A DNA stretch of 64,000 bases. Origin: a virus. The position numbers and the translations under genes were made by a program. Of this stretch, positions 1 through 64,000 are shown in pieces. Numbering within the stretch: position 1 is the first letter of the stretch; every line of letters begins with the position of its first letter. Location of the stretch: the IMG/VR virus record IMGVR_UViG_3300025120_014869, positions 1 through 64,000 of that record. The stretch is one strand, 5' to 3'. Under the pieces are notes generated by a model that was given only the letters and a program-made list of their open reading frames with translations, ran no database searches and was not told the DNA's origin.

Positions 1-515
1 TCTCTAGGAAAGAAAGGATTATCTTGAGGATGTTGCTGATATTGAAGTTGAAGCATTTTAAATAACGTATCAATCTCTTTAATATACTCTTCATCAACTT
101 CTCTCATACCATCATCTTCAATCTTTGGATTTAATTTTGTACGAGGAATAAAGAAAATTATATCAAGTTTAGTTAAAGATTCCCTTACAGTCGGAATACA
201 TTCACTAATAAAATCCTCATCTATATCTGATATACCTTTATCACAAGCCCATAATGAATATACTAAATTATCTAACGGACATCTATCAAAAATAACTTTA
301 TCATCTGAATCAAATTGATCTAAAGTATTTACCATATAATCTAAAATAGCTTTCTGCGTTTCCTTATTAGTTTCTTTACTATGTTTCAATTCCTTATTAA
401 CGATAATATCGCGATAAGTTTCTTTTTCAAAACCATACATACTCCACTCTTGTAAAAAGTCTTGTATTAAAGTACTTTTACCTAAATTTGCTGATCCACA
501 TACTGCTATTCTCAT
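1..515 (-). CDS. P-loop NTPase / nucleotide kinase-like protein (AAA_28-like), 3' end beyond window
   Basis: Not in ORF track; hand translation MRIAVCGSANLGKSTLIQDF...VIFDRCPLDNLVY: Walker A plus DR motif of dNMP/dN kinase-like proteins; frame open to window edge. Confidence 0.65.
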   Translation of the reverse strand, partial: MRIAVCGSANLGKSTLIQDFLQEWSMYGFEKETYRDIIVNKELKHSKETNKETQKAILDYMVNTLDQFDSDDKVIFDRCPLDNLVYSLWACDKGISDIDEDFISECIPTVRESLTKLDIIFFIPRTKLNPKIEDDGMREVDEEYIKEIDTLFKMLQLQYQQHPQDNPFFPR

Positions 516-572
516 ATTAATATTTTAATATATAAGATTGATATATCAAGTTTATAATATATAATTAATGTA
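516..572. promoter_or_regulatory. Divergent sigma70-type promoters sharing palindrome TTGATATATCAA (538-549)
   Basis: + strand TTGATA-16-TATAAT-7-ATG(573); - strand TTGATA-16-TAAAAT-6-ATG(515). Confidence 0.55.
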
Positions 573-1280
573 ATGATTAAGTTTGATAAAAAATCTCACA
601 AGTATGTTTGTGAGAAAACTGGTAAAGAATTAATTTCAACTACCACTCTTATTGGTAAATATAAAAAGCCATTCGATAAAAAAGAGCATGCAACTCGAGT
701 TGCTAATCGAGAAGGATTAGAAGTAGATTTTGTCCTTGAAATGTGGGAGAAAGAAAAAAATAGAGCTTGTGATTATGGTACTAATATTCATGAAGTAATG
801 GAAGATTATCTTACTTTAGGTAAAAAAGAAGATCAATATGAATCTTTATATACATCTTATGATAAATGGAAGCATATTTTTAAAGGTTTTCCTACATTAA
901 TGTGTGAAGAAAAATTATATGATTTAGATAACTTTATTGCAGGTACAGCAGACTTAATTTATGAAAATAAAAATTATTTTATTATCGGTGATTTTAAAAC
1001 TAATAAAGCTTTTAATTTTTATTCTCCTTATAATGAGTTTTTATTACAACCGGTTCATCATTTAAGTGCATGTGAATTTAATACTTACGCATTACAATTA
1101 TCATTTTACGCATATATGTATGAGAAACTTTCAGGTAAGAAATGCGCAGGTTGTGTTATAATGTATAAAGATAAAACAGATAAATTTTACCCTATACGAG
1201 TTAACTATCTGAAGGCTGAAGTGCTTGTTCTAATAAAGCACTACAATGGTCCCAATTCACCACTTTTAAAAAATTCTTAA
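573..1280 (+). CDS. PD-(D/E)XK exonuclease (Cas4/lambda-exo-like)
   Basis: GTNIH, E, AGTADL, IGDFKT, YALQLSFYA motifs. Confidence 0.8.
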   Translation: MIKFDKKSHKYVCEKTGKELISTTTLIGKYKKPFDKKEHATRVANREGLEVDFVLEMWEKEKNRACDYGTNIHEVMEDYLTLGKKEDQYESLYTSYDKWKHIFKGFPTLMCEEKLYDLDNFIAGTADLIYENKNYFIIGDFKTNKAFNFYSPYNEFLLQPVHHLSACEFNTYALQLSFYAYMYEKLSGKKCAGCVIMYKDKTDKFYPIRVNYLKAEVLVLIKHYNGPNSPLLKNS

Positions 1281-1842
1281 TATATTTTTCTCTATCAGGG
1301 CCATACTTTTTATAATAAGCGTGCTCCCATACATCAATACCAAGAATACAATCACCCATACCATACATTAATGGATTATCTTGATTGTCAGTTTGTATAA
1401 TTTTAAGTTTATTATTTTTTAAAACTAACCATACCCAACCTGACCCGAAATGGGTTTTAGAATTTTCTATAAATTTTTCATAGAAATTTTCAACTGATTT
1501 AAAATCTTTTTCAATATGTTCTTTAATTTTACCTCTTATTGAATGCTTATCAGGAGTCATCATTGACCACCAAATTTGATGATTAAAAGCACCGCCTGCA
1601 TTATTTTTAACTGCATCTTTTCTTTTACCTGCAACTTTTATTAATTTATCTAATGGTGTTTTAGTTGATGTAACTGCATCATTTAATTTTTTAATATAAC
1701 CTTTATAATGTTTATTAAAATGAAGTTTCATTGTTTCTTCATCTATATGCGGTTCTAATGCATCAAATTTATAAGGTAATTTTACTGGTTTATAACCTCC
1801 TACTTGCTCTAAAATTAAGTTTGATAATTCACTATAGTTCAT
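1201..1842 (-). CDS. sodA: Fe/Mn superoxide dismutase, probably Mn-type
   Basis: LPYxxDALEPHI, HxxKH, GGxxNH, FGSGWVWL, NQD, DVWEHAYY; GG and Q residues suggest Mn-type. Confidence 0.93.
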   Translation of the reverse strand: MNYSELSNLILEQVGGYKPVKLPYKFDALEPHIDEETMKLHFNKHYKGYIKKLNDAVTSTKTPLDKLIKVAGKRKDAVKNNAGGAFNHQIWWSMMTPDKHSIRGKIKEHIEKDFKSVENFYEKFIENSKTHFGSGWVWLVLKNNKLKIIQTDNQDNPLMYGMGDCILGIDVWEHAYYKKYGPDREKYIKNFLKVVNWDHCSALLEQALQPSDS

Positions 1843-2228
1843 TTTATTATATTTAGATCCTTTTTAGCTTTATTGTTAAGTTTTATTTTATTAATATCTT
1901 TTACGTTAATAAATTTAAAACCAATATGTTCATCACTTAATTTTACTATATTAGTCTTTAACTTACAACTATAAATTATTCTATTAGGAATACTTTTTAA
2001 AATTTTCAAATTTGATATTTTTATACCGGTTTCTTCAAAAAATTCTCTTTTTGCTCCATCTAAATAAGATTCACCTTTTTCTACATGACCACCTGGAACT
2101 TCAAAAGTATTATCTTTATTCTTTAATAATAATATTTTGCCTCTATAGAAAGCTATAGTTTTTGCAGATAGATTAGAATCCTTTTTTGGACGATTATTAG
2201 CAAACTCTTTAAATAAAGATATTCTCAT
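1839..2228 (-). CDS. NUDIX hydrolase
   Basis: Nudix box GGHVEKGESYLDGAKREFFEETG. Confidence 0.9.
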   Translation of the reverse strand: MRISLFKEFANNRPKKDSNLSAKTIAFYRGKILLLKNKDNTFEVPGGHVEKGESYLDGAKREFFEETGIKISNLKILKSIPNRIIYSCKLKTNIVKLSDEHIGFKFINVKDINKIKLNNKAKKDLNIIK

Positions 2229-2265
2229 ATAAATATTTATTTAACAAAAAATAAAATAAAATGAT

Positions 2266-2748
2266 ATGTTTGGACTTATTACAATGCTACTCACAACTCT
2301 CGGCGCAACGGGTATGGGTTCTATGCTTAAAATTGTTGGCGGTGTTTTCTCAGGGATGTCAGATGCTAAAGAGATGTCTGCAAGAAGAGAACTTATTAGG
2401 GATATGCAACTTAAAGGAGCTAATCTTGAATTTCAAAAAACGGTCTTTGGTGAAGTCAATGCAGATACTTCTGCTTTCACTAGGGGTACTCGCAGGCTCA
2501 TCGCTCTTATCGGGATGTGCAACTTCGCAGTTATTTCAATTCTCTGCACCCTCTACCCTGGAGTCGAACTCATCACTTTCACCCCACCAGAAAACAAAGA
2601 AGCAATTAAAATCCTCTGGGGACTCATCACCTTCCCAAGTGGAGCAGATATTACCACGGCAATTACAACAGGACACATTTCTCTTGTATCAATCGCCACT
2701 CTGGGCGCGATAGTTGGATTTTACTTCACACCTGGTGGTAAGAGATAA
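2266..2748 (+). CDS. Membrane protein, possible 3TM holin-like
   Basis: Hydrophobic segments, coiled region, C-terminal GAIVGFYF followed by basic tail. Confidence 0.45.
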   Translation: MFGLITMLLTTLGATGMGSMLKIVGGVFSGMSDAKEMSARRELIRDMQLKGANLEFQKTVFGEVNADTSAFTRGTRRLIALIGMCNFAVISILCTLYPGVELITFTPPENKEAIKILWGLITFPSGADITTAITTGHISLVSIATLGAIVGFYFTPGGKR

Positions 2749-4797
2749 TTACTTGCTTGTAGCTCTGTAAACCTTATCCCAATCTTCACCTGGATCATTA
2801 TCTTTTAATTCCATAACTCTTTCTCTCATTACGTTATAATAAAAGTCAATAGGAGATTTTTTTAATAATATTTCATCTAATAAGATAATAGCTTTCATCC
2901 AATCTCTATTCTTATAATGCTTAAGAAATGATTCATGTTTTATATAATTAAAAGGTTCATCTAATACGGTATATATTTGTATACCTTCTTTCTTTCCTTT
3001 AACAGCTATTTTATCTAATTCTATAAATTTAAACTTATCTTCAATGTGTCTTATAGTTTCTCTACCTAATAATATTTTTACCCCATAAGATTTAGTTTGA
3101 CCTTCCAATCTAGCAGCTAAATTAACTCCATCTCCTAAACATGTATAATCGAATCTTTGATCAGATCCCATGTTACCTACAACAACATTACCAGTATTAA
3201 TACCTATACCAATTGCAAGTTCCTTTTTACCTTCTTTTTTAAGTTCCTCATTTAGTTCATCTAATTTTTTAAACATCTCTAAGGAAGTTTCAATAGATCT
3301 AACTCTATGTGAAATTCTATCACCTTCAATAGGTGCGTTCCAGAAAGCCATTAAAGCATCTCCTATATATTTGTCAATTGTCCCGCCAGATTCCATAACT
3401 AAATACGTCATCGGGGTAAGATATCTGTTAATCAGATTGGTTAAATCTTGTGGATTATCTTTAAATTGTTCACTAATTGTGGTAAATCCTCTTATATCTG
3501 AAAATAATATTGAAAGTTCCTGTGTTTCTCCGCCTAATTTAAGCATTTCTGGATTTTTTTGTAGCTTTTTAACTATTTCAGGAGCTAAATAGTGTTCAAA
3601 TTGTTTTTTAATCTGCATTTTTCCTTTATATTCATGGATAAATCTTAAGAATATAGCAATTGTAAATACTATAAATGAACTATACACTGGGTAGGTAAAA
3701 TCTATCAATAAATTATGTTTAATAAAGAGATCAAAGCCTAAAATAGGTAAAGATAACACTACTAAACTTATAAGTACCCCATTTACCACCCATAGAAAGT
3801 TAAGAGCACATAGCGTTAACAATAAACTAAGAGCTAACGTAAAAGCTATTTCATATAACGTAGATTCAACAGGTCTTATTAACGCATTATCATGTGCTAA
3901 AGTTTCAATTACTTGCATATTAAGCTCATGACCATTGCTAATTGATATAGGAGTTGCTACTGAGTTAGATAAACCTTCTGCAGTTAAAGCTATAACGGTA
4001 ATTCTATTTTCAACACTTGACCAATCATCACTTACAACTGAAATTTTATCAAATTTTGTATCAAAATTAATCCAAATACGTGCATTTTCATCAGTCTTGT
4101 ATGTACCTGCATTTTTTAAACGTATAGCGTTAACACCAGCATGGTCTGTTTTAACTTGATATGATTCATCCCCAACTAATACTCTTAAAACTTCAAGAGG
4201 TAAAGTAGGATAAACTTCTCCTTTAACTTGTATCATTAAAGGCATACGTCTAACTACACCATCTAACTCTGGAGCTGTAACAGTCATACCTACTCCTTTA
4301 GCAAATAAACGTACATCTTCGATAGGACCAATACCATTAGGATAATCATATAACCAATCTGTTAATTCTACTGAACCTATAGCAGTTATTTTTTGCGATA
4401 CTAACTCACCCTTACCTTGTATTGACGCTGACTGTGCAGTAACTACTGGTAAAGCAAATAAAGTTGTTCTAAAAGTATCATCTCCTCCTAGTCTATCTTC
4501 TTCAGCAAATAAAATTGGTACCACAACAAGAGCTGCTCCATTCATATAAGCTTTTTCAATATAACTTGATAAAATATCTCGTTTCCAAGGCCATTGCCCA
4601 TGTTTTTCAAGACTTGCTTCATCTAATTCTACTATAGTAAATAATTCAGACTGTCTAATATTTTGAGTTTTTTGATAATAGTCTAAACCTTTCAGTCTTA
4701 AAATTTCTACTGGGTATGGATCATATATTCTTAATGCTGAAAACAATACTGCAACTAATGCACAGTATAAGAAAGGTTTAAATTTGTTAAGTTTCAT
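2749..4797 (-). CDS. CHASE2-domain class III adenylate cyclase
   Basis: N-terminal TM, CHASE2 motifs (GQWPWKR, DGVVRRMPL), 3 TM helices, cyclase motifs FSDIRGFT, DKYIGDALMAFW, YTCLGDGVNLAARLEG; K and T specificity residues indicate ATP. Confidence 0.93.
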   Translation of the reverse strand: MKLNKFKPFLYCALVAVLFSALRIYDPYPVEILRLKGLDYYQKTQNIRQSELFTIVELDEASLEKHGQWPWKRDILSSYIEKAYMNGAALVVVPILFAEEDRLGGDDTFRTTLFALPVVTAQSASIQGKGELVSQKITAIGSVELTDWLYDYPNGIGPIEDVRLFAKGVGMTVTAPELDGVVRRMPLMIQVKGEVYPTLPLEVLRVLVGDESYQVKTDHAGVNAIRLKNAGTYKTDENARIWINFDTKFDKISVVSDDWSSVENRITVIALTAEGLSNSVATPISISNGHELNMQVIETLAHDNALIRPVESTLYEIAFTLALSLLLTLCALNFLWVVNGVLISLVVLSLPILGFDLFIKHNLLIDFTYPVYSSFIVFTIAIFLRFIHEYKGKMQIKKQFEHYLAPEIVKKLQKNPEMLKLGGETQELSILFSDIRGFTTISEQFKDNPQDLTNLINRYLTPMTYLVMESGGTIDKYIGDALMAFWNAPIEGDRISHRVRSIETSLEMFKKLDELNEELKKEGKKELAIGIGINTGNVVVGNMGSDQRFDYTCLGDGVNLAARLEGQTKSYGVKILLGRETIRHIEDKFKFIELDKIAVKGKKEGIQIYTVLDEPFNYIKHESFLKHYKNRDWMKAIILLDEILLKKSPIDFYYNVMRERVMELKDNDPGEDWDKVYRATSK

Positions 4798-5921
4798 TGT
4801 TGATTAATATTTATAATTACTTGTCCACCGTTGTTATGATCGCCAGATATAAACGTACCTTGATTTTCATAATTAACTGAAACAGATGAAGTTGGGTCAA
4901 AAGATATACTAACTTTATTTTGATTTTCTTCAGCTATAAAATATATTCTATTATCTATTTCAGTAAAGATTGATTTTGCTTCTTGTTCAGATACTATTAT
5001 TTTTTCAAAAGCAATTATTTCTTGTTCTCTTTCGATTAATTCTTCCTCGTTTATACCTTCTTCAACATCAGTTTGATCCTCTTCTGGTTCGGGTTCTGGC
5101 TCAGGCTCTGCTTCTGGTTCAGCTTCTTTTTTATCACCATCTTCTTTTTTATCATTATTATCTTCCTTTGAATCATCACCTTCATCTTCTTCTGCCTCTT
5201 CTTCAGCTTCTTCATCCGCTTCTTTATCTTCCTTTTCTTTTTGTTCTTGCTTTTTAAATTTAGATATATTTGTACGAGATAGAACAACTGGAGGAGTAGG
5301 TGGTGAAATCATACTTGTAACAACTGTATTTTCAAATGGTATAGTTAAAAGTACACTACCAGATATATTACTAACTTCAATTTTACCTGTATATTCATTA
5401 CCAAAACTATCTAAAGAAGGTAGTAAAGTAAATGAACTTTTACCGGATTCTGATACAGTTATATTGAAATCAGTACCTCTAACTGAAACTGAAGCAGTTG
5501 GTGTACTTATTTTTATATTTTCTTTATTAGCTATTAAACCTGACGTATATCTAATATTACCTAATGATGCTTTTAAATTTAATTTACCTTTTTTTGTATT
5601 AGGTTCATATACGAAATCATCAATTACTAATTCACTATATTCTTTTATTTTTACTTTCGTGTTATCTTCAAACACTAAATGAACGACGCCATTGAGTGTC
5701 TCAATAACGTCGTCCATATTTATTAAAGTACCTTTTTCAGTTAATATTTTATCATTACTTCTTATAATTTGTGCTGGTTGTGATTGGTAACTTACTTTAC
5801 CAACTGAACCAAAACAAACATTAACTATTAAAAAATTAAGGGTTAGTACCGTTACCCAAGTATATAACTGAGTTACTTGGATTAAGCGGTGGTGAAATAT
5901 CTGCTGTATTATAGAATCCAT
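4794..5921 (-). CDS. FecR-domain periplasmic protein with acidic/Glu-Pro linker
   Basis: DVIET, FEDNTKVKI, TPTASVSVRGTDF FecR motifs; hydrophobic N-terminal segment; E/D-rich tract and EPEAEPEPEPEPEE; start codon uncertain. Confidence 0.82.
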   Translation of the reverse strand: MDSIIQQIFHHRLIQVTQLYTWVTVLTLNFLIVNVCFGSVGKVSYQSQPAQIIRSNDKILTEKGTLINMDDVIETLNGVVHLVFEDNTKVKIKEYSELVIDDFVYEPNTKKGKLNLKASLGNIRYTSGLIANKENIKISTPTASVSVRGTDFNITVSESGKSSFTLLPSLDSFGNEYTGKIEVSNISGSVLLTIPFENTVVTSMISPPTPPVVLSRTNISKFKKQEQKEKEDKEADEEAEEEAEEDEGDDSKEDNNDKKEDGDKKEAEPEAEPEPEPEPEEDQTDVEEGINEEELIEREQEIIAFEKIIVSEQEAKSIFTEIDNRIYFIAEENQNKVSISFDPTSSVSVNYENQGTFISGDHNNGGQVIININQQ

Positions 5922-6582
5922 CTGATTGAATTATTGCGAATGAAGTATCACTACCAACGTGCGTTAATTCAAGAACTTGTGAATTAAGACCAGCTTGGTG
6001 TATATCTAATTGATTATTACTACCAGCAATATCAACTATTTGTGTATGTCCTATACCTCCAGGATTACCTTCTTGTACTGATGCTACACTATTAAAACCA
6101 CCAAAAACATTATAGTCGATTTTAGAAAATGATGTATCATTTAAACTAAAATCAATTTGATTATTTGTGCCGTATACATTTAAATCAAAATCTTGATTAT
6201 TAATTAAAGCTGTATTACCATCTATATAACCTTCAATTTTAAGTAAATTACTATCACCTACTACAGCAATATCTAAATCATTTTTATCACCATTAAAGTA
6301 AATATCGAAAGCATTATTGTTACCTTCAGTATATATGTCAACTAATGTTTCATCTCCTTCAGAGTCCCAAATAATACTATTTGTATTACCTAATTGTATG
6401 ATAGTAAAGATGTTACTATCACCGTTAATATATGCAAAATTATCTCCCGAGCCGATAGAATTGTCATCTCCTATTTGTGTTATATCATAGGTACCAGTGT
6501 TACCTACTTGATCAATGTAAATTTCATTATCTGCATAGAGTAATGAACTGAATAATAATGTAAGAAGTGTAATGTATTTCAT
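5836..6582 (-). CDS. Curlin-repeat protein (CsgA/CsgB-like)
   Basis: Signal peptide MKYITLLTLLFSSLLYA, then ~11-aa GxxNxhxhxQ repeats (DNEIYIDQVG...); start reassigned to 6582 by late promoter spacing; follows csgG. Confidence 0.78.
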   Translation of the reverse strand: MKYITLLTLLFSSLLYADNEIYIDQVGNTGTYDITQIGDDNSIGSGDNFAYINGDSNIFTIIQLGNTNSIIWDSEGDETLVDIYTEGNNNAFDIYFNGDKNDLDIAVVGDSNLLKIEGYIDGNTALINNQDFDLNVYGTNNQIDFSLNDTSFSKIDYNVFGGFNSVASVQEGNPGGIGHTQIVDIAGSNNQLDIHQAGLNSQVLELTHVGSDTSFAIIQSDGFYNTADISPPLNPSNSVIYLGNGTNP

Positions 6583-6586
6583 ATAA

Positions 6587-7459
6587 TTATTTATCAATTT
6601 TTATAAGATAATTGTCATTATCTAAAAGATTTACATCATTACTAACTTTATGGTTCTTATCTTCATCTAACTCCCATATACCTTTTTCATCTCCTTTATG
6701 AATTAAATCTATTATAGCTGCGGCTATAGCACATCTTACTGCTATAGAATTACGTTCATTATTAGTTACACCAAATTCTCCTTCCATTAATTCAGGTTCA
6801 GTATCTAAATCAATATACTTAAAATATGTATTAGCTGATCCTATGCTTAATATAGTTTTTGATACAGTAGATGATAATAATACTTCACCTGTTTGAGAAC
6901 TAACCATACGAAGAGAAATAGTTACTACATCTTTTCTGTATTGTTTGCCAGCTCCTACTCCTTTAAAGAACAATCCTACCCCACCAGTAACATAATTACT
7001 TTCAAAAGATATTATACCACCTTCTACTATTAAACCTGCATATAACATTGGTTGTATATCAGGAAGATTTTTATCATCAAAACTTTGTCTTGTATTTTTT
7101 ATTAAATTTCTTTCAGTTAAAACGTTTTGTAAACCCTCTCTTTCTAAAACTTTAAACCATTCACCATTTCCAGCATTTAATAATTCTTCTACCAACCACG
7201 CATAACCTCCTTGTGTTACTGATGACGAAAAACTTGCAAAAGCATCTCCTTCTTTTCGTTGTCCTGTAAGATCTTTGAATGAATACGGTGCTACAAAAAC
7301 GTGACCTTTTTTAAGTTTAGGATATTCATAATTTTGCCATATAAATTTATTATTTTCAATTGAATATCTTTTTATATTATCATTTTGTGGTAAGTTTCTG
7401 ACTGGCATTGTAGCACAACCAGAAAAGAATATAATAGATAAAAGTAATAAAATTTTCAT
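6587..7459 (-). CDS. csgG: Curli secretion channel lipoprotein CsgG
   Basis: Lipobox FSGC; FKDLTGQRK, SSSVTQG, WFKVLEREGLQNVLTER, EGGIISFE, QYRKDVVTISLR. Confidence 0.92.
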   Translation of the reverse strand: MKILLLLSIIFFSGCATMPVRNLPQNDNIKRYSIENNKFIWQNYEYPKLKKGHVFVAPYSFKDLTGQRKEGDAFASFSSSVTQGGYAWLVEELLNAGNGEWFKVLEREGLQNVLTERNLIKNTRQSFDDKNLPDIQPMLYAGLIVEGGIISFESNYVTGGVGLFFKGVGAGKQYRKDVVTISLRMVSSQTGEVLLSSTVSKTILSIGSANTYFKYIDLDTEPELMEGEFGVTNNERNSIAVRCAIAAAIIDLIHKGDEKGIWELDEDKNHKVSNDVNLLDNDNYLIKIDK

Positions 7460-7460
7460 A

Positions 7461-7904
7461 TTATGGTGTGGGTATATATAATGAACCTACAGGTATTGTA
7501 ATTGTTGTCATACCCCCTGTTAAAGTATCGTAAACGTCTAAAATAATATTATCTGAATTTTGGGTCCAAGTAATAGTACTATCCTCTAAAGTAAATGAAC
7601 CGGTGGCTCCTGATTCTGAAAATAATTGCTCTGTAATAGATTTAGTTAATTCTGAATAAATTCTAGATTGTAAATTTGTCATAAAAACATTTACTGGCTC
7701 TCTAGATTCTGCTAATGTTAACTGTAATGCTAATGCTTCTGCCTCTTCAACTAAATTTGTTTTTCTAGTGAAAGATATATTTTCAATATTTAAAATATGG
7801 CTTGAATAGCCTATACCATTAAATGTTGGAGATTTAAATTGAAATTTTAATTCACTTGATATCAATGCTATAGGTAAAATTAAAAAAAGAAATATCTTTT
7901 TCAT
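7461..7904 (-). CDS. csgF: Curli assembly protein CsgF
   Basis: Signal peptide then SELKFQFKSPTFNG; LQSRIYSELTKSI; TTITIP; adjacent to csgG. Confidence 0.85.
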   Translation of the reverse strand: MKKIFLFLILPIALISSELKFQFKSPTFNGIGYSSHILNIENISFTRKTNLVEEAEALALQLTLAESREPVNVFMTNLQSRIYSELTKSITEQLFSESGATGSFTLEDSTITWTQNSDNIILDVYDTLTGGMTTITIPVGSLYIPTP

Positions 7905-7911
7905 AGAAAAT

Positions 7912-7919
7912 TATTTATA
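7912..7919 (-). promoter_or_regulatory. T4-type late promoter TATAAATA for csgF
   Basis: Exact TATAAATA 7 nt upstream of ATG 7904; gp55 present in window. Confidence 0.65.
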
Positions 7920-7921
7920 GA

Positions 7922-8230
7922 CTATTTAATTTTTTTCAATAGCTCTTCTTCTTTACGCTTATATTCATTTTCAAGAATTTCTCTTCTTTCTTTCTCTTGT
8001 AAAATCATTTTAAGTTTAATGTTAAGACGTATCATATCATTATCTAACATTCTAACTTTATCTATTAAACCAATAAGAGTTTTTTTAGATTGACTGATAG
8101 TTGGAGAGACATCTTTAGTTACCCATTGCCAAACGTAAAATACAAAATAACCTAAACCAATAGCAGCAATTATTGGAAATCCAAAATCATTAACTATTTT
8201 AGCAAAGTGATCTATTGTTGCATCATTCAT
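7922..8230 (-). CDS. Small single-TM coiled-coil membrane protein (GFPI motif)
   Basis: FGFPIIAAIGLGYFVFYVW then heptad region; paralog of 8233..8514. Confidence 0.7.
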   Translation of the reverse strand: MNDATIDHFAKIVNDFGFPIIAAIGLGYFVFYVWQWVTKDVSPTISQSKKTLIGLIDKVRMLDNDMIRLNIKLKMILQEKERREILENEYKRKEEELLKKIK

Positions 8231-8232
8231 AA

Positions 8233-8514
8233 TTAATCCTTTCTTGCATCTTCTTTACCTTCTGAAGCTGCTATTCTATCTAAATTTGGCTCAACATTAA
8301 ATGCATGTGATATAAGCGTATCAATTTTTACTATCTCGTTAGTCATTACATCTACTCTATTCTGTAAACTACCTATCATACCTCCAAGACCTGCTACCGA
8401 ACCTTTAACCCCTTCCAATATAAATTTAAGAATAATAAAAATAAACAACCCACCAATTAATGCCCCTGCAATTGGAAAACCTACTTCGGTCATAAATCTA
8501 ATAAAACTACTCAT
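8233..8514 (-). CDS. Small single-TM coiled-coil membrane protein (GFPI motif)
   Basis: VGFPIAGALIGGLFIFIIL then heptad region; preceded by TAAATA-5-ATG. Confidence 0.7.
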   Translation of the reverse strand: MSSFIRFMTEVGFPIAGALIGGLFIFIILKFILEGVKGSVAGLGGMIGSLQNRVDVMTNEIVKIDTLISHAFNVEPNLDRIAASEGKEDARKD

Positions 8515-8575
8515 ATAATTATTTAATAGATACGTAGTTGAATAATGTTTTCGGTAGTTTAAATAATATAATATT

Positions 8576-8956
8576 ATGGAACAGCTTATATTACATTTAA
8601 CAGGAGATTATCTGTTACAAAGTGATTGGATGGCACTTAATAAAATTAAGAATAGTAGAGCTGCAGCAACGCATGCTTTAGTTTATTCATTACCATTCTT
8701 ATTATTACAGCCTTCATGGACTGCTTGGTTTGTAATATTTTTTACGCATTTCTTAATTGATAGATTTGCATTAGCAAAATATATTGCTTTTGCTAAAACA
8801 AAGATAGCTCCATGTAATTGGTGGCCTTCATGGAAAGATTGTTCAGTTAATGGTTATAATAAAGATATACCAGTTTGGTTATCTACTTGGTTATTGATTA
8901 TTTCTGATAATACTTTACATTTGATAATTAATTACCTTGCTTTAAAATATCTATAA
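8576..8956 (+). CDS. DUF3307-like membrane protein
   Basis: HLTGDYLLQSDWMA, HALVY, THFLIDR, DNTLH motifs. Confidence 0.75.
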   Translation: MEQLILHLTGDYLLQSDWMALNKIKNSRAAATHALVYSLPFLLLQPSWTAWFVIFFTHFLIDRFALAKYIAFAKTKIAPCNWWPSWKDCSVNGYNKDIPVWLSTWLLIISDNTLHLIINYLALKYL

Positions 8957-8985
8957 AAAAAGCTCTATAATAATATAGAGCTTTT
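8955..8985. terminator. Bidirectional intrinsic terminator
   Basis: AAAAGCTCTATA-ATAA-TATAGAGCTTTT hairpin between convergent genes. Confidence 0.7.
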
Positions 8986-9006
8986 GAAAGTTAATAAAGT
9001 TTTAAA

Positions 9007-9213
9007 TTACTTTTTTGTTTTAACAGGTGTTTTTCTACCTCTTTTAGTCACTGGTTTCTTTTGTTTAACTTTAAGCTCTTTTAATTCAGCTTCTGCTTTA
9101 GCTGCTAATTCTTTAGCTTCTTCAACAATTTTATTAACTTCGTCTAAATTTTTTCTCGCTACGAGAGCGCCGACGACGAAACCGGCAACAAATATGAATA
9201 TATAACCTATCAT
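9007..9213 (-). CDS. Small membrane protein with basic C-terminus
   Basis: N-terminal TM, coiled coil, K/R-rich tail. Confidence 0.6.
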   Translation of the reverse strand: MIGYIFIFVAGFVVGALVARKNLDEVNKIVEEAKELAAKAEAELKELKVKQKKPVTKRGRKTPVKTKK

Positions 9214-9218
9214 AGTAA

Positions 9219-9869
9219 TTACTTATTCTTCTTATCTTTAGTTTTCCAGAAGTATTCATCTGTATCACCTAATCTATATTCAAAACCATTCTCAACTTGA
9301 TAAAACTCTGTACTAACCATAAAGTCAGGAGTCAAAGGAGTTTGTGGAGTTAAAGAGTTATCATACACTCTCATTCTATTATTAGGATATAATGCATATT
9401 GACCATTTTCTAATTCAATAACATTAAATGATTTATGTTCAGCAGGTACTTCAGCTGTAGAATAATCTGGTTGATCAGTATTAACGTGATAATTATCTAA
9501 AGTAAACATATATGTACCTTTTACAATATCATGCGTTCTTGTAAATACCTCAAAATCCATACTACCAATAAATTGTTTATATAAACACGTTACGCCATAA
9601 TCCATACAATTCCAAAATTGCAAATTTGGTAAATCGTAATCAGGTTTAGGTGTTTCAGGCGAAGAAACAAAAGCAGTAATTGGTAGTTTATCAAAAACTG
9701 CCCCATATTCAGGTAAAAAGGTTTCAAAGTAAAAAGCTCTACCAGGAATGCTTTTAGCAGTTACCCAATGACCTTCAACGAATTCACCGTGACCATCTTT
9801 TCCATCTCTAAGATATTCTTTTCTAACGTACACTTTCGTGTTTGGTAAGTTACATATTAATTGACTCAT
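9219..9869 (-). CDS. Conserved hypothetical phage protein
   Basis: 216-aa ORF in operon with queE; KSIPGRA, EHKS, YPNNRMR motifs familiar from aquatic phage proteins. Confidence 0.7.
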   Translation of the reverse strand: MSQLICNLPNTKVYVRKEYLRDGKDGHGEFVEGHWVTAKSIPGRAFYFETFLPEYGAVFDKLPITAFVSSPETPKPDYDLPNLQFWNCMDYGVTCLYKQFIGSMDFEVFTRTHDIVKGTYMFTLDNYHVNTDQPDYSTAEVPAEHKSFNVIELENGQYALYPNNRMRVYDNSLTPQTPLTPDFMVSTEFYQVENGFEYRLGDTDEYFWKTKDKKNK

Positions 9870-9872
9870 AAA

Positions 9873-10610
9873 TTATACTTTTAATGCCATATCCCAGATG
9901 ACTAATTGTAAACGTGGGCTGAATTTTAAACTATGCTTTTTACACATATCAGCTACCATAGATGATTTTGCTGTATGTTCTTCTCTACTACCAGCACAAG
10001 GCATTAACCAAACGTTTTCTCTATTACATATACCGTTATCAATATATTTTTCAAATAATTCTTTCTCATCATCTTCACTATTAATAACAAATTTAAAACA
10101 TTCACCTCTTTTATTATGATGAGCTATAACATCAGGTTTATATCTTCTCTTCTCTGGATCACCATTATTACTCATTTTAGGAGATAAAGTAAATGTAGCA
10201 TTATATTCAGTATACCATTCTTCTTTAGGCATAATAGTACTATTAGATTCAAAATCAATACGAGGTTTAAATCCAAACCTTTCTACAAAAGTTTCTAACC
10301 ATTCAAGTAATCTTTTTTGTTGTAATAAAGGTTCACCACCAGTTATTTTTAATATAGCACCTCTTTTTAATTCTTCATCAAACCCATTATTTGCATAAAA
10401 ATTATTAAGTTCATCAAATGTATATCGATTTTTAACTGACCATGATACAAATGAATCGCAACCATGAGGTGAGTCCGGAGAGGCAAAACCTTGACACGTT
10501 AAATTACACATTGCCATTCTCATAAAAACAGATGGCCAACCGATATATTTACCTTCACCTTCTACGGTATAAAATACATGATCGTCACTTAAAGATAAAA
10601 CATTATTCAT
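9873..10610 (-). CDS. queE: 7-carboxy-7-deazaguanine synthase (radical SAM)
   Basis: VEGEGxxxGxPSVFMR, CNLTC...CDS, ITGGEPLL, SPK, FKFV. Confidence 0.9.
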   Translation of the reverse strand: MNNVLSLSDDHVFYTVEGEGKYIGWPSVFMRMAMCNLTCQGFASPDSPHGCDSFVSWSVKNRYTFDELNNFYANNGFDEELKRGAILKITGGEPLLQQKRLLEWLETFVERFGFKPRIDFESNSTIMPKEEWYTEYNATFTLSPKMSNNGDPEKRRYKPDVIAHHNKRGECFKFVINSEDDEKELFEKYIDNGICNRENVWLMPCAGSREEHTAKSSMVADMCKKHSLKFSPRLQLVIWDMALKV

Positions 10611-10616
10611 AACTTA

Positions 10617-10645
10617 ATTATAATATAGTTCCTTATTAATATCAA
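10617..10645 (-). promoter_or_regulatory. sigma70-type promoter with AGGAAC spacer element (queE)
   Basis: TTGATA-17-TATAAT-6-ATG; AGGAAC 5 nt before TATAAT. Confidence 0.65.
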
Positions 10646-10710
10646 CATTTAGTATTATATTTATTGTTTTTTATAATTTTTTTCCACGTTAATTCTAACT
10701 ATTCTTTTTA

Positions 10711-10718
10711 TATAAATA
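10711..10718 (+). promoter_or_regulatory. Late promoter TATAAATA for phoH
   Basis: Exact T4 late consensus 6 nt before ATG 10725. Confidence 0.6.
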
Positions 10719-10724
10719 TTATTA

Positions 10725-11468
10725 ATGACAGTTAAAAAACGTTCTGCACGTCGGGTAAATGAGAAGGAAATTCTTGATTTACATAACATATCAAAAGATG
10801 ATTGGGAATTAGATTTCCATATTAAAAAACCATTTAAGCTGAATAATTTACAGCAAGAATTTTTTGATACTATTATTAATGATCAAACTCAAATGTCGTT
10901 TGTTGATGGTCCAGCTGGTAGCGCTAAAACTTATATAGGTGTATTAGCTGCTCTCAGACTTCTAAGTGAAAGAAAGATAAAAAATATAGTATACATTAGA
11001 TCAATAGTTGAAAGTGCTAATCGTTCTATGGGTGCTCTCCCTGGAGAAATAGAAGAAAAATTTAAACCATGGTCAGCTCCGTTAATAGATAAATTAGAAG
11101 AAATAATTGATCCGGGAGCTCAATCTACGTTAATGTCTAAAGGTTATATAAAATGTATACCTGTTAATTTTACTAGAGGTTTAACGTTTAGAGAAAGTGT
11201 TGTTATAGTAGATGAAGCTCAAAATATGACTAAAGATGAATTAACTACAGTACTTACTAGATTCGGTGAAGGTAGTAAATATATTATAGTAGGAGATTCT
11301 TTGCAAAGTGATATTAACGGTAAGTCAGGGTTTAATAAAATACAAGAAGTATTTGATTCTGATGAATGTAGAGAAAACGGTATATTTGCTTATAAATTTA
11401 CCGATGATGATGTTGTAAGAAGTAAAATTTTAAAATATATTGTTGCTAGATTAGCCCATATCTCTTAA
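10725..11468 (+). CDS. phoH: PhoH-family ATPase
   Basis: GPAGSAKT, MGALPG, RGLTF, VDEAQN, LTRFG, GDxxQSD, DVVRS. Confidence 0.92.
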   Translation: MTVKKRSARRVNEKEILDLHNISKDDWELDFHIKKPFKLNNLQQEFFDTIINDQTQMSFVDGPAGSAKTYIGVLAALRLLSERKIKNIVYIRSIVESANRSMGALPGEIEEKFKPWSAPLIDKLEEIIDPGAQSTLMSKGYIKCIPVNFTRGLTFRESVVIVDEAQNMTKDELTTVLTRFGEGSKYIIVGDSLQSDINGKSGFNKIQEVFDSDECRENGIFAYKFTDDDVVRSKILKYIVARLAHIS

Positions 11469-11705
11469 TTCTCTAAGAGCATCTTCAAAGCTAATAGGTC
11501 TTACTTCAGGACCTTTATCAACTTGTTGTACTTCTTCTTTTGGTAGTTCATTATATAATAATTCTGCCATCTGTTGAGTTACATCATTTTCTAATTTTAC
11601 TAACTTTGGATCTCTTTCACGGGAAACAGGCATACCACTAGATATACCTGTTTGAATTATAGGTGATTTATTTATATTATTTTGATATACATCTTCTAAC
11701 CCCAT
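11451..11705 (-). CDS. Hypothetical protein
   Basis: 84-aa ORF overlapping queD stop. Confidence 0.55.
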   Translation of the reverse strand: MGLEDVYQNNINKSPIIQTGISSGMPVSRERDPKLVKLENDVTQQMAELLYNELPKEEVQQVDKGPEVRPISFEDALRELRDMG

Positions 11706-12373
11706 GATGTCCCTTCAAATGGATTACCCATACCTTTTGTTACTTTATTTTTTAAAGGAGAAGCATATTCTTTCTTTTCTTCAACAGGTGGTTGTACTGG
11801 CTCTTCTTCTTTATTTTCTAAATTTAACTCTTCTTGATTAGGATCTTTAGGATGGGTAGGTAATGTTTTTGCAATTTCAGGATCGACATTGTAATCTAAA
11901 CCTTCTCTAGGAATATAATGCGTTTTATAAACTTTAGCATCATTTTCATAGATGGCACTATTACCTTCATGCTCCCAAACTTCTACCTTAACAACTTCTA
12001 CTCTATCTTTTGTAGTAGATCTAACATAATTATTAACTGCACCGAATACCCATTCAGCAGTCTTTTCAATACCAACTGCTTCCATAATGCGTAAATCAAT
12101 CATAGCTTTACTATCTAAATCTTTAAATGTCTCTAACTCTGGATCATCTTCAGCAACGCAAGTTGTATGATCAAATTGTTTTTCTAATAATTTTTTAATC
12201 TCTTTACAACCACCGAAATCATATACCCAATTATTATCATCAAGTTCGTTTGTTGTAAACCATAACTTACATTGCAATCTATAACCATGTATTAATCTGC
12301 AATGACTCTGAGCCTTCCATTGACGAAAAGCTGTACTACCCATAGGAATTATTTTAGTTGATACGTATCTCAT
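11696..12373 (-). CDS. queD: 6-carboxy-5,6,7,8-tetrahydropterin synthase with C-terminal extension
   Basis: HCRLIHGY, WVYDFG, FDHT, VWEH-NSA; ~75-aa low-complexity tail. Confidence 0.88.
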   Translation of the reverse strand: MRYVSTKIIPMGSTAFRQWKAQSHCRLIHGYRLQCKLWFTTNELDDNNWVYDFGGCKEIKKLLEKQFDHTTCVAEDDPELETFKDLDSKAMIDLRIMEAVGIEKTAEWVFGAVNNYVRSTTKDRVEVVKVEVWEHEGNSAIYENDAKVYKTHYIPREGLDYNVDPEIAKTLPTHPKDPNQEELNLENKEEEPVQPPVEEKKEYASPLKNKVTKGMGNPFEGTSWG

Positions 12374-12453
12374 ATCTAATTATAAGATATTTAATCCAAT
12401 AGTCAACTAGTTGGTGGGAAGAGGAACTCGCATATAATATAATAAATTATATA

Positions 12454-13668
12454 TTAAGCTTGATCTGTAGTATCGTCTAAGTTTTGAGAAGTATATTTTG
12501 GTTTAACCTTTGCTTTCTTAATTTTACTAGCTAGAATCTTTTTAGCTTCATCACCTATTTCTTCAGTAGATTTTAATTTTCTTTTTGCTTCAGCTTTTTT
12601 TCTTTTAGGAGATTTTATTACTGGTTCTTTTTTTGATTCACCGTTATCTAATGGTAATTTTGTTTGCTTATCACTTAATTGTTTTATTGTAGCAAAATAA
12701 TCATCTATACTATCAATAACGAAATCTTTTCTTCTATCTAAAACAGTTTTAGGTAGTACTTTAAATAGTATATCTTCTGCAAATTTTCTTGCATCTTTTA
12801 ATTCAATATCTAAATCATTACTATCAATTTTACCGGCATTAATTTCATCAATACTATATTGACCTTCAATAGCTTGTTGCAAAGATGTTTTAGCTATAGC
12901 TTTTCCGAATATTTTATAGTAATTATTTTTAATATCAGTTTTAAGAACTTGAAAGCCAGCAGGGTTAAGATTTAATATTGCAAATCTCTTCAACGCTTCA
13001 GTATCATCGCCAGCAAAATATTCAATATTATCTTTAAAATCAGTATATATTCGATTATTACCAATTCTTTTTAAAAGAGTGGTTGATAAAAAATCAGGTA
13101 CTAAAGCTAGAACCTTATCTTTGGTTAATTTTTCTTCTTTTTCTTCCCCTGCTTTAGCTTTTTCTGCTTGTGTTATTTGTTGTTGTATTTTATTATGATA
13201 GTCTTTATCAGCATCTGATAGGTCATTAAACTTACCTTTCGCTCCCATATCAACAGCGTTTTTAAATCTACCATCTCGAGCATATACCTTCTTAAATTCT
13301 TCTGATGCATTTCTTAACATATTTTGAAGCATATCTTGAGCTTCTCCATCTGATAAATCTCCTTTTTGTAGCTTAGCAAATAACCTTGCATTTTCTAATT
13401 CAGCTTTTCTTGCAGCAGCTTCTGCAGATCTTGCTTCTGCAGATCTCATTTTAAAACCTCTTGTACCAGGTATAGATCTTGCAACAGCACCTATACCTTT
13501 ACCAATAGACCCTAATAAATTACTACTACCGGTAGATGGGCTTTTAGAAGTTACAACCTCATCAAGTTGTTTCTTAAAGTTACCGCTTTCATATATCTTT
13601 TGAATCTTTTGATTTTCAGTAATACCAAAAGCTTTTTCAACTTTCTCAAATAAATCTTTATCTTCCAT
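12454..13668 (-). CDS. Hypothetical late protein (possible internal head protein)
   Basis: TAAATA-7-ATG; charged helical protein; N-terminal ...FGITE. Confidence 0.6.
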   Translation of the reverse strand: MEDKDLFEKVEKAFGITENQKIQKIYESGNFKKQLDEVVTSKSPSTGSSNLLGSIGKGIGAVARSIPGTRGFKMRSAEARSAEAAARKAELENARLFAKLQKGDLSDGEAQDMLQNMLRNASEEFKKVYARDGRFKNAVDMGAKGKFNDLSDADKDYHNKIQQQITQAEKAKAGEEKEEKLTKDKVLALVPDFLSTTLLKRIGNNRIYTDFKDNIEYFAGDDTEALKRFAILNLNPAGFQVLKTDIKNNYYKIFGKAIAKTSLQQAIEGQYSIDEINAGKIDSNDLDIELKDARKFAEDILFKVLPKTVLDRRKDFVIDSIDDYFATIKQLSDKQTKLPLDNGESKKEPVIKSPKRKKAEAKRKLKSTEEIGDEAKKILASKIKKAKVKPKYTSQNLDDTTDQA

Positions 13669-13703
13669 ATTGAAATATTTAATCTATATGCTATAATAGT
13701 TAT

Positions 13704-14747
13704 ATGTCAGATAAAGTAAATAGTTATGAATGGTTAGGTGAAGACGATGAGCTCACCGGAGAAAAAGATATTATTGCAAAAGAAATAATGGGAGAAGAAT
13801 ATAGTAAGAGTTACTTCCCTCCTATTAGAGTATATGATAATAACGTAAAAGCAGATAAGAAGTATATTTCTTCATTACCTGATTTGCAGAATGGTCCTTC
13901 TAGTTTAATTCAAGGAGCTCCAGTACCTATCCAACAAGTAGGTATACATAATTTTAAATTACCTTTAACTTATAAAAAGAGAGATGGTAAAACTATTGAG
14001 TTAGAGACTAGCGTTACTGGCAGCGTTAGTCTCGAGGCTCATAAGAAAGGTATTAATATGTCTCGTATTATGAGAAGCTTTTATGATCATAAAGATGAGA
14101 CGTTTAGTATTAATAAGATTAAAGATGTATTAGAAACATATAAAAATAATCTTAAGAGTTTTGATTCACGTATTATGCTTAAGATATCTTATCCGATTAA
14201 GCAGAAGAGTTTACGTAGCGGTTTAGAAGGTTTTCAGTATTATGATGTAGTATTTGAAGGTGATCTTACTAAAGATGGAGAGTTTAAAAAGTATATTCAT
14301 TTCGATTTTGTATATTCATCTGCATGTCCTTGTAGTTTTGAATTAAGTGAGCATGCTGAAAAATATCGTAACCGTGCTACTGTACCTCATAGTCAACGTA
14401 GTGTTGCAAGAGTAAGTGTACGTTTTGATGATATGTTATGGGTAGAAGATCTTCAGGAGTTATGTCTTGCAGCTTTACAGACTGAAACGCAAGTTATGGT
14501 TAAGAGAGAAGATGAGCAAGCATTTGCTGAAATGAATGGTTCATTTTTAAAATTCGTAGAAGATGCAGTAAGATTATTATATGAAAAATTAGCTAATGAA
14601 TCTCGTATTAAAGATTTTAAGATTGTAGCTTCTCATAATGAAAGTCTTCATAGTCATAATGCAGTATCAGTTATCGTTAAAGGTGTAGAAGGAGGCTTCT
14701 CAGCAGGTGTTGCTAGAGATGTATTTGAAACTACTGGACTTAGATAA
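13704..14747 (+). CDS. folE2: GTP cyclohydrolase IB
   Basis: IQQVGI, KGINMSR, SACPCS, PHSQRS, VKREDE, FVEDAVR, ESLHSHNA. Confidence 0.93.
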   Translation: MSDKVNSYEWLGEDDELTGEKDIIAKEIMGEEYSKSYFPPIRVYDNNVKADKKYISSLPDLQNGPSSLIQGAPVPIQQVGIHNFKLPLTYKKRDGKTIELETSVTGSVSLEAHKKGINMSRIMRSFYDHKDETFSINKIKDVLETYKNNLKSFDSRIMLKISYPIKQKSLRSGLEGFQYYDVVFEGDLTKDGEFKKYIHFDFVYSSACPCSFELSEHAEKYRNRATVPHSQRSVARVSVRFDDMLWVEDLQELCLAALQTETQVMVKREDEQAFAEMNGSFLKFVEDAVRLLYEKLANESRIKDFKIVASHNESLHSHNAVSVIVKGVEGGFSAGVARDVFETTGLR

Positions 14748-14750
14748 TAG

Positions 14751-14909
14751 ATGAAATCACCTCTCGATGATATGTGGCAATTTAACTATCTTTGGGAAAA
14801 AATGCAAAAGCGTATAGATGATTTAGAAAATAAAGTAAAACGATTAGAGCATTTTAAAAAAGAACAAATAGAAAAAGAATATAGACAAGATAATGGTAGA
14901 AAAAATTAA
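14751..14909 (+). CDS. Small hypothetical coiled-coil protein
   Basis: Hand translation MKSPLDDMWQFNYLWEKMQKRIDDLENKVKRLE...; fills gap between folE2 and next gene. Confidence 0.5.
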   Translation: MKSPLDDMWQFNYLWEKMQKRIDDLENKVKRLEHFKKEQIEKEYRQDNGRKN

Positions 14910-15177
14910 AAATTTCTGGATTGAAAGTTATATATCTAATAAGAAAGCATTTTATTTAGAAATTATAAGTTTCTTTTGCGCGGTTACAGCTTCATTTTAT
15001 CTTGCGTTAACTGCACAAAATCCTAATATGACTTTAGTTTATCCTATATTTTTTATAGCTGCATTTTGTTCATCAATAGCTCACTATAAACGTAAAGTAG
15101 CTTTTCCATTATTACTGACAATGTATTTCTGTGTAGTAAATGTATTCGGTTTCGGTAGATCAATTGATATTTGGTAG
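14893..15177 (+). CDS. Small membrane protein
   Basis: Three hydrophobic segments. Confidence 0.65.
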   Translation: MVEKIKNFWIESYISNKKAFYLEIISFFCAVTASFYLALTAQNPNMTLVYPIFFIAAFCSSIAHYKRKVAFPLLLTMYFCVVNVFGFGRSIDIW

Positions 15178-15192
15178 GAACAATAATATAAT
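15164..15192 (+). promoter_or_regulatory. sigma70-type promoter with AGGAAC element
   Basis: TTGATA-17-TATAAT-6-ATG(15199); AGGAAC at 15176-15181. Confidence 0.65.
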
Positions 15193-15198
15193 AAAAGT

Positions 15199-15735
15199 AT
15201 GAACATATTTTGTACTAATGATGATCCTATTTTATCTGCAAATGATCTATGTGACCAACATGTAAGATCTAAAATGCAAATTGAAGGAGCAATTATGTTA
15301 GCTCATGCATTTGATCAAGAAGTATTGAATCATAAAGATTGTCCTAGAACAAAATTAGGTAAACCTCGTAAAAGTGGTAAAGGTTATTATAATCATCAAT
15401 GTAGTATATGGGCTAGAGAAACAAGAGATAATTTTTTATGGTTAGTATTTCATACATTAAGAATGTTTCACGAAAGAAATTTAAGATGGCCTGATAGCAA
15501 TCCACATCATACTCAAGCTTTTATTGAATGGTGCGGTGCTAATATGCATAATACTAGTATATCTACGCTAAAAAAAGGTAGAACTCCTTTTGCTATAGCT
15601 ATTAGTGATAATTGTGAATGTCGTAAAAGTAGTAGTTTTAATAGTTTAACTACTATAGAACAATATAGAGAATATATTAGGAAAGATAAACCTTTTGCTA
15701 CTTGGACTAATAGAAAAAATCCAAGTTGGTATTAA
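15199..15735 (+). CDS. Pyrimidine-dimer DNA glycosylase (DenV/endonuclease V-like)
   Basis: MNIF...DQHVxxKMxxExxxML, HQCSIWAR, NFLWL, YREY, P-W C-terminus. Confidence 0.75.
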   Translation: MNIFCTNDDPILSANDLCDQHVRSKMQIEGAIMLAHAFDQEVLNHKDCPRTKLGKPRKSGKGYYNHQCSIWARETRDNFLWLVFHTLRMFHERNLRWPDSNPHHTQAFIEWCGANMHNTSISTLKKGRTPFAIAISDNCECRKSSSFNSLTTIEQYREYIRKDKPFATWTNRKNPSWY

Positions 15736-16148
15736 TCTAAGTTACCTTCTGCACTTACATCAATAAGACCACCTAGCTGTTCTATAAAATCTTTACCAAC
15801 TAAGATTTTGTATTCATTCTCTTCTCTATCACCTATTGAGAATTTAGTTTTAGGATAAACATTATCACCTATTTCAATATCAAATTCTACTACTGGTCTT
15901 TCTTCTATATTACCTGAACCGACATTTATATCTATTTTTTCTAATAAATCTTTAGTAATTTTTTTATCATTAACAGTAAAAAAAGTTACTTTATTATCGT
16001 GCTCTACTATATTAAAACCATGTAAGACATTATAAGCCCCGTTACCGCTATCTATTTTAGCTTCAACGGGGCCTAATTCTTTAAAAGTTATAGTTTCAAT
16101 TAAACCTAATGGTTTATTTGATTCAAAGAAATTTTTAAATGATATCAC
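15732..16148 (-). CDS. Retropepsin-like protease (RimK-associated 'ATP-dependent Zn protease' family)
   Basis: AKIDSGN, EERPVV, FSIGDR, ILVG motifs. Confidence 0.8.
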   Translation of the reverse strand: MISFKNFFESNKPLGLIETITFKELGPVEAKIDSGNGAYNVLHGFNIVEHDNKVTFFTVNDKKITKDLLEKIDINVGSGNIEERPVVEFDIEIGDNVYPKTKFSIGDREENEYKILVGKDFIEQLGGLIDVSAEGNLD

Positions 16149-16165
16149 ACAATTATTTATGCTTA

Positions 16166-16342
16166 CTAAGCATTCTTCTTGTCTTGAATTTCTTTTCTAA
16201 TAACTTTCGTTAATTTAGCAATTTCAAGTAAAGCTTTACGAGCTCGTGTACCTGCTGCTGCATTGCGTTTTTCGTTAAATTTAGTCAAATTTTCTGTAAA
16301 TTGACCGAATTGTTCGTTTAGTGATTCAATATTCTGTTCCAT
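16166..16342 (-). CDS. Histone H1-like Hc1-family small protein
   Basis: Not in ORF track; MEQNIESLNEQF...KFNEKRNAAAGTRARKALLEIAKLTKVIRKEIQDKKNA; NxAAGTRARK is the Hc1-like signature; TAAATA-7-ATG. Confidence 0.72.
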   Translation of the reverse strand: MEQNIESLNEQFGQFTENLTKFNEKRNAAAGTRARKALLEIAKLTKVIRKEIQDKKNA

Positions 16343-16365
16343 AATAAACTATTTACTATAAAAAA

Positions 16366-16632
16366 TTACTTTTTCCAGCTTACTCTCTTCGAACTTTTCT
16401 TTTTATACATTTTACCTTTTATTTTATTACATTCTGCTTTAGTAGGTCTACATGCAGGGTATGAACCACCAGATTTTTTACTTTTACGTCCGCAAGGACC
16501 TCCAGTTTTACAATTAATCCAACCGCTAAATTTTTTACCAGTTTTAGGATCTGTACCTCCCCTTTTAAACCATTGACGTAAACTATCGCTAGCTTCATTT
16601 AAATAAAAATTAGCTAATTCGTCAAATTTCAC
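16366..16632 (-). CDS. Small basic Cys-containing late protein
   Basis: SLRQWFK, GPCGR, YPACRPT; K-rich. Confidence 0.7.
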   Translation of the reverse strand: MKFDELANFYLNEASDSLRQWFKRGGTDPKTGKKFSGWINCKTGGPCGRKSKKSGGSYPACRPTKAECNKIKGKMYKKKSSKRVSWKK

Positions 16633-16790
16633 GCTAATCCTTTTGCTTCTTTTGATGCGTGTAATTTATCACCAGCTTTTTTAGCAGCTTTATAAGCCTT
16701 AGAACCTTTTCTAGCTGATTTTTTACCAGATTTTTTCTTTTTGTTTATATTAGCCCATAAACTTTCTAAAATTGTATCAAATTTATTCAT
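16629..16790 (-). CDS. Small lysine-rich late protein
   Basis: Not in ORF track; MNKFDTILESLWANINKKKKSGKKSARKGSKAYKAAKKAG...; overlaps both neighbours by 4 nt. Confidence 0.65.
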   Translation of the reverse strand: MNKFDTILESLWANINKKKKSGKKSARKGSKAYKAAKKAGDKLHASKEAKGLA

Positions 16791-17281
16791 TTTTTCTTCC
16801 AAATTTTACCTTTACGGCATCTTACTATTGCACCAGATTTATATGCTGAAGTTTTTTTACCATATACGCTATCAGCTTTTCTTTTACAACGATCTTCAGC
16901 GTCCTCTTGTTTTACACCTTTATCTCGTAATATTTTATCGAATATATTTGATAAAGTGTTTTTAACACCTGGTGATAATTGATCTGCTACGTTTTTATTT
17001 TTATTTTTTAACATAGCAGGGTAATCTTTTTTAAATAAATTTTCATTTGATTCGCTGTCTTCAGAATCATGTTTATAATGACCGCTCATTTTAGATTTTC
17101 TTAAATGATCTTTTAATGCTTCAACTTTAAGCATTCTATTTAACTTAAGTTTAAGCATATCTACATACCTATTACCACCGTACATTTTAACTCTTTCCGG
17201 ATCTGGGTTTTGAATCATTTTTTTAAGATCTTCGATAGCCTTATTAGATGATTCAGTAAAAAATTTAAAAGATTCTGTCAT
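16787..17281 (-). CDS. Basic late protein
   Basis: C-terminal DRCKRKA...SAYKSGAIVRCRK; TAAATA-5-ATG. Confidence 0.7.
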   Translation of the reverse strand: MTESFKFFTESSNKAIEDLKKMIQNPDPERVKMYGGNRYVDMLKLKLNRMLKVEALKDHLRKSKMSGHYKHDSEDSESNENLFKKDYPAMLKNKNKNVADQLSPGVKNTLSNIFDKILRDKGVKQEDAEDRCKRKADSVYGKKTSAYKSGAIVRCRKGKIWKKK

Positions 17282-17292
17282 ATTATTATTTA

Positions 17293-17493
17293 TTATTTTT
17301 TCTTTCCACCCTTCATGTTAGCACACCAATGATACATTTTACCTTTCTCGCCTCCATATTTTTTAGCTTTTTTTCTAAGTTCAGTTACAGAACCTTTACA
17401 ACTAGCACCGGATTTTTTTACTCTACCAGGTCTGCTTTTGCCTTTTATCTTTTTATCAGCATAATTTTCGTGAAATGTTTTAAAATTTATCAT
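17293..17493 (-). CDS. Small basic late protein
   Basis: MINFKTFHE; K-rich; HWCANM. Confidence 0.7.
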   Translation of the reverse strand: MINFKTFHENYADKKIKGKSRPGRVKKSGASCKGSVTELRKKAKKYGGEKGKMYHWCANMKGGKKK

Positions 17494-17855
17494 TTTTTCT
17501 TCAATCTTTGTGTTTTTTTCTTACTAGCTTCTTTTCTCTTACTAATATATTTAAAAGCAGCTGTTAATCTTTTCTTTTTAATAGGGTCTTTTACTCTACC
17601 CTTTGCAGCTCTAACTCTTTGATGTATTAAATTTATAATTTGTGATTGCCTTGCATGGGATTTAGATTTAAAAGTTTTTTTAGTTAATGTATCTCTGATA
17701 TCAGATGTCGTACTAAATTTTACTTTAACAGTATCTTTAGGATTTTCATCAGTATAAAGTCTTCTACTTGAACCTTTAGGTTTTTTACCTGTACCTTTCT
17801 TAGGATCTGCTTCTAATAGAATTTTTTCTACTAAAGTATCAAATTTTCTTACCAT
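17490..17855 (-). CDS. Basic late protein
   Basis: ADPKKGTGKKPKGSSRRLYTDENPKDTV; likely start MVRKF at 17855. Confidence 0.7.
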   Translation of the reverse strand: MVRKFDTLVEKILLEADPKKGTGKKPKGSSRRLYTDENPKDTVKVKFSTTSDIRDTLTKKTFKSKSHARQSQIINLIHQRVRAAKGRVKDPIKKKRLTAAFKYISKRKEASKKKTQRLKKK

Positions 17856-18187
17856 TTTCTGCATGACCAATATCTTGCCATAGTTTTAGGACCTGGATTA
17901 TCACAATTATGCCTAGCTCTAAATGATTTACGAGCTTTAGGGTTACTTTTACGTATTTTCATTGTCTTTTCTCCACGTTTTTTTGCTGATGTACCGCCAT
18001 GACCGAAGTTAACCTTCTTAACATTACCTGTTTTAGGATTTTTTACATAAACTTTAAATTTCTTAACGTCACCTCTCATTGGTTTATTTAATTTTACTTT
18101 ACGACCTCTATATTCAGCATCTTCAGATGATGCCATAACTGGCCCATATTCATTTAAAAGTTCTATTACTAAATTATTAAACTGCAT
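17849..18187 (-). CDS. Basic late protein (DUF6321-like)
   Basis: KKFKVYVK, KVNFG, RKSFRARHNC, ARYWSC. Confidence 0.72.
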   Translation of the reverse strand: MQFNNLVIELLNEYGPVMASSEDAEYRGRKVKLNKPMRGDVKKFKVYVKNPKTGNVKKVNFGHGGTSAKKRGEKTMKIRKSNPKARKSFRARHNCDNPGPKTMARYWSCRKW

Positions 18188-18215
18188 AATTATATTTATT
18201 TAATTAAATAATAGT
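18188..18215. promoter_or_regulatory. Back-to-back late promoters
   Basis: TAAATA-5-ATG on both strands in a 28-bp intergenic gap. Confidence 0.6.
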
Positions 18216-18770
18216 ATGGATAAAGAAACTAATTTGATTTTTGAAAAATACAAACAAGTAAATGAAGCTTTAGGGTTAGGTCCTAATACACCTTCTATGA
18301 TTCATATAAAAGTTGGTGAAACTAAAGCTTTGAGACCAAAAACTCAACCACCAACTGAAGATGAAATGGTTTTTATTCAAGCAGGTGATAAAGAAGAGGA
18401 TTCAGATTGCGGTTGCGGAGGAGAATCTGAAGATGATTGCGGTTGCGATAGTAAAGAAGGTAAAACAATTTACGATGGTGAATTAGATATGGCTAGATTA
18501 GAATTATTAAAAGCTAATGAATACGCTGCAAAACTTTTTCATCATATAGGTAATCACCCTGATAGTGATTATTTAGAAGGCTGGGTTGCAAGTAAAATAA
18601 CTAAAGCAGCTGATTATCTATCTTCTGTTTATCATTATCTAGATTATGAAGATAATTTTGCTACTAGAGAACCTTGTTATAGCGATGAGGAAGAAAATGA
18701 AGACGAAGATCTAGAAATAGACGATGATGAAATGACTAAAACAGCTCGCGAGTCTGGTTTTGGTGCTTAA
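18216..18770 (+). CDS. Acidic late protein
   Basis: LEGWVASKITKAADYL motif; DCGC repeats. Confidence 0.7.
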   Translation: MDKETNLIFEKYKQVNEALGLGPNTPSMIHIKVGETKALRPKTQPPTEDEMVFIQAGDKEEDSDCGCGGESEDDCGCDSKEGKTIYDGELDMARLELLKANEYAAKLFHHIGNHPDSDYLEGWVASKITKAADYLSSVYHYLDYEDNFATREPCYSDEEENEDEDLEIDDDEMTKTARESGFGA

Positions 18771-20662
18771 ATTAACTTATTATCAAAAATACGTTTAATT
18801 TCTTCATCAAATGAACCGTAAAGATCAGTAATTAAGTTTCTTCTTAGTGTATCATCACCTGATTTATAAAGATATCTAATTTCTGAAGCACTTCTTATAT
18901 CTTTATCTAATATATCAAAATCCATAGTAGGTAATGTTACGATATATCCATGTTTATCTAAAGTTTCAGACTTATCTAAATTTTCAAAAGGTTGGAAGTA
19001 ACTAGGAGTACCATTTTTCTTAGTCCCGAACTTAAATCTCGGTTTATCACCTTCCATATCTTTAGCTGATACTGCAAAAATAAGAATTGTATTATCTGCA
19101 GTGTAATCTTGAACGATTTCTTTAGCTAAATATGGATTTACTACTTTTTTAACAAAATTAGGGTCAATTCCAGAACTTTGTATCATTTGAACTTTTTCAT
19201 CGTAAGTAAATGGTGATCTTTCTGGATCAGTCTTTTCAGAAGTTGATATAAAAACGTCACCATTAGGAAATTCCTGTTTTAGTTTATTATAAACTGAAGC
19301 ATGACCTTTATGAAAAGGGTGAAATCTACCAGGATATATAACTAATATTTTTTTAGTAACGTTATCATTAAATTCTTTTAAAAAATTATACATTTCACCA
19401 AAGGTATCTATAGAATGTCTTAATCTGGTACCTTCCCCAGTGTTAAATACTGGAGGGTTATTAATATAATTTTCTTCATCACTTGGTTTACCTGCTAAAA
19501 AATTAGCTCTACTAAATTCTAACCTATCTACTAATTTTATTGCATTACCATCTCTATCAATTGCTACATACCCTTCAGGAGAGGTTACTTTTAATGTACC
19601 ATCACCGTTATCTATAAAATGTTTAGTAGTATATACAGCATTATTATATTTGTTTATAAAAATTTGTTTAGCATCAGAAAGTAACTTACTTACTTTAAAG
19701 AGATTAATAATATTATCTTTATCTCTTTTTATTTCATTTAATTTTTTAGTATATAGTAATTTAACCTTTGATTTACCAGTATCACTTTTTCTTTTAGCAA
19801 TTTCTCTTTCCATTCTACCTAAAAACCAATTTATAAAGCTATTATAAGAATCTTCAGGGTCTTTTAAGTATTCCCCTTCTTTAATTTCTACATTAGTGTA
19901 GATGTTTATAAGATCTAAAGGTAAGTCATTATAATCTACGTTTATACCATCTACAACATTTAAAATACCTTTTATTTGCTCTGACTCATCTTTAGTTAAA
20001 GTAACTACACCAGTATCATCTTTAAAATAAGCATCATCAACCCAAATATCATTAACTTCATTTAAATTATCAATTTTAGCACCAAATCTAGCACCACCAC
20101 CTAAATCATCATACTCAGTATGAAATATAATACCAAATTTAGATTCTTTTACCTTTTTACCTAACTCAGAATCTTCTTCAATAGCATATTTTATTGTATT
20201 TGGTTTAAAAGTTATATGAGAAGTACCATCTATATCTTCTATTCTTTTAGATGAATCATCAAACATAAAATCACCTTGTAAGATATTTTTTATACCTAAT
20301 TGAGGTAAGTATTTTAATGCTTTTTTAAGTTTATCAGCTAAACCTGGTGAACTACCATGATTTAAATCAATATCACTCTCTGTATAATTAAACTTAGGGT
20401 TCATATTGAAAATAGATTTAGTACCAACAAAAAACTTACCGTTTTCAGGATTAATACCTGCAAATAATGCTGGTGCTCCGTCCCATTTAACTGTAGTACC
20501 TATTCTACCACTGTTAGTTTCAAGATGATTTAATAAATCATGTATAAATTTTCTTGCTAATGTATATCCATCTTTACCCTTTTTAAGAATAAGTTCTTCT
20601 AAATGAGTTAAATGAGTATTAGCCTTTTTCTGCTCAGTAATATATTGTTTTAATGTTTTCAT
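18767..20662 (-). CDS. Fusion of ligase-fold nucleotidyltransferase (DUF6267-like) and HxGH cytidylyltransferase-like domain
   Basis: NTHLTHLEE, TVKWDGAPA, EGYV, KLVDRLEFS; C-terminal YPGRFHPFHKGH and RSASEIR; start at 20662 (ATGA overlap). Confidence 0.75.
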   Translation of the reverse strand: MKTLKQYITEQKKANTHLTHLEELILKKGKDGYTLARKFIHDLLNHLETNSGRIGTTVKWDGAPALFAGINPENGKFFVGTKSIFNMNPKFNYTESDIDLNHGSSPGLADKLKKALKYLPQLGIKNILQGDFMFDDSSKRIEDIDGTSHITFKPNTIKYAIEEDSELGKKVKESKFGIIFHTEYDDLGGGARFGAKIDNLNEVNDIWVDDAYFKDDTGVVTLTKDESEQIKGILNVVDGINVDYNDLPLDLINIYTNVEIKEGEYLKDPEDSYNSFINWFLGRMEREIAKRKSDTGKSKVKLLYTKKLNEIKRDKDNIINLFKVSKLLSDAKQIFINKYNNAVYTTKHFIDNGDGTLKVTSPEGYVAIDRDGNAIKLVDRLEFSRANFLAGKPSDEENYINNPPVFNTGEGTRLRHSIDTFGEMYNFLKEFNDNVTKKILVIYPGRFHPFHKGHASVYNKLKQEFPNGDVFISTSEKTDPERSPFTYDEKVQMIQSSGIDPNFVKKVVNPYLAKEIVQDYTADNTILIFAVSAKDMEGDKPRFKFGTKKNGTPSYFQPFENLDKSETLDKHGYIVTLPTMDFDILDKDIRSASEIRYLYKSGDDTLRRNLITDLYGSFDEEIKRIFDNKLI

Positions 20663-21681
20663 CTTGATCCTACAAGGGTACAATCCCAGCCTCCACCATC
20701 AGCTCTATGACCGAAATCTAATACACCTTTTAAATTATTTATTTGAATATAAAAATCACTAATATTAGTTAAATTTTTCATATTTACAGACTGTAAAGCT
20801 AGATCATTACCAATATTATTAAAAGCTAAAAAATTATCAAACCCTTGAGCTTTTTTATATTCAAATAACTGTACAACACCACCTATATACCTTAATAGAT
20901 TAACTCCAAGTTTAGCAGACTTACCTCTTAATTTACCTTTCCGTAAGAAATAATCTCTTTCTACTACTAATCTATCATATAAATTATTATTTTTAGCTAA
21001 TTCTATTATTTCACCTTTAGAATCCGGTACACCGCAATAGTGAGCTATAAACTCGCATATTAATTCAAGTTGTTGATTATCATCTTTACCTTCCTCTTGT
21101 AGTTTTTCAAAATTAGTTTTTAAAGCTGCTGTCTTAAACATTCTACCACTAGGACCTTTTAATTCTACTTCTAAACCACCGGTACTTAAATCACCTTTCT
21201 TAGGTTTAATACCATCGGTTAAAAAAGCTAAAAATAATTCACCACATCCTGGTGATCCATGCGTTGGAGCTTCTGGTACTGCACACCATGCGCTGCTAAA
21301 ATAATTGTTATATACATCAGAGTTATGGAAACTATTTTTTACAAAAGCTTCTAACGTAAAAAACGAACTGTTTTCACATAATCCTAAAAAATCTGATTGA
21401 GCATGCTTAAAATTTTCTTCTTTTACTTCTAAATTAGCGCTATGAGAAAAACTTTGAAAAATATTTAAATTATCATTTATATTACCACCTGCTTTATCTA
21501 ATCTACCTTCAATTTCTTGTCTACCTGCTATACTATCAGTGGTACCCATCTTGACATACCTGGATAAAATATCATCATAATAGTTTTGATCTACATTAGC
21601 AAGTAGTTCATAGCTATCACCTTTTTTTGTATAAAGAGAAACGTCTTCTTTATAAATTTTATCTAAAGATCTCCAGCTCAT
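20659..21681 (-). CDS. Hypothetical protein, possible PD-(D/E)XK nuclease fold
   Basis: GCGE...KGDL...VELKG pattern. Confidence 0.5.
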   Translation of the reverse strand: MSWRSLDKIYKEDVSLYTKKGDSYELLANVDQNYYDDILSRYVKMGTTDSIAGRQEIEGRLDKAGGNINDNLNIFQSFSHSANLEVKEENFKHAQSDFLGLCENSSFFTLEAFVKNSFHNSDVYNNYFSSAWCAVPEAPTHGSPGCGELFLAFLTDGIKPKKGDLSTGGLEVELKGPSGRMFKTAALKTNFEKLQEEGKDDNQQLELICEFIAHYCGVPDSKGEIIELAKNNNLYDRLVVERDYFLRKGKLRGKSAKLGVNLLRYIGGVVQLFEYKKAQGFDNFLAFNNIGNDLALQSVNMKNLTNISDFYIQINNLKGVLDFGHRADGGGWDCTLVGSR

Positions 21682-22004
21682 ACATCTATATCTATATCAG
21701 TTGAATATTTTTTCATGATATTGATTAATAGAGAAAGAGAACTTTTTGCATTTTTTTCATTAATGTCTCCTAAACTAGTAATTGAATCAACATCATTAGA
21801 ATCGATTTGTGTTACTAAAGCTTTTTTAATCATTCTAACTAAAAGTACCTCAGATTCAGGAGATAGTTTTTCAACCTCTGGTTCAGGTTGTTCTGCTACT
21901 TCGGTATCAGTAACTGTGGTAGTATCTGTTTCCATACCAGGTAATTCAGCACCTGTTTCATCTTGTTCAAATACTTTATCAAATGCTTCTAAAAATTTTT
22001 TCAT
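21678..22004 (-). CDS. Hypothetical acidic late protein
   Basis: ORF in late operon; MKKFLEAFDKVFEQ. Confidence 0.65.
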   Translation of the reverse strand: MKKFLEAFDKVFEQDETGAELPGMETDTTTVTDTEVAEQPEPEVEKLSPESEVLLVRMIKKALVTQIDSNDVDSITSLGDINEKNAKSSLSLLINIMKKYSTDIDIDV

Positions 22005-22005
22005 T

Positions 22006-22422
22006 TTATTTTATTCCCTCCGCTGCAGTTTTTATTTTACCTGCTATTTTTCTCATCATAACCCCGTAAGCTTTATTAACTTCTTTTTGAGGATCTGGAC
22101 CGAAAAGTCTTTCTTTTTCTGGACCAGTTGTTAATCTTTGAGCAATACCTATTGCATCTTCTGTAGATTTATCTAAAAACTCATTTTCAGCATCTTCAAT
22201 TTCATTTGTCATATTATTAATTTTATTTAAAAATGACTTAAATTTTTGAGGATCGCTAAATCTTAATCTACTTAAAATATCAGTTGCTTCTTCATTCTTT
22301 CCAGCTTTAATTAATTCGAAAACTTTAGATTCTAAATCTTCTTCATTTTCATCAGCTGCATATTGATTTTCATATACCTTTTCAGCTAATATCTTATTAG
22401 CTATGCTTGTAAACTTATCCAT
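22006..22422 (-). CDS. Hypothetical late protein
   Basis: TAAATA-5-ATG; shares a helical module with 35511..36785. Confidence 0.65.
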   Translation of the reverse strand: MDKFTSIANKILAEKVYENQYAADENEEDLESKVFELIKAGKNEEATDILSRLRFSDPQKFKSFLNKINNMTNEIEDAENEFLDKSTEDAIGIAQRLTTGPEKERLFGPDPQKEVNKAYGVMMRKIAGKIKTAAEGIK

Positions 22423-22430
22423 ATTATTAT

Positions 22431-23000
22431 TTATCTAATTAAAAGAAGTTTTGTTGATAACTTGTTGAAGTAATCTTTATTTAAAAAAGTTAATTCATAT
22501 CTTTTAGTAAACTTCTTTATATTAGAAAATGTATACCTACTAATATCAATTTTGTTTATTTTAGATATCATTGAATTAATAGTAGTTTGAGCTTTACCAT
22601 CATTTTTATCAATAAGAAAAGTTAGGTATCCAATTGAGAATTTACTTATGTATATTTTTACCGGTAATAATTTTTCTACCTTTCTTAAAGTATTATTAAA
22701 AAATAATAATAAATCCTTTTCTTTATAATATTTAAATATTTCACAATCATCTAACTGGGTATTATTAAAGTAAATTAAAGTTTTACTTTTTGATTTTAAT
22801 ACCTTTTCACATACACCTAATATTATATAATGAAAGAAAAATTTCTTAACTAAAGAGTTATTAATACTTTTATCTAACAACTTATATTCATGTAATGTAT
22901 TAATTATTTCAGGTTGTATATCTTTAATAAACAAGTCATTAAAATCTACAATATTTAAATCATAATTATCTAAACATAAATCAGGCATCATTATTATCAT
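22431..23000 (-). CDS. Hypothetical protein
   Basis: 189-aa ORF in operon. Confidence 0.6.
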   Translation of the reverse strand: MIIMMPDLCLDNYDLNIVDFNDLFIKDIQPEIINTLHEYKLLDKSINNSLVKKFFFHYIILGVCEKVLKSKSKTLIYFNNTQLDDCEIFKYYKEKDLLLFFNNTLRKVEKLLPVKIYISKFSIGYLTFLIDKNDGKAQTTINSMISKINKIDISRYTFSNIKKFTKRYELTFLNKDYFNKLSTKLLLIR

Positions 23001-23415
23001 TATAATACTGTTCCAGTAATTCTTTAGGTGGTCTACCTATTCTACAGTTTATAATACCATTATAATAATTTTCATCCAATAATACATCTTTTTCAAATTG
23101 CATCTTTGATTCATAATAAGCTAATTCAAACTTATTATTACAAAACTTTAAAATTTTAAAAACAAATTTATCTAAACCTAATGTACCCATATCTATTTTC
23201 AAGGAATCGCTACTACCAACATAGGTTTTCCAATCACTTTCTTTATAGTCAATACGTTTACGTTTTTTACCTTTAAGAGGTAAGCGTTTTATTTTACGCT
23301 TCATTTGTTTTTTACCTATATATTTTTTACCGTTAGTTATATTAACGATCTCATATATAAAGCCAAACGCTTCTTCAGGTACAGGGCCGTAAACTTTCCA
23401 GTGACCTGTATCCAT
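22981..23415 (-). CDS. GIY-YIG nuclease-family protein
   Basis: FGFIYEIVNITNGKKYIGKKQ; WKTYVGSS; YYNG. Confidence 0.75.
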   Translation of the reverse strand: MDTGHWKVYGPVPEEAFGFIYEIVNITNGKKYIGKKQMKRKIKRLPLKGKKRKRIDYKESDWKTYVGSSDSLKIDMGTLGLDKFVFKILKFCNNKFELAYYESKMQFEKDVLLDENYYNGIINCRIGRPPKELLEQYYNDNNDA

Positions 23416-23663
23416 TAAGATAAACCGTTGATGTAATTAGTAACTGCAGCTTGCACGTCTGAATAAGTCCAATCGCTGCCATAATTTGCATCACTTAATT
23501 CAGATAAATTTATAAAATTACCATCACTATTTAAAACAACTTGTATTTTTTTAATCCCTGGTGCATCTATTATTCTAGTTATAGATACTTCTGAGTAAGA
23601 TTCAGTCACTGCAGGTTGAGTGGTAACTGTTTTTTCTGCTGATAAAGTCAATGTTAAGCTCAT
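23415..23663 (-). CDS. Hypothetical late protein
   Basis: TAAATA-5-ATG. Confidence 0.6.
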   Translation of the reverse strand: MSLTLTLSAEKTVTTQPAVTESYSEVSITRIIDAPGIKKIQVVLNSDGNFINLSELSDANYGSDWTYSDVQAAVTNYINGLS

Positions 23664-23671
23664 AATATTAT

Positions 23672-23923
23672 TTATTTACGTTTTTTACGTTTTCTACGTT
23701 TTTTTCCTGTAACACCTTTTCTTGTTTGAACTGCTCCTAAAGCAAAAGGTCTTCTAAAATCACCTGGAGCATAAAAATCAGTATTAGATAATGTTTGAGG
23801 TTTAGAAATAGCATTAGCTCCTAATGCACCGCCTCCTACTGTATTTTCGTCTTCTTCTTTAGTTTTTTTCTTTTTATTTAAACTTTTTTTAAAAGCTTTT
23901 TCAAATAGAGTTGTTTTCTTCAC
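23672..23923 (-). CDS. Small basic late protein
   Basis: TATAAATA-5-GTG; K/R-rich tail; DFYAPGDFRRP. Confidence 0.6.
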   Translation of the reverse strand: MKKTTLFEKAFKKSLNKKKKTKEEDENTVGGGALGANAISKPQTLSNTDFYAPGDFRRPFALGAVQTRKGVTGKKRRKRKKRK

Positions 23924-23944
23924 GTAAGTATTTATAATTATAAT

Positions 23945-24340
23945 GTGGATATTTTAGAAAAGTATATAAGTGAGATAGAAAAAGATTTAGAGATCAATGA
24001 ATTTAATCTTAAAGATTCATCGATGAAAACTCCTGCTCGTAAACATTATTGGGTAAGTAAACTTATCAATCATAAAAAAAATCTTATTAGGTTAAAAAAG
24101 GAAAAAGATAATTTAAAGAAAAATATAACATTTCAAATTATTGAGGAAAGTCCAATCAAAGTAACAACTCCAACTGCTGAAAGAGCTGCATTGAATCATG
24201 AAAAAATGATAACTATGTCAGAAAAAATAAAAGAGGAAGAATTGGTTATTGAATTTTTAGAAAAGACTGAAAAAACTTTTAGTGCTATTGGTTTTGATAT
24301 AAAAAATATTATTGAAATTATGAAAATGGAACAATTATGA
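23945..24340 (+). CDS. uvsY: Recombination mediator UvsY-like
   Basis: Helical 131-aa protein ending FDIKNIIE, immediately upstream of uvsW. Confidence 0.7.
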   Translation: MDILEKYISEIEKDLEINEFNLKDSSMKTPARKHYWVSKLINHKKNLIRLKKEKDNLKKNITFQIIEESPIKVTTPTAERAALNHEKMITMSEKIKEEELVIEFLEKTEKTFSAIGFDIKNIIEIMKMEQL

Positions 24341-25770
24341 TTGAGTTTAAATTAGATAAAAATAAAATTAAAGTTGTAACTTCTAATTTAGATGAAATAA
24401 GAGAGTATTTTAGTGTTAATGACGATACAGCAAGATTTAGATTTAAAGGTAGAGCAAGATTTATAGTCTCGCCTAGAATATATTGTATAACACCAACAGG
24501 TTTATTTGAACCTGGAATGTTTTATGATGTTTTGACTTATATAAAAATGCAATATCCGAATGAAGATATTATAGTTGATAATGATATAACTTCTTTAGTA
24601 AAGCCAGTTCTTAAAGATGTAAAATTGTATAATAATTTAAAGTATGAATTGAGAGATTACCAACAAGAAGCTTGTAAAAATGCTATTGCATTTGGTAGAG
24701 GTATTCTTAAAATGGGTACCGGTGCTGGTAAAACTTTAACTATATGTTCTTTATTAATGAGTTTATATCTTCAAAAAAAAGAAAAGAAGGAATCATTTAA
24801 ATGCTTATTAATTGTACCAGATTTAGGTCTTGTTAGTCAAACATATACTGATTTTGAGCAGTATAATGCGTTATTTAAATTTACTAAATGGACAGGAAAA
24901 AATAAACCAGATTTAACAGCAAATGTTATTATTGCTAATTTAGGTATATTACAAAGCCGTTTTATTGAAAATGATTGGTTGAAAGAAGTAGATGCTCTTG
25001 TTATAGATGAGTGTCATAAAGTTAAAAAATCAAATAAGATTAGTAAAATGGTACAGCAGATAAAAACAGCACATAAATTCGGTTTAACTGGTACGTTACC
25101 TGATAATAAACCTGATGAATGGAATATTAAAGGTAAAATAGGAAAGGTAATTTATGATAAAGATAGCTATGAACTAAGACTAGAAAAGTATCTAACTACA
25201 GTAAACGTTAGTATTATAGATTTAAAATATAATGATAAGCCTTTATACGTTTCAGGTACTAATAATTTTAAAAATGAACTTGATTTTATATATACAAATG
25301 AATTTAGAAATAATTTAATAAAAGGTATGTGTAGTAAATTTGATAATAATTCTCTTATATTAGTTAATCATTTAGCACATGGTGATGCGTTATATAATAA
25401 ACTCTCAGAATGCGAAAATAAGCAAGTATTCTTTGTAAAAGGAGAAGTAGAAGTTGAGACTAGAGATGAAATTAAAAAAATAATGGAAACTAATAATAAT
25501 GTTATTTGTATAGCAATGAGTTCAATTTTTAGTACAGGTATTAATATTAAAAATATACATATGATTATGTTTGCATCTGGTGGTAAAAGTTTTATTAGAA
25601 CAATTCAATCTATAGGTAGAGGTTTAAGATTACATGATAATAAAAATAAATTAGTAATAATAGATTTAGCAGATCACTTAAAATATGGTGAAAGACATTC
25701 CCTTAAGAGAAAAGAAATATATAATCAAGAAAAAATAAATTATAAAATTACTGAAATAGTTGAAAAATAA
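24337..25770 (+). CDS. uvsW: SF2 helicase UvsW
   Basis: LRDYQ, TGAGKT, DECH, GLTGT, STGINIKN, QSIGRGLR. Confidence 0.92.
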   Translation: MIEFKLDKNKIKVVTSNLDEIREYFSVNDDTARFRFKGRARFIVSPRIYCITPTGLFEPGMFYDVLTYIKMQYPNEDIIVDNDITSLVKPVLKDVKLYNNLKYELRDYQQEACKNAIAFGRGILKMGTGAGKTLTICSLLMSLYLQKKEKKESFKCLLIVPDLGLVSQTYTDFEQYNALFKFTKWTGKNKPDLTANVIIANLGILQSRFIENDWLKEVDALVIDECHKVKKSNKISKMVQQIKTAHKFGLTGTLPDNKPDEWNIKGKIGKVIYDKDSYELRLEKYLTTVNVSIIDLKYNDKPLYVSGTNNFKNELDFIYTNEFRNNLIKGMCSKFDNNSLILVNHLAHGDALYNKLSECENKQVFFVKGEVEVETRDEIKKIMETNNNVICIAMSSIFSTGINIKNIHMIMFASGGKSFIRTIQSIGRGLRLHDNKNKLVIIDLADHLKYGERHSLKRKEIYNQEKINYKITEIVEK

Positions 25771-25792
25771 ATATTTTATTCTATAATTAGAT

Positions 25793-26272
25793 ATGGCTAA
25801 TACTAAAAAAACTACCACGAAAAAAACTACTGGTAAAAGACGAGGACCTAAACCTAAAAAGACTGAATACTATGTTGATCCTCGAGATTTAAAAGCTGAA
25901 CTAGTAGCTTATTATGATAGTGAAGATTGTTCTAGAGAACTTGCTGATATGATTCATAAAATAGCCCATGGTTTAAGTTATTCATCTAATTTTATAAACT
26001 ATACATATAGAGATGAAATGGTAGGAGACGCATTAGTAAAAATGTATACTGCAGTTACAAATAAGAAATTTGATATAACGTCTGAATATAATCCATTTAG
26101 TTATTTTACTACTATTGCTTTTCATGCGTTTATTAACCGTATAAAGAAAGAAAAGAAACATACTGAAACTTTAAACCAATATAAAGAAAAGGTTTATGAA
26201 CAAGAAATGATCGACTCAACTGATGGCATGGTTTACGTTAAGCCGTTAAATGAAGACGATAGTGATGAGTAG
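25793..26272 (+). CDS. gp55: Late-transcription sigma factor gp55
   Basis: NFINYTYRDEMVGDA, NPFSYFTTIAFHAFINRIKKEKK. Confidence 0.92.
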   Translation: MANTKKTTTKKTTGKRRGPKPKKTEYYVDPRDLKAELVAYYDSEDCSRELADMIHKIAHGLSYSSNFINYTYRDEMVGDALVKMYTAVTNKKFDITSEYNPFSYFTTIAFHAFINRIKKEKKHTETLNQYKEKVYEQEMIDSTDGMVYVKPLNEDDSDE

Positions 26273-27311
26273 GGTAGCTATTTTTTCAGATCTTCATCTT
26301 GGTGTACATCAAAATAATGATTTTTGGTTAGGTATATCTAATAAATGGGTTGAATGGTATATTGGTAAACTGAAGGAAAATAATATTAGTGAGATTATTT
26401 TCTGTGGTGATTTCTTTCATTATAGAGATGAAATATCTGTTAAGACGTTAAATTTTGCAAAAGACTTATTAGATAAATTTAATGATTTTAAAATTACTAT
26501 GATTACCGGTAATCATGATGCTTGGTATAAAGATACAAGTGAAATAAACAGTTTAAGTATCTTTAAAGGATATAAAAATATTAAAATTTATGATAAACTT
26601 CAAACGGTCGATTTATATAATAACGACGTGACGTTTTGTCCTTGGGGTACTAAAATAGATGATATACCAAAAAGTGATGTTTTATTTGGTCATTTTGAAT
26701 TAGAAAATTTTAAAATGAATGCATTTAAAATATGTGATCATGGAGATGATCCTGAAGTATTGATTAAAAAATGTTCTTTAATTTTTTCAGGGCATTTTCA
26801 TAGAGAAGATACTAAAAATTTTAATAGTGGTGAGAGTAAAATAATTTATGTCGGCAACCCTTTTGAAATGGATTTTGGTGATATAGGTTCAAAGAAAGGG
26901 TTTTATATTTTTGATTTTAATGATAAAAAATTAGAATGGATAGATAATGATATTACACCTAAACATCATAAAATATTTTTATCTAAATTAATTAACTGTA
27001 AAAATATACATGTAGAAAATTTATTTGAAAAAATATTACCTGGTAATATAATAAAATTAATTATTGATAAAAATATTAGTACTGAACATTTAGATATTCT
27101 TACAGCTAAATTTACATCGTGTAGACCTGTAGAATTAAGGATAGATTATGATATTAATTATAATAAACTTAAAATAGAAAATGATATGGATTATGATCTA
27201 TCAGGAGTTGATATCAATCATGCTATAGAAGAATTTATTAATTTGTTAGATATAGAAAATAAAAGAGATGTTGTTAATTATACACAATCTTTATATGAAA
27301 AAGTTAAATGA
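26250..27311 (+). CDS. gp47: Recombination nuclease subunit gp47 (Mre11/SbcD-like)
   Basis: DLHLG, GDFFH, GNHD, GHFE, SGHFH; likely start MSRVA at 26265. Confidence 0.9.
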   Translation: MKTIVMSRVAIFSDLHLGVHQNNDFWLGISNKWVEWYIGKLKENNISEIIFCGDFFHYRDEISVKTLNFAKDLLDKFNDFKITMITGNHDAWYKDTSEINSLSIFKGYKNIKIYDKLQTVDLYNNDVTFCPWGTKIDDIPKSDVLFGHFELENFKMNAFKICDHGDDPEVLIKKCSLIFSGHFHREDTKNFNSGESKIIYVGNPFEMDFGDIGSKKGFYIFDFNDKKLEWIDNDITPKHHKIFLSKLINCKNIHVENLFEKILPGNIIKLIIDKNISTEHLDILTAKFTSCRPVELRIDYDINYNKLKIENDMDYDLSGVDINHAIEEFINLLDIENKRDVVNYTQSLYEKVK

Positions 27312-29113
27312 AATACGTAAAATTTAAAGATTTAAAAATAAGGAATTTTTTATCAGTAGGTGAAGATGTCGTTAATATAGGTTTTGAAAAAGGCTTGCAT
27401 ATTGTAACCGGTATTAATAGAGATAAAGAAGATAGGAGAAACGGTGTCGGTAAGAGTACTGTAGCTGATGCTTTATATTTTGCTATATTTGGACAGACTT
27501 TAAGAGATTTAAAAAAGAATTTTATAGCTAATAATCTTACTGGTGGTACTTGTGAAGTACAATTATCATTTACTGTTGACGATCCTAAGCACGGGGTTAA
27601 TGAGTTTGATATAATTAGAACTTTAAACCCATCTAAGTGCTATGTATATAAAAACGGTAATGATAAGACCAGAGATAGTATAACTAATACAAACGAATAT
27701 ATAGGTACAGTTTTATCTGCTACTCCTGAGATATTTCAAAATTGTGTTATAATGACTCTTAATAATCATATACCTTTTATGGCTAAGAATAAAACTGAAA
27801 AACGTAAGTTTATTGAGCAAATTTTTAACTTAGAGATATTTAGTAAAATGCTTTTTGAATTAAGAAATGAGCATAATGAAGTTAAGAAAAATTTTGATAT
27901 TGAAATAACTCGATTAGAAGAAACTAATAATTATTTAACTACTCAAAAAACGCATAGAGACAATTTTAATAATGATCAAGAAAATAAAATAAAATCATTA
28001 AAAGATACTATTCAAGTTCATAAAAATGATTTAAAAGAAACGCAGGATAAACTCTCTGATATTGAAGCTTTAGATGATCAACCTTATAAAGATAAATTAG
28101 TAGAATTAGAAACTAAGTTAACTCAGAGTACTGGAGATAAAGAAGAAGCAAATCGTCAATGTATTGAACAAACTCAAATTATAAAAACTAATGCTGAAAA
28201 TCTTAAAAAATTAGGAACTGAAGAAGATACATGCCCTGTTTGTTTGAGACCTATTGAAGAGCATGATAAAGAAAAAATAGAAGAAGAAAAAGAGTATATT
28301 AGAAAGTTTTTAGTTGGGGAAAAGCAAGGAGTAGAAGCTTGTTTAAAGAAGATAGAAGAATTAAATGGTGAAATAACTAAAATAAATTCAGCTATAAAAA
28401 TGGTTAATAATAAAATTAATGATATAGGTAATAAAAAATATGGTATTGATCATATTAAAGATTCGGTAGTTTATATTGAAAAATGTATTACGGAAATTGA
28501 AACTGAATTAGACGGAGTTAAAAATGAAAAGAATACATTTTCAAACGCAGTTAATGAATTACAGCAAAAAGTAGATAATATTAAAAATGAAATTAGTAGT
28601 CTTAAGAAGGTAATTAATTTGATGGATGTTGTAAAGTTTGTAGTAAGTGAAGAAGGGGTAAAAAGTTTTATAGTTAAAAAAATATTATCTCATTTTAATA
28701 GTAAGTTAACTCACTTTCTTAAAAAACTAGATAGTAACTGCGTTTGTATGTTTAATGAATATTTTGAAGAAGAAATTGTCAATGAAAAAGGAAAAATAAG
28801 TCTATATAATAATTTTTCAGGAGCTGAAAGAAAAGCTATTGATTTAGCATGCTTATTTTCATTTATGGATATGAGAAAAGCACAAGGTGATGTACATTAT
28901 AATATTAGTTTTTATGATGAGTTATTTGATAGTAGTTTAGATGAAAAGGGAGTTGAGTTAGTTTTAGAAATTTTAAATGAAAGAGTAGATAAATTAAATG
29001 AATGCGTTATGGTGATAAGTCATAGAAAAGAGAGTATTAAATCTGCAACTGGTGATATTATATTTTTAGAAAAACATAATGGCATTACTAAGAGAGTTAG
29101 TTTTATTGATTGA
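27308..29113 (+). CDS. gp46: Recombination ATPase gp46 (Rad50/SbcC-like)
   Basis: NGVGKST, coiled coil with CPVC hook, FSGAE, DELFDSSLD, ISH. Confidence 0.93.
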   Translation: MKYVKFKDLKIRNFLSVGEDVVNIGFEKGLHIVTGINRDKEDRRNGVGKSTVADALYFAIFGQTLRDLKKNFIANNLTGGTCEVQLSFTVDDPKHGVNEFDIIRTLNPSKCYVYKNGNDKTRDSITNTNEYIGTVLSATPEIFQNCVIMTLNNHIPFMAKNKTEKRKFIEQIFNLEIFSKMLFELRNEHNEVKKNFDIEITRLEETNNYLTTQKTHRDNFNNDQENKIKSLKDTIQVHKNDLKETQDKLSDIEALDDQPYKDKLVELETKLTQSTGDKEEANRQCIEQTQIIKTNAENLKKLGTEEDTCPVCLRPIEEHDKEKIEEEKEYIRKFLVGEKQGVEACLKKIEELNGEITKINSAIKMVNNKINDIGNKKYGIDHIKDSVVYIEKCITEIETELDGVKNEKNTFSNAVNELQQKVDNIKNEISSLKKVINLMDVVKFVVSEEGVKSFIVKKILSHFNSKLTHFLKKLDSNCVCMFNEYFEEEIVNEKGKISLYNNFSGAERKAIDLACLFSFMDMRKAQGDVHYNISFYDELFDSSLDEKGVELVLEILNERVDKLNECVMVISHRKESIKSATGDIIFLEKHNGITKRVSFID

Positions 29114-29144
29114 TTTATATAAATAAGTTATTAAATTATAGAAT

Positions 29145-30380
29145 ATGATAGTAGGTAACCATCCAATGAATCAATCGCCGTTTGCGGTTAAAACGCCCTT
29201 CCAAACTAATATTGCACCACAACAAATGCAATCAGGTCCTAAACAACCTCAAGCACCTGAACAACCACCTGAAGCAGCTTTACCTCGCTTTTTAAATTAT
29301 TATGCTGATTATTCAGGATGCGGTCATTGGAGAATGATATGGCCAGAGCAAGTAATGAATGCGCATAGTAAAGCAGTGGTACATGGTTCTACAGTAATGA
29401 ATGTAGACCCTCGATACTACGTCGATGTCAAAGGTGTGCGTATACAGAGACAAGCTACTCCACAGCAGTTAGAGTTTGTTAAATGGTTACGTCAAATAGC
29501 TGATAAAGAAGGTTTTAGATTAATTTATGAAATTGATGATATTTGTTTTTCTGAAGATATTCCTGACTATAACAAATATAAAACTGCATTTACAGATCCA
29601 GCAATTAGAAAATCAGCTCAAGAAATGATGTCAATGTGTGATGAAATTACAGTAACATGCCCATTCATGAGAGATTATTATAAGGAAAAGACCGGTAATA
29701 AAAACGTTACAGTTATACCTAATTTTATGCCTAAATTTTGGATAGATAGATTTTACGATCATAACCGTACGATGGAGAGTTTTGAGAAAAATAAAAGAAA
29801 ACCAAGAATATTATATGCTGGTTCAGGAGCACATTTTGATGTAGAAAACAGAGTTAAACAGAGAGATGATTTTCATCATGTATTGCAAGTTATTGCAAAT
29901 ACTGTAGATGAATTTCAATGGGTATTTTTAGGTGCTTTTCCACTTTCATTAAGACCGTTAGTTGATGCAGGAAAGATTGAATTTCATCCATGGAGAAGAT
30001 TATTTGAATATGGTAAGGGTATATATGATCTAAATGTTAATATGATGGTTGCTCCTTTGGAAGATAATATTTTTAATAGATCTAAGTCTGATTTAAAATA
30101 TATTGAAGCAAGTGCTTTTGGTATACCTATTGCATGCCAAGATATGTGTACATATGAAAATGCACCTATTAAATTTAAGACTGGTCATGAAATGGTTGAT
30201 CAAATAAGAAAAACATTATCTGATAGAAAAAGATATAAAGCTTTATGTAGAAAAGGAAGACAGTATGCAGAAACTAGATGGTTAGAAGATGACCGTAATA
30301 TTGATTGTTATACTGAACTTTATCAATACGGAGTAGATGATCCTAGAAGAGTTAATCTTAATAGATACAATTTAGATTAA
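29145..30380 (+). CDS. Glycosyltransferase (GT-B fold)
   Basis: GCGHWRM, YEIDD, VIPN, FNRSKSDLKYIE, GIP; P/Q-rich N-terminus. Confidence 0.75.
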   Translation: MIVGNHPMNQSPFAVKTPFQTNIAPQQMQSGPKQPQAPEQPPEAALPRFLNYYADYSGCGHWRMIWPEQVMNAHSKAVVHGSTVMNVDPRYYVDVKGVRIQRQATPQQLEFVKWLRQIADKEGFRLIYEIDDICFSEDIPDYNKYKTAFTDPAIRKSAQEMMSMCDEITVTCPFMRDYYKEKTGNKNVTVIPNFMPKFWIDRFYDHNRTMESFEKNKRKPRILYAGSGAHFDVENRVKQRDDFHHVLQVIANTVDEFQWVFLGAFPLSLRPLVDAGKIEFHPWRRLFEYGKGIYDLNVNMMVAPLEDNIFNRSKSDLKYIEASAFGIPIACQDMCTYENAPIKFKTGHEMVDQIRKTLSDRKRYKALCRKGRQYAETRWLEDDRNIDCYTELYQYGVDDPRRVNLNRYNLD

Positions 30381-30565
30381 ATCCCGGAACCGTATGACGT
30401 ATCATCGTCTCCTAAATTAAACTCTCCTTGTGAGGGTTTTTTAGGTTTAGGAGCTATAATAGGATTTTTCTTCTTTCTTTTACCAAGTATAGATGCAGCT
30501 TCTCTATAACCGACGTTATATTTTCTCATATATTTTTTTATTACTTGATCGAATCCTGGAGTCAT
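30377..30565 (-). CDS. Small hypothetical late protein
   Basis: ORF track 30377..30592; TATAAATA 8 nt before internal ATG (MTPGF) suggests shorter start. Confidence 0.45.
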   Translation of the reverse strand: MTPGFDQVIKKYMRKYNVGYREAASILGKRKKKNPIIAPKPKKPSQGEFNLGDDDTSYGSGI

Positions 30566-30568
30566 ATA

Positions 30569-30597
30569 TTGATTATTTATAGGAACGTTCATATAAT
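30569..30597 (+). promoter_or_regulatory. sigma70-type promoter with AGGAAC element (DNA polymerase)
   Basis: TTGATT-17-TATAAT-6-GTG; AGGAAC at 30581-30586. Confidence 0.65.
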
Positions 30598-30603
30598 TAA
30601 TAA

Positions 30604-33159
30604 GTGAGTTACCGTAATATATATTATGATTCGAGAGAAAGATGTGTCCATTTGTTTACTTGGGATAAAGATGGTAAAAGAATTAAAGTTACCAATTCGT
30701 TTGACCCTTACTGCTATTTAGAAGGTAAAGGAGATGCTGAGTCTATATATGGTACTAAATTAGTTAAGAAAATTTTCAATACTCAGTATGATAGATATAA
30801 GTATTTGAAAGATACTAATATAAAAAGAGTTTTTGAAAACTTACCTGCAACTCAACAGTACTTAGTTGATACTTTTTGGAAAGAAAATGAGAAGCCTGAG
30901 TTTAGTAAAAACCCTATTAAAGTTTTATTTTTAGATATTGAGACTTATTCACCCGATGAGTTTCCTAAACCTGCTGACCCGACTCATACAGTTAATGTTA
31001 TAACTTGTTTTGACTCATTAAACGGTAGATACACAACTTTTGGTTTAAAAGACTACGATAATAAAGATGATGATGTAGTATATCATAAATGTGAGTCTGA
31101 AAGAGATTTATTTAAAAAGTTTGTAATGTATATTGAGAAGGATTATCCGGATATCATGAGTGGATGGAATTCTGAATTTTTTGATTTACCGTATATTTTG
31201 AATAGATGTACTAGAATACTTGGCGAAGAATGGACTAATAGATTATCTCCTTCTGGTAGAGTTTATAGCAGAACTATAAAAGGTATGTTTGGTGTAGAAC
31301 AAGTTAGATGGTATATTGAAGGTATGTCGTTAATTGATTACTTAGATGTATATAAACGTTTTTCAGTCGGTGTTAAAGAAAGTTATAAGTTAGATAATAT
31401 CGGTGCTACTGAGTTAGGAGAACAGAAAGTAGATTTTGGTAATATGAATCTTGCAACGCTATCAGATAATGATTGGCAAACGTTTGTAGAATATAATATT
31501 CAAGACGTTAGACTGCTAGCTAAGTTAGAAGAAAAACTAAAGTATACTGAGCTTATTAAAATGTTAGCTTATGTTGGTTTAACTACGTTTGAAGCTGCTC
31601 TAGGTTCATTATCGGTTATTAATGGGGCAACTGCAGTAAGGGCAAGATATCGTGATCAAAAGATTCCATCGTTTATACGAAATGAAGATACAGGTAAAAA
31701 TCCTGGTGCCTATGTTGGTGAACCTTTGAAAGGATTTCAAGAAAATATTATATCTTTTGATGCTAATTCTCTATATCCGAATGTGATGATATCTCTTAAT
31801 ATGTCTCCTGAAACTAAAGTAGCTAAAATAGAAGATAAAAATAATTCTGAGATAGTTTTAAGACATGTAAATGGTCAAGTGTTTAGTTTAAAGCATGATA
31901 AATTTTTAGAGTTCTGTAAAAAAGAGCAGATAGCTATTAGTAAAGCAAACGTTTTATTTACTCAAAAACGTAAAGGGGTTATGCCTGAAATTTTAGACTA
32001 TTATTATAATGAAAGAGTTAAAATTAAAAAAGAACTTGGTACTATAAAAAGAGAGTATTCTAAAACTAAAAACGATAAACTTAAATTTAAAATAGAACAA
32101 CTTGATGCTAAGCAGTTGTGTATAAAAGTTTTTATTAATTCAATTTATGGTTATTTTGGTAATAAAAATGCACCGTTTGGGGATGATGATATTGCTTCAT
32201 CAATTACTTTAACTGGTCAATCAGTTATTAAAAAATCTAATGATTTATTAAAAGAATATATAAAACGAAAAACTAAAATAGAAGATGATAAAATCCTTAA
32301 TCAATGTATTGTATATAACGATACTGATAGTAGTTATATTTCAGTTAAGCCTCTTATTACAGCTGGTCTTTCGTTTACTGGTGATGACGGTAAATTAACT
32401 CAAGAGTTTTTTAATGAGGTACAAAATATTGAAGACTTCTTAAATGATGAAATTAAAGTATGGGGTAGAAAAGCTCTAAATAGTAGAGATTGTAGATTCG
32501 TGTTTAAACGTGAGGTAATTGCAGATGTAGGTATCTTTCTACAAAAGAAAAGATACGTTCTTCACATATTAGATGATGAAGGTATACCTATGGATAAGTA
32601 TAAGTATACCGGAGTAGAAGTAGTAAGAAGTACTATGCCTGATGCTATTAAACCTCATGTTAAAAATATTATTGAAACTATGCTTTCAACTCAAAATATT
32701 GGTGAGACTAATAAAGCATTAGATAACGTTTATAAAATTTTTAAAGATCTACCTGTGGAAGATATAACGTTTGTATCAGGTATTAAAGGTTATGAAAGAT
32801 ACGCAGGTCAATGCGATGGTTATAAAACTGCTAAAGGTATGCCTATTCACGTTAAAGCAGCATACTTCCATAATTTAATTTTAAAAAGACTTGGAGTTGA
32901 GAATAAGTATGAAACTATCAGTTCAGGTGATAAGGTAAGATACTTCTACGTAGAGCATCCTAACCCTTATAATTTATCATGCATTGCTTATAAGTATTAC
33001 TACCCTGAAGAGTTTAAGAAAATATTTCATGCAGATTATGATAAGATGTTTGAAAAGATTCTATATAATGTAATTGAAAGATTTTATGATAACGTTAATT
33101 GGACTCCTCAGAAACCTGGTAGTGCAGTTCAGACTAATTTATTTGAACTCTTAAGTTAA
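30604..33159 (+). CDS. gp43: Family B DNA polymerase gp43
   Basis: DIET, FDLPY, YNIQD exo motifs; DANSLYP, KVFINSIYG, YNDTDS, KKRY. Confidence 0.96.
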   Translation: MSYRNIYYDSRERCVHLFTWDKDGKRIKVTNSFDPYCYLEGKGDAESIYGTKLVKKIFNTQYDRYKYLKDTNIKRVFENLPATQQYLVDTFWKENEKPEFSKNPIKVLFLDIETYSPDEFPKPADPTHTVNVITCFDSLNGRYTTFGLKDYDNKDDDVVYHKCESERDLFKKFVMYIEKDYPDIMSGWNSEFFDLPYILNRCTRILGEEWTNRLSPSGRVYSRTIKGMFGVEQVRWYIEGMSLIDYLDVYKRFSVGVKESYKLDNIGATELGEQKVDFGNMNLATLSDNDWQTFVEYNIQDVRLLAKLEEKLKYTELIKMLAYVGLTTFEAALGSLSVINGATAVRARYRDQKIPSFIRNEDTGKNPGAYVGEPLKGFQENIISFDANSLYPNVMISLNMSPETKVAKIEDKNNSEIVLRHVNGQVFSLKHDKFLEFCKKEQIAISKANVLFTQKRKGVMPEILDYYYNERVKIKKELGTIKREYSKTKNDKLKFKIEQLDAKQLCIKVFINSIYGYFGNKNAPFGDDDIASSITLTGQSVIKKSNDLLKEYIKRKTKIEDDKILNQCIVYNDTDSSYISVKPLITAGLSFTGDDGKLTQEFFNEVQNIEDFLNDEIKVWGRKALNSRDCRFVFKREVIADVGIFLQKKRYVLHILDDEGIPMDKYKYTGVEVVRSTMPDAIKPHVKNIIETMLSTQNIGETNKALDNVYKIFKDLPVEDITFVSGIKGYERYAGQCDGYKTAKGMPIHVKAAYFHNLILKRLGVENKYETISSGDKVRYFYVEHPNPYNLSCIAYKYYYPEEFKKIFHADYDKMFEKILYNVIERFYDNVNWTPQKPGSAVQTNLFELLS

Positions 33160-33223
33160 CATCTTTTTAAGTAAGTATAAAGAAAATAGTTGAATTAAGT
33201 AATTAATAATATAAAATAATACT

Positions 33224-33604
33224 ATGGCAGATAAAAAATATATTACATTCATTGATAGTGTCGGTAGAGCTATTTTTGGCGTTAATACTTCAGAAAATGA
33301 TGAAAGTATTACCGTACAAAATCCAGTTATGATTACCGTACAACAGCAAGAGCAAGGTCAAATGGCAGTACAGCTATTTCCTTTATTTTTTCAGGAATTT
33401 GTAGTTCCTGATGAAGACGGTAAACGTTATAATAATTTCGATTTTAAAAAAGCAACTATGGCAGTAGCCAGTGATTTAAATATTGAACCAAGAATTATTG
33501 AACAGTATGAGCGAATTGTTAATCCTCAACTAGCACCAGCTGCTACTCAAGATAATAATTCAGGGGGAGATAAAGAGGTAATCAATTTATTTGATGATGA
33601 ATAA
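33224..33604 (+). CDS. Hypothetical protein (possible Sm-like fold)
   Basis: 126-aa ORF between gp43 and uvsX with own promoter and terminator. Confidence 0.6.
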   Translation: MADKKYITFIDSVGRAIFGVNTSENDESITVQNPVMITVQQQEQGQMAVQLFPLFFQEFVVPDEDGKRYNNFDFKKATMAVASDLNIEPRIIEQYERIVNPQLAPAATQDNNSGGDKEVINLFDDE

Positions 33605-33627
33605 TATGAATTAAAAATATATTTTTT

Positions 33628-33656
33628 AAATACCACTTTCGAGTGGTATTTTTTTT
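33628..33656 (+). terminator. Intrinsic terminator with TTCG loop
   Basis: AAATACCACT-TTCG-AGTGGTATTTTTTTT. Confidence 0.85.
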
Positions 33657-33677
33657 GTTATAATATATAATTAAAGT

Positions 33678-34778
33678 ATGAGTAAAGAAATTGATGATGT
33701 GTTATCTGTAATAGATAAAAGTAATCCGTATGCTTCCTTTTTAAATGAAAGTGCTCTTAGCAACGTTGATGGTTGGTTAGATACCGGGTCCATGGTACTG
33801 AATGGTATAGTATCAGGTTCACTTTTTGGAGGTATACCTAAAAATAGAATGACCCTTTTAGCTGGACCTAGCATGACTGGTAAGAGTTTTATCTTACAGA
33901 AGATATTAGCTAATGCGCAGAAAGAAGGTATTACACCTGTTATATTTGATAGTGAAAATGCTATTGATAAAGAAGGTGCTGCTGCATTAGGTTTAGATGT
34001 AAGTAAAGTAAAATATGTACCTGTTTTTAGTATTGAAGAATGTCGTAATACTATTTTTGACTTCCTTACTAAAGTTAAAGAAAAAGGTCAAGAAGGTAAG
34101 TTTATTATAGCTATTGATTCGTTAGGTAATATGGAGAGTCAATTGCAGATTAATCGTCAGACAAAAGGTAATGTAAGTGCTGATATGGGTAGTAGAGCTA
34201 AAGCTATGAAATCTTTACTACGTACTCTTACCCAATTATCTGGGTTAACTAAAACTACTATTCTAGCTACTAATCATATCTATGAAGACCCTGCCGCATT
34301 ATTTCCATCATTAGTTAAAGCAATGCCTGGAGGTACTGCTACTGTTTATCTACCTTCAGTTACTATTCAGTTAGCTCGTAAGCCTGTTAAAGAAGATAAA
34401 AATACTGATGGTAAGTTAGCTGTTGGTCAAAAGAACTATTCAGGTGTTATATTAAGAGCGTTAACTGTAAAAAATAGATTTGTAAAGCAATACTTGCAAG
34501 GTGAAATGTATCTATCATTTGATAAAGGTCTTAATAAGTATTACGGTTTATTAGACTTAGCAGTAGGTTTAGGTGCTGTTATTCAGACCGGTTCTACTTA
34601 TCAATTACCTGATGAAACAAAATTAGGTTATTATTCAAAATGGAAAGATAATACGGAACTGTGGGATAATACTATTATACCTGTTATAGAAGAAAAGATT
34701 AAACAAGAATGGAAATATAGTAATAAATCAGAGGAAGAAGAATTAATACCTGATGAAGTAGATCATGAAGAAGAATAA
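33678..34778 (+). CDS. uvsX: RecA-like recombinase UvsX
   Basis: DTGSMVLN, GPSMTGKS, FDSENA, IDSLGN, ADMG, TNH, GG. Confidence 0.92.
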   Translation: MSKEIDDVLSVIDKSNPYASFLNESALSNVDGWLDTGSMVLNGIVSGSLFGGIPKNRMTLLAGPSMTGKSFILQKILANAQKEGITPVIFDSENAIDKEGAAALGLDVSKVKYVPVFSIEECRNTIFDFLTKVKEKGQEGKFIIAIDSLGNMESQLQINRQTKGNVSADMGSRAKAMKSLLRTLTQLSGLTKTTILATNHIYEDPAALFPSLVKAMPGGTATVYLPSVTIQLARKPVKEDKNTDGKLAVGQKNYSGVILRALTVKNRFVKQYLQGEMYLSFDKGLNKYYGLLDLAVGLGAVIQTGSTYQLPDETKLGYYSKWKDNTELWDNTIIPVIEEKIKQEWKYSNKSEEEELIPDEVDHEEE

Positions 34779-35514
34779 AATAGTAATAACGTTAAGCGGT
34801 GGAATGGACTCTGCAGTTCTTTTATATAAAGCTGCAGAAGAATATAATGAAGTACATACTGTTACTTTTGATTACGGTCAAAGGCATCATAGAGAATTAA
34901 TTTCTGCAGAGAAGCAACTCTTAAATGTTCGTCATGATTTTCCTAATGTAGTTTTTACTAATAAAATATTAGATGCAAAATATATTAAAAATATAGCACC
35001 GGTATCATCTCTTACTAATGATGATATTGATACCCCTAATGTTAAGGATGTGATGGGTGAAGCTCAGCCGAAAAGCTATGTACCTTTTCGTAACTTAATG
35101 TTTTTAAGTATCTTATTATCATATGCTGAAGCTTTAAAAGCAGAGGAAGTTTGGTACGGTGCAGCAGAAGCTGATAGTTTAGCTGGTTACTGGGATGGCT
35201 CCGTTCAGTTTGTTGATAAAATGAATCAAATATGTTTATTAAACCGGGAAGTCGATGTAAGAGTTAGAGCTCCTCTCTTAGAAATGAGTAAGAAGGAAAT
35301 TATTTTAAATGGTATTGAATTAGGTGTTAATTTTGCTGATACTTATACCTGTTATTCCGGAGAATATCCTTGTGATGCTGAATCAGCAAGTAGTGCATTA
35401 AGACTTAAAGGGTTTGTAGATGCAGGTTTTAGAGATCCTTTAGTATATAAACAGCAGGATAAGCTTAATAAAGTTTACGATAGTAGCAATTGTAAGAATA
35501 TAGTTACTGACTAG
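34765..35514 (+). CDS. queC: 7-cyano-7-deazaguanine synthase QueC, divergent
   Basis: SGGMDS PP-loop, FDYGQRH, SSLT, YVPFRN, TYTCY; C-terminal Zn motif degenerate. Confidence 0.85.
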   Translation: MKKNKIVITLSGGMDSAVLLYKAAEEYNEVHTVTFDYGQRHHRELISAEKQLLNVRHDFPNVVFTNKILDAKYIKNIAPVSSLTNDDIDTPNVKDVMGEAQPKSYVPFRNLMFLSILLSYAEALKAEEVWYGAAEADSLAGYWDGSVQFVDKMNQICLLNREVDVRVRAPLLEMSKKEIILNGIELGVNFADTYTCYSGEYPCDAESASSALRLKGFVDAGFRDPLVYKQQDKLNKVYDSSNCKNIVTD

Positions 35515-36785
35515 TAACCGTGTCTAAACATTCTTTCAATTTGATGATGCCTATGCATCTCATTTCTACCTCTTTCAATCATATCTATATTAATTTGTTG
35601 AGGTGATAATGCAATTTCTTCATTATCTTCTTCAGATTCTGATTCTACTTCATCATTATATACTTTCATAAGACTTTTATAAGTTTCAGGTGATTTACTA
35701 TGCAAATCTTTTAAAACTTTTTTAGCTTCTTCTTCTTTACCTTTTTTAAGTAATTCGTAAAATGTATCGTGTAAATCAATTACTTCATTATCTTCTTCTT
35801 CATCACAAGTTTCTTCATCACTTTTTCTTAATTTACCTGTAACTGGGCATCTTTCTGCATCTTCTTCTTGATCTTCATCTGAATCATCTTTTTCTTCAGA
35901 TTTTTCCATTGCATCAGCAATAGCTTGACCTCTATTTTTTTCATACTCTGAAAGTTCACCGTCATTATCAAGATCTGATTTTTCTTTATCTATTTCAGCA
36001 TCTTCTTCATGACTATGACCACCAATAGGTTGATCAGGGTCTATAGATTCATCTCCAAACATTGTAGCTAATTCACGAGGATCCATTCTTTCGTCATTAT
36101 AAACGTTACCTGGATAATCTTCTTCACCTTCTGGAAAGTCTGCTACTAATTTTTCTCTGGTACCCATGTCTATCTCTCCACCAAACTTATCAACCGTTTC
36201 TGTTTCACTTGGTTTAACAATAACAACTGATACGATGTCTTTTTTATCAATATCATCTAAATTGATTTTGGTACCTTTGAAATTATTAAGAGTTACTCTG
36301 TATTTTAAACCATCTTTTACAATTGAATAAAGATCATTATCACCAACATCTCCTTCTGATCTTAATACAGCATCATCACCTAAATTAAGTTGTAATGTTT
36401 CGAAACCTGTATCACCTCTTTTAAGATCACTTTCGGCAGCTCCTTTTTCTCTAGTAGTAATTTTAATATCACCTCTTGTAGCTAAAGGTTTAGATACGTT
36501 AGAAACGATATTAATAGCTTGTTGAACATCATCATCAGAAAGACTTTCAATATCTAACTCAGGATTTTGCTTTTGCAAAAATCTAATTACTTTAGTAGCA
36601 AAATATCTTGGTGTCATTGTACCTTTTAAATTTCTTATATCTTGCATACCCATTAATTTTGCTCTCAATGGATCTGATATTTTCTTACCCCTTGCTTCTT
36701 CAACAACGTCGTAATCTTGACCCATCATATAATTAGATGTATCTTCAACAATAATCTTTTTTTCTTTCCAGTTATCTAAACTCAT
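35511..36785 (-). CDS. Acidic late protein with EF-hand-like loop (possible internal head/core protein)
   Basis: TAAATA-5-ATG; DLDNDGELSEYE; repeated EED[AN]E. Confidence 0.65.
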   Translation of the reverse strand: MSLDNWKEKKIIVEDTSNYMMGQDYDVVEEARGKKISDPLRAKLMGMQDIRNLKGTMTPRYFATKVIRFLQKQNPELDIESLSDDDVQQAINIVSNVSKPLATRGDIKITTREKGAAESDLKRGDTGFETLQLNLGDDAVLRSEGDVGDNDLYSIVKDGLKYRVTLNNFKGTKINLDDIDKKDIVSVVIVKPSETETVDKFGGEIDMGTREKLVADFPEGEEDYPGNVYNDERMDPRELATMFGDESIDPDQPIGGHSHEEDAEIDKEKSDLDNDGELSEYEKNRGQAIADAMEKSEEKDDSDEDQEEDAERCPVTGKLRKSDEETCDEEEDNEVIDLHDTFYELLKKGKEEEAKKVLKDLHSKSPETYKSLMKVYNDEVESESEEDNEEIALSPQQINIDMIERGRNEMHRHHQIERMFRHGY

Positions 36786-36829
36786 AATATTATTTATTGA
36801 ATTTTGATAATTTTATACTATAATAAGTT

Positions 36830-37501
36830 ATGTGCGGAATATTTTGTAGTAATGATCTTAATACGTTTGAAGTATTAGAACAAGCAAATAGAAAAAGAGG
36901 TAACTTTTCTACAGGAATATTTTATATGTATAATACGTCTACATATAAAATTATCAAAAAGGAAGGCGGGTTTAATTTTGATGATAATACTCTACCACAT
37001 GGCAAAGGGTTTTTATATCTTGGGCATAATCAAGCTCCTACTCAAACAGGTAGACAATGGGAAGATGTTAATTCTCATCCCTTTTCATATGGTGATTGGT
37101 TTGTAGCTCATAATGGAGTTATAACTAATTTTGATGAATTAGTAGATAATCATTCTAAATTTCATACCAATCCTGTAGATTCTAGTATTATACCAGGTTT
37201 ATTAGACGAATTTGAATATGCTAAAGGACCTTGTGAAAACCCAAAAGATGAACAAAAATTGATAAAAAGAGTATTAGAAAAATTAGAAGGTACATTTGCT
37301 GTTTGGATTGTTAATATTAAAACTATGAATGTTTATATAGCAAGACAAGGTAGTACTTTGTTTTATAAAGGAAGTAATATATCATCTGTTAAAGGTAAGC
37401 ATTATAGAGAAGTGAAAGAAGGTATATTATATAGTTACTCTTATGAAGGTTTAACTAAAGTTAATACTTTCAAGAATAAATCACCATTTTTAACGTTATG
37501 A
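36830..37501 (+). CDS. Class II (Ntn) glutamine amidotransferase
   Basis: N-terminal MCGIF, RG, GHNQAPT, NSHPF, AHNGVI, DS. Confidence 0.88.
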   Translation: MCGIFCSNDLNTFEVLEQANRKRGNFSTGIFYMYNTSTYKIIKKEGGFNFDDNTLPHGKGFLYLGHNQAPTQTGRQWEDVNSHPFSYGDWFVAHNGVITNFDELVDNHSKFHTNPVDSSIIPGLLDEFEYAKGPCENPKDEQKLIKRVLEKLEGTFAVWIVNIKTMNVYIARQGSTLFYKGSNISSVKGKHYREVKEGILYSYSYEGLTKVNTFKNKSPFLTL

Positions 37502-37989
37502 ATATAAGACAAGCAAAATTAAAAAATTTACAAGAAATAGAAAAAATACATTTTATGCATTTTGTGTATAAAAATACTGATTCATTTATAATGAATACAT
37601 TCGGCCATGTATGGTCTAGTAGAGATTGGTGGAATAAATTTCCTATACAAGTATGTTTAGATGAAAATAATAAAGTTTTAGGATTACATGCATATACAGT
37701 TAATGATAAAAAACCTAAAACTCTTAAAACGTATTATATAGTAACTGAAAAAAATACAAGAGGTAAAGGTATTGCAAGAATACTAATAACAAATGCTATT
37801 ATCGAAAATAAAGATAAGGTAGATAATTACTATGTTAATACTGATAAGAATAGTGATGGAGCTTTATTTTATTTGAAATGGTTAGGTAATAATTTTAAGA
37901 AAGAAAAGAATGATTTTAATTCAGAAGATATGATCTTCGAGGAACCGATTTATAATATAATAGATGAAGAAGCTAAAGACGACAGGTAA
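37498..37989 (+). CDS. GNAT-family acetyltransferase
   Basis: Motif A VTEKNTRGKGIARILI; NSDGALFY. Confidence 0.7.
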   Translation: MNIRQAKLKNLQEIEKIHFMHFVYKNTDSFIMNTFGHVWSSRDWWNKFPIQVCLDENNKVLGLHAYTVNDKKPKTLKTYYIVTEKNTRGKGIARILITNAIIENKDKVDNYYVNTDKNSDGALFYLKWLGNNFKKEKNDFNSEDMIFEEPIYNIIDEEAKDDR

Positions 37990-38302
37990 ACCGCGTCAGT
38001 TTGATACTGGTGCTCAAAGAGATGCTGCAGATGATAAACTTCGTATGAGTTTAGTCCCTCATAAAGCTCTTAATGATGTTATGATGAGATACTTGCAAGG
38101 TGCTAATACTTACGGAGAAAATAATTGGAAAAAAGGTATGAAGCATTCTATACTATATGATAGTACTATGAGACATTTAATGCAAGACTTTACAGGAGAT
38201 GATAGTGAAGATCATTTAGGAGCTGCATTATGGAATGTTATGGGTATGATATGGAATAGAGATAATCGAAAAGATATGGATGATAGGAAAGATTATGAGT
38301 AA
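37964..38302 (+). CDS. dATP/dGTP diphosphohydrolase (DUF5664-like)
   Basis: FDTGAQRD, KLRMSLVP, GANTYGENNWKKG, RHL, EDHLGAALWN. Confidence 0.82.
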   Translation: MKKLKTTGKPRQFDTGAQRDAADDKLRMSLVPHKALNDVMMRYLQGANTYGENNWKKGMKHSILYDSTMRHLMQDFTGDDSEDHLGAALWNVMGMIWNRDNRKDMDDRKDYE

Positions 38303-38960
38303 AATTTTAATAGCTGGTACAGGTAAAGGTAAAAAAGAGAACATGCCTTTATATAAATCTTTTAATGAACGTAATTTTAAAAACGCTGACATTAAAATTA
38401 AAGAAAATAATACGCAAAGTTTACAGAAAGTATATAACAATTTTTTGGCATACGCGAGAGATAATGGCTATAGTTATCTCATTCTTATTCATGATGATGT
38501 TTATATTAATTGCGATGATCTTGAGCATAGGGTCTATAAAAGTGGTGAGAAATATCCTGTTTTCGGTCTTGCTGGTACTAATACTTGTCGTCTCGATGGT
38601 CATGGCCTATGGCACTTAATGGGTGATCAATCAAACTTAAGAGGGTGTGTAGCTCATGGTAACCCAGATAAATATCATTATACTTCTTTCGGACCTATAC
38701 CTGATAGAGTTATTTTAATTGATGGAGTTTTAATTGGTATAAATCTAGAAAAGTTTTCTGATAAGGTTAAATGGGATGAAAGTTATCCGTCAAGATTTCA
38801 CTATTATGATCTTGATTTTTGTTTAGAGTGTAATCATAATAAGGTAGCAGTAGGTGTAGTGGATATACCTATCATTCATGAAAGCCCTGGTTTAACAAGT
38901 CCTAATGAAGAATTTTATAAAGGTAAAGAATATTTTAGAAATAAATGGAACAATCGATAA
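38295..38960 (+). CDS. GT-A fold glycosyltransferase-like protein
   Basis: YN, LIHDDV, GLAG, LIDGVLI, FHYYDLDFC, HESPG; likely start MSKIL. Confidence 0.75.
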   Translation: MSKILIAGTGKGKKENMPLYKSFNERNFKNADIKIKENNTQSLQKVYNNFLAYARDNGYSYLILIHDDVYINCDDLEHRVYKSGEKYPVFGLAGTNTCRLDGHGLWHLMGDQSNLRGCVAHGNPDKYHYTSFGPIPDRVILIDGVLIGINLEKFSDKVKWDESYPSRFHYYDLDFCLECNHNKVAVGVVDIPIIHESPGLTSPNEEFYKGKEYFRNKWNNR

Positions 38961-40285
38961 GTAGATTAAATTTAGATTATTATGAAGAAGTAATAATTTA
39001 TAAGAGTTTAACAAATGAGCAATATTTAGGGAAAATTATTGATCATTTAAAACCTGAGTATTTTAATAATAAGAATATTAAACAGATCTTTACTTTAATT
39101 AAAGATTTCTATATTAAACGTTCTACGTTACCTACTGTAACTGAAATTAAATCTTATCTTATTAACGATGAATTAAAATCTAGTTTTTTGCAAGTAGTAA
39201 AGAATTTTGCTAATATAGATAAAAATTTTAATGATAAAGAATTAGAATCTAATACTGAACGTTTTTTAAAAGAAAGGGCTATCTATAATACTATGCTTTC
39301 CGTTGCTGAGGATGTATCTTCAGGTAAAGTAGATACTAGTTATATTTTAGATAGTTTTGAAAAAAGCTGTAACGTTAATTTACAGAGTGAATATGGTTTA
39401 GATTTATTTGATGATATAGATGAATTAATTAAAGATCTTAATACTGAGCAACCTACTATACCTAGTGGATGGGAGTTTTTAGATAAAAAGATAGATGGTG
39501 GGTTTATGGAGAATGGTAAAGCTTTATATGTATTCGCAGGTGAAACTAATGTTGGTAAAAGTATATTTTTAGGTAATATAGCTTGCAATATAGCAAGACA
39601 AGGTAAAACGGTTTTAGTTATTAGTTTAGAAATGCCTGAACTTGTATATGCTAAACGTTTATCATCTAATATTACAAGAATACCTATGAGAGATTTAAGA
39701 GTAGAAAGTAAAAATCTAAGATTTCAAATAGATGCTCATAGTAAAGGTAATCCTGAAAGTAAAATACTTATTAAAGAGTTTCCTCCTAATACTGTAACTC
39801 CTCAAAATATTCAAGGTTATTTAACTGAATTAAAAAATAAAGGGATTGAATTAGATGCTATAGTTTTAGATTACCTTAATCTATTAAAGAGCCATGAAGG
39901 TAGTAATTCATATGAAAGAATTAAACATATAACTGAAGATGTAAGAGCTTTAAGTTATGTATTTGAATGCCCTATTATATCAGCTACTCAATTGAATCGA
40001 TCTGGCTATGATGAAGAAAATCCTGGTTTAGATACTATATCTGAATCAATTGGAATGGCTGCTACTGCTGATTGTATTTTTAGTATTTTTCAAGATGAAG
40101 AAGATAAAGAACTTGGTATAGTTAAAATGGGTATTATGAAAAATCGATTCGGTGCTAACTTCGGAAATACATCTTTACGTATTGATTATGATACGTTAAC
40201 AGTATCAGAAGATGAGATGTTAAACTCTGATTCAGGAGGTGATCTATCTGGTTTAACTGATACGTTGAGCGTGTTGAGTAATTAG
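38945..40285 (+). CDS. gp41: Replicative helicase gp41 (DnaB-like)
   Basis: GETNVGKS, SLEM, IKEFP, VLDYLNL, ATQLNR, SES, KNRFG. Confidence 0.93.
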   Translation: MEQSISRLNLDYYEEVIIYKSLTNEQYLGKIIDHLKPEYFNNKNIKQIFTLIKDFYIKRSTLPTVTEIKSYLINDELKSSFLQVVKNFANIDKNFNDKELESNTERFLKERAIYNTMLSVAEDVSSGKVDTSYILDSFEKSCNVNLQSEYGLDLFDDIDELIKDLNTEQPTIPSGWEFLDKKIDGGFMENGKALYVFAGETNVGKSIFLGNIACNIARQGKTVLVISLEMPELVYAKRLSSNITRIPMRDLRVESKNLRFQIDAHSKGNPESKILIKEFPPNTVTPQNIQGYLTELKNKGIELDAIVLDYLNLLKSHEGSNSYERIKHITEDVRALSYVFECPIISATQLNRSGYDEENPGLDTISESIGMAATADCIFSIFQDEEDKELGIVKMGIMKNRFGANFGNTSLRIDYDTLTVSEDEMLNSDSGGDLSGLTDTLSVLSN

Positions 40286-40307
40286 AAAGAGGAACTAAAT
40301 AAAATAA

Positions 40308-40700
40308 ATGTCTGATAGAGATAGTGTTATATACATAAAAAAATATATCGATGAATATAGTTCAGTAAAAGAATTCGTAAGTATCGATAAAATTTTTAGT
40401 GAAAATATAAAATTAGGTGATAAAGATTATGAAGTAGGTGGTGTATTTTTCAATGATAACCCTAATTTAATAGCTAATTATATTTTTGATAACTATGACA
40501 TTAAAATAGATATATTATTTTTAATAAATTTAGAGAAAAAAATAGTTATATTGCGTAAAAATAAAAAAGTAGATATAGATTTAAGTAAATTAGCTAAACA
40601 ATTATCTAAAGGTGGAGGAAAAACGTATATAGCCGGTTGCATATTAAATGATAAAATAATAAACTTAACGAAATTATTAAAACCTTTACATGAGAAATAA
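40308..40700 (+). CDS. Stand-alone DHHA1-like domain protein
   Basis: LRK...IDLSKLAKQLSKGGGKTYIAGC resembles DHHA1 GGGHxxAAG. Confidence 0.5.
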   Translation: MSDRDSVIYIKKYIDEYSSVKEFVSIDKIFSENIKLGDKDYEVGGVFFNDNPNLIANYIFDNYDIKIDILFLINLEKKIVILRKNKKVDIDLSKLAKQLSKGGGKTYIAGCILNDKIINLTKLLKPLHEK

Positions 40701-40974
40701 CATACCATTCGATAATATACAAGATGAAGAGTTTCAAAAAAGTTTTTATTCTTTTTGCACTTTCGTATCTTTAATGCATGATAAAAAAATGAATTTCGCT
40801 ACAATTTTTTTAAAAATATTAGAAAATAAAGCATTAAGAGATATCTTTGTTAGCATAATAGACGAAGAAAATGAATTTAATGCAATTAAAAAATATGTCA
40901 TCACTGAACCCTCAATAACAAAAAGTAAATACGTAACTAAATTTTTGAACAAATTTGATGGATTAAATGACTGA
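40690..40974 (+). CDS. Hypothetical protein
   Basis: 94-aa ORF coupled to neighbours. Confidence 0.6.
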   Translation: MRNNIPFDNIQDEEFQKSFYSFCTFVSLMHDKKMNFATIFLKILENKALRDIFVSIIDEENEFNAIKKYVITEPSITKSKYVTKFLNKFDGLND

Positions 40975-41590
40975 TTTTGAAAAACTAATTTATAACCATT
41001 TTCTAGAAGTAAGTAAAAAGGTAAATAATAAACCGGTAAGATATAGAAAAGATTTTTCTAATTTTAGTGATGAAGATTATATTTACGTTAATAAGCTTTC
41101 AAGATTTTTTAATAAATTTAAAAATATTAATATAAAAGACTTCTTTGAAGCTCCTTATTTTGTATATAATGAAAACTACTTTAGTTTAAAGTTTTATCTT
41201 TCACCTAAAGCTATTAAAGCCTATACAAATTATAGTGATAATTATATTTTAAATAATCCGGATAGTATTCAAACATTACAAAAGTTAAAAGATTCTATTA
41301 CCTTTATCTACGAGTATTGTAAAAAAAATAATTTAAAAGTTATCGATTATTTGAAATATAAAGAAGGAAGCTATAATGTATTCTTAAAGCATATTAAAGA
41401 AAGAAATGTTAATTTTTTTATATTGTTTAGTTTTAGAGATTTTTCAGATGTAACTGATAAAATTGAAAATGATATAAAAGATATCTATAGTAGCAATTTT
41501 TCTAAAGTTAATTATATACGTACAAAATATTATGCAAGCTCTAAAGCAAAAAAAATTATTAATAATTTTAAAAAATATATTGAAAACTAA
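40967..41590 (+). CDS. Hypothetical protein, possibly gp59-like helicase loader
   Basis: Basic/aromatic 207 aa immediately upstream of gp32; function inferred from synteny and size only. Confidence 0.4.
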   Translation: MTDFEKLIYNHFLEVSKKVNNKPVRYRKDFSNFSDEDYIYVNKLSRFFNKFKNINIKDFFEAPYFVYNENYFSLKFYLSPKAIKAYTNYSDNYILNNPDSIQTLQKLKDSITFIYEYCKKNNLKVIDYLKYKEGSYNVFLKHIKERNVNFFILFSFRDFSDVTDKIENDIKDIYSSNFSKVNYIRTKYYASSKAKKIINNFKKYIEN

Positions 41591-41608
41591 GAGGAACGTA
41601 TCTATAAT
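41580..41608 (+). promoter_or_regulatory. sigma70-type promoter with AGGAAC element (gp32)
   Basis: TTGAAA-17-TATAAT-6-ATG; AGGAAC at 41592-41597. Confidence 0.65.
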
Positions 41609-41614
41609 AGTAGT

Positions 41615-42472
41615 ATGAGTATAACGAGTTCAATGTTTGATAGTATAAAGTCAGCCTTAGCAGCTGATAACGAGAGTAGTAAAAGTGGTATAGCCGATAT
41701 CCTTAAAACTGAAGTAGGTAATACATATACAGTTAGATTACTACCCTTTGGTAAAGATCCGAAAAAGACGTTTTTTCATTTTTACCAGCATGGTTGGAAT
41801 AGTTTTGCAACAGGTCAATATACAAGTGCCCTATCTTTGCAAACGTTTGGTGAAAGAGATCCTATAGCTGAAGAAAGATTTAAGATCTTACGTACAGGTT
41901 CTGATGAAGAGAAAGAAAAAGCTAAAGCTATTATGAGATCAGAAAAATGGTTAGTTAATATATATGTTGTTAATGATCCGGTTAATCCTGAAAATAATGG
42001 TAAGATTAAAGTATTAAGATATGGTAAGCAGATTCATAATATTATTATGGATGCGATTGAAGGTGAAGATTCAGCTGATTTCGGTCCTCGTATCTTTGAT
42101 TTAGGTCCTAATGGAGTTAATTTTAGAGTTAAAGTTGAGAAGCAAGGTGATTATCCTACTTATGTTTCATCTAAGTTTGCAATGCCTAGTTCAATTGATG
42201 GATTAGATGAAGATGAAGATGCGCATAAGAAAGTGTATGATAATGTAATTGACTTAACTACTGTATTTACAGCAAAAAGTTATGATGATTTAAAAACTAT
42301 GTTAGATGAGCATTTTTACGTTGGTGATAATACTAAAGTAGAAGAAACTACAGTTAATGAAATAGTAAGCCAACCTGTTATTACTAATACCGCTCCTCCT
42401 GTTCAAGAAGAAAAGAAATCAGAAAGCGAAGATGAAGTATTGAAGGAATTACTTGATGGGTTAGATGTATAA
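41615..42472 (+). CDS. gp32: Single-stranded DNA-binding protein gp32
   Basis: VRLLP, HGW, DPI, NIYVVNDPVNPENNGK, YGKQI, GxNF, acidic tail. Confidence 0.88.
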   Translation: MSITSSMFDSIKSALAADNESSKSGIADILKTEVGNTYTVRLLPFGKDPKKTFFHFYQHGWNSFATGQYTSALSLQTFGERDPIAEERFKILRTGSDEEKEKAKAIMRSEKWLVNIYVVNDPVNPENNGKIKVLRYGKQIHNIIMDAIEGEDSADFGPRIFDLGPNGVNFRVKVEKQGDYPTYVSSKFAMPSSIDGLDEDEDAHKKVYDNVIDLTTVFTAKSYDDLKTMLDEHFYVGDNTKVEETTVNEIVSQPVITNTAPPVQEEKKSESEDEVLKELLDGLDV

Positions 42473-42969
42473 TGTCTCAAGACGATATCAGAAAACAGCA
42501 TGAGGAAGATCAAGCGGTACTAGCGTTTTTAGGCGGAACTTATGGGGAACTCAAACAGCTAGACGGTCATATTGTTGGCCGTTCTAGCACCCTAGCCCCT
42601 AGAAGTGAAGAAACAAAAAAGGTAGTTGAGGAGTTTGTTAAATCTAAACAACAAGCTCCAAGACCTGCTCCTCCACCTCCTCCACCAACCCCTCCTCCAG
42701 TTGAAATCCAACAGCAAGAGATAGTTCAACAAGTAGATCAACATACGATAGTACCACCGGAAATTCAAGATGATGAACCGTTCAATGACGATCAATTAAC
42801 GTTTAATTTTGACGTAACTGAAAAGGATTTACTATTTGATAAGATTGATAAATTAACTACACAAGTCGATAAATTACATCGTAAAGTCGATAAGTTGTTT
42901 AATGAGTTGAAGACGCCAGTAAAAAAGCAGTCAAAAAAAAAATCAGTTGAACCTAAAGAGGAAAACTAA
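42472..42969 (+). CDS. Hypothetical proline-rich protein
   Basis: PPPPPPTPPP, DDQLTFNF, coiled coil. Confidence 0.65.
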   Translation: MSQDDIRKQHEEDQAVLAFLGGTYGELKQLDGHIVGRSSTLAPRSEETKKVVEEFVKSKQQAPRPAPPPPPPTPPPVEIQQQEIVQQVDQHTIVPPEIQDDEPFNDDQLTFNFDVTEKDLLFDKIDKLTTQVDKLHRKVDKLFNELKTPVKKQSKKKSVEPKEEN

Positions 42970-42986
42970 TATAATAAAGCATATAT

Positions 42987-43715
42987 ATGGCTTATTTAAA
43001 AATAAAAAATAAAAAAGATTTTATATCTAATTTCTTAGGACCTATTTCCAATCTTAATGAAACTTGTATATTAGAAGTAAAAGATAATAAATTAATATCA
43101 ATATTAGCTTCTGCTGATAGTACGATTGTATGTAAAGGTGAAGTAGAGATTGAGTGTGATATAGAAACTAAAATTAATATACCTGATATAAAAAAGTTTA
43201 TACGTGTATTAGAGATTATACCTACTGCAGATATAGAATTGAATATTAGTAGTAATAATATTTCTTATAATAAAGATGGTTATAAATTTAGATATCATTT
43301 ATTAGATGATGGTATTATAAAACAACCTTCTCTTAATATTGATAAAGTTAATAAACTAACTTTTGATACATCTTTTGAAGTAAAAGAAAATAATTTAAGT
43401 ACTATATTTAAAGGTAGTTCATTTGCTACTGAAACTTCTAAAATTTATCTTTATGAAGAGGGTGAAAAGATATATGGAGAGTTAGGTGATAGAAATAGAC
43501 ATAATTCAGATAACTTTGTATGTGTATTAAGTGAAGAATATAACGGTAGTTTACCAAAGGCTTTACCTATTAATTTTGATTCTTTTAGATTGATTAGTTT
43601 TTCAGGTAGTAAAAATATTAAGTTTAATGTCAATACTGAAATGGGTGTGATTACATGCACTTTTGATAAAGGTGATACATCATTGATTTATATTATATCA
43701 GCATTAATTAATTAA
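42987..43715 (+). CDS. gp45: Sliding clamp gp45-like
   Basis: 242 aa, INIPDIKKF, beta-rich clamp-like pattern, replication cluster context. Confidence 0.65.
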   Translation: MAYLKIKNKKDFISNFLGPISNLNETCILEVKDNKLISILASADSTIVCKGEVEIECDIETKINIPDIKKFIRVLEIIPTADIELNISSNNISYNKDGYKFRYHLLDDGIIKQPSLNIDKVNKLTFDTSFEVKENNLSTIFKGSSFATETSKIYLYEEGEKIYGELGDRNRHNSDNFVCVLSEEYNGSLPKALPINFDSFRLISFSGSKNIKFNVNTEMGVITCTFDKGDTSLIYIISALIN

Positions 43716-43716
43716 T

Positions 43717-44073
43717 ATGAAGAAAGATTGGTCTGAACATAAAGTTAAAAATAAAATTAAAACTGCTGGTTATTTTATTAAAAGATTAAAAGATAACGGT
43801 TTTGTAGTTTTTAAAATGTTCAATGCATATGCTAAAAGTGATCCAAGAAGATGGTCAGTTTTAGTAGATCCAGGTAATCATAGTGTATATGTAACTTGTT
43901 TTACCAATAAAGAACAAAAAGGTGAAGTATTATTTGAATTTGACGATGGAGGTAATCATTTTAATAAAGGGTTTTACCTTAAAACTGATAGTATAGAAGT
44001 TATTATTAATTTATTATTAGAAAAAGGCATTAATAATGATGCAACAGTTAATCCATTTGGTTTAATTAAATAA
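43717..44073 (+). CDS. Hypothetical protein
   Basis: 118-aa ORF; DPRRWSVLVDPG. Confidence 0.65.
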   Translation: MKKDWSEHKVKNKIKTAGYFIKRLKDNGFVVFKMFNAYAKSDPRRWSVLVDPGNHSVYVTCFTNKEQKGEVLFEFDDGGNHFNKGFYLKTDSIEVIINLLLEKGINNDATVNPFGLIK

Positions 44074-44077
44074 TTAC

Positions 44078-44410
44078 ATGGAATCTAACGATGACAGTTT
44101 AGATAATAAAAATAAAAAGCCTGCTAAGAAGAAAAAAATTATAGTTAAGGATGTTATTGATATCAAAACTGAAGAAGTTCTTAAAGAAGCATTAAGAAGA
44201 GTTGTTAGAGAAAAAATAAAAGAAAGAAATTGTGATGATGAAATAGAAGCAATGGTTGCTACTTGCTCAGAGTTTTTAAAATCTTTTATTGTTATGGGAT
44301 ACGATTTTGAAGGAAACGCTATTAAACCAATTTTTTATGGTAAATCAGATTCTGATAAGGATGCGTTAATGTACTACCTTCAAACCTATTTTATGACTGG
44401 ACATCAGTAA
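44078..44410 (+). CDS. Hypothetical late protein
   Basis: TAAATA-5-ATG. Confidence 0.6.
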   Translation: MESNDDSLDNKNKKPAKKKKIIVKDVIDIKTEEVLKEALRRVVREKIKERNCDDEIEAMVATCSEFLKSFIVMGYDFEGNAIKPIFYGKSDSDKDALMYYLQTYFMTGHQ

Positions 44411-44431
44411 TTTTTATATTAAAATATATTA

Positions 44432-45295
44432 GTGAAAGTTTTAATTTTAGGTAAGGGATATATATCTAATTTTCTGGTAGATATTTTTAAAGGTAAAGGT
44501 TATAAGGTAGATAATTTTTCTAGAAAAGAATTAGATTATACTGATGACGATGAACTTTATAGTGTTATATCAACAGAACCATATGAAGCAGTAATTAATA
44601 CAGCAGGTTTTACAGGAAAACCTAACGTTGATGAATGTGAAGTTAGAAGACAAGAATGCTTTAATTTAAATGTAAAGTTACCTAAAACAATAGAAAATAT
44701 ATGCAAACTATGCGACGTAAATTTCGTTCATATAAGTTCAGGTTGTATATATACAGGGTATGAAAAGGAATATACTGAAGAAGATGAACCTAACTTTGGA
44801 TTATTTAACGATGAGGCTAGTTTTTATAGTAAAACTAAACATGCTGGAGAAATGATGTTAGATGATCAATTTACTAATATTATTCGAATAAGAATGCCTA
44901 TAGAAGATAAATTATCTCCTAAAAATTTATTAACTAAATTATTAAAATATGATTTTCTTATTGATTTTGTGAATAGTAAGACAGATGTGTATAAATTAAG
45001 TGAGTTTGTATTTACTGTAGTTGAAAACTTTAAAGCTGGTATTTATAATGCTGTACATAGCAACCCTCTTTCGACGAAAGATGTTGTAGAAATTTTAAAA
45101 GAATATGAATTAGTTAACGAAAATTGGAATTTTATACCTTATGATGAATTAGATATTAAGGCTAATAGAAGTAATTGTGTTCTTAATAATGATAAATCAT
45201 ATGATGACTTTAATTTTGAGTGGGGAGATGAGGAAACTTACTTAAGACTTAACGCATCGTTAATTTCAAATAGAGAAAAATGGAATGATAAATAA
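44432..45295 (+). CDS. NDP-4-keto-6-deoxyglucose epimerase/reductase (RmlD/NRS-ER-like)
   Basis: GxGYI, AGFTGKPNVDECE, SSGCIY, FYSKTK, RIRMP. Confidence 0.8.
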   Translation: MKVLILGKGYISNFLVDIFKGKGYKVDNFSRKELDYTDDDELYSVISTEPYEAVINTAGFTGKPNVDECEVRRQECFNLNVKLPKTIENICKLCDVNFVHISSGCIYTGYEKEYTEEDEPNFGLFNDEASFYSKTKHAGEMMLDDQFTNIIRIRMPIEDKLSPKNLLTKLLKYDFLIDFVNSKTDVYKLSEFVFTVVENFKAGIYNAVHSNPLSTKDVVEILKEYELVNENWNFIPYDELDIKANRSNCVLNNDKSYDDFNFEWGDEETYLRLNASLISNREKWNDK

Positions 45296-45755
45296 TAAAC
45301 AAGAAATATTAGGGTTTACTGCAGGTAATTTTGACCTACTGCATCCAGGTTATATATACACGTTTGAAGAAGCAAAAAGACATTGTGATAAATTTATAGT
45401 GTTTTTACAAAGAGATCCTTCTCAAACTAGATTTACAAAATATAAACCTGTTATACCGTATTATGAACGATATAAAACATTAATGGCTATCCAATACATA
45501 GATGATGTTTATATGTACCAAACTGAAGAAGAACTTGTAGAATTAATTGCTTTCTTTAAACCTGATATACGTATATTAGGAGAAGATTATATAGGTAAAA
45601 AATTTACAGGTCATGATATCTTTATAACGCATAAGATACATCCACCTAAAGTCATATATACAACAAGATCGCATGAATGGTCTACAACAAAGATTAAAGA
45701 TTTAATTACAAGACAAACATTAAAACAAAATCCTGATATTTTAAAAGATGAGTAA
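45285..45755 (+). CDS. TagD-like cytidylyltransferase
   Basis: AGNFDLLHPGY, KPVI, ER, LGEDY, STT. Confidence 0.8.
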   Translation: MINNKQEILGFTAGNFDLLHPGYIYTFEEAKRHCDKFIVFLQRDPSQTRFTKYKPVIPYYERYKTLMAIQYIDDVYMYQTEEELVELIAFFKPDIRILGEDYIGKKFTGHDIFITHKIHPPKVIYTTRSHEWSTTKIKDLITRQTLKQNPDILKDE

Positions 45756-46701
45756 AAAAAACATATTAGTAACTGGAGGGTATGGATTTATCGGTGGTAA
45801 TTTTATACGATTCCTTAAAGACAATTTTGATCATAATATAGTATGTGTAGATAAGAACGGTTATGCTTCTAATCCGGAATATATTAAAGGTATATGTGAT
45901 GAAGAATATGAGATTGATATTGCAAGACATACCAATGCATTAGAAGAAGTATTTAAAACGCATGATAAATTTGATTATATTTTTCATTTAGCAGCTGAGT
46001 CACATGTAGATAATAGTATTTCAGGTCCTACTGAATTTGTTTATTCTAATGTATTAGGTACGCAAAATCTATTAGAGCTATTCCGTAAACAAGAATATGG
46101 TAAATTTATACATATAAGTACTGATGAGGTTTACGGTCACTTAGGTTATAACGATCCATCATTTACAGAGGATAGTCCTATTGCACCTCGTTCTCCCTAT
46201 GCTGCAAGTAAGGCATCAAGCGATCTCATGTGTTTAAGTTATATTGAAACGTTTCAAAGTAATATATGTATAACAAGGTGTTGTAATAACTATGGACCTA
46301 ATCAGAATGCGGAAAAATTTATACCAACTATAATTAATAGTTTAAAAAATGGAAAGAAAATTCCAGTATATGGTGAAGGGTTAAATATTCGGGAATGGAT
46401 TCACGTGCATGATCATTGTTTAGGTATTTGGGCAGTTGCAACAAAAGGTAAAAAAGGTATATATAATATAGGATCTGGTTTTGAAATCTCTAATATTGAA
46501 TTAGTTGATTGTATTTGTCGTAAAATGGGTAGAGATATTGATGATAGTGTTAAGTTTGTTAAAGATAGATTAGGACATGATTTTAGATATAGTATTGATA
46601 GCACAAAATTAGATAATGAATTGTTATTTGAATTAAATTATCCTAATTTTGAAGATGAGATAGCAAAAGTTGTTGAGTATTATGAAAATCCGACAAGGTG
46701 A
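45748..46701 (+). CDS. rmlB: NDP-glucose 4,6-dehydratase
   Basis: TGGYGFIG, AAESHVD, STDEVYG, YAASK, NNYGP, REWIHV, DRLGHD. Confidence 0.92.
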   Translation: MSKKNILVTGGYGFIGGNFIRFLKDNFDHNIVCVDKNGYASNPEYIKGICDEEYEIDIARHTNALEEVFKTHDKFDYIFHLAAESHVDNSISGPTEFVYSNVLGTQNLLELFRKQEYGKFIHISTDEVYGHLGYNDPSFTEDSPIAPRSPYAASKASSDLMCLSYIETFQSNICITRCCNNYGPNQNAEKFIPTIINSLKNGKKIPVYGEGLNIREWIHVHDHCLGIWAVATKGKKGIYNIGSGFEISNIELVDCICRKMGRDIDDSVKFVKDRLGHDFRYSIDSTKLDNELLFELNYPNFEDEIAKVVEYYENPTR

Positions 46702-46951
46702 AGTGTTTGCATGTCATCACGGGCCTTATGCAGGTCAGATGTTTTGTTTCATTAATAGAAATAAAAAGGAACTGTTATATAATTTTCTTAGAATGCCTGA
46801 AATGATAACTACTTCAATATCACAAAAAGATTTTGATGATGGGTTAGATAAAGGTATAATAAAATTAGTTGAGAAAGTACCAAAGTACGTTTTTCAAGTA
46901 ATTGAAGCACAATATAAGAAAAATGAAAATACTGACGATAGACGGAAATAA
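46670..46951 (+). CDS. Hypothetical protein
   Basis: ORF coupled to neighbours. Confidence 0.55.
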   Translation: MLSIMKIRQGEVFACHHGPYAGQMFCFINRNKKELLYNFLRMPEMITTSISQKDFDDGLDKGIIKLVEKVPKYVFQVIEAQYKKNENTDDRRK

Positions 46952-47807
46952 TTTAGTTCACAGAGTTTATTGGGTTGCCAATAATATAAAAAACGTAAAA
47001 GAAAATTATCACGTTTATATGTTTTTAAATTCAGTAAAAAGTTATGTAGAATTATATAAGCCTGATAAAACTTTTATGGTCTGGGATGAAAAACCTGATT
47101 ATAGACCTAATAAACGTAAAGAACTATTAAAAGAATATAAAGGTAACCGTAATAAAGATTATAACGTTGAAGTTCATGCAGGTAATGAATTGATAAAAGA
47201 ATTATTACAAGATATAGGTATTCCATCTATTTTTCCAAGAGAATATGAAGCTGATGATGTTATAGGTATAATTGATAAAGCAGCTCGTTCTGAAAGTGTA
47301 TCTAAGTTTTACTTAACAAAAAAATTATACAGACATATTATCATTACTGTTGATAGGGATTTATGTCAATTAATTAATGAAAAAGTTTCAGTTTATGATC
47401 CTATACGAAAATATGAAATTAATAATGATAATTTTGAAGAAAAATTAAAGTATAAGAAGGAAGACTTTATTAAAGTTAAAGCATTGCAAGGTGATAAAAG
47501 TGATAACATACCTGGTATAAAAGGTATGGGTAAAGTTAAAACCGAAAAATACCTAAAAGGAGAAGTAGAATTAACTAATGATGAAATAGAGATATATAAT
47601 AAAAATTTGCAATTAGTTAAGCTTACTAATGATAGTGAAGAAGTTAATTATGTTAATGAGCAAATTTATAAAGCTAGTTTCGATACTAATTGGGATAAGT
47701 TTTTAGATAAATGTAAAGAATTGAAATTTAATAATATTCTTAAGAAAGATACGGTATGGTATAATACCTTTTTTCAAGATAATAGATTAATAGACCTTTT
47801 ATCATAA
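46923..47807 (+). CDS. rnh: T4 RNase H / 5'-3' exonuclease
   Basis: IDGNN, YKGNR, EADD, DRDL, GDKSDNIPG; likely start MKILTIDG. Confidence 0.9.
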   Translation: MKILTIDGNNLVHRVYWVANNIKNVKENYHVYMFLNSVKSYVELYKPDKTFMVWDEKPDYRPNKRKELLKEYKGNRNKDYNVEVHAGNELIKELLQDIGIPSIFPREYEADDVIGIIDKAARSESVSKFYLTKKLYRHIIITVDRDLCQLINEKVSVYDPIRKYEINNDNFEEKLKYKKEDFIKVKALQGDKSDNIPGIKGMGKVKTEKYLKGEVELTNDEIEIYNKNLQLVKLTNDSEEVNYVNEQIYKASFDTNWDKFLDKCKELKFNNILKKDTVWYNTFFQDNRLIDLLS

Positions 47808-47815
47808 ATAATTAT

Positions 47816-48058
47816 ATGCATAATTTTATAAACCCTCAAAAAATTAGATCACCTTATACAGGAGAAACATCTATACCAACATTTAATACATATGATGCAG
47901 ATGGTAAAACTTATGAGCAAGCTATTTTTTCAGACCCGGTAACAGGTCATATTATCAAAAAAGGTTTAATTAGCGTTAAAGATGCTAAGACTGGGGAATT
48001 AATTCAAGATTACAATAGTGCACTAAGTCAGAGTAATACTACTCAACATAGGCAATAA
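47816..48058 (+). CDS. Hypothetical late protein
   Basis: TAAATA-5-ATG. Confidence 0.6.
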   Translation: MHNFINPQKIRSPYTGETSIPTFNTYDADGKTYEQAIFSDPVTGHIIKKGLISVKDAKTGELIQDYNSALSQSNTTQHRQ

Positions 48059-48093
48059 TCTTGATATCCTAAGATCATATCTTATAATAAGGT

Positions 48094-49125
48094 ATGATAT
48101 CCGTACCTGAGCAGTATGTTATAGATGTACTATATGAGAATGTTTATAAAATCTCATATAACAAATATACTAAAACCTATAATGGTTGCTGCCCTATATG
48201 TAAAGAAGGAGGTTCTTGGGGTAAAAAGAAAAGATTTTATTATATACCTAATAAAGAATTAGCTTATTGTCATAATTGCGGTTACAGTAAAAAAGCTCTC
48301 GTCTTTATTACTGAAGTTACTAATAAACCTCTTCATTTTGTTATAAATGAAATAAAAGACTTTGATACTGAAATTATAATTGATAAAAAAGAAGAGGTAA
48401 TAAAAAAAGAAATTAATAAAAGTTTACCTGAAGATTGTATTAATTTATCTGATGTAAGTCAAATAGAATATTATAAAGATGATCCAGCAGTTAAAGAAGC
48501 TTTAAGGATTATAAAAGAAAGAAAATTAGATAAAGGTATTAATAAACCTAAAACGTTTTATATTTCATTAAACGATCCTGTACATAAAAATAGATTAATA
48601 TTACCTTTCTATAATGAAATAGATGAAATTATATTTTATCAGAGTAGAGGTTTATTAAAAAAAGATTTATTTAATAAACCAAAGTATCTGAGTAAAGTTA
48701 ATGCAGAAAGAAGTTTATATGGGGTACAAAATATTGATTCTTCTTTAGAACAAGTTTTTGTATTTGAAGGACCTATAGATAGTTATTTTTGTAAAAATGG
48801 ATTAGCTACTTGCGGTATTACAGAAAATAGCAATAGAATGTTTACATCATTGCAGAAAGAACAGTTAAATAAACTTAACTTTTATGATAAAATTTATGTA
48901 TTAGATAATCAATGGTTAGATAAAGCAGCATTGAATAAAAGTATAATTTTAGCAGGTAGTAATGAAAAAGTATTTGTATGGCCTAAAGAATTAAAAACCT
49001 TTAAAGATTTCAATGAAATATGTGTTGCAGGTAATAAAGACAAAATAAGACCTGAATTTATATTAAAAAATACATATTCAGGTCTTAAAGCTAAAATTTT
49101 ATTAACTGAAATAAAAAATAGTTAA
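48094..49125 (+). CDS. gp61: DNA primase gp61
   Basis: CPIC...CHNC zinc ribbon, RLILP, KY, FEGPIDS, DN, KDFN. Confidence 0.92.
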   Translation: MISVPEQYVIDVLYENVYKISYNKYTKTYNGCCPICKEGGSWGKKKRFYYIPNKELAYCHNCGYSKKALVFITEVTNKPLHFVINEIKDFDTEIIIDKKEEVIKKEINKSLPEDCINLSDVSQIEYYKDDPAVKEALRIIKERKLDKGINKPKTFYISLNDPVHKNRLILPFYNEIDEIIFYQSRGLLKKDLFNKPKYLSKVNAERSLYGVQNIDSSLEQVFVFEGPIDSYFCKNGLATCGITENSNRMFTSLQKEQLNKLNFYDKIYVLDNQWLDKAALNKSIILAGSNEKVFVWPKELKTFKDFNEICVAGNKDKIRPEFILKNTYSGLKAKILLTEIKNS

Positions 49126-49412
49126 TTTTTATTAAGAGGTTGTTCTTTACCTACAAAACCAGGAGCTCTACTACCGGTAGTCATAAAATCTACGTATTGA
49201 TTTAAGGTTTTCAATTCACTTACTATAGCTTCTAATGATTGCTCTATATTACCAAAAGCAATATCTTCATTATCTTCACAATCTAAAGGTTCCATTTGAC
49301 CTAATTGGTCATCTTCAGGAGCCTCTTCCGGGGCATACTGATCATTTACATCTTCAGAAATAGTTTTACCTGCTAAGTATCTTTCAAAAATTATTTTTTC
49401 TTCGTTATTCAT
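49122..49412 (-). CDS. Hypothetical acidic late protein
   Basis: TATAAATA upstream; MNNEEKIIFERY. Confidence 0.6.
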   Translation of the reverse strand: MNNEEKIIFERYLAGKTISEDVNDQYAPEEAPEDDQLGQMEPLDCEDNEDIAFGNIEQSLEAIVSELKTLNQYVDFMTTGSRAPGFVGKEQPLNKN

Positions 49413-49414
49413 AA

Positions 49415-49825
49415 TTATACATATTTATATTTAGGATCATTTGCTCCAGCTAGGTAGCCTTTTAAAATTTCACTTAAAGATGATATTTCCATTGCAACTC
49501 TTGCAATCTTTTTAGTTTCAGCATTTGAAATGCTATCAAATAAAGTATCATCTTCAGCAGTATTGAGTTTAGTTTGTACACTACCTTCTGTACCATTTAA
49601 ATAATTTGAAAATCTATCCATTTCTTGTATCCATGAATTTAATTCATCATACATTTCTTTTTGTCCGTTGGCTATTGGTGCATCTGGCACGTCTACGTCA
49701 AAATCACCTGTATCAGTACCGTCATCCAACGTAGCATCCATTGCTTCTGTATCAGTAATTTCACTGTCTAATTCTTCGTCTTGTTCATTTAAAAACTTAG
49801 AAAACTTTTTTACATATAAACTCAT
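49415..49825 (-). CDS. Hypothetical acidic late protein
   Basis: Start reassigned to MSLYVKKFSKFLNEQ by TATAAATA-5-ATG. Confidence 0.65.
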   Translation of the reverse strand: MSLYVKKFSKFLNEQDEELDSEITDTEAMDATLDDGTDTGDFDVDVPDAPIANGQKEMYDELNSWIQEMDRFSNYLNGTEGSVQTKLNTAEDDTLFDSISNAETKKIARVAMEISSLSEILKGYLAGANDPKYKYV

Positions 49826-49827
49826 AT

Positions 49828-49845
49828 TAATATTTATAAATATTA
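49828..49845. promoter_or_regulatory. Palindromic bidirectional late promoter
   Basis: Perfect palindrome TAATATTTATAAATATTA giving TATAAATA-5-ATG on both strands. Confidence 0.72.
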
Positions 49846-49847
49846 GT

Positions 49848-50231
49848 ATGCATTCTAAAGTAAACTTCAATGATTTTTTATCTCAACTAAATGAAGACAT
49901 CGGATCCGACAATATGATACCTGATTCTCAAAGGCAACAACTTGGACTTAAGTCTGAAGTACCTGCTCAACAGACGTCAGTTAATGATATGATGAGAAGA
50001 CAAGGAAGAACTGATGTTGCACCAGAAAATATACCATACCCGTTAGGTCAGTTTGAAGATACTGCATCTGAAGCTTATGTTGCTATACAGAATTTAGAAC
50101 AGATACTTAAAATAGCTAAAACTAATGAAGTTATTAAGAATAAAAAACCTTTAGATGCTATTGGCAAAGAATTAATCAATTTAAAAAAAGAAATAGTTGA
50201 TATTTCAAGGAAAGTGTCTAAAATAAAATAA
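49848..50231 (+). CDS. Hypothetical late protein
   Basis: Start reassigned to MHSKVNFNDFLSQLNED by TATAAATA-5-ATG. Confidence 0.62.
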   Translation: MHSKVNFNDFLSQLNEDIGSDNMIPDSQRQQLGLKSEVPAQQTSVNDMMRRQGRTDVAPENIPYPLGQFEDTASEAYVAIQNLEQILKIAKTNEVIKNKKPLDAIGKELINLKKEIVDISRKVSKIK

Positions 50232-50605
50232 TGAAGAAAGCTTTTATATCCCTATCTATAACATTATTAGTTAGTATATTATTTGGAGTCATTTTTAAAG
50301 ATATATATGTATTTTGCATTGCATTTATTTTTCAATTCTTATTTTTTTATCTATTCAATTCAGTTTATGGAAACTACTTAAGCAAGAAGGCTTTACAATT
50401 AGCTACTGAATTTGAAAAAGAAAGAAGTAAAAATGAAAGAATCGTTACATGTCAATGTGGTGGTAGAAGTACACAAGAGGTTAGTTTAGATCCTACTAAA
50501 GAACAAATTTATAATTGTAAAGAGTGTGGTAAAGATATAAGAATTAATATTTTTATAGATACAACGTTAGTTACAACTCCAGTTTATAGTGCTTCAAATG
50601 GATAG
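50231..50605 (+). CDS. Membrane protein with C-terminal zinc ribbon
   Basis: Two TM segments; CQC...CKEC. Confidence 0.65.
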   Translation: MKKAFISLSITLLVSILFGVIFKDIYVFCIAFIFQFLFFYLFNSVYGNYLSKKALQLATEFEKERSKNERIVTCQCGGRSTQEVSLDPTKEQIYNCKECGKDIRINIFIDTTLVTTPVYSASNG

Positions 50606-51002
50606 CAATTACGATAAACATTTTAAAGAAGTTAAACCAACTTCCTTTAGTGAAGAAAAAAAAGAAGTAAATATAACTTTAAATGAATTAATTAATTTTT
50701 TTAAGGATGGAAACTTTGAAAACTACCAAGAGCTAAATAATGGCATAGTATATCAAAAGAATAAAGATCTTAAATTAGTAGAGCAATTTTTTAAGTTACT
50801 TATCGAAGAAGCTGATAAAGTACAAAGTAAAGCTAAAAATACTGAGGATAATATTTTATTTAAAAATAACAAAAAAATATTAGTAACTAATTTAAATTTC
50901 ATACGAGAAACTTTTAATCAATACGGTATCAATGAAAGCAGAATATTATACTTTCTTTTAGGAACTTTCATACAATATATATATGAGCAACGAAAGTATT
51001 AA
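50589..51002 (+). CDS. Hypothetical protein
   Basis: ORF in operon. Confidence 0.55.
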   Translation: MLQMDSNYDKHFKEVKPTSFSEEKKEVNITLNELINFFKDGNFENYQELNNGIVYQKNKDLKLVEQFFKLLIEEADKVQSKAKNTEDNILFKNNKKILVTNLNFIRETFNQYGINESRILYFLLGTFIQYIYEQRKY

Positions 51003-51246
51003 TATTGAAGAAGAATATGGGTTAGATTTTTTAGCAAGATTTGCTTGTTTATACGAAGGTGTAAATGTAGCATGTGCAAGAGCAGAAAAATTAGGTTATG
51101 ATACGGAAAAGAGTAATGTGTGGATTAAACCTACAGCATTACAAAAGTATATTGATGAGAGATATCTAGATATGAAATATGATATGTCACTCTATAAAAA
51201 AGGAATGGATACAGATGAAATTTATCCCTGGAACCAGGTTTATTAA
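50983..51246 (+). CDS. Hypothetical protein
   Basis: ORF in operon. Confidence 0.6.
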   Translation: MSNESINIEEEYGLDFLARFACLYEGVNVACARAEKLGYDTEKSNVWIKPTALQKYIDERYLDMKYDMSLYKKGMDTDEIYPWNQVY

Positions 51247-51418
51247 TAAAACCTTTAAACATACAAAATTCTTTAAAAGAGGTGAACCATTTACTATTAA
51301 AAATATAAAATTAAAGGATGGTAAAATAGAATATACCTTTGATTTTATTGAATATGAAAAGTCTATTAAGTTTAATTCTAGTGAAGAAGCTGATAAAGTA
51401 CTTTCTGTTATGATTTAG
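51215..51418 (+). CDS. Small hypothetical protein
   Basis: Likely start MKFIPGTRF within ORF 51179..51418. Confidence 0.5.
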   Translation: MKFIPGTRFINKTFKHTKFFKRGEPFTIKNIKLKDGKIEYTFDFIEYEKSIKFNSSEEADKVLSVMI

Positions 51419-52203
51419 TAGTAATCACCGTAGACATCGTTATCATTGACATCCATATCAAAGACCTCTTTCTTACTAACTTCGTCTATAATATATTCAC
51501 TATAACCGTCTTTCTTAGTTTCAGTTTGAGGGTTAGCACCTCCACTTAATCTACCAGCTTCTTTATCTTCATATACTTGCTGATTACCGTTTATACCTTC
51601 TCCTGCATCATTGAAAGGTATATTAGGTTCAAAACTAAAGTCTAATCGTTTTGCTTTTAGTAAAAATACATAATGACCACCAAGTGTATTTATCTGAGAT
51701 ATATCTTGATCTAATTTTTCAGTTATTTCAAAATACTTAGCTTGTCTATTACTTGGTCTATCATCACCATATTCTGATAATTGAAATATATCACCAGCTT
51801 TGGGTTCAATTACATCAAATTGAGTACCATAAACACCGCTTAAAGTAAAGAATGAATCATGGAAACTAGATATATGAACATATGCAGTAATATCATCATC
51901 ACTTTCAAACCCAAATTTACTTAAATTAACTGCATTTTCATTTAAAGTAGCTGCTATTACTAAATCTCTAGGCTCGGTAAAGGTCTTAGTAGTCTGTTCT
52001 CCGTAAAAATTATCAGCACTTAGTACATTATACGTATTTACAAAGTATTTAGTTTTAGTACCGAATTGATTAATTTGTTCTCTCCACCAATTACTAAAAA
52101 GTAACCTTTCACTATGTTGTATTGACTTATCTGAAAATCTATAAGCAGTGTCATCACTCTGAACTAACCCAGGGTATTCATTGTTATAGTTTATATTACT
52201 CAT
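51415..52203 (-). CDS. gp14: Neck protein gp14-like
   Basis: EQINQFG, FYGE, LSKFG, PKAGD, YFEIT. Confidence 0.72.
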   Translation of the reverse strand: MSNINYNNEYPGLVQSDDTAYRFSDKSIQHSERLLFSNWWREQINQFGTKTKYFVNTYNVLSADNFYGEQTTKTFTEPRDLVIAATLNENAVNLSKFGFESDDDITAYVHISSFHDSFFTLSGVYGTQFDVIEPKAGDIFQLSEYGDDRPSNRQAKYFEITEKLDQDISQINTLGGHYVFLLKAKRLDFSFEPNIPFNDAGEGINGNQQVYEDKEAGRLSGGANPQTETKKDGYSEYIIDEVSKKEVFDMDVNDNDVYGDYY

Positions 52204-52508
52204 TTTTCGATTACAAATTTACCTATATTATCATCAAAGTATAGACTTATACCAGTACTACCTAATTTTTTAGTTTCACCTTTATAAGGTATAACTTTAT
52301 ATTCATCTCTTATATATGTTAAGTCTCTCCCATCACATATCTTTTTACCTTTACCATTACGAAGTGATTCTATCTTATTATTTTTAGTAGGGTCTGATTT
52401 AACGTAATCAGGTACTAAATTAAGATGTTTTCTTCTATAGTTTTTATCGTGGTCGGTATAACCTCTACGATGTCTATGGTTGGTAAAAAATTTAGAAAAT
52501 GTATCCAT
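52200..52508 (-). CDS. Hypothetical basic late protein
   Basis: TAAATA-6-ATG; MDTFSKFF. Confidence 0.6.
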   Translation of the reverse strand: MDTFSKFFTNHRHRRGYTDHDKNYRRKHLNLVPDYVKSDPTKNNKIESLRNGKGKKICDGRDLTYIRDEYKVIPYKGETKKLGSTGISLYFDDNIGKFVIEK

Positions 52509-52523
52509 CAATATTATTTAAGC

Positions 52524-52551
52524 AAAAAAAAAGCTGGTCGAAACCAGCTTT
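52524..52551 (-). terminator. Intrinsic terminator with TTCG loop
   Basis: Minus strand AAAGCTGGT-TTCG-ACCAGCTTTTTTTTT downstream of 52573 gene. Confidence 0.85.
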
Positions 52552-52572
52552 AATTTTCTTTAATTTTTTAAA

Positions 52573-53499
52573 TTAGTTAGATTGGTAATAATCTTCACCT
52601 GCACTATAAGCTACTTTATTAGATCCTGGTGATACTTTAGAAAGACCTGAATCTTTTTGATTTACTAATGGATGACCTTCGTCGTTCACTGAATAACTAG
52701 TAATTTTTGGCTTTGAATTTTTACCGCCTTTACCTTTTTTAGCTTTAGATGATACTACGCTTTTGACTTGATTTGAACCACCTGTTACTGAAGTAGGATT
52801 ACCACGTTTTTGATTTACTAATGGATGACCTTCATCAGTAGCATCAACTGCTTCTTTATGAGTCTCATCTTCATCTTCATCTTCACCGTCTTCTTCGTCT
52901 TCTTCCATTTCATAATGTTCACCATCTTCATGTTCCATGTCTTCATGCTCCATGTCTTCTGCTTCAGGATCTTCATCACCAATAGCTGCTTGTAAAATAT
53001 CGCAAAGCTGTTTCGCCATATCTTTGTTTAATGTTACCGTAATTTCATCAGAGCCCTCATCATCTCCACCCTCTTCGGTATCTACTCCTAGAGCTTCTAA
53101 TTCTTGTTGTTCTTCATCAGACATTACATTTTCAAAAAGTTTGTCAAAAGTTGATTTCATATAATTATTTATAGACTCTTTAACCTTTTTTCCAATTTTT
53201 TTATCATAATTTTCAGAAGAGTAAATTTTTGGCTCGTATGCATTTTCTTTTTTACTCTTTTTAGGGTCGATAGGTTCATGAATACCTTCAACTTGATCTG
53301 TTTCAGTAGTTTCTTTATTCTGCATATCTTGTGCTTGTTTACTATTCAACTCAACTGGTCCTTTACCAACTGTATTGCCCGGTAAACCACCTTTCATGTT
53401 TCCAGATTTAGCAGCCTTTTCACGAGCTGAAGATTTTTCAGATATAATGTTATCATTATATGTATTCCATATTTCGGTTAGAGTATTTACACGAGTCAT
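52573..53499 (-). CDS. Acidic low-complexity late protein (possible prohead core/internal protein)
   Basis: TATAAATA-5-ATG at 53499; E/D-rich; duplicated DEGHPLVNQK; own terminator. Confidence 0.65.
   Translation of the reverse strand: MTRVNTLTEIWNTYNDNIISEKSSAREKAAKSGNMKGGLPGNTVGKGPVELNSKQAQDMQNKETTETDQVEGIHEPIDPKKSKKENAYEPKIYSSENYDKKIGKKVKESINNYMKSTFDKLFENVMSDEEQQELEALGVDTEEGGDDEGSDEITVTLNKDMAKQLCDILQAAIGDEDPEAEDMEHEDMEHEDGEHYEMEEDEEDGEDEDEDETHKEAVDATDEGHPLVNQKRGNPTSVTGGSNQVKSVVSSKAKKGKGGKNSKPKITSYSVNDEGHPLVNQKDSGLSKVSPGSNKVAYSAGEDYYQSN
52654..52833. repeat. 27-bp exact direct repeat (52654-52680, 52807-52833)
   Basis: tttttgatttactaatggatgaccttc twice, encoding EGHPLVNQK. Confidence 0.85.
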
Positions 53500-53517
53500 G
53501 TAAATATTTATAAGGAC

Positions 53518-55203
53518 ATGGCCAAAGATAAACAAAACTATATGAATAACCCTAATCTACCTACAGTAGGGGCTGAATTTCAATATACACCAGAGATGGT
53601 TCAAGAGTTAAAAAAATGTGATAAAAACATTTTACATTTTGCAGAAAATTATTTCCATATTATTTCATTAGATGAAGGTAAGCAAAATATAAAATTACAC
53701 TTATGTCAGAAAAGAGCTTTACGTAAAATGCGTGATAATCGCTTCTTTATATTACTAGCAAGTAGACAGATAGGTAAAACTACTATGATGACAATATATG
53801 CTTTATGGGTAGCATGTTTTAACCCTGATCAAAGAATATTAATAGTAGCTAATAAAGAAGGCACTGCTATCGAGATAATGAGTAGAATTAGACTAGCTTA
53901 TGAAGAATTACCAAATTGGTTGAAACCTGGAGTTAAAGAATATGGTAAAACTTCAGTAGTTTTAGCAAATGGTACAAAAATAGGTATATCAACTACTACA
54001 GGTACTGCAGCTCGTGGTCAATCAGTTAATTGCTTAATATTAGATGAGCTTGCTTTTATTGAACCACATTTAGTAGAAGATTTCTGGAAATCAGTATATC
54101 CAATTATTTCATCATCTAAAAAATCTAAAATTTTTATAGCTTCAACAGCTAACGGTACAGATAATTTATTTTATAGTTTATATAGCGGAGCTGAAAATGG
54201 TGAAAATGGATGGGCTAGTGATAAAATATTATGGAATGAAGTACCAGGGAGAAATGAAAGATGGAAACAAGAAACTATAAGTAGTATAGGTAGTCAAGAA
54301 GCTTTTCAGCAAGAATTTAACTGCGAATTTATAAGCAGTGGTGAAGCTTCATTAGATGATGAGTTATTTGAAAGGTTATCTACACAAGTATGCGAACCAA
54401 AATATGTCTTTGATGATGGTAAGTACTTATTATGGGATCAACCTAAAGAAGATCGTATATATATAGCAAGTGTTGATACATCTGAAGGATTAGGTAAAGA
54501 TGCTTCAGTAGTACAAATATTAGATTATACTGATCTTACTAGAATCAATCAAGTTGCTGTATATTATAACAATGAAATATCACCTTATAACTTTACTATT
54601 AAGGTCCACGAAATATTACAACACTGGGGTAACCCATTAGTATGTATAGAACGTAACAACAGTGGTAGCCAAGTAGTTGATATACTTAAAAATACGCATG
54701 ATTATGAAAATATAATTTCTTGGGGATCTTCTACAGCTAATAGAAATAAAAGTCAATTAGGTATCGTATCACATACTAATACAAAGTATAGAGGTGTAAC
54801 AAATATGAGATATTGGATAAATGAAGTGGAAGCAGTTCAGATAAATGACATTAGATTAGTTAAAGAGTTAAAAACCTATGTAAAAGCTGCTAACGGTACA
54901 TGGAATGCACGTAAAGGTTATCATGATGATTTAGTCACCTCATTAATGTGGAACTTAATTGCACTAATTGATGATATAGTTGACAAATATTTTGAAGTTA
55001 CAAAAAAAGATGCTAATAATAGGCCATTAGAGCTTCAACAATTCGATTATGGTATTAAATATTTTATGGACCCTACTTCTTTATATACTAATGAAAAGCA
55101 AGGGGCCAGCAACACATTGCCTATTATTATAGGTAATGCTCAACAAACACAAAGTGAAATGGAACAATTAATGCAACAAGGATATAAACCATGGCAGTCG
55201 TAA
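53518..55203 (+). CDS. gp17: Terminase large subunit gp17
   Basis: ASRQIGKTT, ILDELAF, STANG, QEFNCEF, VDTSEG, HDDLV. Confidence 0.95.
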   Translation: MAKDKQNYMNNPNLPTVGAEFQYTPEMVQELKKCDKNILHFAENYFHIISLDEGKQNIKLHLCQKRALRKMRDNRFFILLASRQIGKTTMMTIYALWVACFNPDQRILIVANKEGTAIEIMSRIRLAYEELPNWLKPGVKEYGKTSVVLANGTKIGISTTTGTAARGQSVNCLILDELAFIEPHLVEDFWKSVYPIISSSKKSKIFIASTANGTDNLFYSLYSGAENGENGWASDKILWNEVPGRNERWKQETISSIGSQEAFQQEFNCEFISSGEASLDDELFERLSTQVCEPKYVFDDGKYLLWDQPKEDRIYIASVDTSEGLGKDASVVQILDYTDLTRINQVAVYYNNEISPYNFTIKVHEILQHWGNPLVCIERNNSGSQVVDILKNTHDYENIISWGSSTANRNKSQLGIVSHTNTKYRGVTNMRYWINEVEAVQINDIRLVKELKTYVKAANGTWNARKGYHDDLVTSLMWNLIALIDDIVDKYFEVTKKDANNRPLELQQFDYGIKYFMDPTSLYTNEKQGASNTLPIIIGNAQQTQSEMEQLMQQGYKPWQS

Positions 55204-55805
55204 ATCAATCTCAACTTAATAAAAGTAGATTAGATAAATTTCTACTTGTGTTAAATCTACCTACTTCACTTAAAAAAATCTCTGATAGTTATCTTGGTAG
55301 TAGAAAAAATACCGGTATCATAGAAGATAGTTTACAATTTTCAGTATACGGAGCTATAGTACCTCAAGTACAAGTTCCTGAGATATCTCAAGGTTATGCT
55401 GGTCAGTTTTATAAAGTTTCATCTAATAATAGACCAGCTTATGAAAATGTTACAGTTAATTTTACTATTGATAATGAATTTAACAATTATTGGCTATTAT
55501 ATAAGTGGTTGGATTTATTAAATGATGATAATTTATCTCAATTTAATGGTAAAGATGTTATAGATACACCTAACGTACCTTCAAGTCAGAGAAATAAAAG
55601 TAAATCTTTAACCCCTCCTGAATTATATCAAACTGACATAACTTTATACGCTAAAGATGAATTTGATAAAAATAAAGTAAAATTTACATACACTAAAGCG
55701 TTTCCCGTATCACTTGGTAGTATTGATTACAATTATCGACAAACGGGAGAGATTGAAACAACATTTGAGTTTGCTTTTTCACAATTACTAGTAGAATTGG
55801 TATAA
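55191..55805 (+). CDS. Tail tube-fold protein (gp3-like tail completion)
   Basis: FTIDNEFNNY, KW, AFPVSLGSI. Confidence 0.65.
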   Translation: MAVVNQSQLNKSRLDKFLLVLNLPTSLKKISDSYLGSRKNTGIIEDSLQFSVYGAIVPQVQVPEISQGYAGQFYKVSSNNRPAYENVTVNFTIDNEFNNYWLLYKWLDLLNDDNLSQFNGKDVIDTPNVPSSQRNKSKSLTPPELYQTDITLYAKDEFDKNKVKFTYTKAFPVSLGSIDYNYRQTGEIETTFEFAFSQLLVELV

Positions 55806-55836
55806 TTTTTATTGCGAAGACAATAAATAATAATAT

Positions 55837-58254
55837 ATGGCTAGAACAATACAATCTCCCGGTGTAGAAATAAAAGAAATAGATCAAAGTTTGCGACCAG
55901 TCTTACCAGCTGGAACTAACGTATTAGTTGCAGGATTTACAGATCAAGGCCCTTCAGACGAGGTAATCCAGGTTACAAGTCAGAGTGAGTTCGAACAAAT
56001 TTATGGCATACCCAAAACTCCAGCAGAGAGATATTTTTATCATAGTGTAAGACCACTATTTCAGTCTCCTGCTAACATTCAAACATATCGCTTACCTTAT
56101 GGCGATGATAAAGGTAGAGGATTTGGAAATAAATATTCCGCTTTAGTATACACTGCAAGTGCTTATGATATGTCTAATATTGGTACAAGACAATTCGGTA
56201 CTACGATGGAGACTTATAATGAGCAGGAGACAGATGTTGCATATGTTCTTAATGCCCCGCAACATGTTGAATTGACTGAAACTCAATATAATGATATTTT
56301 ACAAAAGAAGACATTTAATTGGTCAGCAAGTGCAGCAAGAGGAAGCGATGCATTTAGTGGAGATGATTTAGCAACATTAGGTAGATCAGCTTTAATTGTT
56401 CTTAATAAAGCTCAAACAACTATTAATAATAAATTTGAAGGATTTTATTTAGGTGGTATTGATAATACAAATCTTAACCCTGCTACTAATTTTGATGGTA
56501 TTCAAAATGCATTTACCGTAGCAGTATCAGGAGATAAAAAATTAGTTTCAGATTATACTAAATTACCAGCAACAAGATTACAGTTTGCGTTATCAAGCGT
56601 ATCTGATAATAGTACTGATACATTCGGAGTAGATGATGGTAGTGTTTCAGAGGTAATGGAAAACTTAACGCAGTTTGATATTAGTAGTGAAGATTTTAAT
56701 GACACCCTTTCATTCGGTCTATTTAAATTAAGACAATCACCATTCTCACCTGATAGCATTAAATTAGATTATGTTTTATCAGAAAGTTTTGTAGGTTCTA
56801 CTGATTATCATAGACAAATTCAATCAAAAGACGGTGGTGTACCAAAGAGCTTTTATTTAGATACAGTAGAAGATGGTTCTCCTAATGTTATAGTTTTAAC
56901 TAATGACTTTATTTCAAATAGAAATAGTGACGGTTATGCTGATATTAATGGTAACCCAACAAAGATTGTTAGATTTGCATCAGGTGTTAAAAAAGCACAA
57001 GGCGATTTTGATAATAATACTGCTACATTCGGAGTAAGTAGTGAATACATTCCAAGTTATTTCGCTGCATCAAGTGGAGTTACAGACGCTCAAATGACTA
57101 ACTTAAGGAATAATTTAAATGCACAAGCAACTAATTTTCCAGCAGATTCATTATTTCCAGTAGGAGTATATTCTGATAATAAATCAGATTCTAAAAGATT
57201 AGGTTCTATACCTGGTAAATTAGATAGATTATTTGACAGTGTAGAAAATGTAGATTTATTTGATATTGATCTTACAATTGATGGTGGTATTTCAACAATA
57301 CATGCAATGAAAGAATTGAATAATGATGAATTTGACGATCTTATATCAGTCGATTCTACAATGCAAGGTTTTTATACATCAGATATTATTAATGGGTTAT
57401 CAGATAGTGCTAAGACATTTAGATCTAATTGGAAAACAATCTTTGATAGATTTTCTGATTTTGCTGAAAAGCGTAGAAAAGATCATATGTTTATTTCTGA
57501 CTTACCGAGACCATTATTCCTACAAGGTAAAAGTAATTTAACTTTAAATGATGCAAGTAAGAATTTCTCATTAAACGTTCTTAAACCAATCCAAGCTCAT
57601 ACAAGTGTTGTTAATACAAGTTATGCAACAACGTATGGTCAGTGGGTGCAGATTTATGATTCATATTTAGATGATCAGTTCTACGCACCGTTCTCAGGGT
57701 TTGCAGCAGCTTCAATGGCAAATACAGATGCTAATTTCCAACCTTGGTTTGCACCAGCAGGATTTACAAGAGGGATTGTTACAGGTGTTAATGATTTAGC
57801 ATTATATCCAAAACAAAAACAAAGAGATCAGTTATATAAGATTTCAGTTAATCCAGTTGCGTTCTTCCCGAATGAAGGGTTTGTAATGTTTGGTCAAAAG
57901 ACTTTACTTAAGAAACCAAGTGCATTTGATAGAATTAATGTAAGACGTTTATTCTTGAATCTTGAAAAAGCAGTTAGACAGACAGTTAAGTTCTTCGTAT
58001 TTGAACCTAATACATTGCTAACAAGAACAAGAGTTATCAATACCATTAATCCTATTTTTGCAAATGCTAAGAATACTGAAGGAGTTTTCGATTATTTGTT
58101 AGTTTGTGATGAGAGAAATAATACACCAAATGTTATTGATCAGAACGAATTGGTGGTAGACATCTACTTAAAACCAGTTAGAGCGGCAGAATTTATATTA
58201 GTTAACTTTTATGCTACCAGAACAGGTACAGACTTTAATGAATTAGTTGGTTAA
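55837..58254 (+). CDS. gp18: Tail sheath protein gp18
   Basis: SPGVEIKEID, PWFAPAGFTRG, FGQKTL, FDRINVRRLF, FEPN, PVRAAEFI. Confidence 0.95.
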   Translation: MARTIQSPGVEIKEIDQSLRPVLPAGTNVLVAGFTDQGPSDEVIQVTSQSEFEQIYGIPKTPAERYFYHSVRPLFQSPANIQTYRLPYGDDKGRGFGNKYSALVYTASAYDMSNIGTRQFGTTMETYNEQETDVAYVLNAPQHVELTETQYNDILQKKTFNWSASAARGSDAFSGDDLATLGRSALIVLNKAQTTINNKFEGFYLGGIDNTNLNPATNFDGIQNAFTVAVSGDKKLVSDYTKLPATRLQFALSSVSDNSTDTFGVDDGSVSEVMENLTQFDISSEDFNDTLSFGLFKLRQSPFSPDSIKLDYVLSESFVGSTDYHRQIQSKDGGVPKSFYLDTVEDGSPNVIVLTNDFISNRNSDGYADINGNPTKIVRFASGVKKAQGDFDNNTATFGVSSEYIPSYFAASSGVTDAQMTNLRNNLNAQATNFPADSLFPVGVYSDNKSDSKRLGSIPGKLDRLFDSVENVDLFDIDLTIDGGISTIHAMKELNNDEFDDLISVDSTMQGFYTSDIINGLSDSAKTFRSNWKTIFDRFSDFAEKRRKDHMFISDLPRPLFLQGKSNLTLNDASKNFSLNVLKPIQAHTSVVNTSYATTYGQWVQIYDSYLDDQFYAPFSGFAAASMANTDANFQPWFAPAGFTRGIVTGVNDLALYPKQKQRDQLYKISVNPVAFFPNEGFVMFGQKTLLKKPSAFDRINVRRLFLNLEKAVRQTVKFFVFEPNTLLTRTRVINTINPIFANAKNTEGVFDYLLVCDERNNTPNVIDQNELVVDIYLKPVRAAEFILVNFYATRTGTDFNELVG

Positions 58255-58279
58255 TATATACCTATAATTAAATAATAAT

Positions 58280-58873
58280 ATGGCAGACAGTAAATTAACA
58301 GACTTACCAGAAGTAACAACGATTGCAGATAATGATGTATTGTATCTAGCTAATGTATCATTAAATCAATCGAATAAAATAACTTATGCAAATTTAATTA
58401 ATAATAAATTTGTTGTTTTAAATACAGCATTTGAAGCGGTAAGTGCTAGTGTTGATACTTTAAATTCACAATTCCCAGCTATTAGAAATGAAGTATTAGC
58501 TCAAACAGCAAGAGAAGGTTTCTTTACTATGGGTGGTGCTGTATTGAATAATACTAATTTTAGTAGTAGTGCAGTATTTGTATCTACATTTTCATTTGTA
58601 CCTTACGGAGCAAATGGTACTGATGTAGCAGCTAATGTATTATCTGCAACTTTACCATCGCAGTTTTCTCCAGGAGATATATTAACACCATCCTACTTAG
58701 GACATGGAGATTATACTCATTTGAGTGGTGTTGAAATGACTGCAGTACCTTTAAGTAGTAATGCACTTACACTTATAGTTAAAAATAATACAGGTAAAAC
58801 ACTTCAATTATCAGGGGACGGTGCTGGTACCGATACTCTATATTTTAAAGTTGATTATAATAGATCAACATAA
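58280..58873 (+). CDS. Putative virion structural protein
   Basis: Between gp18 and gp19 with own TAAATA-5-ATG; MADSKLTDLP N-terminus, short coiled coil, beta-rich C-terminus. Confidence 0.55.
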   Translation: MADSKLTDLPEVTTIADNDVLYLANVSLNQSNKITYANLINNKFVVLNTAFEAVSASVDTLNSQFPAIRNEVLAQTAREGFFTMGGAVLNNTNFSSSAVFVSTFSFVPYGANGTDVAANVLSATLPSQFSPGDILTPSYLGHGDYTHLSGVEMTAVPLSSNALTLIVKNNTGKTLQLSGDGAGTDTLYFKVDYNRST

Positions 58874-58894
58874 TAAAAAAGATTAAATAATTAC

Positions 58895-59440
58895 ATGGCA
58901 GATACATCACAGACAATTCAAGGGTTTTATACAGCAGCACAATCAAAAGATTTTGCTAGAAATAATCTTTTTAGAGTATTGAATATTAATTTTGGTAGTG
59001 GTTCATCGGTTTCATTTGATGAAAGTGATTTGGTATATGCTACTACTGCAACGTTACCAGGTAAATCAATTACTAACGTACAAGCACCTTATATGGGATT
59101 AAATTTTAACGTTCCAGGTGTTGTTCAGTATGACGGAAGTGATAGTTATTCAATTACATTTAGAAGTGATGAATCATATGATTTAAGAAATAAATTCTTA
59201 CAAGCTATTAATGATACTTTTGATGATTCAGATAGTACAGGTAATTATTTTATGCCAACTGAAGAAGCAGTTCTTGATTTAGTTCTTTTAGATAAGGAAC
59301 TTAATAAAGTTGATCAATATCAATTAGTTGGTATATACCCTAAGAGCGTAAGTGCTCCATCTTATGATGCTACAGCTACAGGCGATATAGTAACGTTTGA
59401 TGCAGCTATATCATACCATTATTTTAGGAAAACATCTTAA
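58895..59440 (+). CDS. gp19: Tail tube protein gp19
   Basis: ARNNLF, ATLPG, PYMG, ITF, GIYP, FDAAISY. Confidence 0.85.
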   Translation: MADTSQTIQGFYTAAQSKDFARNNLFRVLNINFGSGSSVSFDESDLVYATTATLPGKSITNVQAPYMGLNFNVPGVVQYDGSDSYSITFRSDESYDLRNKFLQAINDTFDDSDSTGNYFMPTEEAVLDLVLLDKELNKVDQYQLVGIYPKSVSAPSYDATATGDIVTFDAAISYHYFRKTS

Positions 59441-59447
59441 TTTAAAC

Positions 59448-59470
59448 AAACCGTACTAGGTACGGTTTTT
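59448..59470 (+). terminator. Intrinsic terminator after gp19
   Basis: AAACCGTAC-TAG-GTACGGTTTTT. Confidence 0.75.
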
Positions 59471-59490
59471 CTATGCATAAATATAATTAG

Positions 59491-60339
59491 ATGTCTATAT
59501 TAAATTCTATTAATAATGCTATACAAGGAGTTTCTAATGCTACAAATTCATTAGTCGGTGGTTCAGTAGCTCAACCAGGTTTATCATTATTAGGTACTAA
59601 TTTACCAGGTGTACCATTAATAAGTATGAGAGACCATTTTCTTAATAGTTTAGGTCAATGGTCTTCATCGATACCTTTAAATACACAATTTATAATACTT
59701 TTTGATAGATTTCCATTAGGACTTACAAATCATACCATTAAAATGTTAGAAGAGATAGACGGTAGACAGTTTTCAGATATAACTTTAGCGAAATCAGTTA
59801 CCACAAATTTAAAGAATCAAGGAATGGTAGGTTGTATATTTGCTACTGGGTTTAATGTTGGTTCAGAAACTTTAGATTCAGACGCCGCAATGATAGATAA
59901 TAATAGAGGGTTCATTCAAGGTACAATTTTAAAAGATAGAGGAGCCTTTTCAGGTAATGCTTTAACTATACCATTTAGAGATACTAATACATCGTTTATT
60001 GATTTTGTAATTAGACCTTGGTTAATTATGGCAAGTCATTACGGTTATGTAGCAAGAAATCCTAACGATTTAAGAGAAAGACTTAAAGATCCTAAATGTA
60101 ATATAACTATAGTCCAGTATACAAGGAGCGAAAAAGGTTTATCTCAAATACCAAGAAAAACTTGGCAGTTTTTCAATTGCGTTCCAACTGAAGTTGATAC
60201 AAGAGATTATCAATATGCATCAGGAGAATCTGATAAAAACTTTACAACTAAATGGGTTTATGATCATTATACAGTTAACAATAACTTGTTTATGAATATA
60301 GAAGAGTTGATTAAGTCACTCAACCCGTTTAAATTTTAA
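59491..60339 (+). CDS. Tail-tube-fold baseplate protein (gp54/gp48-like)
   Basis: Tube-like motifs FRDTN, IRPW, FFNCVP; follows gp19. Confidence 0.55.
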   Translation: MSILNSINNAIQGVSNATNSLVGGSVAQPGLSLLGTNLPGVPLISMRDHFLNSLGQWSSSIPLNTQFIILFDRFPLGLTNHTIKMLEEIDGRQFSDITLAKSVTTNLKNQGMVGCIFATGFNVGSETLDSDAAMIDNNRGFIQGTILKDRGAFSGNALTIPFRDTNTSFIDFVIRPWLIMASHYGYVARNPNDLRERLKDPKCNITIVQYTRSEKGLSQIPRKTWQFFNCVPTEVDTRDYQYASGESDKNFTTKWVYDHYTVNNNLFMNIEELIKSLNPFKF

Positions 60340-60341
60340 TA

Positions 60342-61112
60342 ATGAATGAATATCATTATGAAGGATTTATAGTTAAAGAATTAAATTACTTCGATTATAA
60401 AAACTTAGTTAAAAAATTATTGACGACAGATATAGAAGTAATAAATGTTATTTTTAACGAGTTATTCAATAGTTGTTTAATATCTGATAAAAAATATAAC
60501 GCACTTGATAAATTTAAATTAATTCTTTTTATACGTTCTTTAATATTAGGTGAAGACATACAAATAAATTACAAAAAGAGAAATTATAATTTAGATGTAA
60601 CAACTATATTAAAAGATGCTAATATATATGAGAAAGATATAGAGACTGATTGTTTTGTTTTAAATAATTTTACTAGTTTTTATATAAAAGATATTGGTGA
60701 AGAAATAATAAAAAACTTAAAAATTCTAAAAATAAACAATAAAGAAATAAATTTAGAAAAATTTTCATTTGAAGAAAAACAAAAAATATTTAACGAAATA
60801 ACTGATGTTAATATAGTAGATTTATATAACCAATCATTAAAAGATTTAAAAAATAATAAAATAAAATTTTTAGATTTAGATATAAATCTTCATAACGGTG
60901 ATCTACTAAATGTATTGAAACATATTTTCAATTACGATTTAAACAGTTTATATGATTTTGAATATAGTCTAATGAGACATCTTAATTTCACTTCTAATGA
61001 ATTCAAAAATTATTCTTTTTCTGAATTAAAATTATTTCACAATAAACTCAAAGATGAGATGAAGGAACAAAATAAAGACGATAACCCTGGTATACCTACG
61101 CAACACAAGTAA
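60342..61112 (+). CDS. Baseplate hub assembly protein (gp26/gp51-like)
   Basis: DKFKLILFIRSLILGE; C-terminal YSLMRHLNFTSNEF similar to gp51. Confidence 0.55.
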   Translation: MNEYHYEGFIVKELNYFDYKNLVKKLLTTDIEVINVIFNELFNSCLISDKKYNALDKFKLILFIRSLILGEDIQINYKKRNYNLDVTTILKDANIYEKDIETDCFVLNNFTSFYIKDIGEEIIKNLKILKINNKEINLEKFSFEEKQKIFNEITDVNIVDLYNQSLKDLKNNKIKFLDLDINLHNGDLLNVLKHIFNYDLNSLYDFEYSLMRHLNFTSNEFKNYSFSELKLFHNKLKDEMKEQNKDDNPGIPTQHK

Positions 61113-61120
61113 ATATTAAT

Positions 61121-61855
61121 ATGAGTGAAAATTTTAATGACATATTAAATGAGGTAAAAGGGTTAAAAAAGAATTTAACCTTCTTTTCACGAGCTAATAA
61201 TTTAGATTTAGAAATAAGTCCATTAAACTTGCAACAGCAGAAAATAATTATTGAAAATAGTATTCAAAGTAATTTATCTGTTTTATTCTTTAATAATTCA
61301 TTTTATAATATTATTAAAGAAAACTTTGCAGGTGATATAAACACGCTTGATACTATAGACAGAGTATCTATTTCACTATCTTTAAGACAAAAAATGTCAA
61401 ATGAATATGCTTTAGATGATACAAAAGTAGATATATCAAATATTATTGATAAAAATAAAACCCATTTATCTATAGACCCACTTGAAATAGTTACTGATAG
61501 CTTTACATTTAGAGTTAGTAAACCTTCATTAGTGTTAGATAATAAAGTTAACAAACTGCTACTTAATAAATACAAAGGTAAAAAAATTACTGAAGATAAT
61601 GTTAATAATGTAATTAGTGATTTGTATGTGTATGAAATACTTAAATTTGTTGATGAAATAATAGTAGGAGATAAAACATTAGTTATTTCAGAAAATTTTA
61701 ACAATTCTTTAAAAATTTTAAGTGAAATCGAAACAAGTGAGTTAAAAGAAATCTTTAACTATATTAATAAAATAAGAGATATTGAGTTAAATATGACTCA
61801 AATACCTAATTCTGAAAAATATATATCTATAACACCTGACTTCTTCGTAGTATAA
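61121..61855 (+). CDS. Baseplate hub assembly protein (gp26-like)
   Basis: PLNLQQQK, IDRVSISLSLR, C-terminal DFF. Confidence 0.55.
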   Translation: MSENFNDILNEVKGLKKNLTFFSRANNLDLEISPLNLQQQKIIIENSIQSNLSVLFFNNSFYNIIKENFAGDINTLDTIDRVSISLSLRQKMSNEYALDDTKVDISNIIDKNKTHLSIDPLEIVTDSFTFRVSKPSLVLDNKVNKLLLNKYKGKKITEDNVNNVISDLYVYEILKFVDEIIVGDKTLVISENFNNSLKILSEIETSELKEIFNYINKIRDIELNMTQIPNSEKYISITPDFFVV

Positions 61856-61876
61856 TATTTTTTATAAATATTATTA

Positions 61877-63478
61877 ATGGCAGCCGGAGATCAAACTTTA
61901 TCAGATGCACTTCTCTTAATAACTAAAGTTTCTAATAATCAAAATAAAAGACTTGATAAATTAGAAAAAGTTTCTGGCTCTTCTTATAATGAAGGTCCTA
62001 AAAAAGTTGAAGAGTTGGTAAAAAAACCTGAACCAAGAATTATAACTGATTTTGGTAAAAGTGCAGAAAAAGATTTAAGAAATGCTTTAACACAGAAAGA
62101 AGAAGATGAAGAAAAGAAACCTGAAGGAGGTTTCAATTTTATTAAAAAATTAATTGGACCTGCCTTATTAGTGTTAGGAGGTCTATCAGCTTTAGTTACA
62201 GGTTTAATGACAGATGGTCCTTTAAAAGGTCTGTTTAATATTTTATCGAAAGGTGGTATTATAGGAGGTGTTAAACTATTTGCAAACTTAGCTGGTAAGC
62301 AAATGGGTAAATTTACTGAAACCTTTGCTAAAATATTACCTAAAAACTTATTTGGTAATATTATAGAAAGTGCTAAAAGTTTCTTAGGAGGTATAGGTAA
62401 ATTTTTATTAGCACCATTTAAAAAGCTTGGAGGTAAAGGAGCTGCTAAAGGTGTATTTGGAGTTATAAGTAAATTATTTGCTAAAACTTTACAACCTGTA
62501 TTAAAAAGAATACCAGGTATAGGTTCTCTTATATCATGGGGGTTTGCTGTTAGTAGATTTAAGAGTGGTCAACTTGGAAGAGGTTTAATTGATCTTGCTT
62601 CAGGTATAGCTACTTTATTTCCAGGTTTAGGTACTGGTTTAAGTATAGGTTTAGATGTATTAAATGCGTTTTTAGATGTAAAAGCTGGTAATCCAGAAGA
62701 AGTTAAACCAGCAGGTTCAGGGTTTAAAATAGGTGATTTTTTTGGTAATGTAAAAGATAAAATTATGAATAATTTTCCAATTAAAAATTTATTTGAATTT
62801 TTTGGAGGTGTAGGTGATGTAATGGGTGGTAACTTTAAAGGAGGATTTACTAGAATGGCATTTGCTATACCGTTCATGAAACCGTTAAGTGATTTTTTAT
62901 TCAATGAAAAAGAGGAAGCTACTGATAAAGGAGGTAATTTTAGTTTCGGTACATTTTTTAAAAATATTAAAGATAAAATTTTAGTTAAAGTGTTATCTTT
63001 CTTACCTGAAAAAATCTTAGGATTTTCAGTAAGATCAAGAGCAGCAAAAATGTTAGGTATTGATATGGGTCCAATAGTTGATGGTGAATCAGCCCAGACA
63101 AATTTTACAGATATACAAACTGAAAATAATAAACCAAGAAGGAGAGAGTTAGGAGGAGAAGTAAAAGCAAAAAATGAATATATAGTTGGTGAAGCAGGTC
63201 CCGAATTATTCGTTCCAGAATCTGAAGGGTTTATAGTAAGTAATGACAAATCACTTAATTTATTAGATAAAGAAACGTTTAGTAGCTTAACCACTAATAT
63301 AGGTAGTTTACAAGATGAACAATTAAAAGAACTTAAAAAACAAAATATTTTCTTAAAAGCTTTGATAGAAAAATCTAATTCAACTGGAAATGTAGTTAGC
63401 ACTACTAATACTAATACATCAATAATAAATTCAAGTAAAGGACCTTCGATAAAACAATTTAGAGAAATGTATGCTTAA
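61877..63478 (+). CDS. Tape measure / baseplate hub protein (gp29-like)
   Basis: G/K/F-rich amphipathic repeats, LKRIPGIGSL, GGEV...YIVGEAGPELFVP; TATAAATA-6-ATG. Confidence 0.65.
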   Translation: MAAGDQTLSDALLLITKVSNNQNKRLDKLEKVSGSSYNEGPKKVEELVKKPEPRIITDFGKSAEKDLRNALTQKEEDEEKKPEGGFNFIKKLIGPALLVLGGLSALVTGLMTDGPLKGLFNILSKGGIIGGVKLFANLAGKQMGKFTETFAKILPKNLFGNIIESAKSFLGGIGKFLLAPFKKLGGKGAAKGVFGVISKLFAKTLQPVLKRIPGIGSLISWGFAVSRFKSGQLGRGLIDLASGIATLFPGLGTGLSIGLDVLNAFLDVKAGNPEEVKPAGSGFKIGDFFGNVKDKIMNNFPIKNLFEFFGGVGDVMGGNFKGGFTRMAFAIPFMKPLSDFLFNEKEEATDKGGNFSFGTFFKNIKDKILVKVLSFLPEKILGFSVRSRAAKMLGIDMGPIVDGESAQTNFTDIQTENNKPRRRELGGEVKAKNEYIVGEAGPELFVPESEGFIVSNDKSLNLLDKETFSSLTTNIGSLQDEQLKELKKQNIFLKALIEKSNSTGNVVSTTNTNTSIINSSKGPSIKQFREMYA

Positions 63479-63491
63479 TTAAATATTATTA

Positions 63492-64000
63492 ATGGCAAAC
63501 TTATGGACTCTTAAATTTGGTAAAGACGCTAAACTACCTGTATTAGTTAGATCAGGTACTAACGTCGGTGCAAACATGAGTTTTGTTAAAAATAGAGTTT
63601 ATAAAGGCCTATCAGGACCATCTGATCCTATTGATGTTAATAATGAATTTCCTTGGACTAAAAGTCCTAAATCTTCTAGAGAGGATGTACCTAAACTTAG
63701 AATGATTGAAAAAAGAATTACTAAAAATAGTACTGTTAGTAATTTAGCTTATTCTTTATTAGCAAGTGCAGATTTAGCAAATACTGTAGGTAGCAGTGTT
63801 ATTGATGCTATAAAACCTGGTGATGAAAAAAATATAGAAGATCAGCTTAATATTATTCGTCAAGGCGGTAGTGATAATAAAACTGATGCAGCAAAGGATG
63901 AAGGTATTTTAAGCACTGTAGCTAAAGCTGCAGGGGAATTATTAACACAAGACACATTTCAAAGTAACGTACTTAAGCCATATAATTTTTTATATTCTAC
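63492..64000 (+). CDS. Baseplate/tail protein, partial
   Basis: TAAATA-6-ATG; MANLWTLKFG...FPWTKSP; open to window edge; tail-module context. Confidence 0.5.
   Translation, partial: MANLWTLKFGKDAKLPVLVRSGTNVGANMSFVKNRVYKGLSGPSDPIDVNNEFPWTKSPKSSREDVPKLRMIEKRITKNSTVSNLAYSLLASADLANTVGSSVIDAIKPGDEKNIEDQLNIIRQGGSDNKTDAAKDEGILSTVAKAAGELLTQDTFQSNVLKPYNFLYS

Follow-up and report, generated by a model that had tools for sequence, protein, structure and literature searches.

Why would a phage carry genes for QueC, a stand-alone glutamine amidotransferase (Gat), a GNAT acyltransferase, a DUF5664 protein and a GT-A glycosyltransferase between uvsX and gp41? The window analysed here, a stretch of 64,000 nucleotides, comes from an uncultured marine T4-like phage and is part of a 78,260-bp contig estimated to be 37% complete. 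The original prediction was that the cluster directs a new 7-deazaguanine hypermodification of DNA, and our results uphold its assignment to a 7-deazaguanine DNA-modification system: relatives encode DpdA3, and in them GNAT and GT-A remain in linkage with que genes. We put the probability at about 0.6 that this region supplies the tailoring and nucleotide-pool functions of a DpdA3-type system, in which a preQ1-derived 7-deazaguanine takes the place of guanine in phage DNA. The system is of a known kind. Its nearest known relative is that of Flavobacterium phage immuto_2-6A, whose DNA carries the preQ1 derivative fdPreQ1 (PMC10516641), and not a DpdA-less or an archaeosine system.

Gene order and the preQ0 pathway

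The module is flanked by uvsX (33678-34778) and gp41 (38945-40285). All five genes were found between them where they had been proposed, each exceeding the gathering cut-off of its Pfam family. The proposed overlaps are also real: 4 nt for Gat/GNAT, 26 nt for GNAT/DUF5664, 23 nt for DUF5664/GT-A and 16 nt for GT-A/gp41; uvsX and QueC overlap by a further 14 nt. Since the order uvsX-QueC-(antisense ORF)-Gat-GNAT-DUF5664-GT-A-gp41 is repeated in 18 relatives fetched via Gat, and parts of the module occur in most of 62 loci fetched via a distant GT-A homologue, the arrangement is not due to chance. In cyanophages uvsX lies directly beside gp41, and the module is therefore an insertion into the replication core.

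QueC, the preQ0 synthase (34765-35514, plus strand; PF06508, 173.6 bits), exceeds the NCBIfam equivalog cut-off for QueC (TIGR00364, 157.9 versus 150.3). The three que-type genes proposed at 9.9-14.7 kb were confirmed by profile matches. They encode a FolE2-type GTP cyclohydrolase I (13704..14747, plus strand; PF02649, 244.6 bits), the CPH4 synthase QueD, which has a C-terminal tail (11696..12373, minus strand; PF01242, 68.2 bits; phrog_2389; 1.6e-33 to immuto QueD), and the 7-carboxy-7-deazaguanine synthase QueE (9873..10610, minus strand; phrog_2076, 152.5 bits, with a weak radical-SAM Pfam match). With all four of these established enzyme families present, the phage would be expected to convert GTP to preQ0. 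Alignment to PDB 2pg3 and 3bl5 indicates that the last two Zn-site cysteines of QueC are substituted (C...C-D-A-E-S-A-S-S), and this 'SASS' variant is common to the window and immuto_2-6A.

DpdA3, QueF, kinase and phosphoribosyltransferase in relatives

The observation that the window holds no DpdA or TGT was borne out and extends to the whole contig, where DpdA3, QueF and a phosphoribosyltransferase (PRTase) were not found; we infer their presence in this phage from its relatives. The suggestion of pre-replicative incorporation did not hold in so far as it did away with DpdA, since the clade encodes DpdA3, located outside the partial contig. G001, an 88%-complete relative collinear with the window, carries a DpdA3 (2.2e-77 to immuto, 3.9e-64 to CP220 and 2.8e-15 to phiST CGPG_00065). 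Its operon also encodes an AAA_28 kinase and a bimodular QueF. The same trio is present in the 100%-complete genome G006, and both relatives also encode a Gpt-like PRTase. Based on these genes, we assign the system to the complete-replacement DpdA3 type. The DpdA3 of the clade is 51% identical to the immuto protein and 49% identical to that of CP220. In DpdA3 phages 100% of G is replaced, DpdA3 activity was not demonstrable in E. coli, and infected cells were seen to contain the ADG nucleoside (PMC10516641). QueF would convert preQ0 to preQ1, and DpdA3 would insert the base into DNA.

Among IMG/VR DpdA3 loci, AAA_28 lies alongside in 74 of 80 and QueF in 71 of 80. In immuto, CP220 and this clade the P-loop kinases adjoining DpdA3 are homologues of each other; the kinase resembles the ribosylnicotinamide kinase domain of NadR. 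By similarity, the edge of the window cuts through the gene for a second P-loop kinase paralogue of AAA_28 type and leaves its N-terminal part (3..515, minus strand), with 68.6% identity to G001 53553-54317 (PF13521) and 31.6% identity to the protein named 'thymidylate kinase' beside DpdA3 in immuto_2-6A. Of 50,697 phage records only 30 had a homologue of the Gpt-like PRTase; Campylobacter (14), Cellulophaga (5) and Flavobacterium (4) phages account for 23 of these records, and the three counts equal those of the DpdA3 matches.

A GNAT in the position of DpdN

The GNAT N-acyltransferase (37498-37989, plus strand; PF00583, 26.9 bits) has an invariant RGxGxA motif, and its AF2 model (pLDDT 81) matches RimI, Nat, SpeG and PAT, generic amine N-acetyltransferases only. 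In sister phages, the same slot is occupied by a PF00551 protein (116.6 bits; 2.2e-37 to immuto DpdN) that is, judged by its sequence, a clear orthologue of the preQ1 formyltransferase DpdN. The gene following Gat is GNAT in 15, DpdN in 11 and neither in 6 of the 32 distinct Gat sequences. Well-supported branches of the Gat tree require at least four switches between GNAT and DpdN, and the Gat nearest to that of the window comes from a DpdN-type phage. Further, the deep-branching G006 has a second, divergent GNAT (PF00583, 28.5 bits) between DpdA3 and AAA_28, precisely where immuto, L095 and L105 have DpdN.

Because QueF is conserved in relatives and GNAT alternates with DpdN, the substrate of GNAT should be preQ1. 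The exchange at this slot suggests that GNAT transfers an acyl group, most probably acetyl, to the aminomethyl nitrogen of preQ1, whether preQ1 is then still a free base or already part of DNA. This would be the same nitrogen that DpdN formylates in sister phages and immuto_2-6A. The predicted product is thus an N-acetyl-preQ1-type base, 7-(acetylamino)methyl-7-deazaguanine. Among the derivatives originally proposed, an acylated deazaguanine is now the best prediction, and a GNAT in place of the formyl-adding DpdN predicts a DNA base described by nobody so far.

Gat, DUF5664 and GT-A

Gat (36830-37501, plus strand; PF13522, 34.1 bits; PF13537) is a stand-alone class-II (Ntn) glutamine amidotransferase domain with an N-terminal MCGIF and an HNG oxyanion motif within AHNGVITN, similar to the N-domains of GlmS, PurF and AsnB. 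It adjoins QueC in the distant lineages L158, L159, L162 and L167, and in the complete genome G007 both Gat and QueC are absent. Its nearest homologues in cultured phages are mixed, belonging to amidoligase/ATP-grasp systems and to Gat-QueC fusions, all at 25-34% identity; in Flavobacterium and Campylobacter phages no homologue of Gat or GT-A was found. Gat most likely supplies ammonia to QueC. As its glutaminase partner it would complete an asparagine-synthetase-like split enzyme, and the nitrile nitrogen would therefore come from glutamine.

The stand-alone DUF5664 protein (37964-38302, plus strand; PF18909, 68.7 bits; phrog_801), a predicted dNTP pyrophosphohydrolase, is the best-conserved protein of the module (83-87% identity). 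It shares 27-43% identity with homologues in cultured phages, and many phages whose DNA is ordinary also have members of the family. Characterised relatives belong to Z-genome phages, namely the stand-alone protein of Arthrobacter phage Wayne, which converts dATP, dGTP and dUTP to dNMPs, and the DUF5664-DUF550 fusion of Acinetobacter phage SH-Ab 15497; the characterised enzyme favours dATP over dGTP about tenfold (PMC12884076). The protein studied here resembles that of Wayne in being a stand-alone PF18909 protein of about 110 aa in a purine-replacing phage, but it is linked to deazaguanine rather than 2-aminoadenine and its activity is predicted. By analogy, it would cleave dNTPs, dGTP probably among them, to dNMPs, and canonical G would therefore compete less. 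dNTP hydrolases of three unrelated folds adjoin DpdA3: MazG-type (immuto, L105, phiST), HD (CP220) and DUF5664 (L095/L096, between DpdA3 and AAA_28).

GT-A (38280-38960, plus strand; PF13712, 42.3 bits) has an invariant H71-D72-D73, and the best PDB match of its AF2 model (pLDDT 94) is majastridin-UDP (2qgi; TM 0.71). Its homologues number 239 in metagenomes and 0 in cultured phages. It is a real nucleotide-sugar transferase and may add a sugar, to the deazaguanine or to another acceptor. Three overlapping NDP-sugar genes in the replication module (44432..46701, plus strand), encoding an RmlD-like reductase (PF04321), a cytidylyltransferase-like protein (PF01467) and a 4,6-dehydratase (PF01370/PF16363), are a possible source of the donor. 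In relatives, cupin genes and a cytidylyltransferase related to that of the window flank GT-A. Unlinking of the GNAT and GT-A genes from que genes in relatives, named beforehand as evidence against the original prediction, was not seen.

Comparison with known systems

The likeness to the fdPreQ1 system of immuto_2-6A extends beyond DpdA3 and the Zn-less QueC to QueF (1.4e-73), the kinase by DpdA3 (4e-19), the PRTase (3.5e-10), a dNTP pyrophosphohydrolase as part of the system and, in sister phages of the window, a true DpdN orthologue. In contrast to immuto, this phage has GNAT instead of DpdN, DUF5664 instead of a MazG-type NTP-PPase and FolE2 instead of FolE; Gat and GT-A are extra, and the genes are spread over three or four loci of a T4-like genome rather than forming one cluster. 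The dADG system of Campylobacter Firehammervirus CP220, also of DpdA3 type with 100% replacement, shares a T4-like genome, a homologous kinase directly downstream of DpdA3 (3.4e-29), a Gpt-like PRTase and a dNTP-hydrolase-like (HD) gene upstream of DpdA3. However, CP220 QueC retains the Cys Zn site, the pathway reportedly stops at the amide (ADG), no QueF was found within 9 kb on either side of its DpdA3, and no homologue of Gat or GT-A was found. Enterobacteria phage 9g, which makes dG+, likewise ties a class-II amidotransferase to QueC in a preQ0 pathway, but there the two are fused, the transglycosylase is DpdA1 and replacement is about 25%, whereas in this clade they are split, relatives have DpdA3, and QueF and an acyltransferase are present.

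Alternative explanations

The 9g precedent raises the question of whether the split Gat and QueC make the archaeosine base, in which case the DNA would contain dG+, as originally proposed, or G+ carrying an acetyl group or a sugar. The linkage of Gat and QueC over deep divergence fits this, as do the matches of both proteins to phrog_10428, a fused Gat-QueC-type family, and the annotation of some phage homologues of Gat as archaeosine synthase or Gat-QueC. We nevertheless consider it highly unlikely, because an NADPH-type bimodular QueF beside DpdA3 is conserved across the clade and GNAT shares its slot, in alternation, with an enzyme acting on preQ1, DpdN. DpdN-type phages have Gat too, immuto makes fdPreQ1 without any Gat, the two genes are separated here by an antisense ORF, and the transglycosylase is DpdA3 rather than DpdA1. 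Even harder to credit is a role of the que genes as auxiliary metabolic genes that raise queuosine in host or phage tRNA while phage DNA stays unmodified. The preQ0/preQ1 pathway is indeed that of tRNA queuosine, and the window has no transglycosylase; but the DpdA3 proteins of relatives are 49-51% identical to those of phages with demonstrated 100% G replacement, sister phages have DpdN orthologues, no bacterial-type TGT (PF01702) was found in G000-G004, and the module is embedded among replication genes and has a promoter-like element that also precedes gp43 and gp32.

Two other questions concern the route and the sugar. A Gpt-like PRTase and/or base exchange on dGMP could make a deazaguanine nucleotide for phosphorylation by AAA_28 and incorporation by the phage polymerase, with DUF5664, MazG or HD proteins destroying dGTP; on this view DpdA3 would have an auxiliary role or act on nucleotides, and GNAT would tailor the base or nucleotide ahead of polymerisation. 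A dNTP hydrolase (DUF5664 or non-homologous), a P-loop kinase and a PRTase do accompany DpdA3 in several lineages. The three hydrolase folds, the kinase homology, the matching PRTase counts and the published DpdA3 observations cited above agree with such a route, and the deoxyribose-5-phosphate base-swap enzyme of Z-genome phages is a precedent. Still, we regard it as rather unlikely: DpdA3 belongs to the TGT superfamily, the published interpretation is post-replicative exchange, and guanine salvage (exchanged G to GMP to GTP and again to FolE) fits the PRTase and kinase equally well. G007 has a PRTase homologue without DpdA3, and DUF5664 is missing from the complete genome of G006. It is quite conceivable, on the other hand, that GT-A, perhaps together with the sugar genes, has nothing to do with the base, acts on a host envelope glycan, phage protein or other nucleotide, and is merely co-located in an early/middle operon. 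In G007 a 43% identical GT-A lies beside Tmk, ThyX, GMP reductase and a MazG-like gene, with no DpdA3, que genes or Gat; marine T4-like phages have many LPS-type sugar genes (PMC7029224); and the chemistry of acetyl- or formyl-preQ1 suggests no obvious hydroxyl acceptor. Against this, a 4-nt overlap joins Gat to GT-A in lineages where the site is without GNAT, DpdN or DUF5664, the gene order QueC-Gat-(x)-GT-A is kept down to 40% QueC identity, GT-A always lies within a replication or nucleotide-metabolism module and never in a tail-fibre/LPS cluster, and no ThyA-family hydroxymethylase that could provide an hm-pyrimidine acceptor was found.

Antisense ORF and promoter-like element

Between QueC and Gat lies an acidic, D/E-rich ORF of 424 aa on the minus strand (35511-36785), overlooked in the original prediction. 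It has no match in Pfam, PHROG, NCBIfam or phage proteins and is probably not a pathway enzyme. TAAATA stands 6 nt upstream of its start, in keeping with a late gene, and many relatives as well as the deep lineage G006 have a minus-strand ORF at the same position. A promoter-like element, AGGAAC-N5-TATAAT (37940..37956, plus strand), ends 7 nt ahead of the DUF5664 start. With at most one mismatch it occurs at 11 sites in the window against 1.24 expected, a count reached in 0 of 100 shuffles, and these sites also precede queE (10617-10633), gp43 and gp32.

Results and discussion

The window covers positions 1-64,000 of a 78,260-bp IMG/VR contig (GC content about 29%; 37% complete by the CheckV estimate). 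It comes from an uncultured phage, seen only in metagenomes, that belongs to a deep-branching lineage of marine T4-like phages. Its uvsX and gp41 proteins share only 31-33% identity with their nearest counterparts in cultured (cyano)phages. Since uvsX and gp41 are adjacent in those phages, the intervening 4.2 kb of the window (34765-38960) represents an inserted module. The original prediction placed QueC, a glutamine amidotransferase (Gat), a GNAT protein, DUF5664 and a GT-A glycosyltransferase here, and all five are present, each scoring above its Pfam cut-off. The overlaps that it described were also seen, as successive genes share 4-26 nt and the last runs into gp41. Together with FolE2, QueD and QueE, which lie at 9.9-14.7 kb as predicted, QueC completes the preQ0 set in the window. 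Scanning IMG/VR with Gat recovered the same gene order in 18 loci at 55-95% identity, and a 43%-identical GT-A used as the query added 62 further loci, including deeper lineages. The order QueC-Gat-(x)-GT-A is kept down to 40% QueC identity, and QueC and Gat abut in that deepest lineage.

No DpdA or TGT gene had been recognized in the window, and this absence extends to the whole contig: neither DpdA3, the transglycosylase of the TGT superfamily, nor QueF was found on its 78 kb, which are only part of the genome. A search with the Pfam TGT model (PF01702) gave no match in the contig or in four relatives; the model is not sensitive enough to detect DpdA3, and a phmmer search with the DpdA3 of Cellulophaga phage phiST (CGPG_00065) succeeded. 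It matched ORF 22771-23577 (2.8e-15) of G001, a relative of 185 kb that is 88% complete and whose 54-150 kb region is collinear with the window. The G001 protein shares 51% identity with the immuto_2-6A (Flavobacterium phage) DpdA3 and 49% with that of Campylobacter phage CP220. Its operon also encodes a bimodular QueF and a P-loop kinase-like protein of the AAA_28 type. Among DpdA3 neighbors in IMG/VR loci, AAA_28 was found in 74 of 80 and QueF in 71 of 80. The DpdA3/AAA_28/QueF trio is also encoded by G006, which represents a deep lineage and is a complete genome (184.5 kb, with terminal repeats), and contig 3300027791_000013 carries both DpdA3 and the Gat cluster. Based on the trio in these relatives, the clade has the DpdA3 "complete replacement" system described by Cui, Hutinet et al. 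in 2023 (PMC10516641). Judging from the gene content of the relatives, the trio of the window's phage probably just falls outside the contig, past its left end. The clade is abundant in marine viromes: GT-A has 239 homologues, and DpdA3 is encoded on no fewer than 92 stretches of IMG/VR. Two large ORFs of the window, of 404 aa (12454-13668) and 424 aa (35511-36785), were considered as a hidden DpdA and rejected, being charged, of low complexity and without a family or phage match. Similarly, the DpdA3-like gene of Bacillus phage BSTP12, annotated as "NadR", proved to be a misannotation and not a DpdA3-kinase fusion.

DpdN, the PurN-like formyltransferase of the fdPreQ1 subtype (immuto_2-6A), was not found in the window, where GNAT occupies its slot. 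In sister phages this slot holds a PF00551 protein of 173-182 aa (116.6 bits; 2.2e-37 to immuto DpdN), which by sequence is a clear DpdN orthologue. The main-clade architecture reads Gat-[GNAT or DpdN]-DUF5664-GT-A-gp41. When 32 distinct Gat sequences were placed on a tree, the phages with GNAT (15) and those with DpdN (11) were intermingled. At least four exchanges of one enzyme for the other are required by the well-supported branches, and the Gat nearest to the window's belongs to a DpdN-type phage. Independently of this, G006 encodes a divergent GNAT (PF00583, 28.5 bits; weakly alignable to that of the window) between DpdA3 and AAA_28, which is the position of DpdN in immuto and in the relatives' loci L095 and L105. 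The window's GNAT (PF00583) has an invariant R88-G89-x-G91-x-A93, corresponding to the Q/RxxGxG/A acyl-CoA motif. Its structural model matches RimI, SpeG and PAT, a similarity to generic amine N-acetyltransferases that is compatible with this role and not specific for it. The proposed target of DpdN is the aminomethyl nitrogen of preQ1, to which it would add a formyl group (PMC10516641). The GNAT in its slot is accordingly best interpreted as an enzyme that acylates this nitrogen. By analogy, the product is best read as the acetyl counterpart of fdPreQ1, with N-acetyl-preQ1 as the base. Eight 7-deazaguanine DNA bases are known (PMC10516641), and this would be the ninth. A literature search for an acetylated deazaguanine DNA base found nothing, and the words acetyltransferase and glycosyltransferase do not occur in the 2023 DpdA3 paper (PMC10516641). 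At least four swaps of acetyl and formyl enzymes at one locus in close relatives look like arms-race diversification of the side chain, in line with recent work in which host DNA glycosylases distinguished one deazaguanine side chain from another (bioRxiv 10.1101/2025.10.29.685425).

We also asked what Gat contributes. It is of the class-II (Ntn) type, with an N-terminal MCGIF, the oxyanion motif AHNGVITN, and matches to PF13522 and PF13537. In the genomes sampled it occurs only where QueC does, and it adjoins QueC in distant lineages. QueC is an asparagine-synthetase-type PP-loop ATPase and Gat is of the matching N-terminal domain type, and the most economical reading is that the two form a glutamine-dependent QueC. 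Immuto makes fdPreQ1 without any Gat. It is also possible that Gat functions in archaeosine (G+) formation or is coupled to GT-A, with which it overlaps by 4 nt in lineages lacking GNAT, DpdN or DUF5664 at the site. However, the known dG+ system has a fused Gat-QueC and no QueF, whereas in the window the two genes are separate, parted by an antisense ORF, and the clade keeps QueF. Specific kinship of Gat with the Gat-QueC fusions was considered and dropped, as its nearest cultured-phage matches mix amidoligase/ATP-grasp and Gat-QueC proteins at 25-34% identity and are not diagnostic. The window's QueC lacks the last two zinc cysteines and shares the "SASS" variant with that of immuto; since immuto carries fdPreQ1, QueC of this type must still yield preQ0. 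The conservation of QueF and the alternation of GNAT with DpdN argue for preQ1, and not archaeosine, as the substrate. The deazaguanine hypermodification originally proposed is thus partly supported: the evidence favors a DpdA3/preQ1-type system with acyl tailoring, most likely not reached by an archaeosine route. The region is best read as an acetyl-type tailoring arm of this system, with Gat and GT-A as two conserved partners.

GT-A matches PF13712 (42.3 bits) and has an invariant H71-D72-D73, corresponding to the acidic metal/NDP-binding motif of the GT-A fold. Its model (pLDDT 94) superimposes with a TM score of 0.71 on the majastridin-UDP complex, the closest UDP-binding GT-A protein, and an ESM Atlas search returned only unnamed viral PF13712 clusters. 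Sugar-nucleotide genes flank GT-A in relatives. In the window, an NDP-deoxysugar operon lies 5.5 kb downstream of it, where three overlapping plus-strand genes (44432-46701) encode an RmlD-like reductase, a cytidylyltransferase-like protein and an NDP-hexose 4,6-dehydratase between gp32 and an RNase H-like 5'-3' exonuclease of the replication module. A hydroxymethylpyrimidine acceptor for GT-A was rejected, as the genomes G000 and G001 encode no member of the ThyA/hydroxymethylase family (PF00303). Nor is GT-A exclusive to deazaguanine phages. The complete 248-kb phage genome G007, which has no que genes, Gat or DpdA3, encodes a 43%-identical GT-A among nucleotide-metabolism genes: its locus L193 (L193:2582-10623; 102.5-110.6 kb of G007) contains GMP reductase/IMPDH, DUF5662, ThyX, Tmk, GT-A and an unassigned 421-aa ORF. 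This run is possibly a further module for the modification of nucleotides or DNA. It also contains a 100-aa ORF that has no Pfam match and whose N-terminus resembles MazG on visual inspection, and a 700-aa ORF that is SbcC/gp46-like as judged from its N-terminal sequence only.

DUF5664 is the best-conserved protein of the module (68.7 bits to PF18909; cut-off 27). The stand-alone DUF5664 of phage Wayne converts dATP, dGTP and dUTP to dNMPs (PMC12884076), and the window's protein is predicted to be a dNTP pyrophosphohydrolase. PDB sequence searches with DUF5664 and AAA_28 returned no match. In another lineage (loci L095/L096) DUF5664 lies between DpdA3 and the kinase; in immuto, L105, phiST and CP220 the corresponding position is filled by a hydrolase of the MazG or HD type. 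A Gpt-like phosphoribosyltransferase (PRTase) is encoded by G001 (locus L020:3423-3887), CP220 (163878-164249), phiST (28221-28625) and immuto (31955-32287). A search of 50,697 phage records with the G001 protein found homologues in only 30, and 23 of these are Campylobacter, Cellulophaga or Flavobacterium phages in counts matching the DpdA3 hits. Among cultured phages the PRTase therefore co-occurs almost perfectly with DpdA3; the word phosphoribosyl is absent from the DpdA3 paper (PMC10516641). The co-occurrence of DpdA3 with the PRTase, the kinase and dNTP hydrolases from non-homologous families offers a testable handle on how these phages reach 100% replacement.

The PRTase, kinase and dNTP hydrolases fit a nucleotide-level, pre-replicative route, and they fit equally well a recycling of the guanine released by exchange. 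We considered a joint reading, to which we give a probability of only about one in five, that DpdA3 phages replace guanine at the nucleotide level and that the base of the marine clade is both acylated and glycosylated. The nucleotide would be made by the Gpt-like PRTase, by base exchange on dGMP, or by both, and AAA_28 would phosphorylate it while the interchangeable DUF5664, MazG or HD enzymes destroyed dGTP. A swappable acetyl/formyl cassette would supply the acyl group, and the Gat-coupled GT-A would add a sugar in the marine clade. The first part of this joint reading would cover Campylobacter CP220, Cellulophaga phiST, Flavobacterium immuto and the abundant marine T4-like clade. If true, the published view that all deazaguanine insertion is post-replicative would be wrong for the DpdA3 class, and the DNA would contain the first glycosylated, acylated deazapurine. 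GNAT, DpdN, GT-A and DUF5664 are small and soluble-looking, and thus testable without phage culture; they are also possible tools for modified DNA.

A promoter-like element, AGGAAC-N5-TATAAT, lies at 10617-10633, 12422-12438, 15176-15192, 30581-30597, 37940-37956, 41592-41608 and 46767-46783 and, with one mismatch, at four more sites, giving 11 occurrences at up to one mismatch where 1.24 would be expected. The distance from the end of the element to the start codon is 6-7 nt for queE, DUF5664, gp43, gp32 and ORF 15199. This spacing suggests leaderless middle transcripts that would co-regulate the que and pool genes with replication genes.

Several ORFs near the que genes were also noted. The antisense 424-aa ORF between QueC and Gat (35511-36785, minus strand), which the original prediction did not mention, is acidic, of low complexity and late, and a TAAATA sequence precedes its start by 6 nt. 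Many relatives also have a minus-strand ORF here, as does the deep lineage G006 (346 aa), and G001 has two. The window's ORF may encode a packaged or anti-defense protein. Adjoining QueE is a 216-aa protein (9219-9869, minus strand) without a Pfam family, which PHROGs assigns to "ferredoxin" (phrog_3704, 349 bits) but which lacks a cysteine cluster. No other protein is as well conserved: its sequences in the contig and in G001 are 98.6% identical. In G001, genes for spermidine synthase and S-adenosylmethionine decarboxylase (64404-65593; L023:4404-5593) are inserted between this gene and QueE; the window lacks them. The 404-aa ORF between QueD and FolE2 (12454-13668, minus strand) is K/E-rich, belongs to no family and is 38% identical to its G001 counterpart, and the plus-strand AGGAAC-N5-TATAAT site at 12422 is directed into it.
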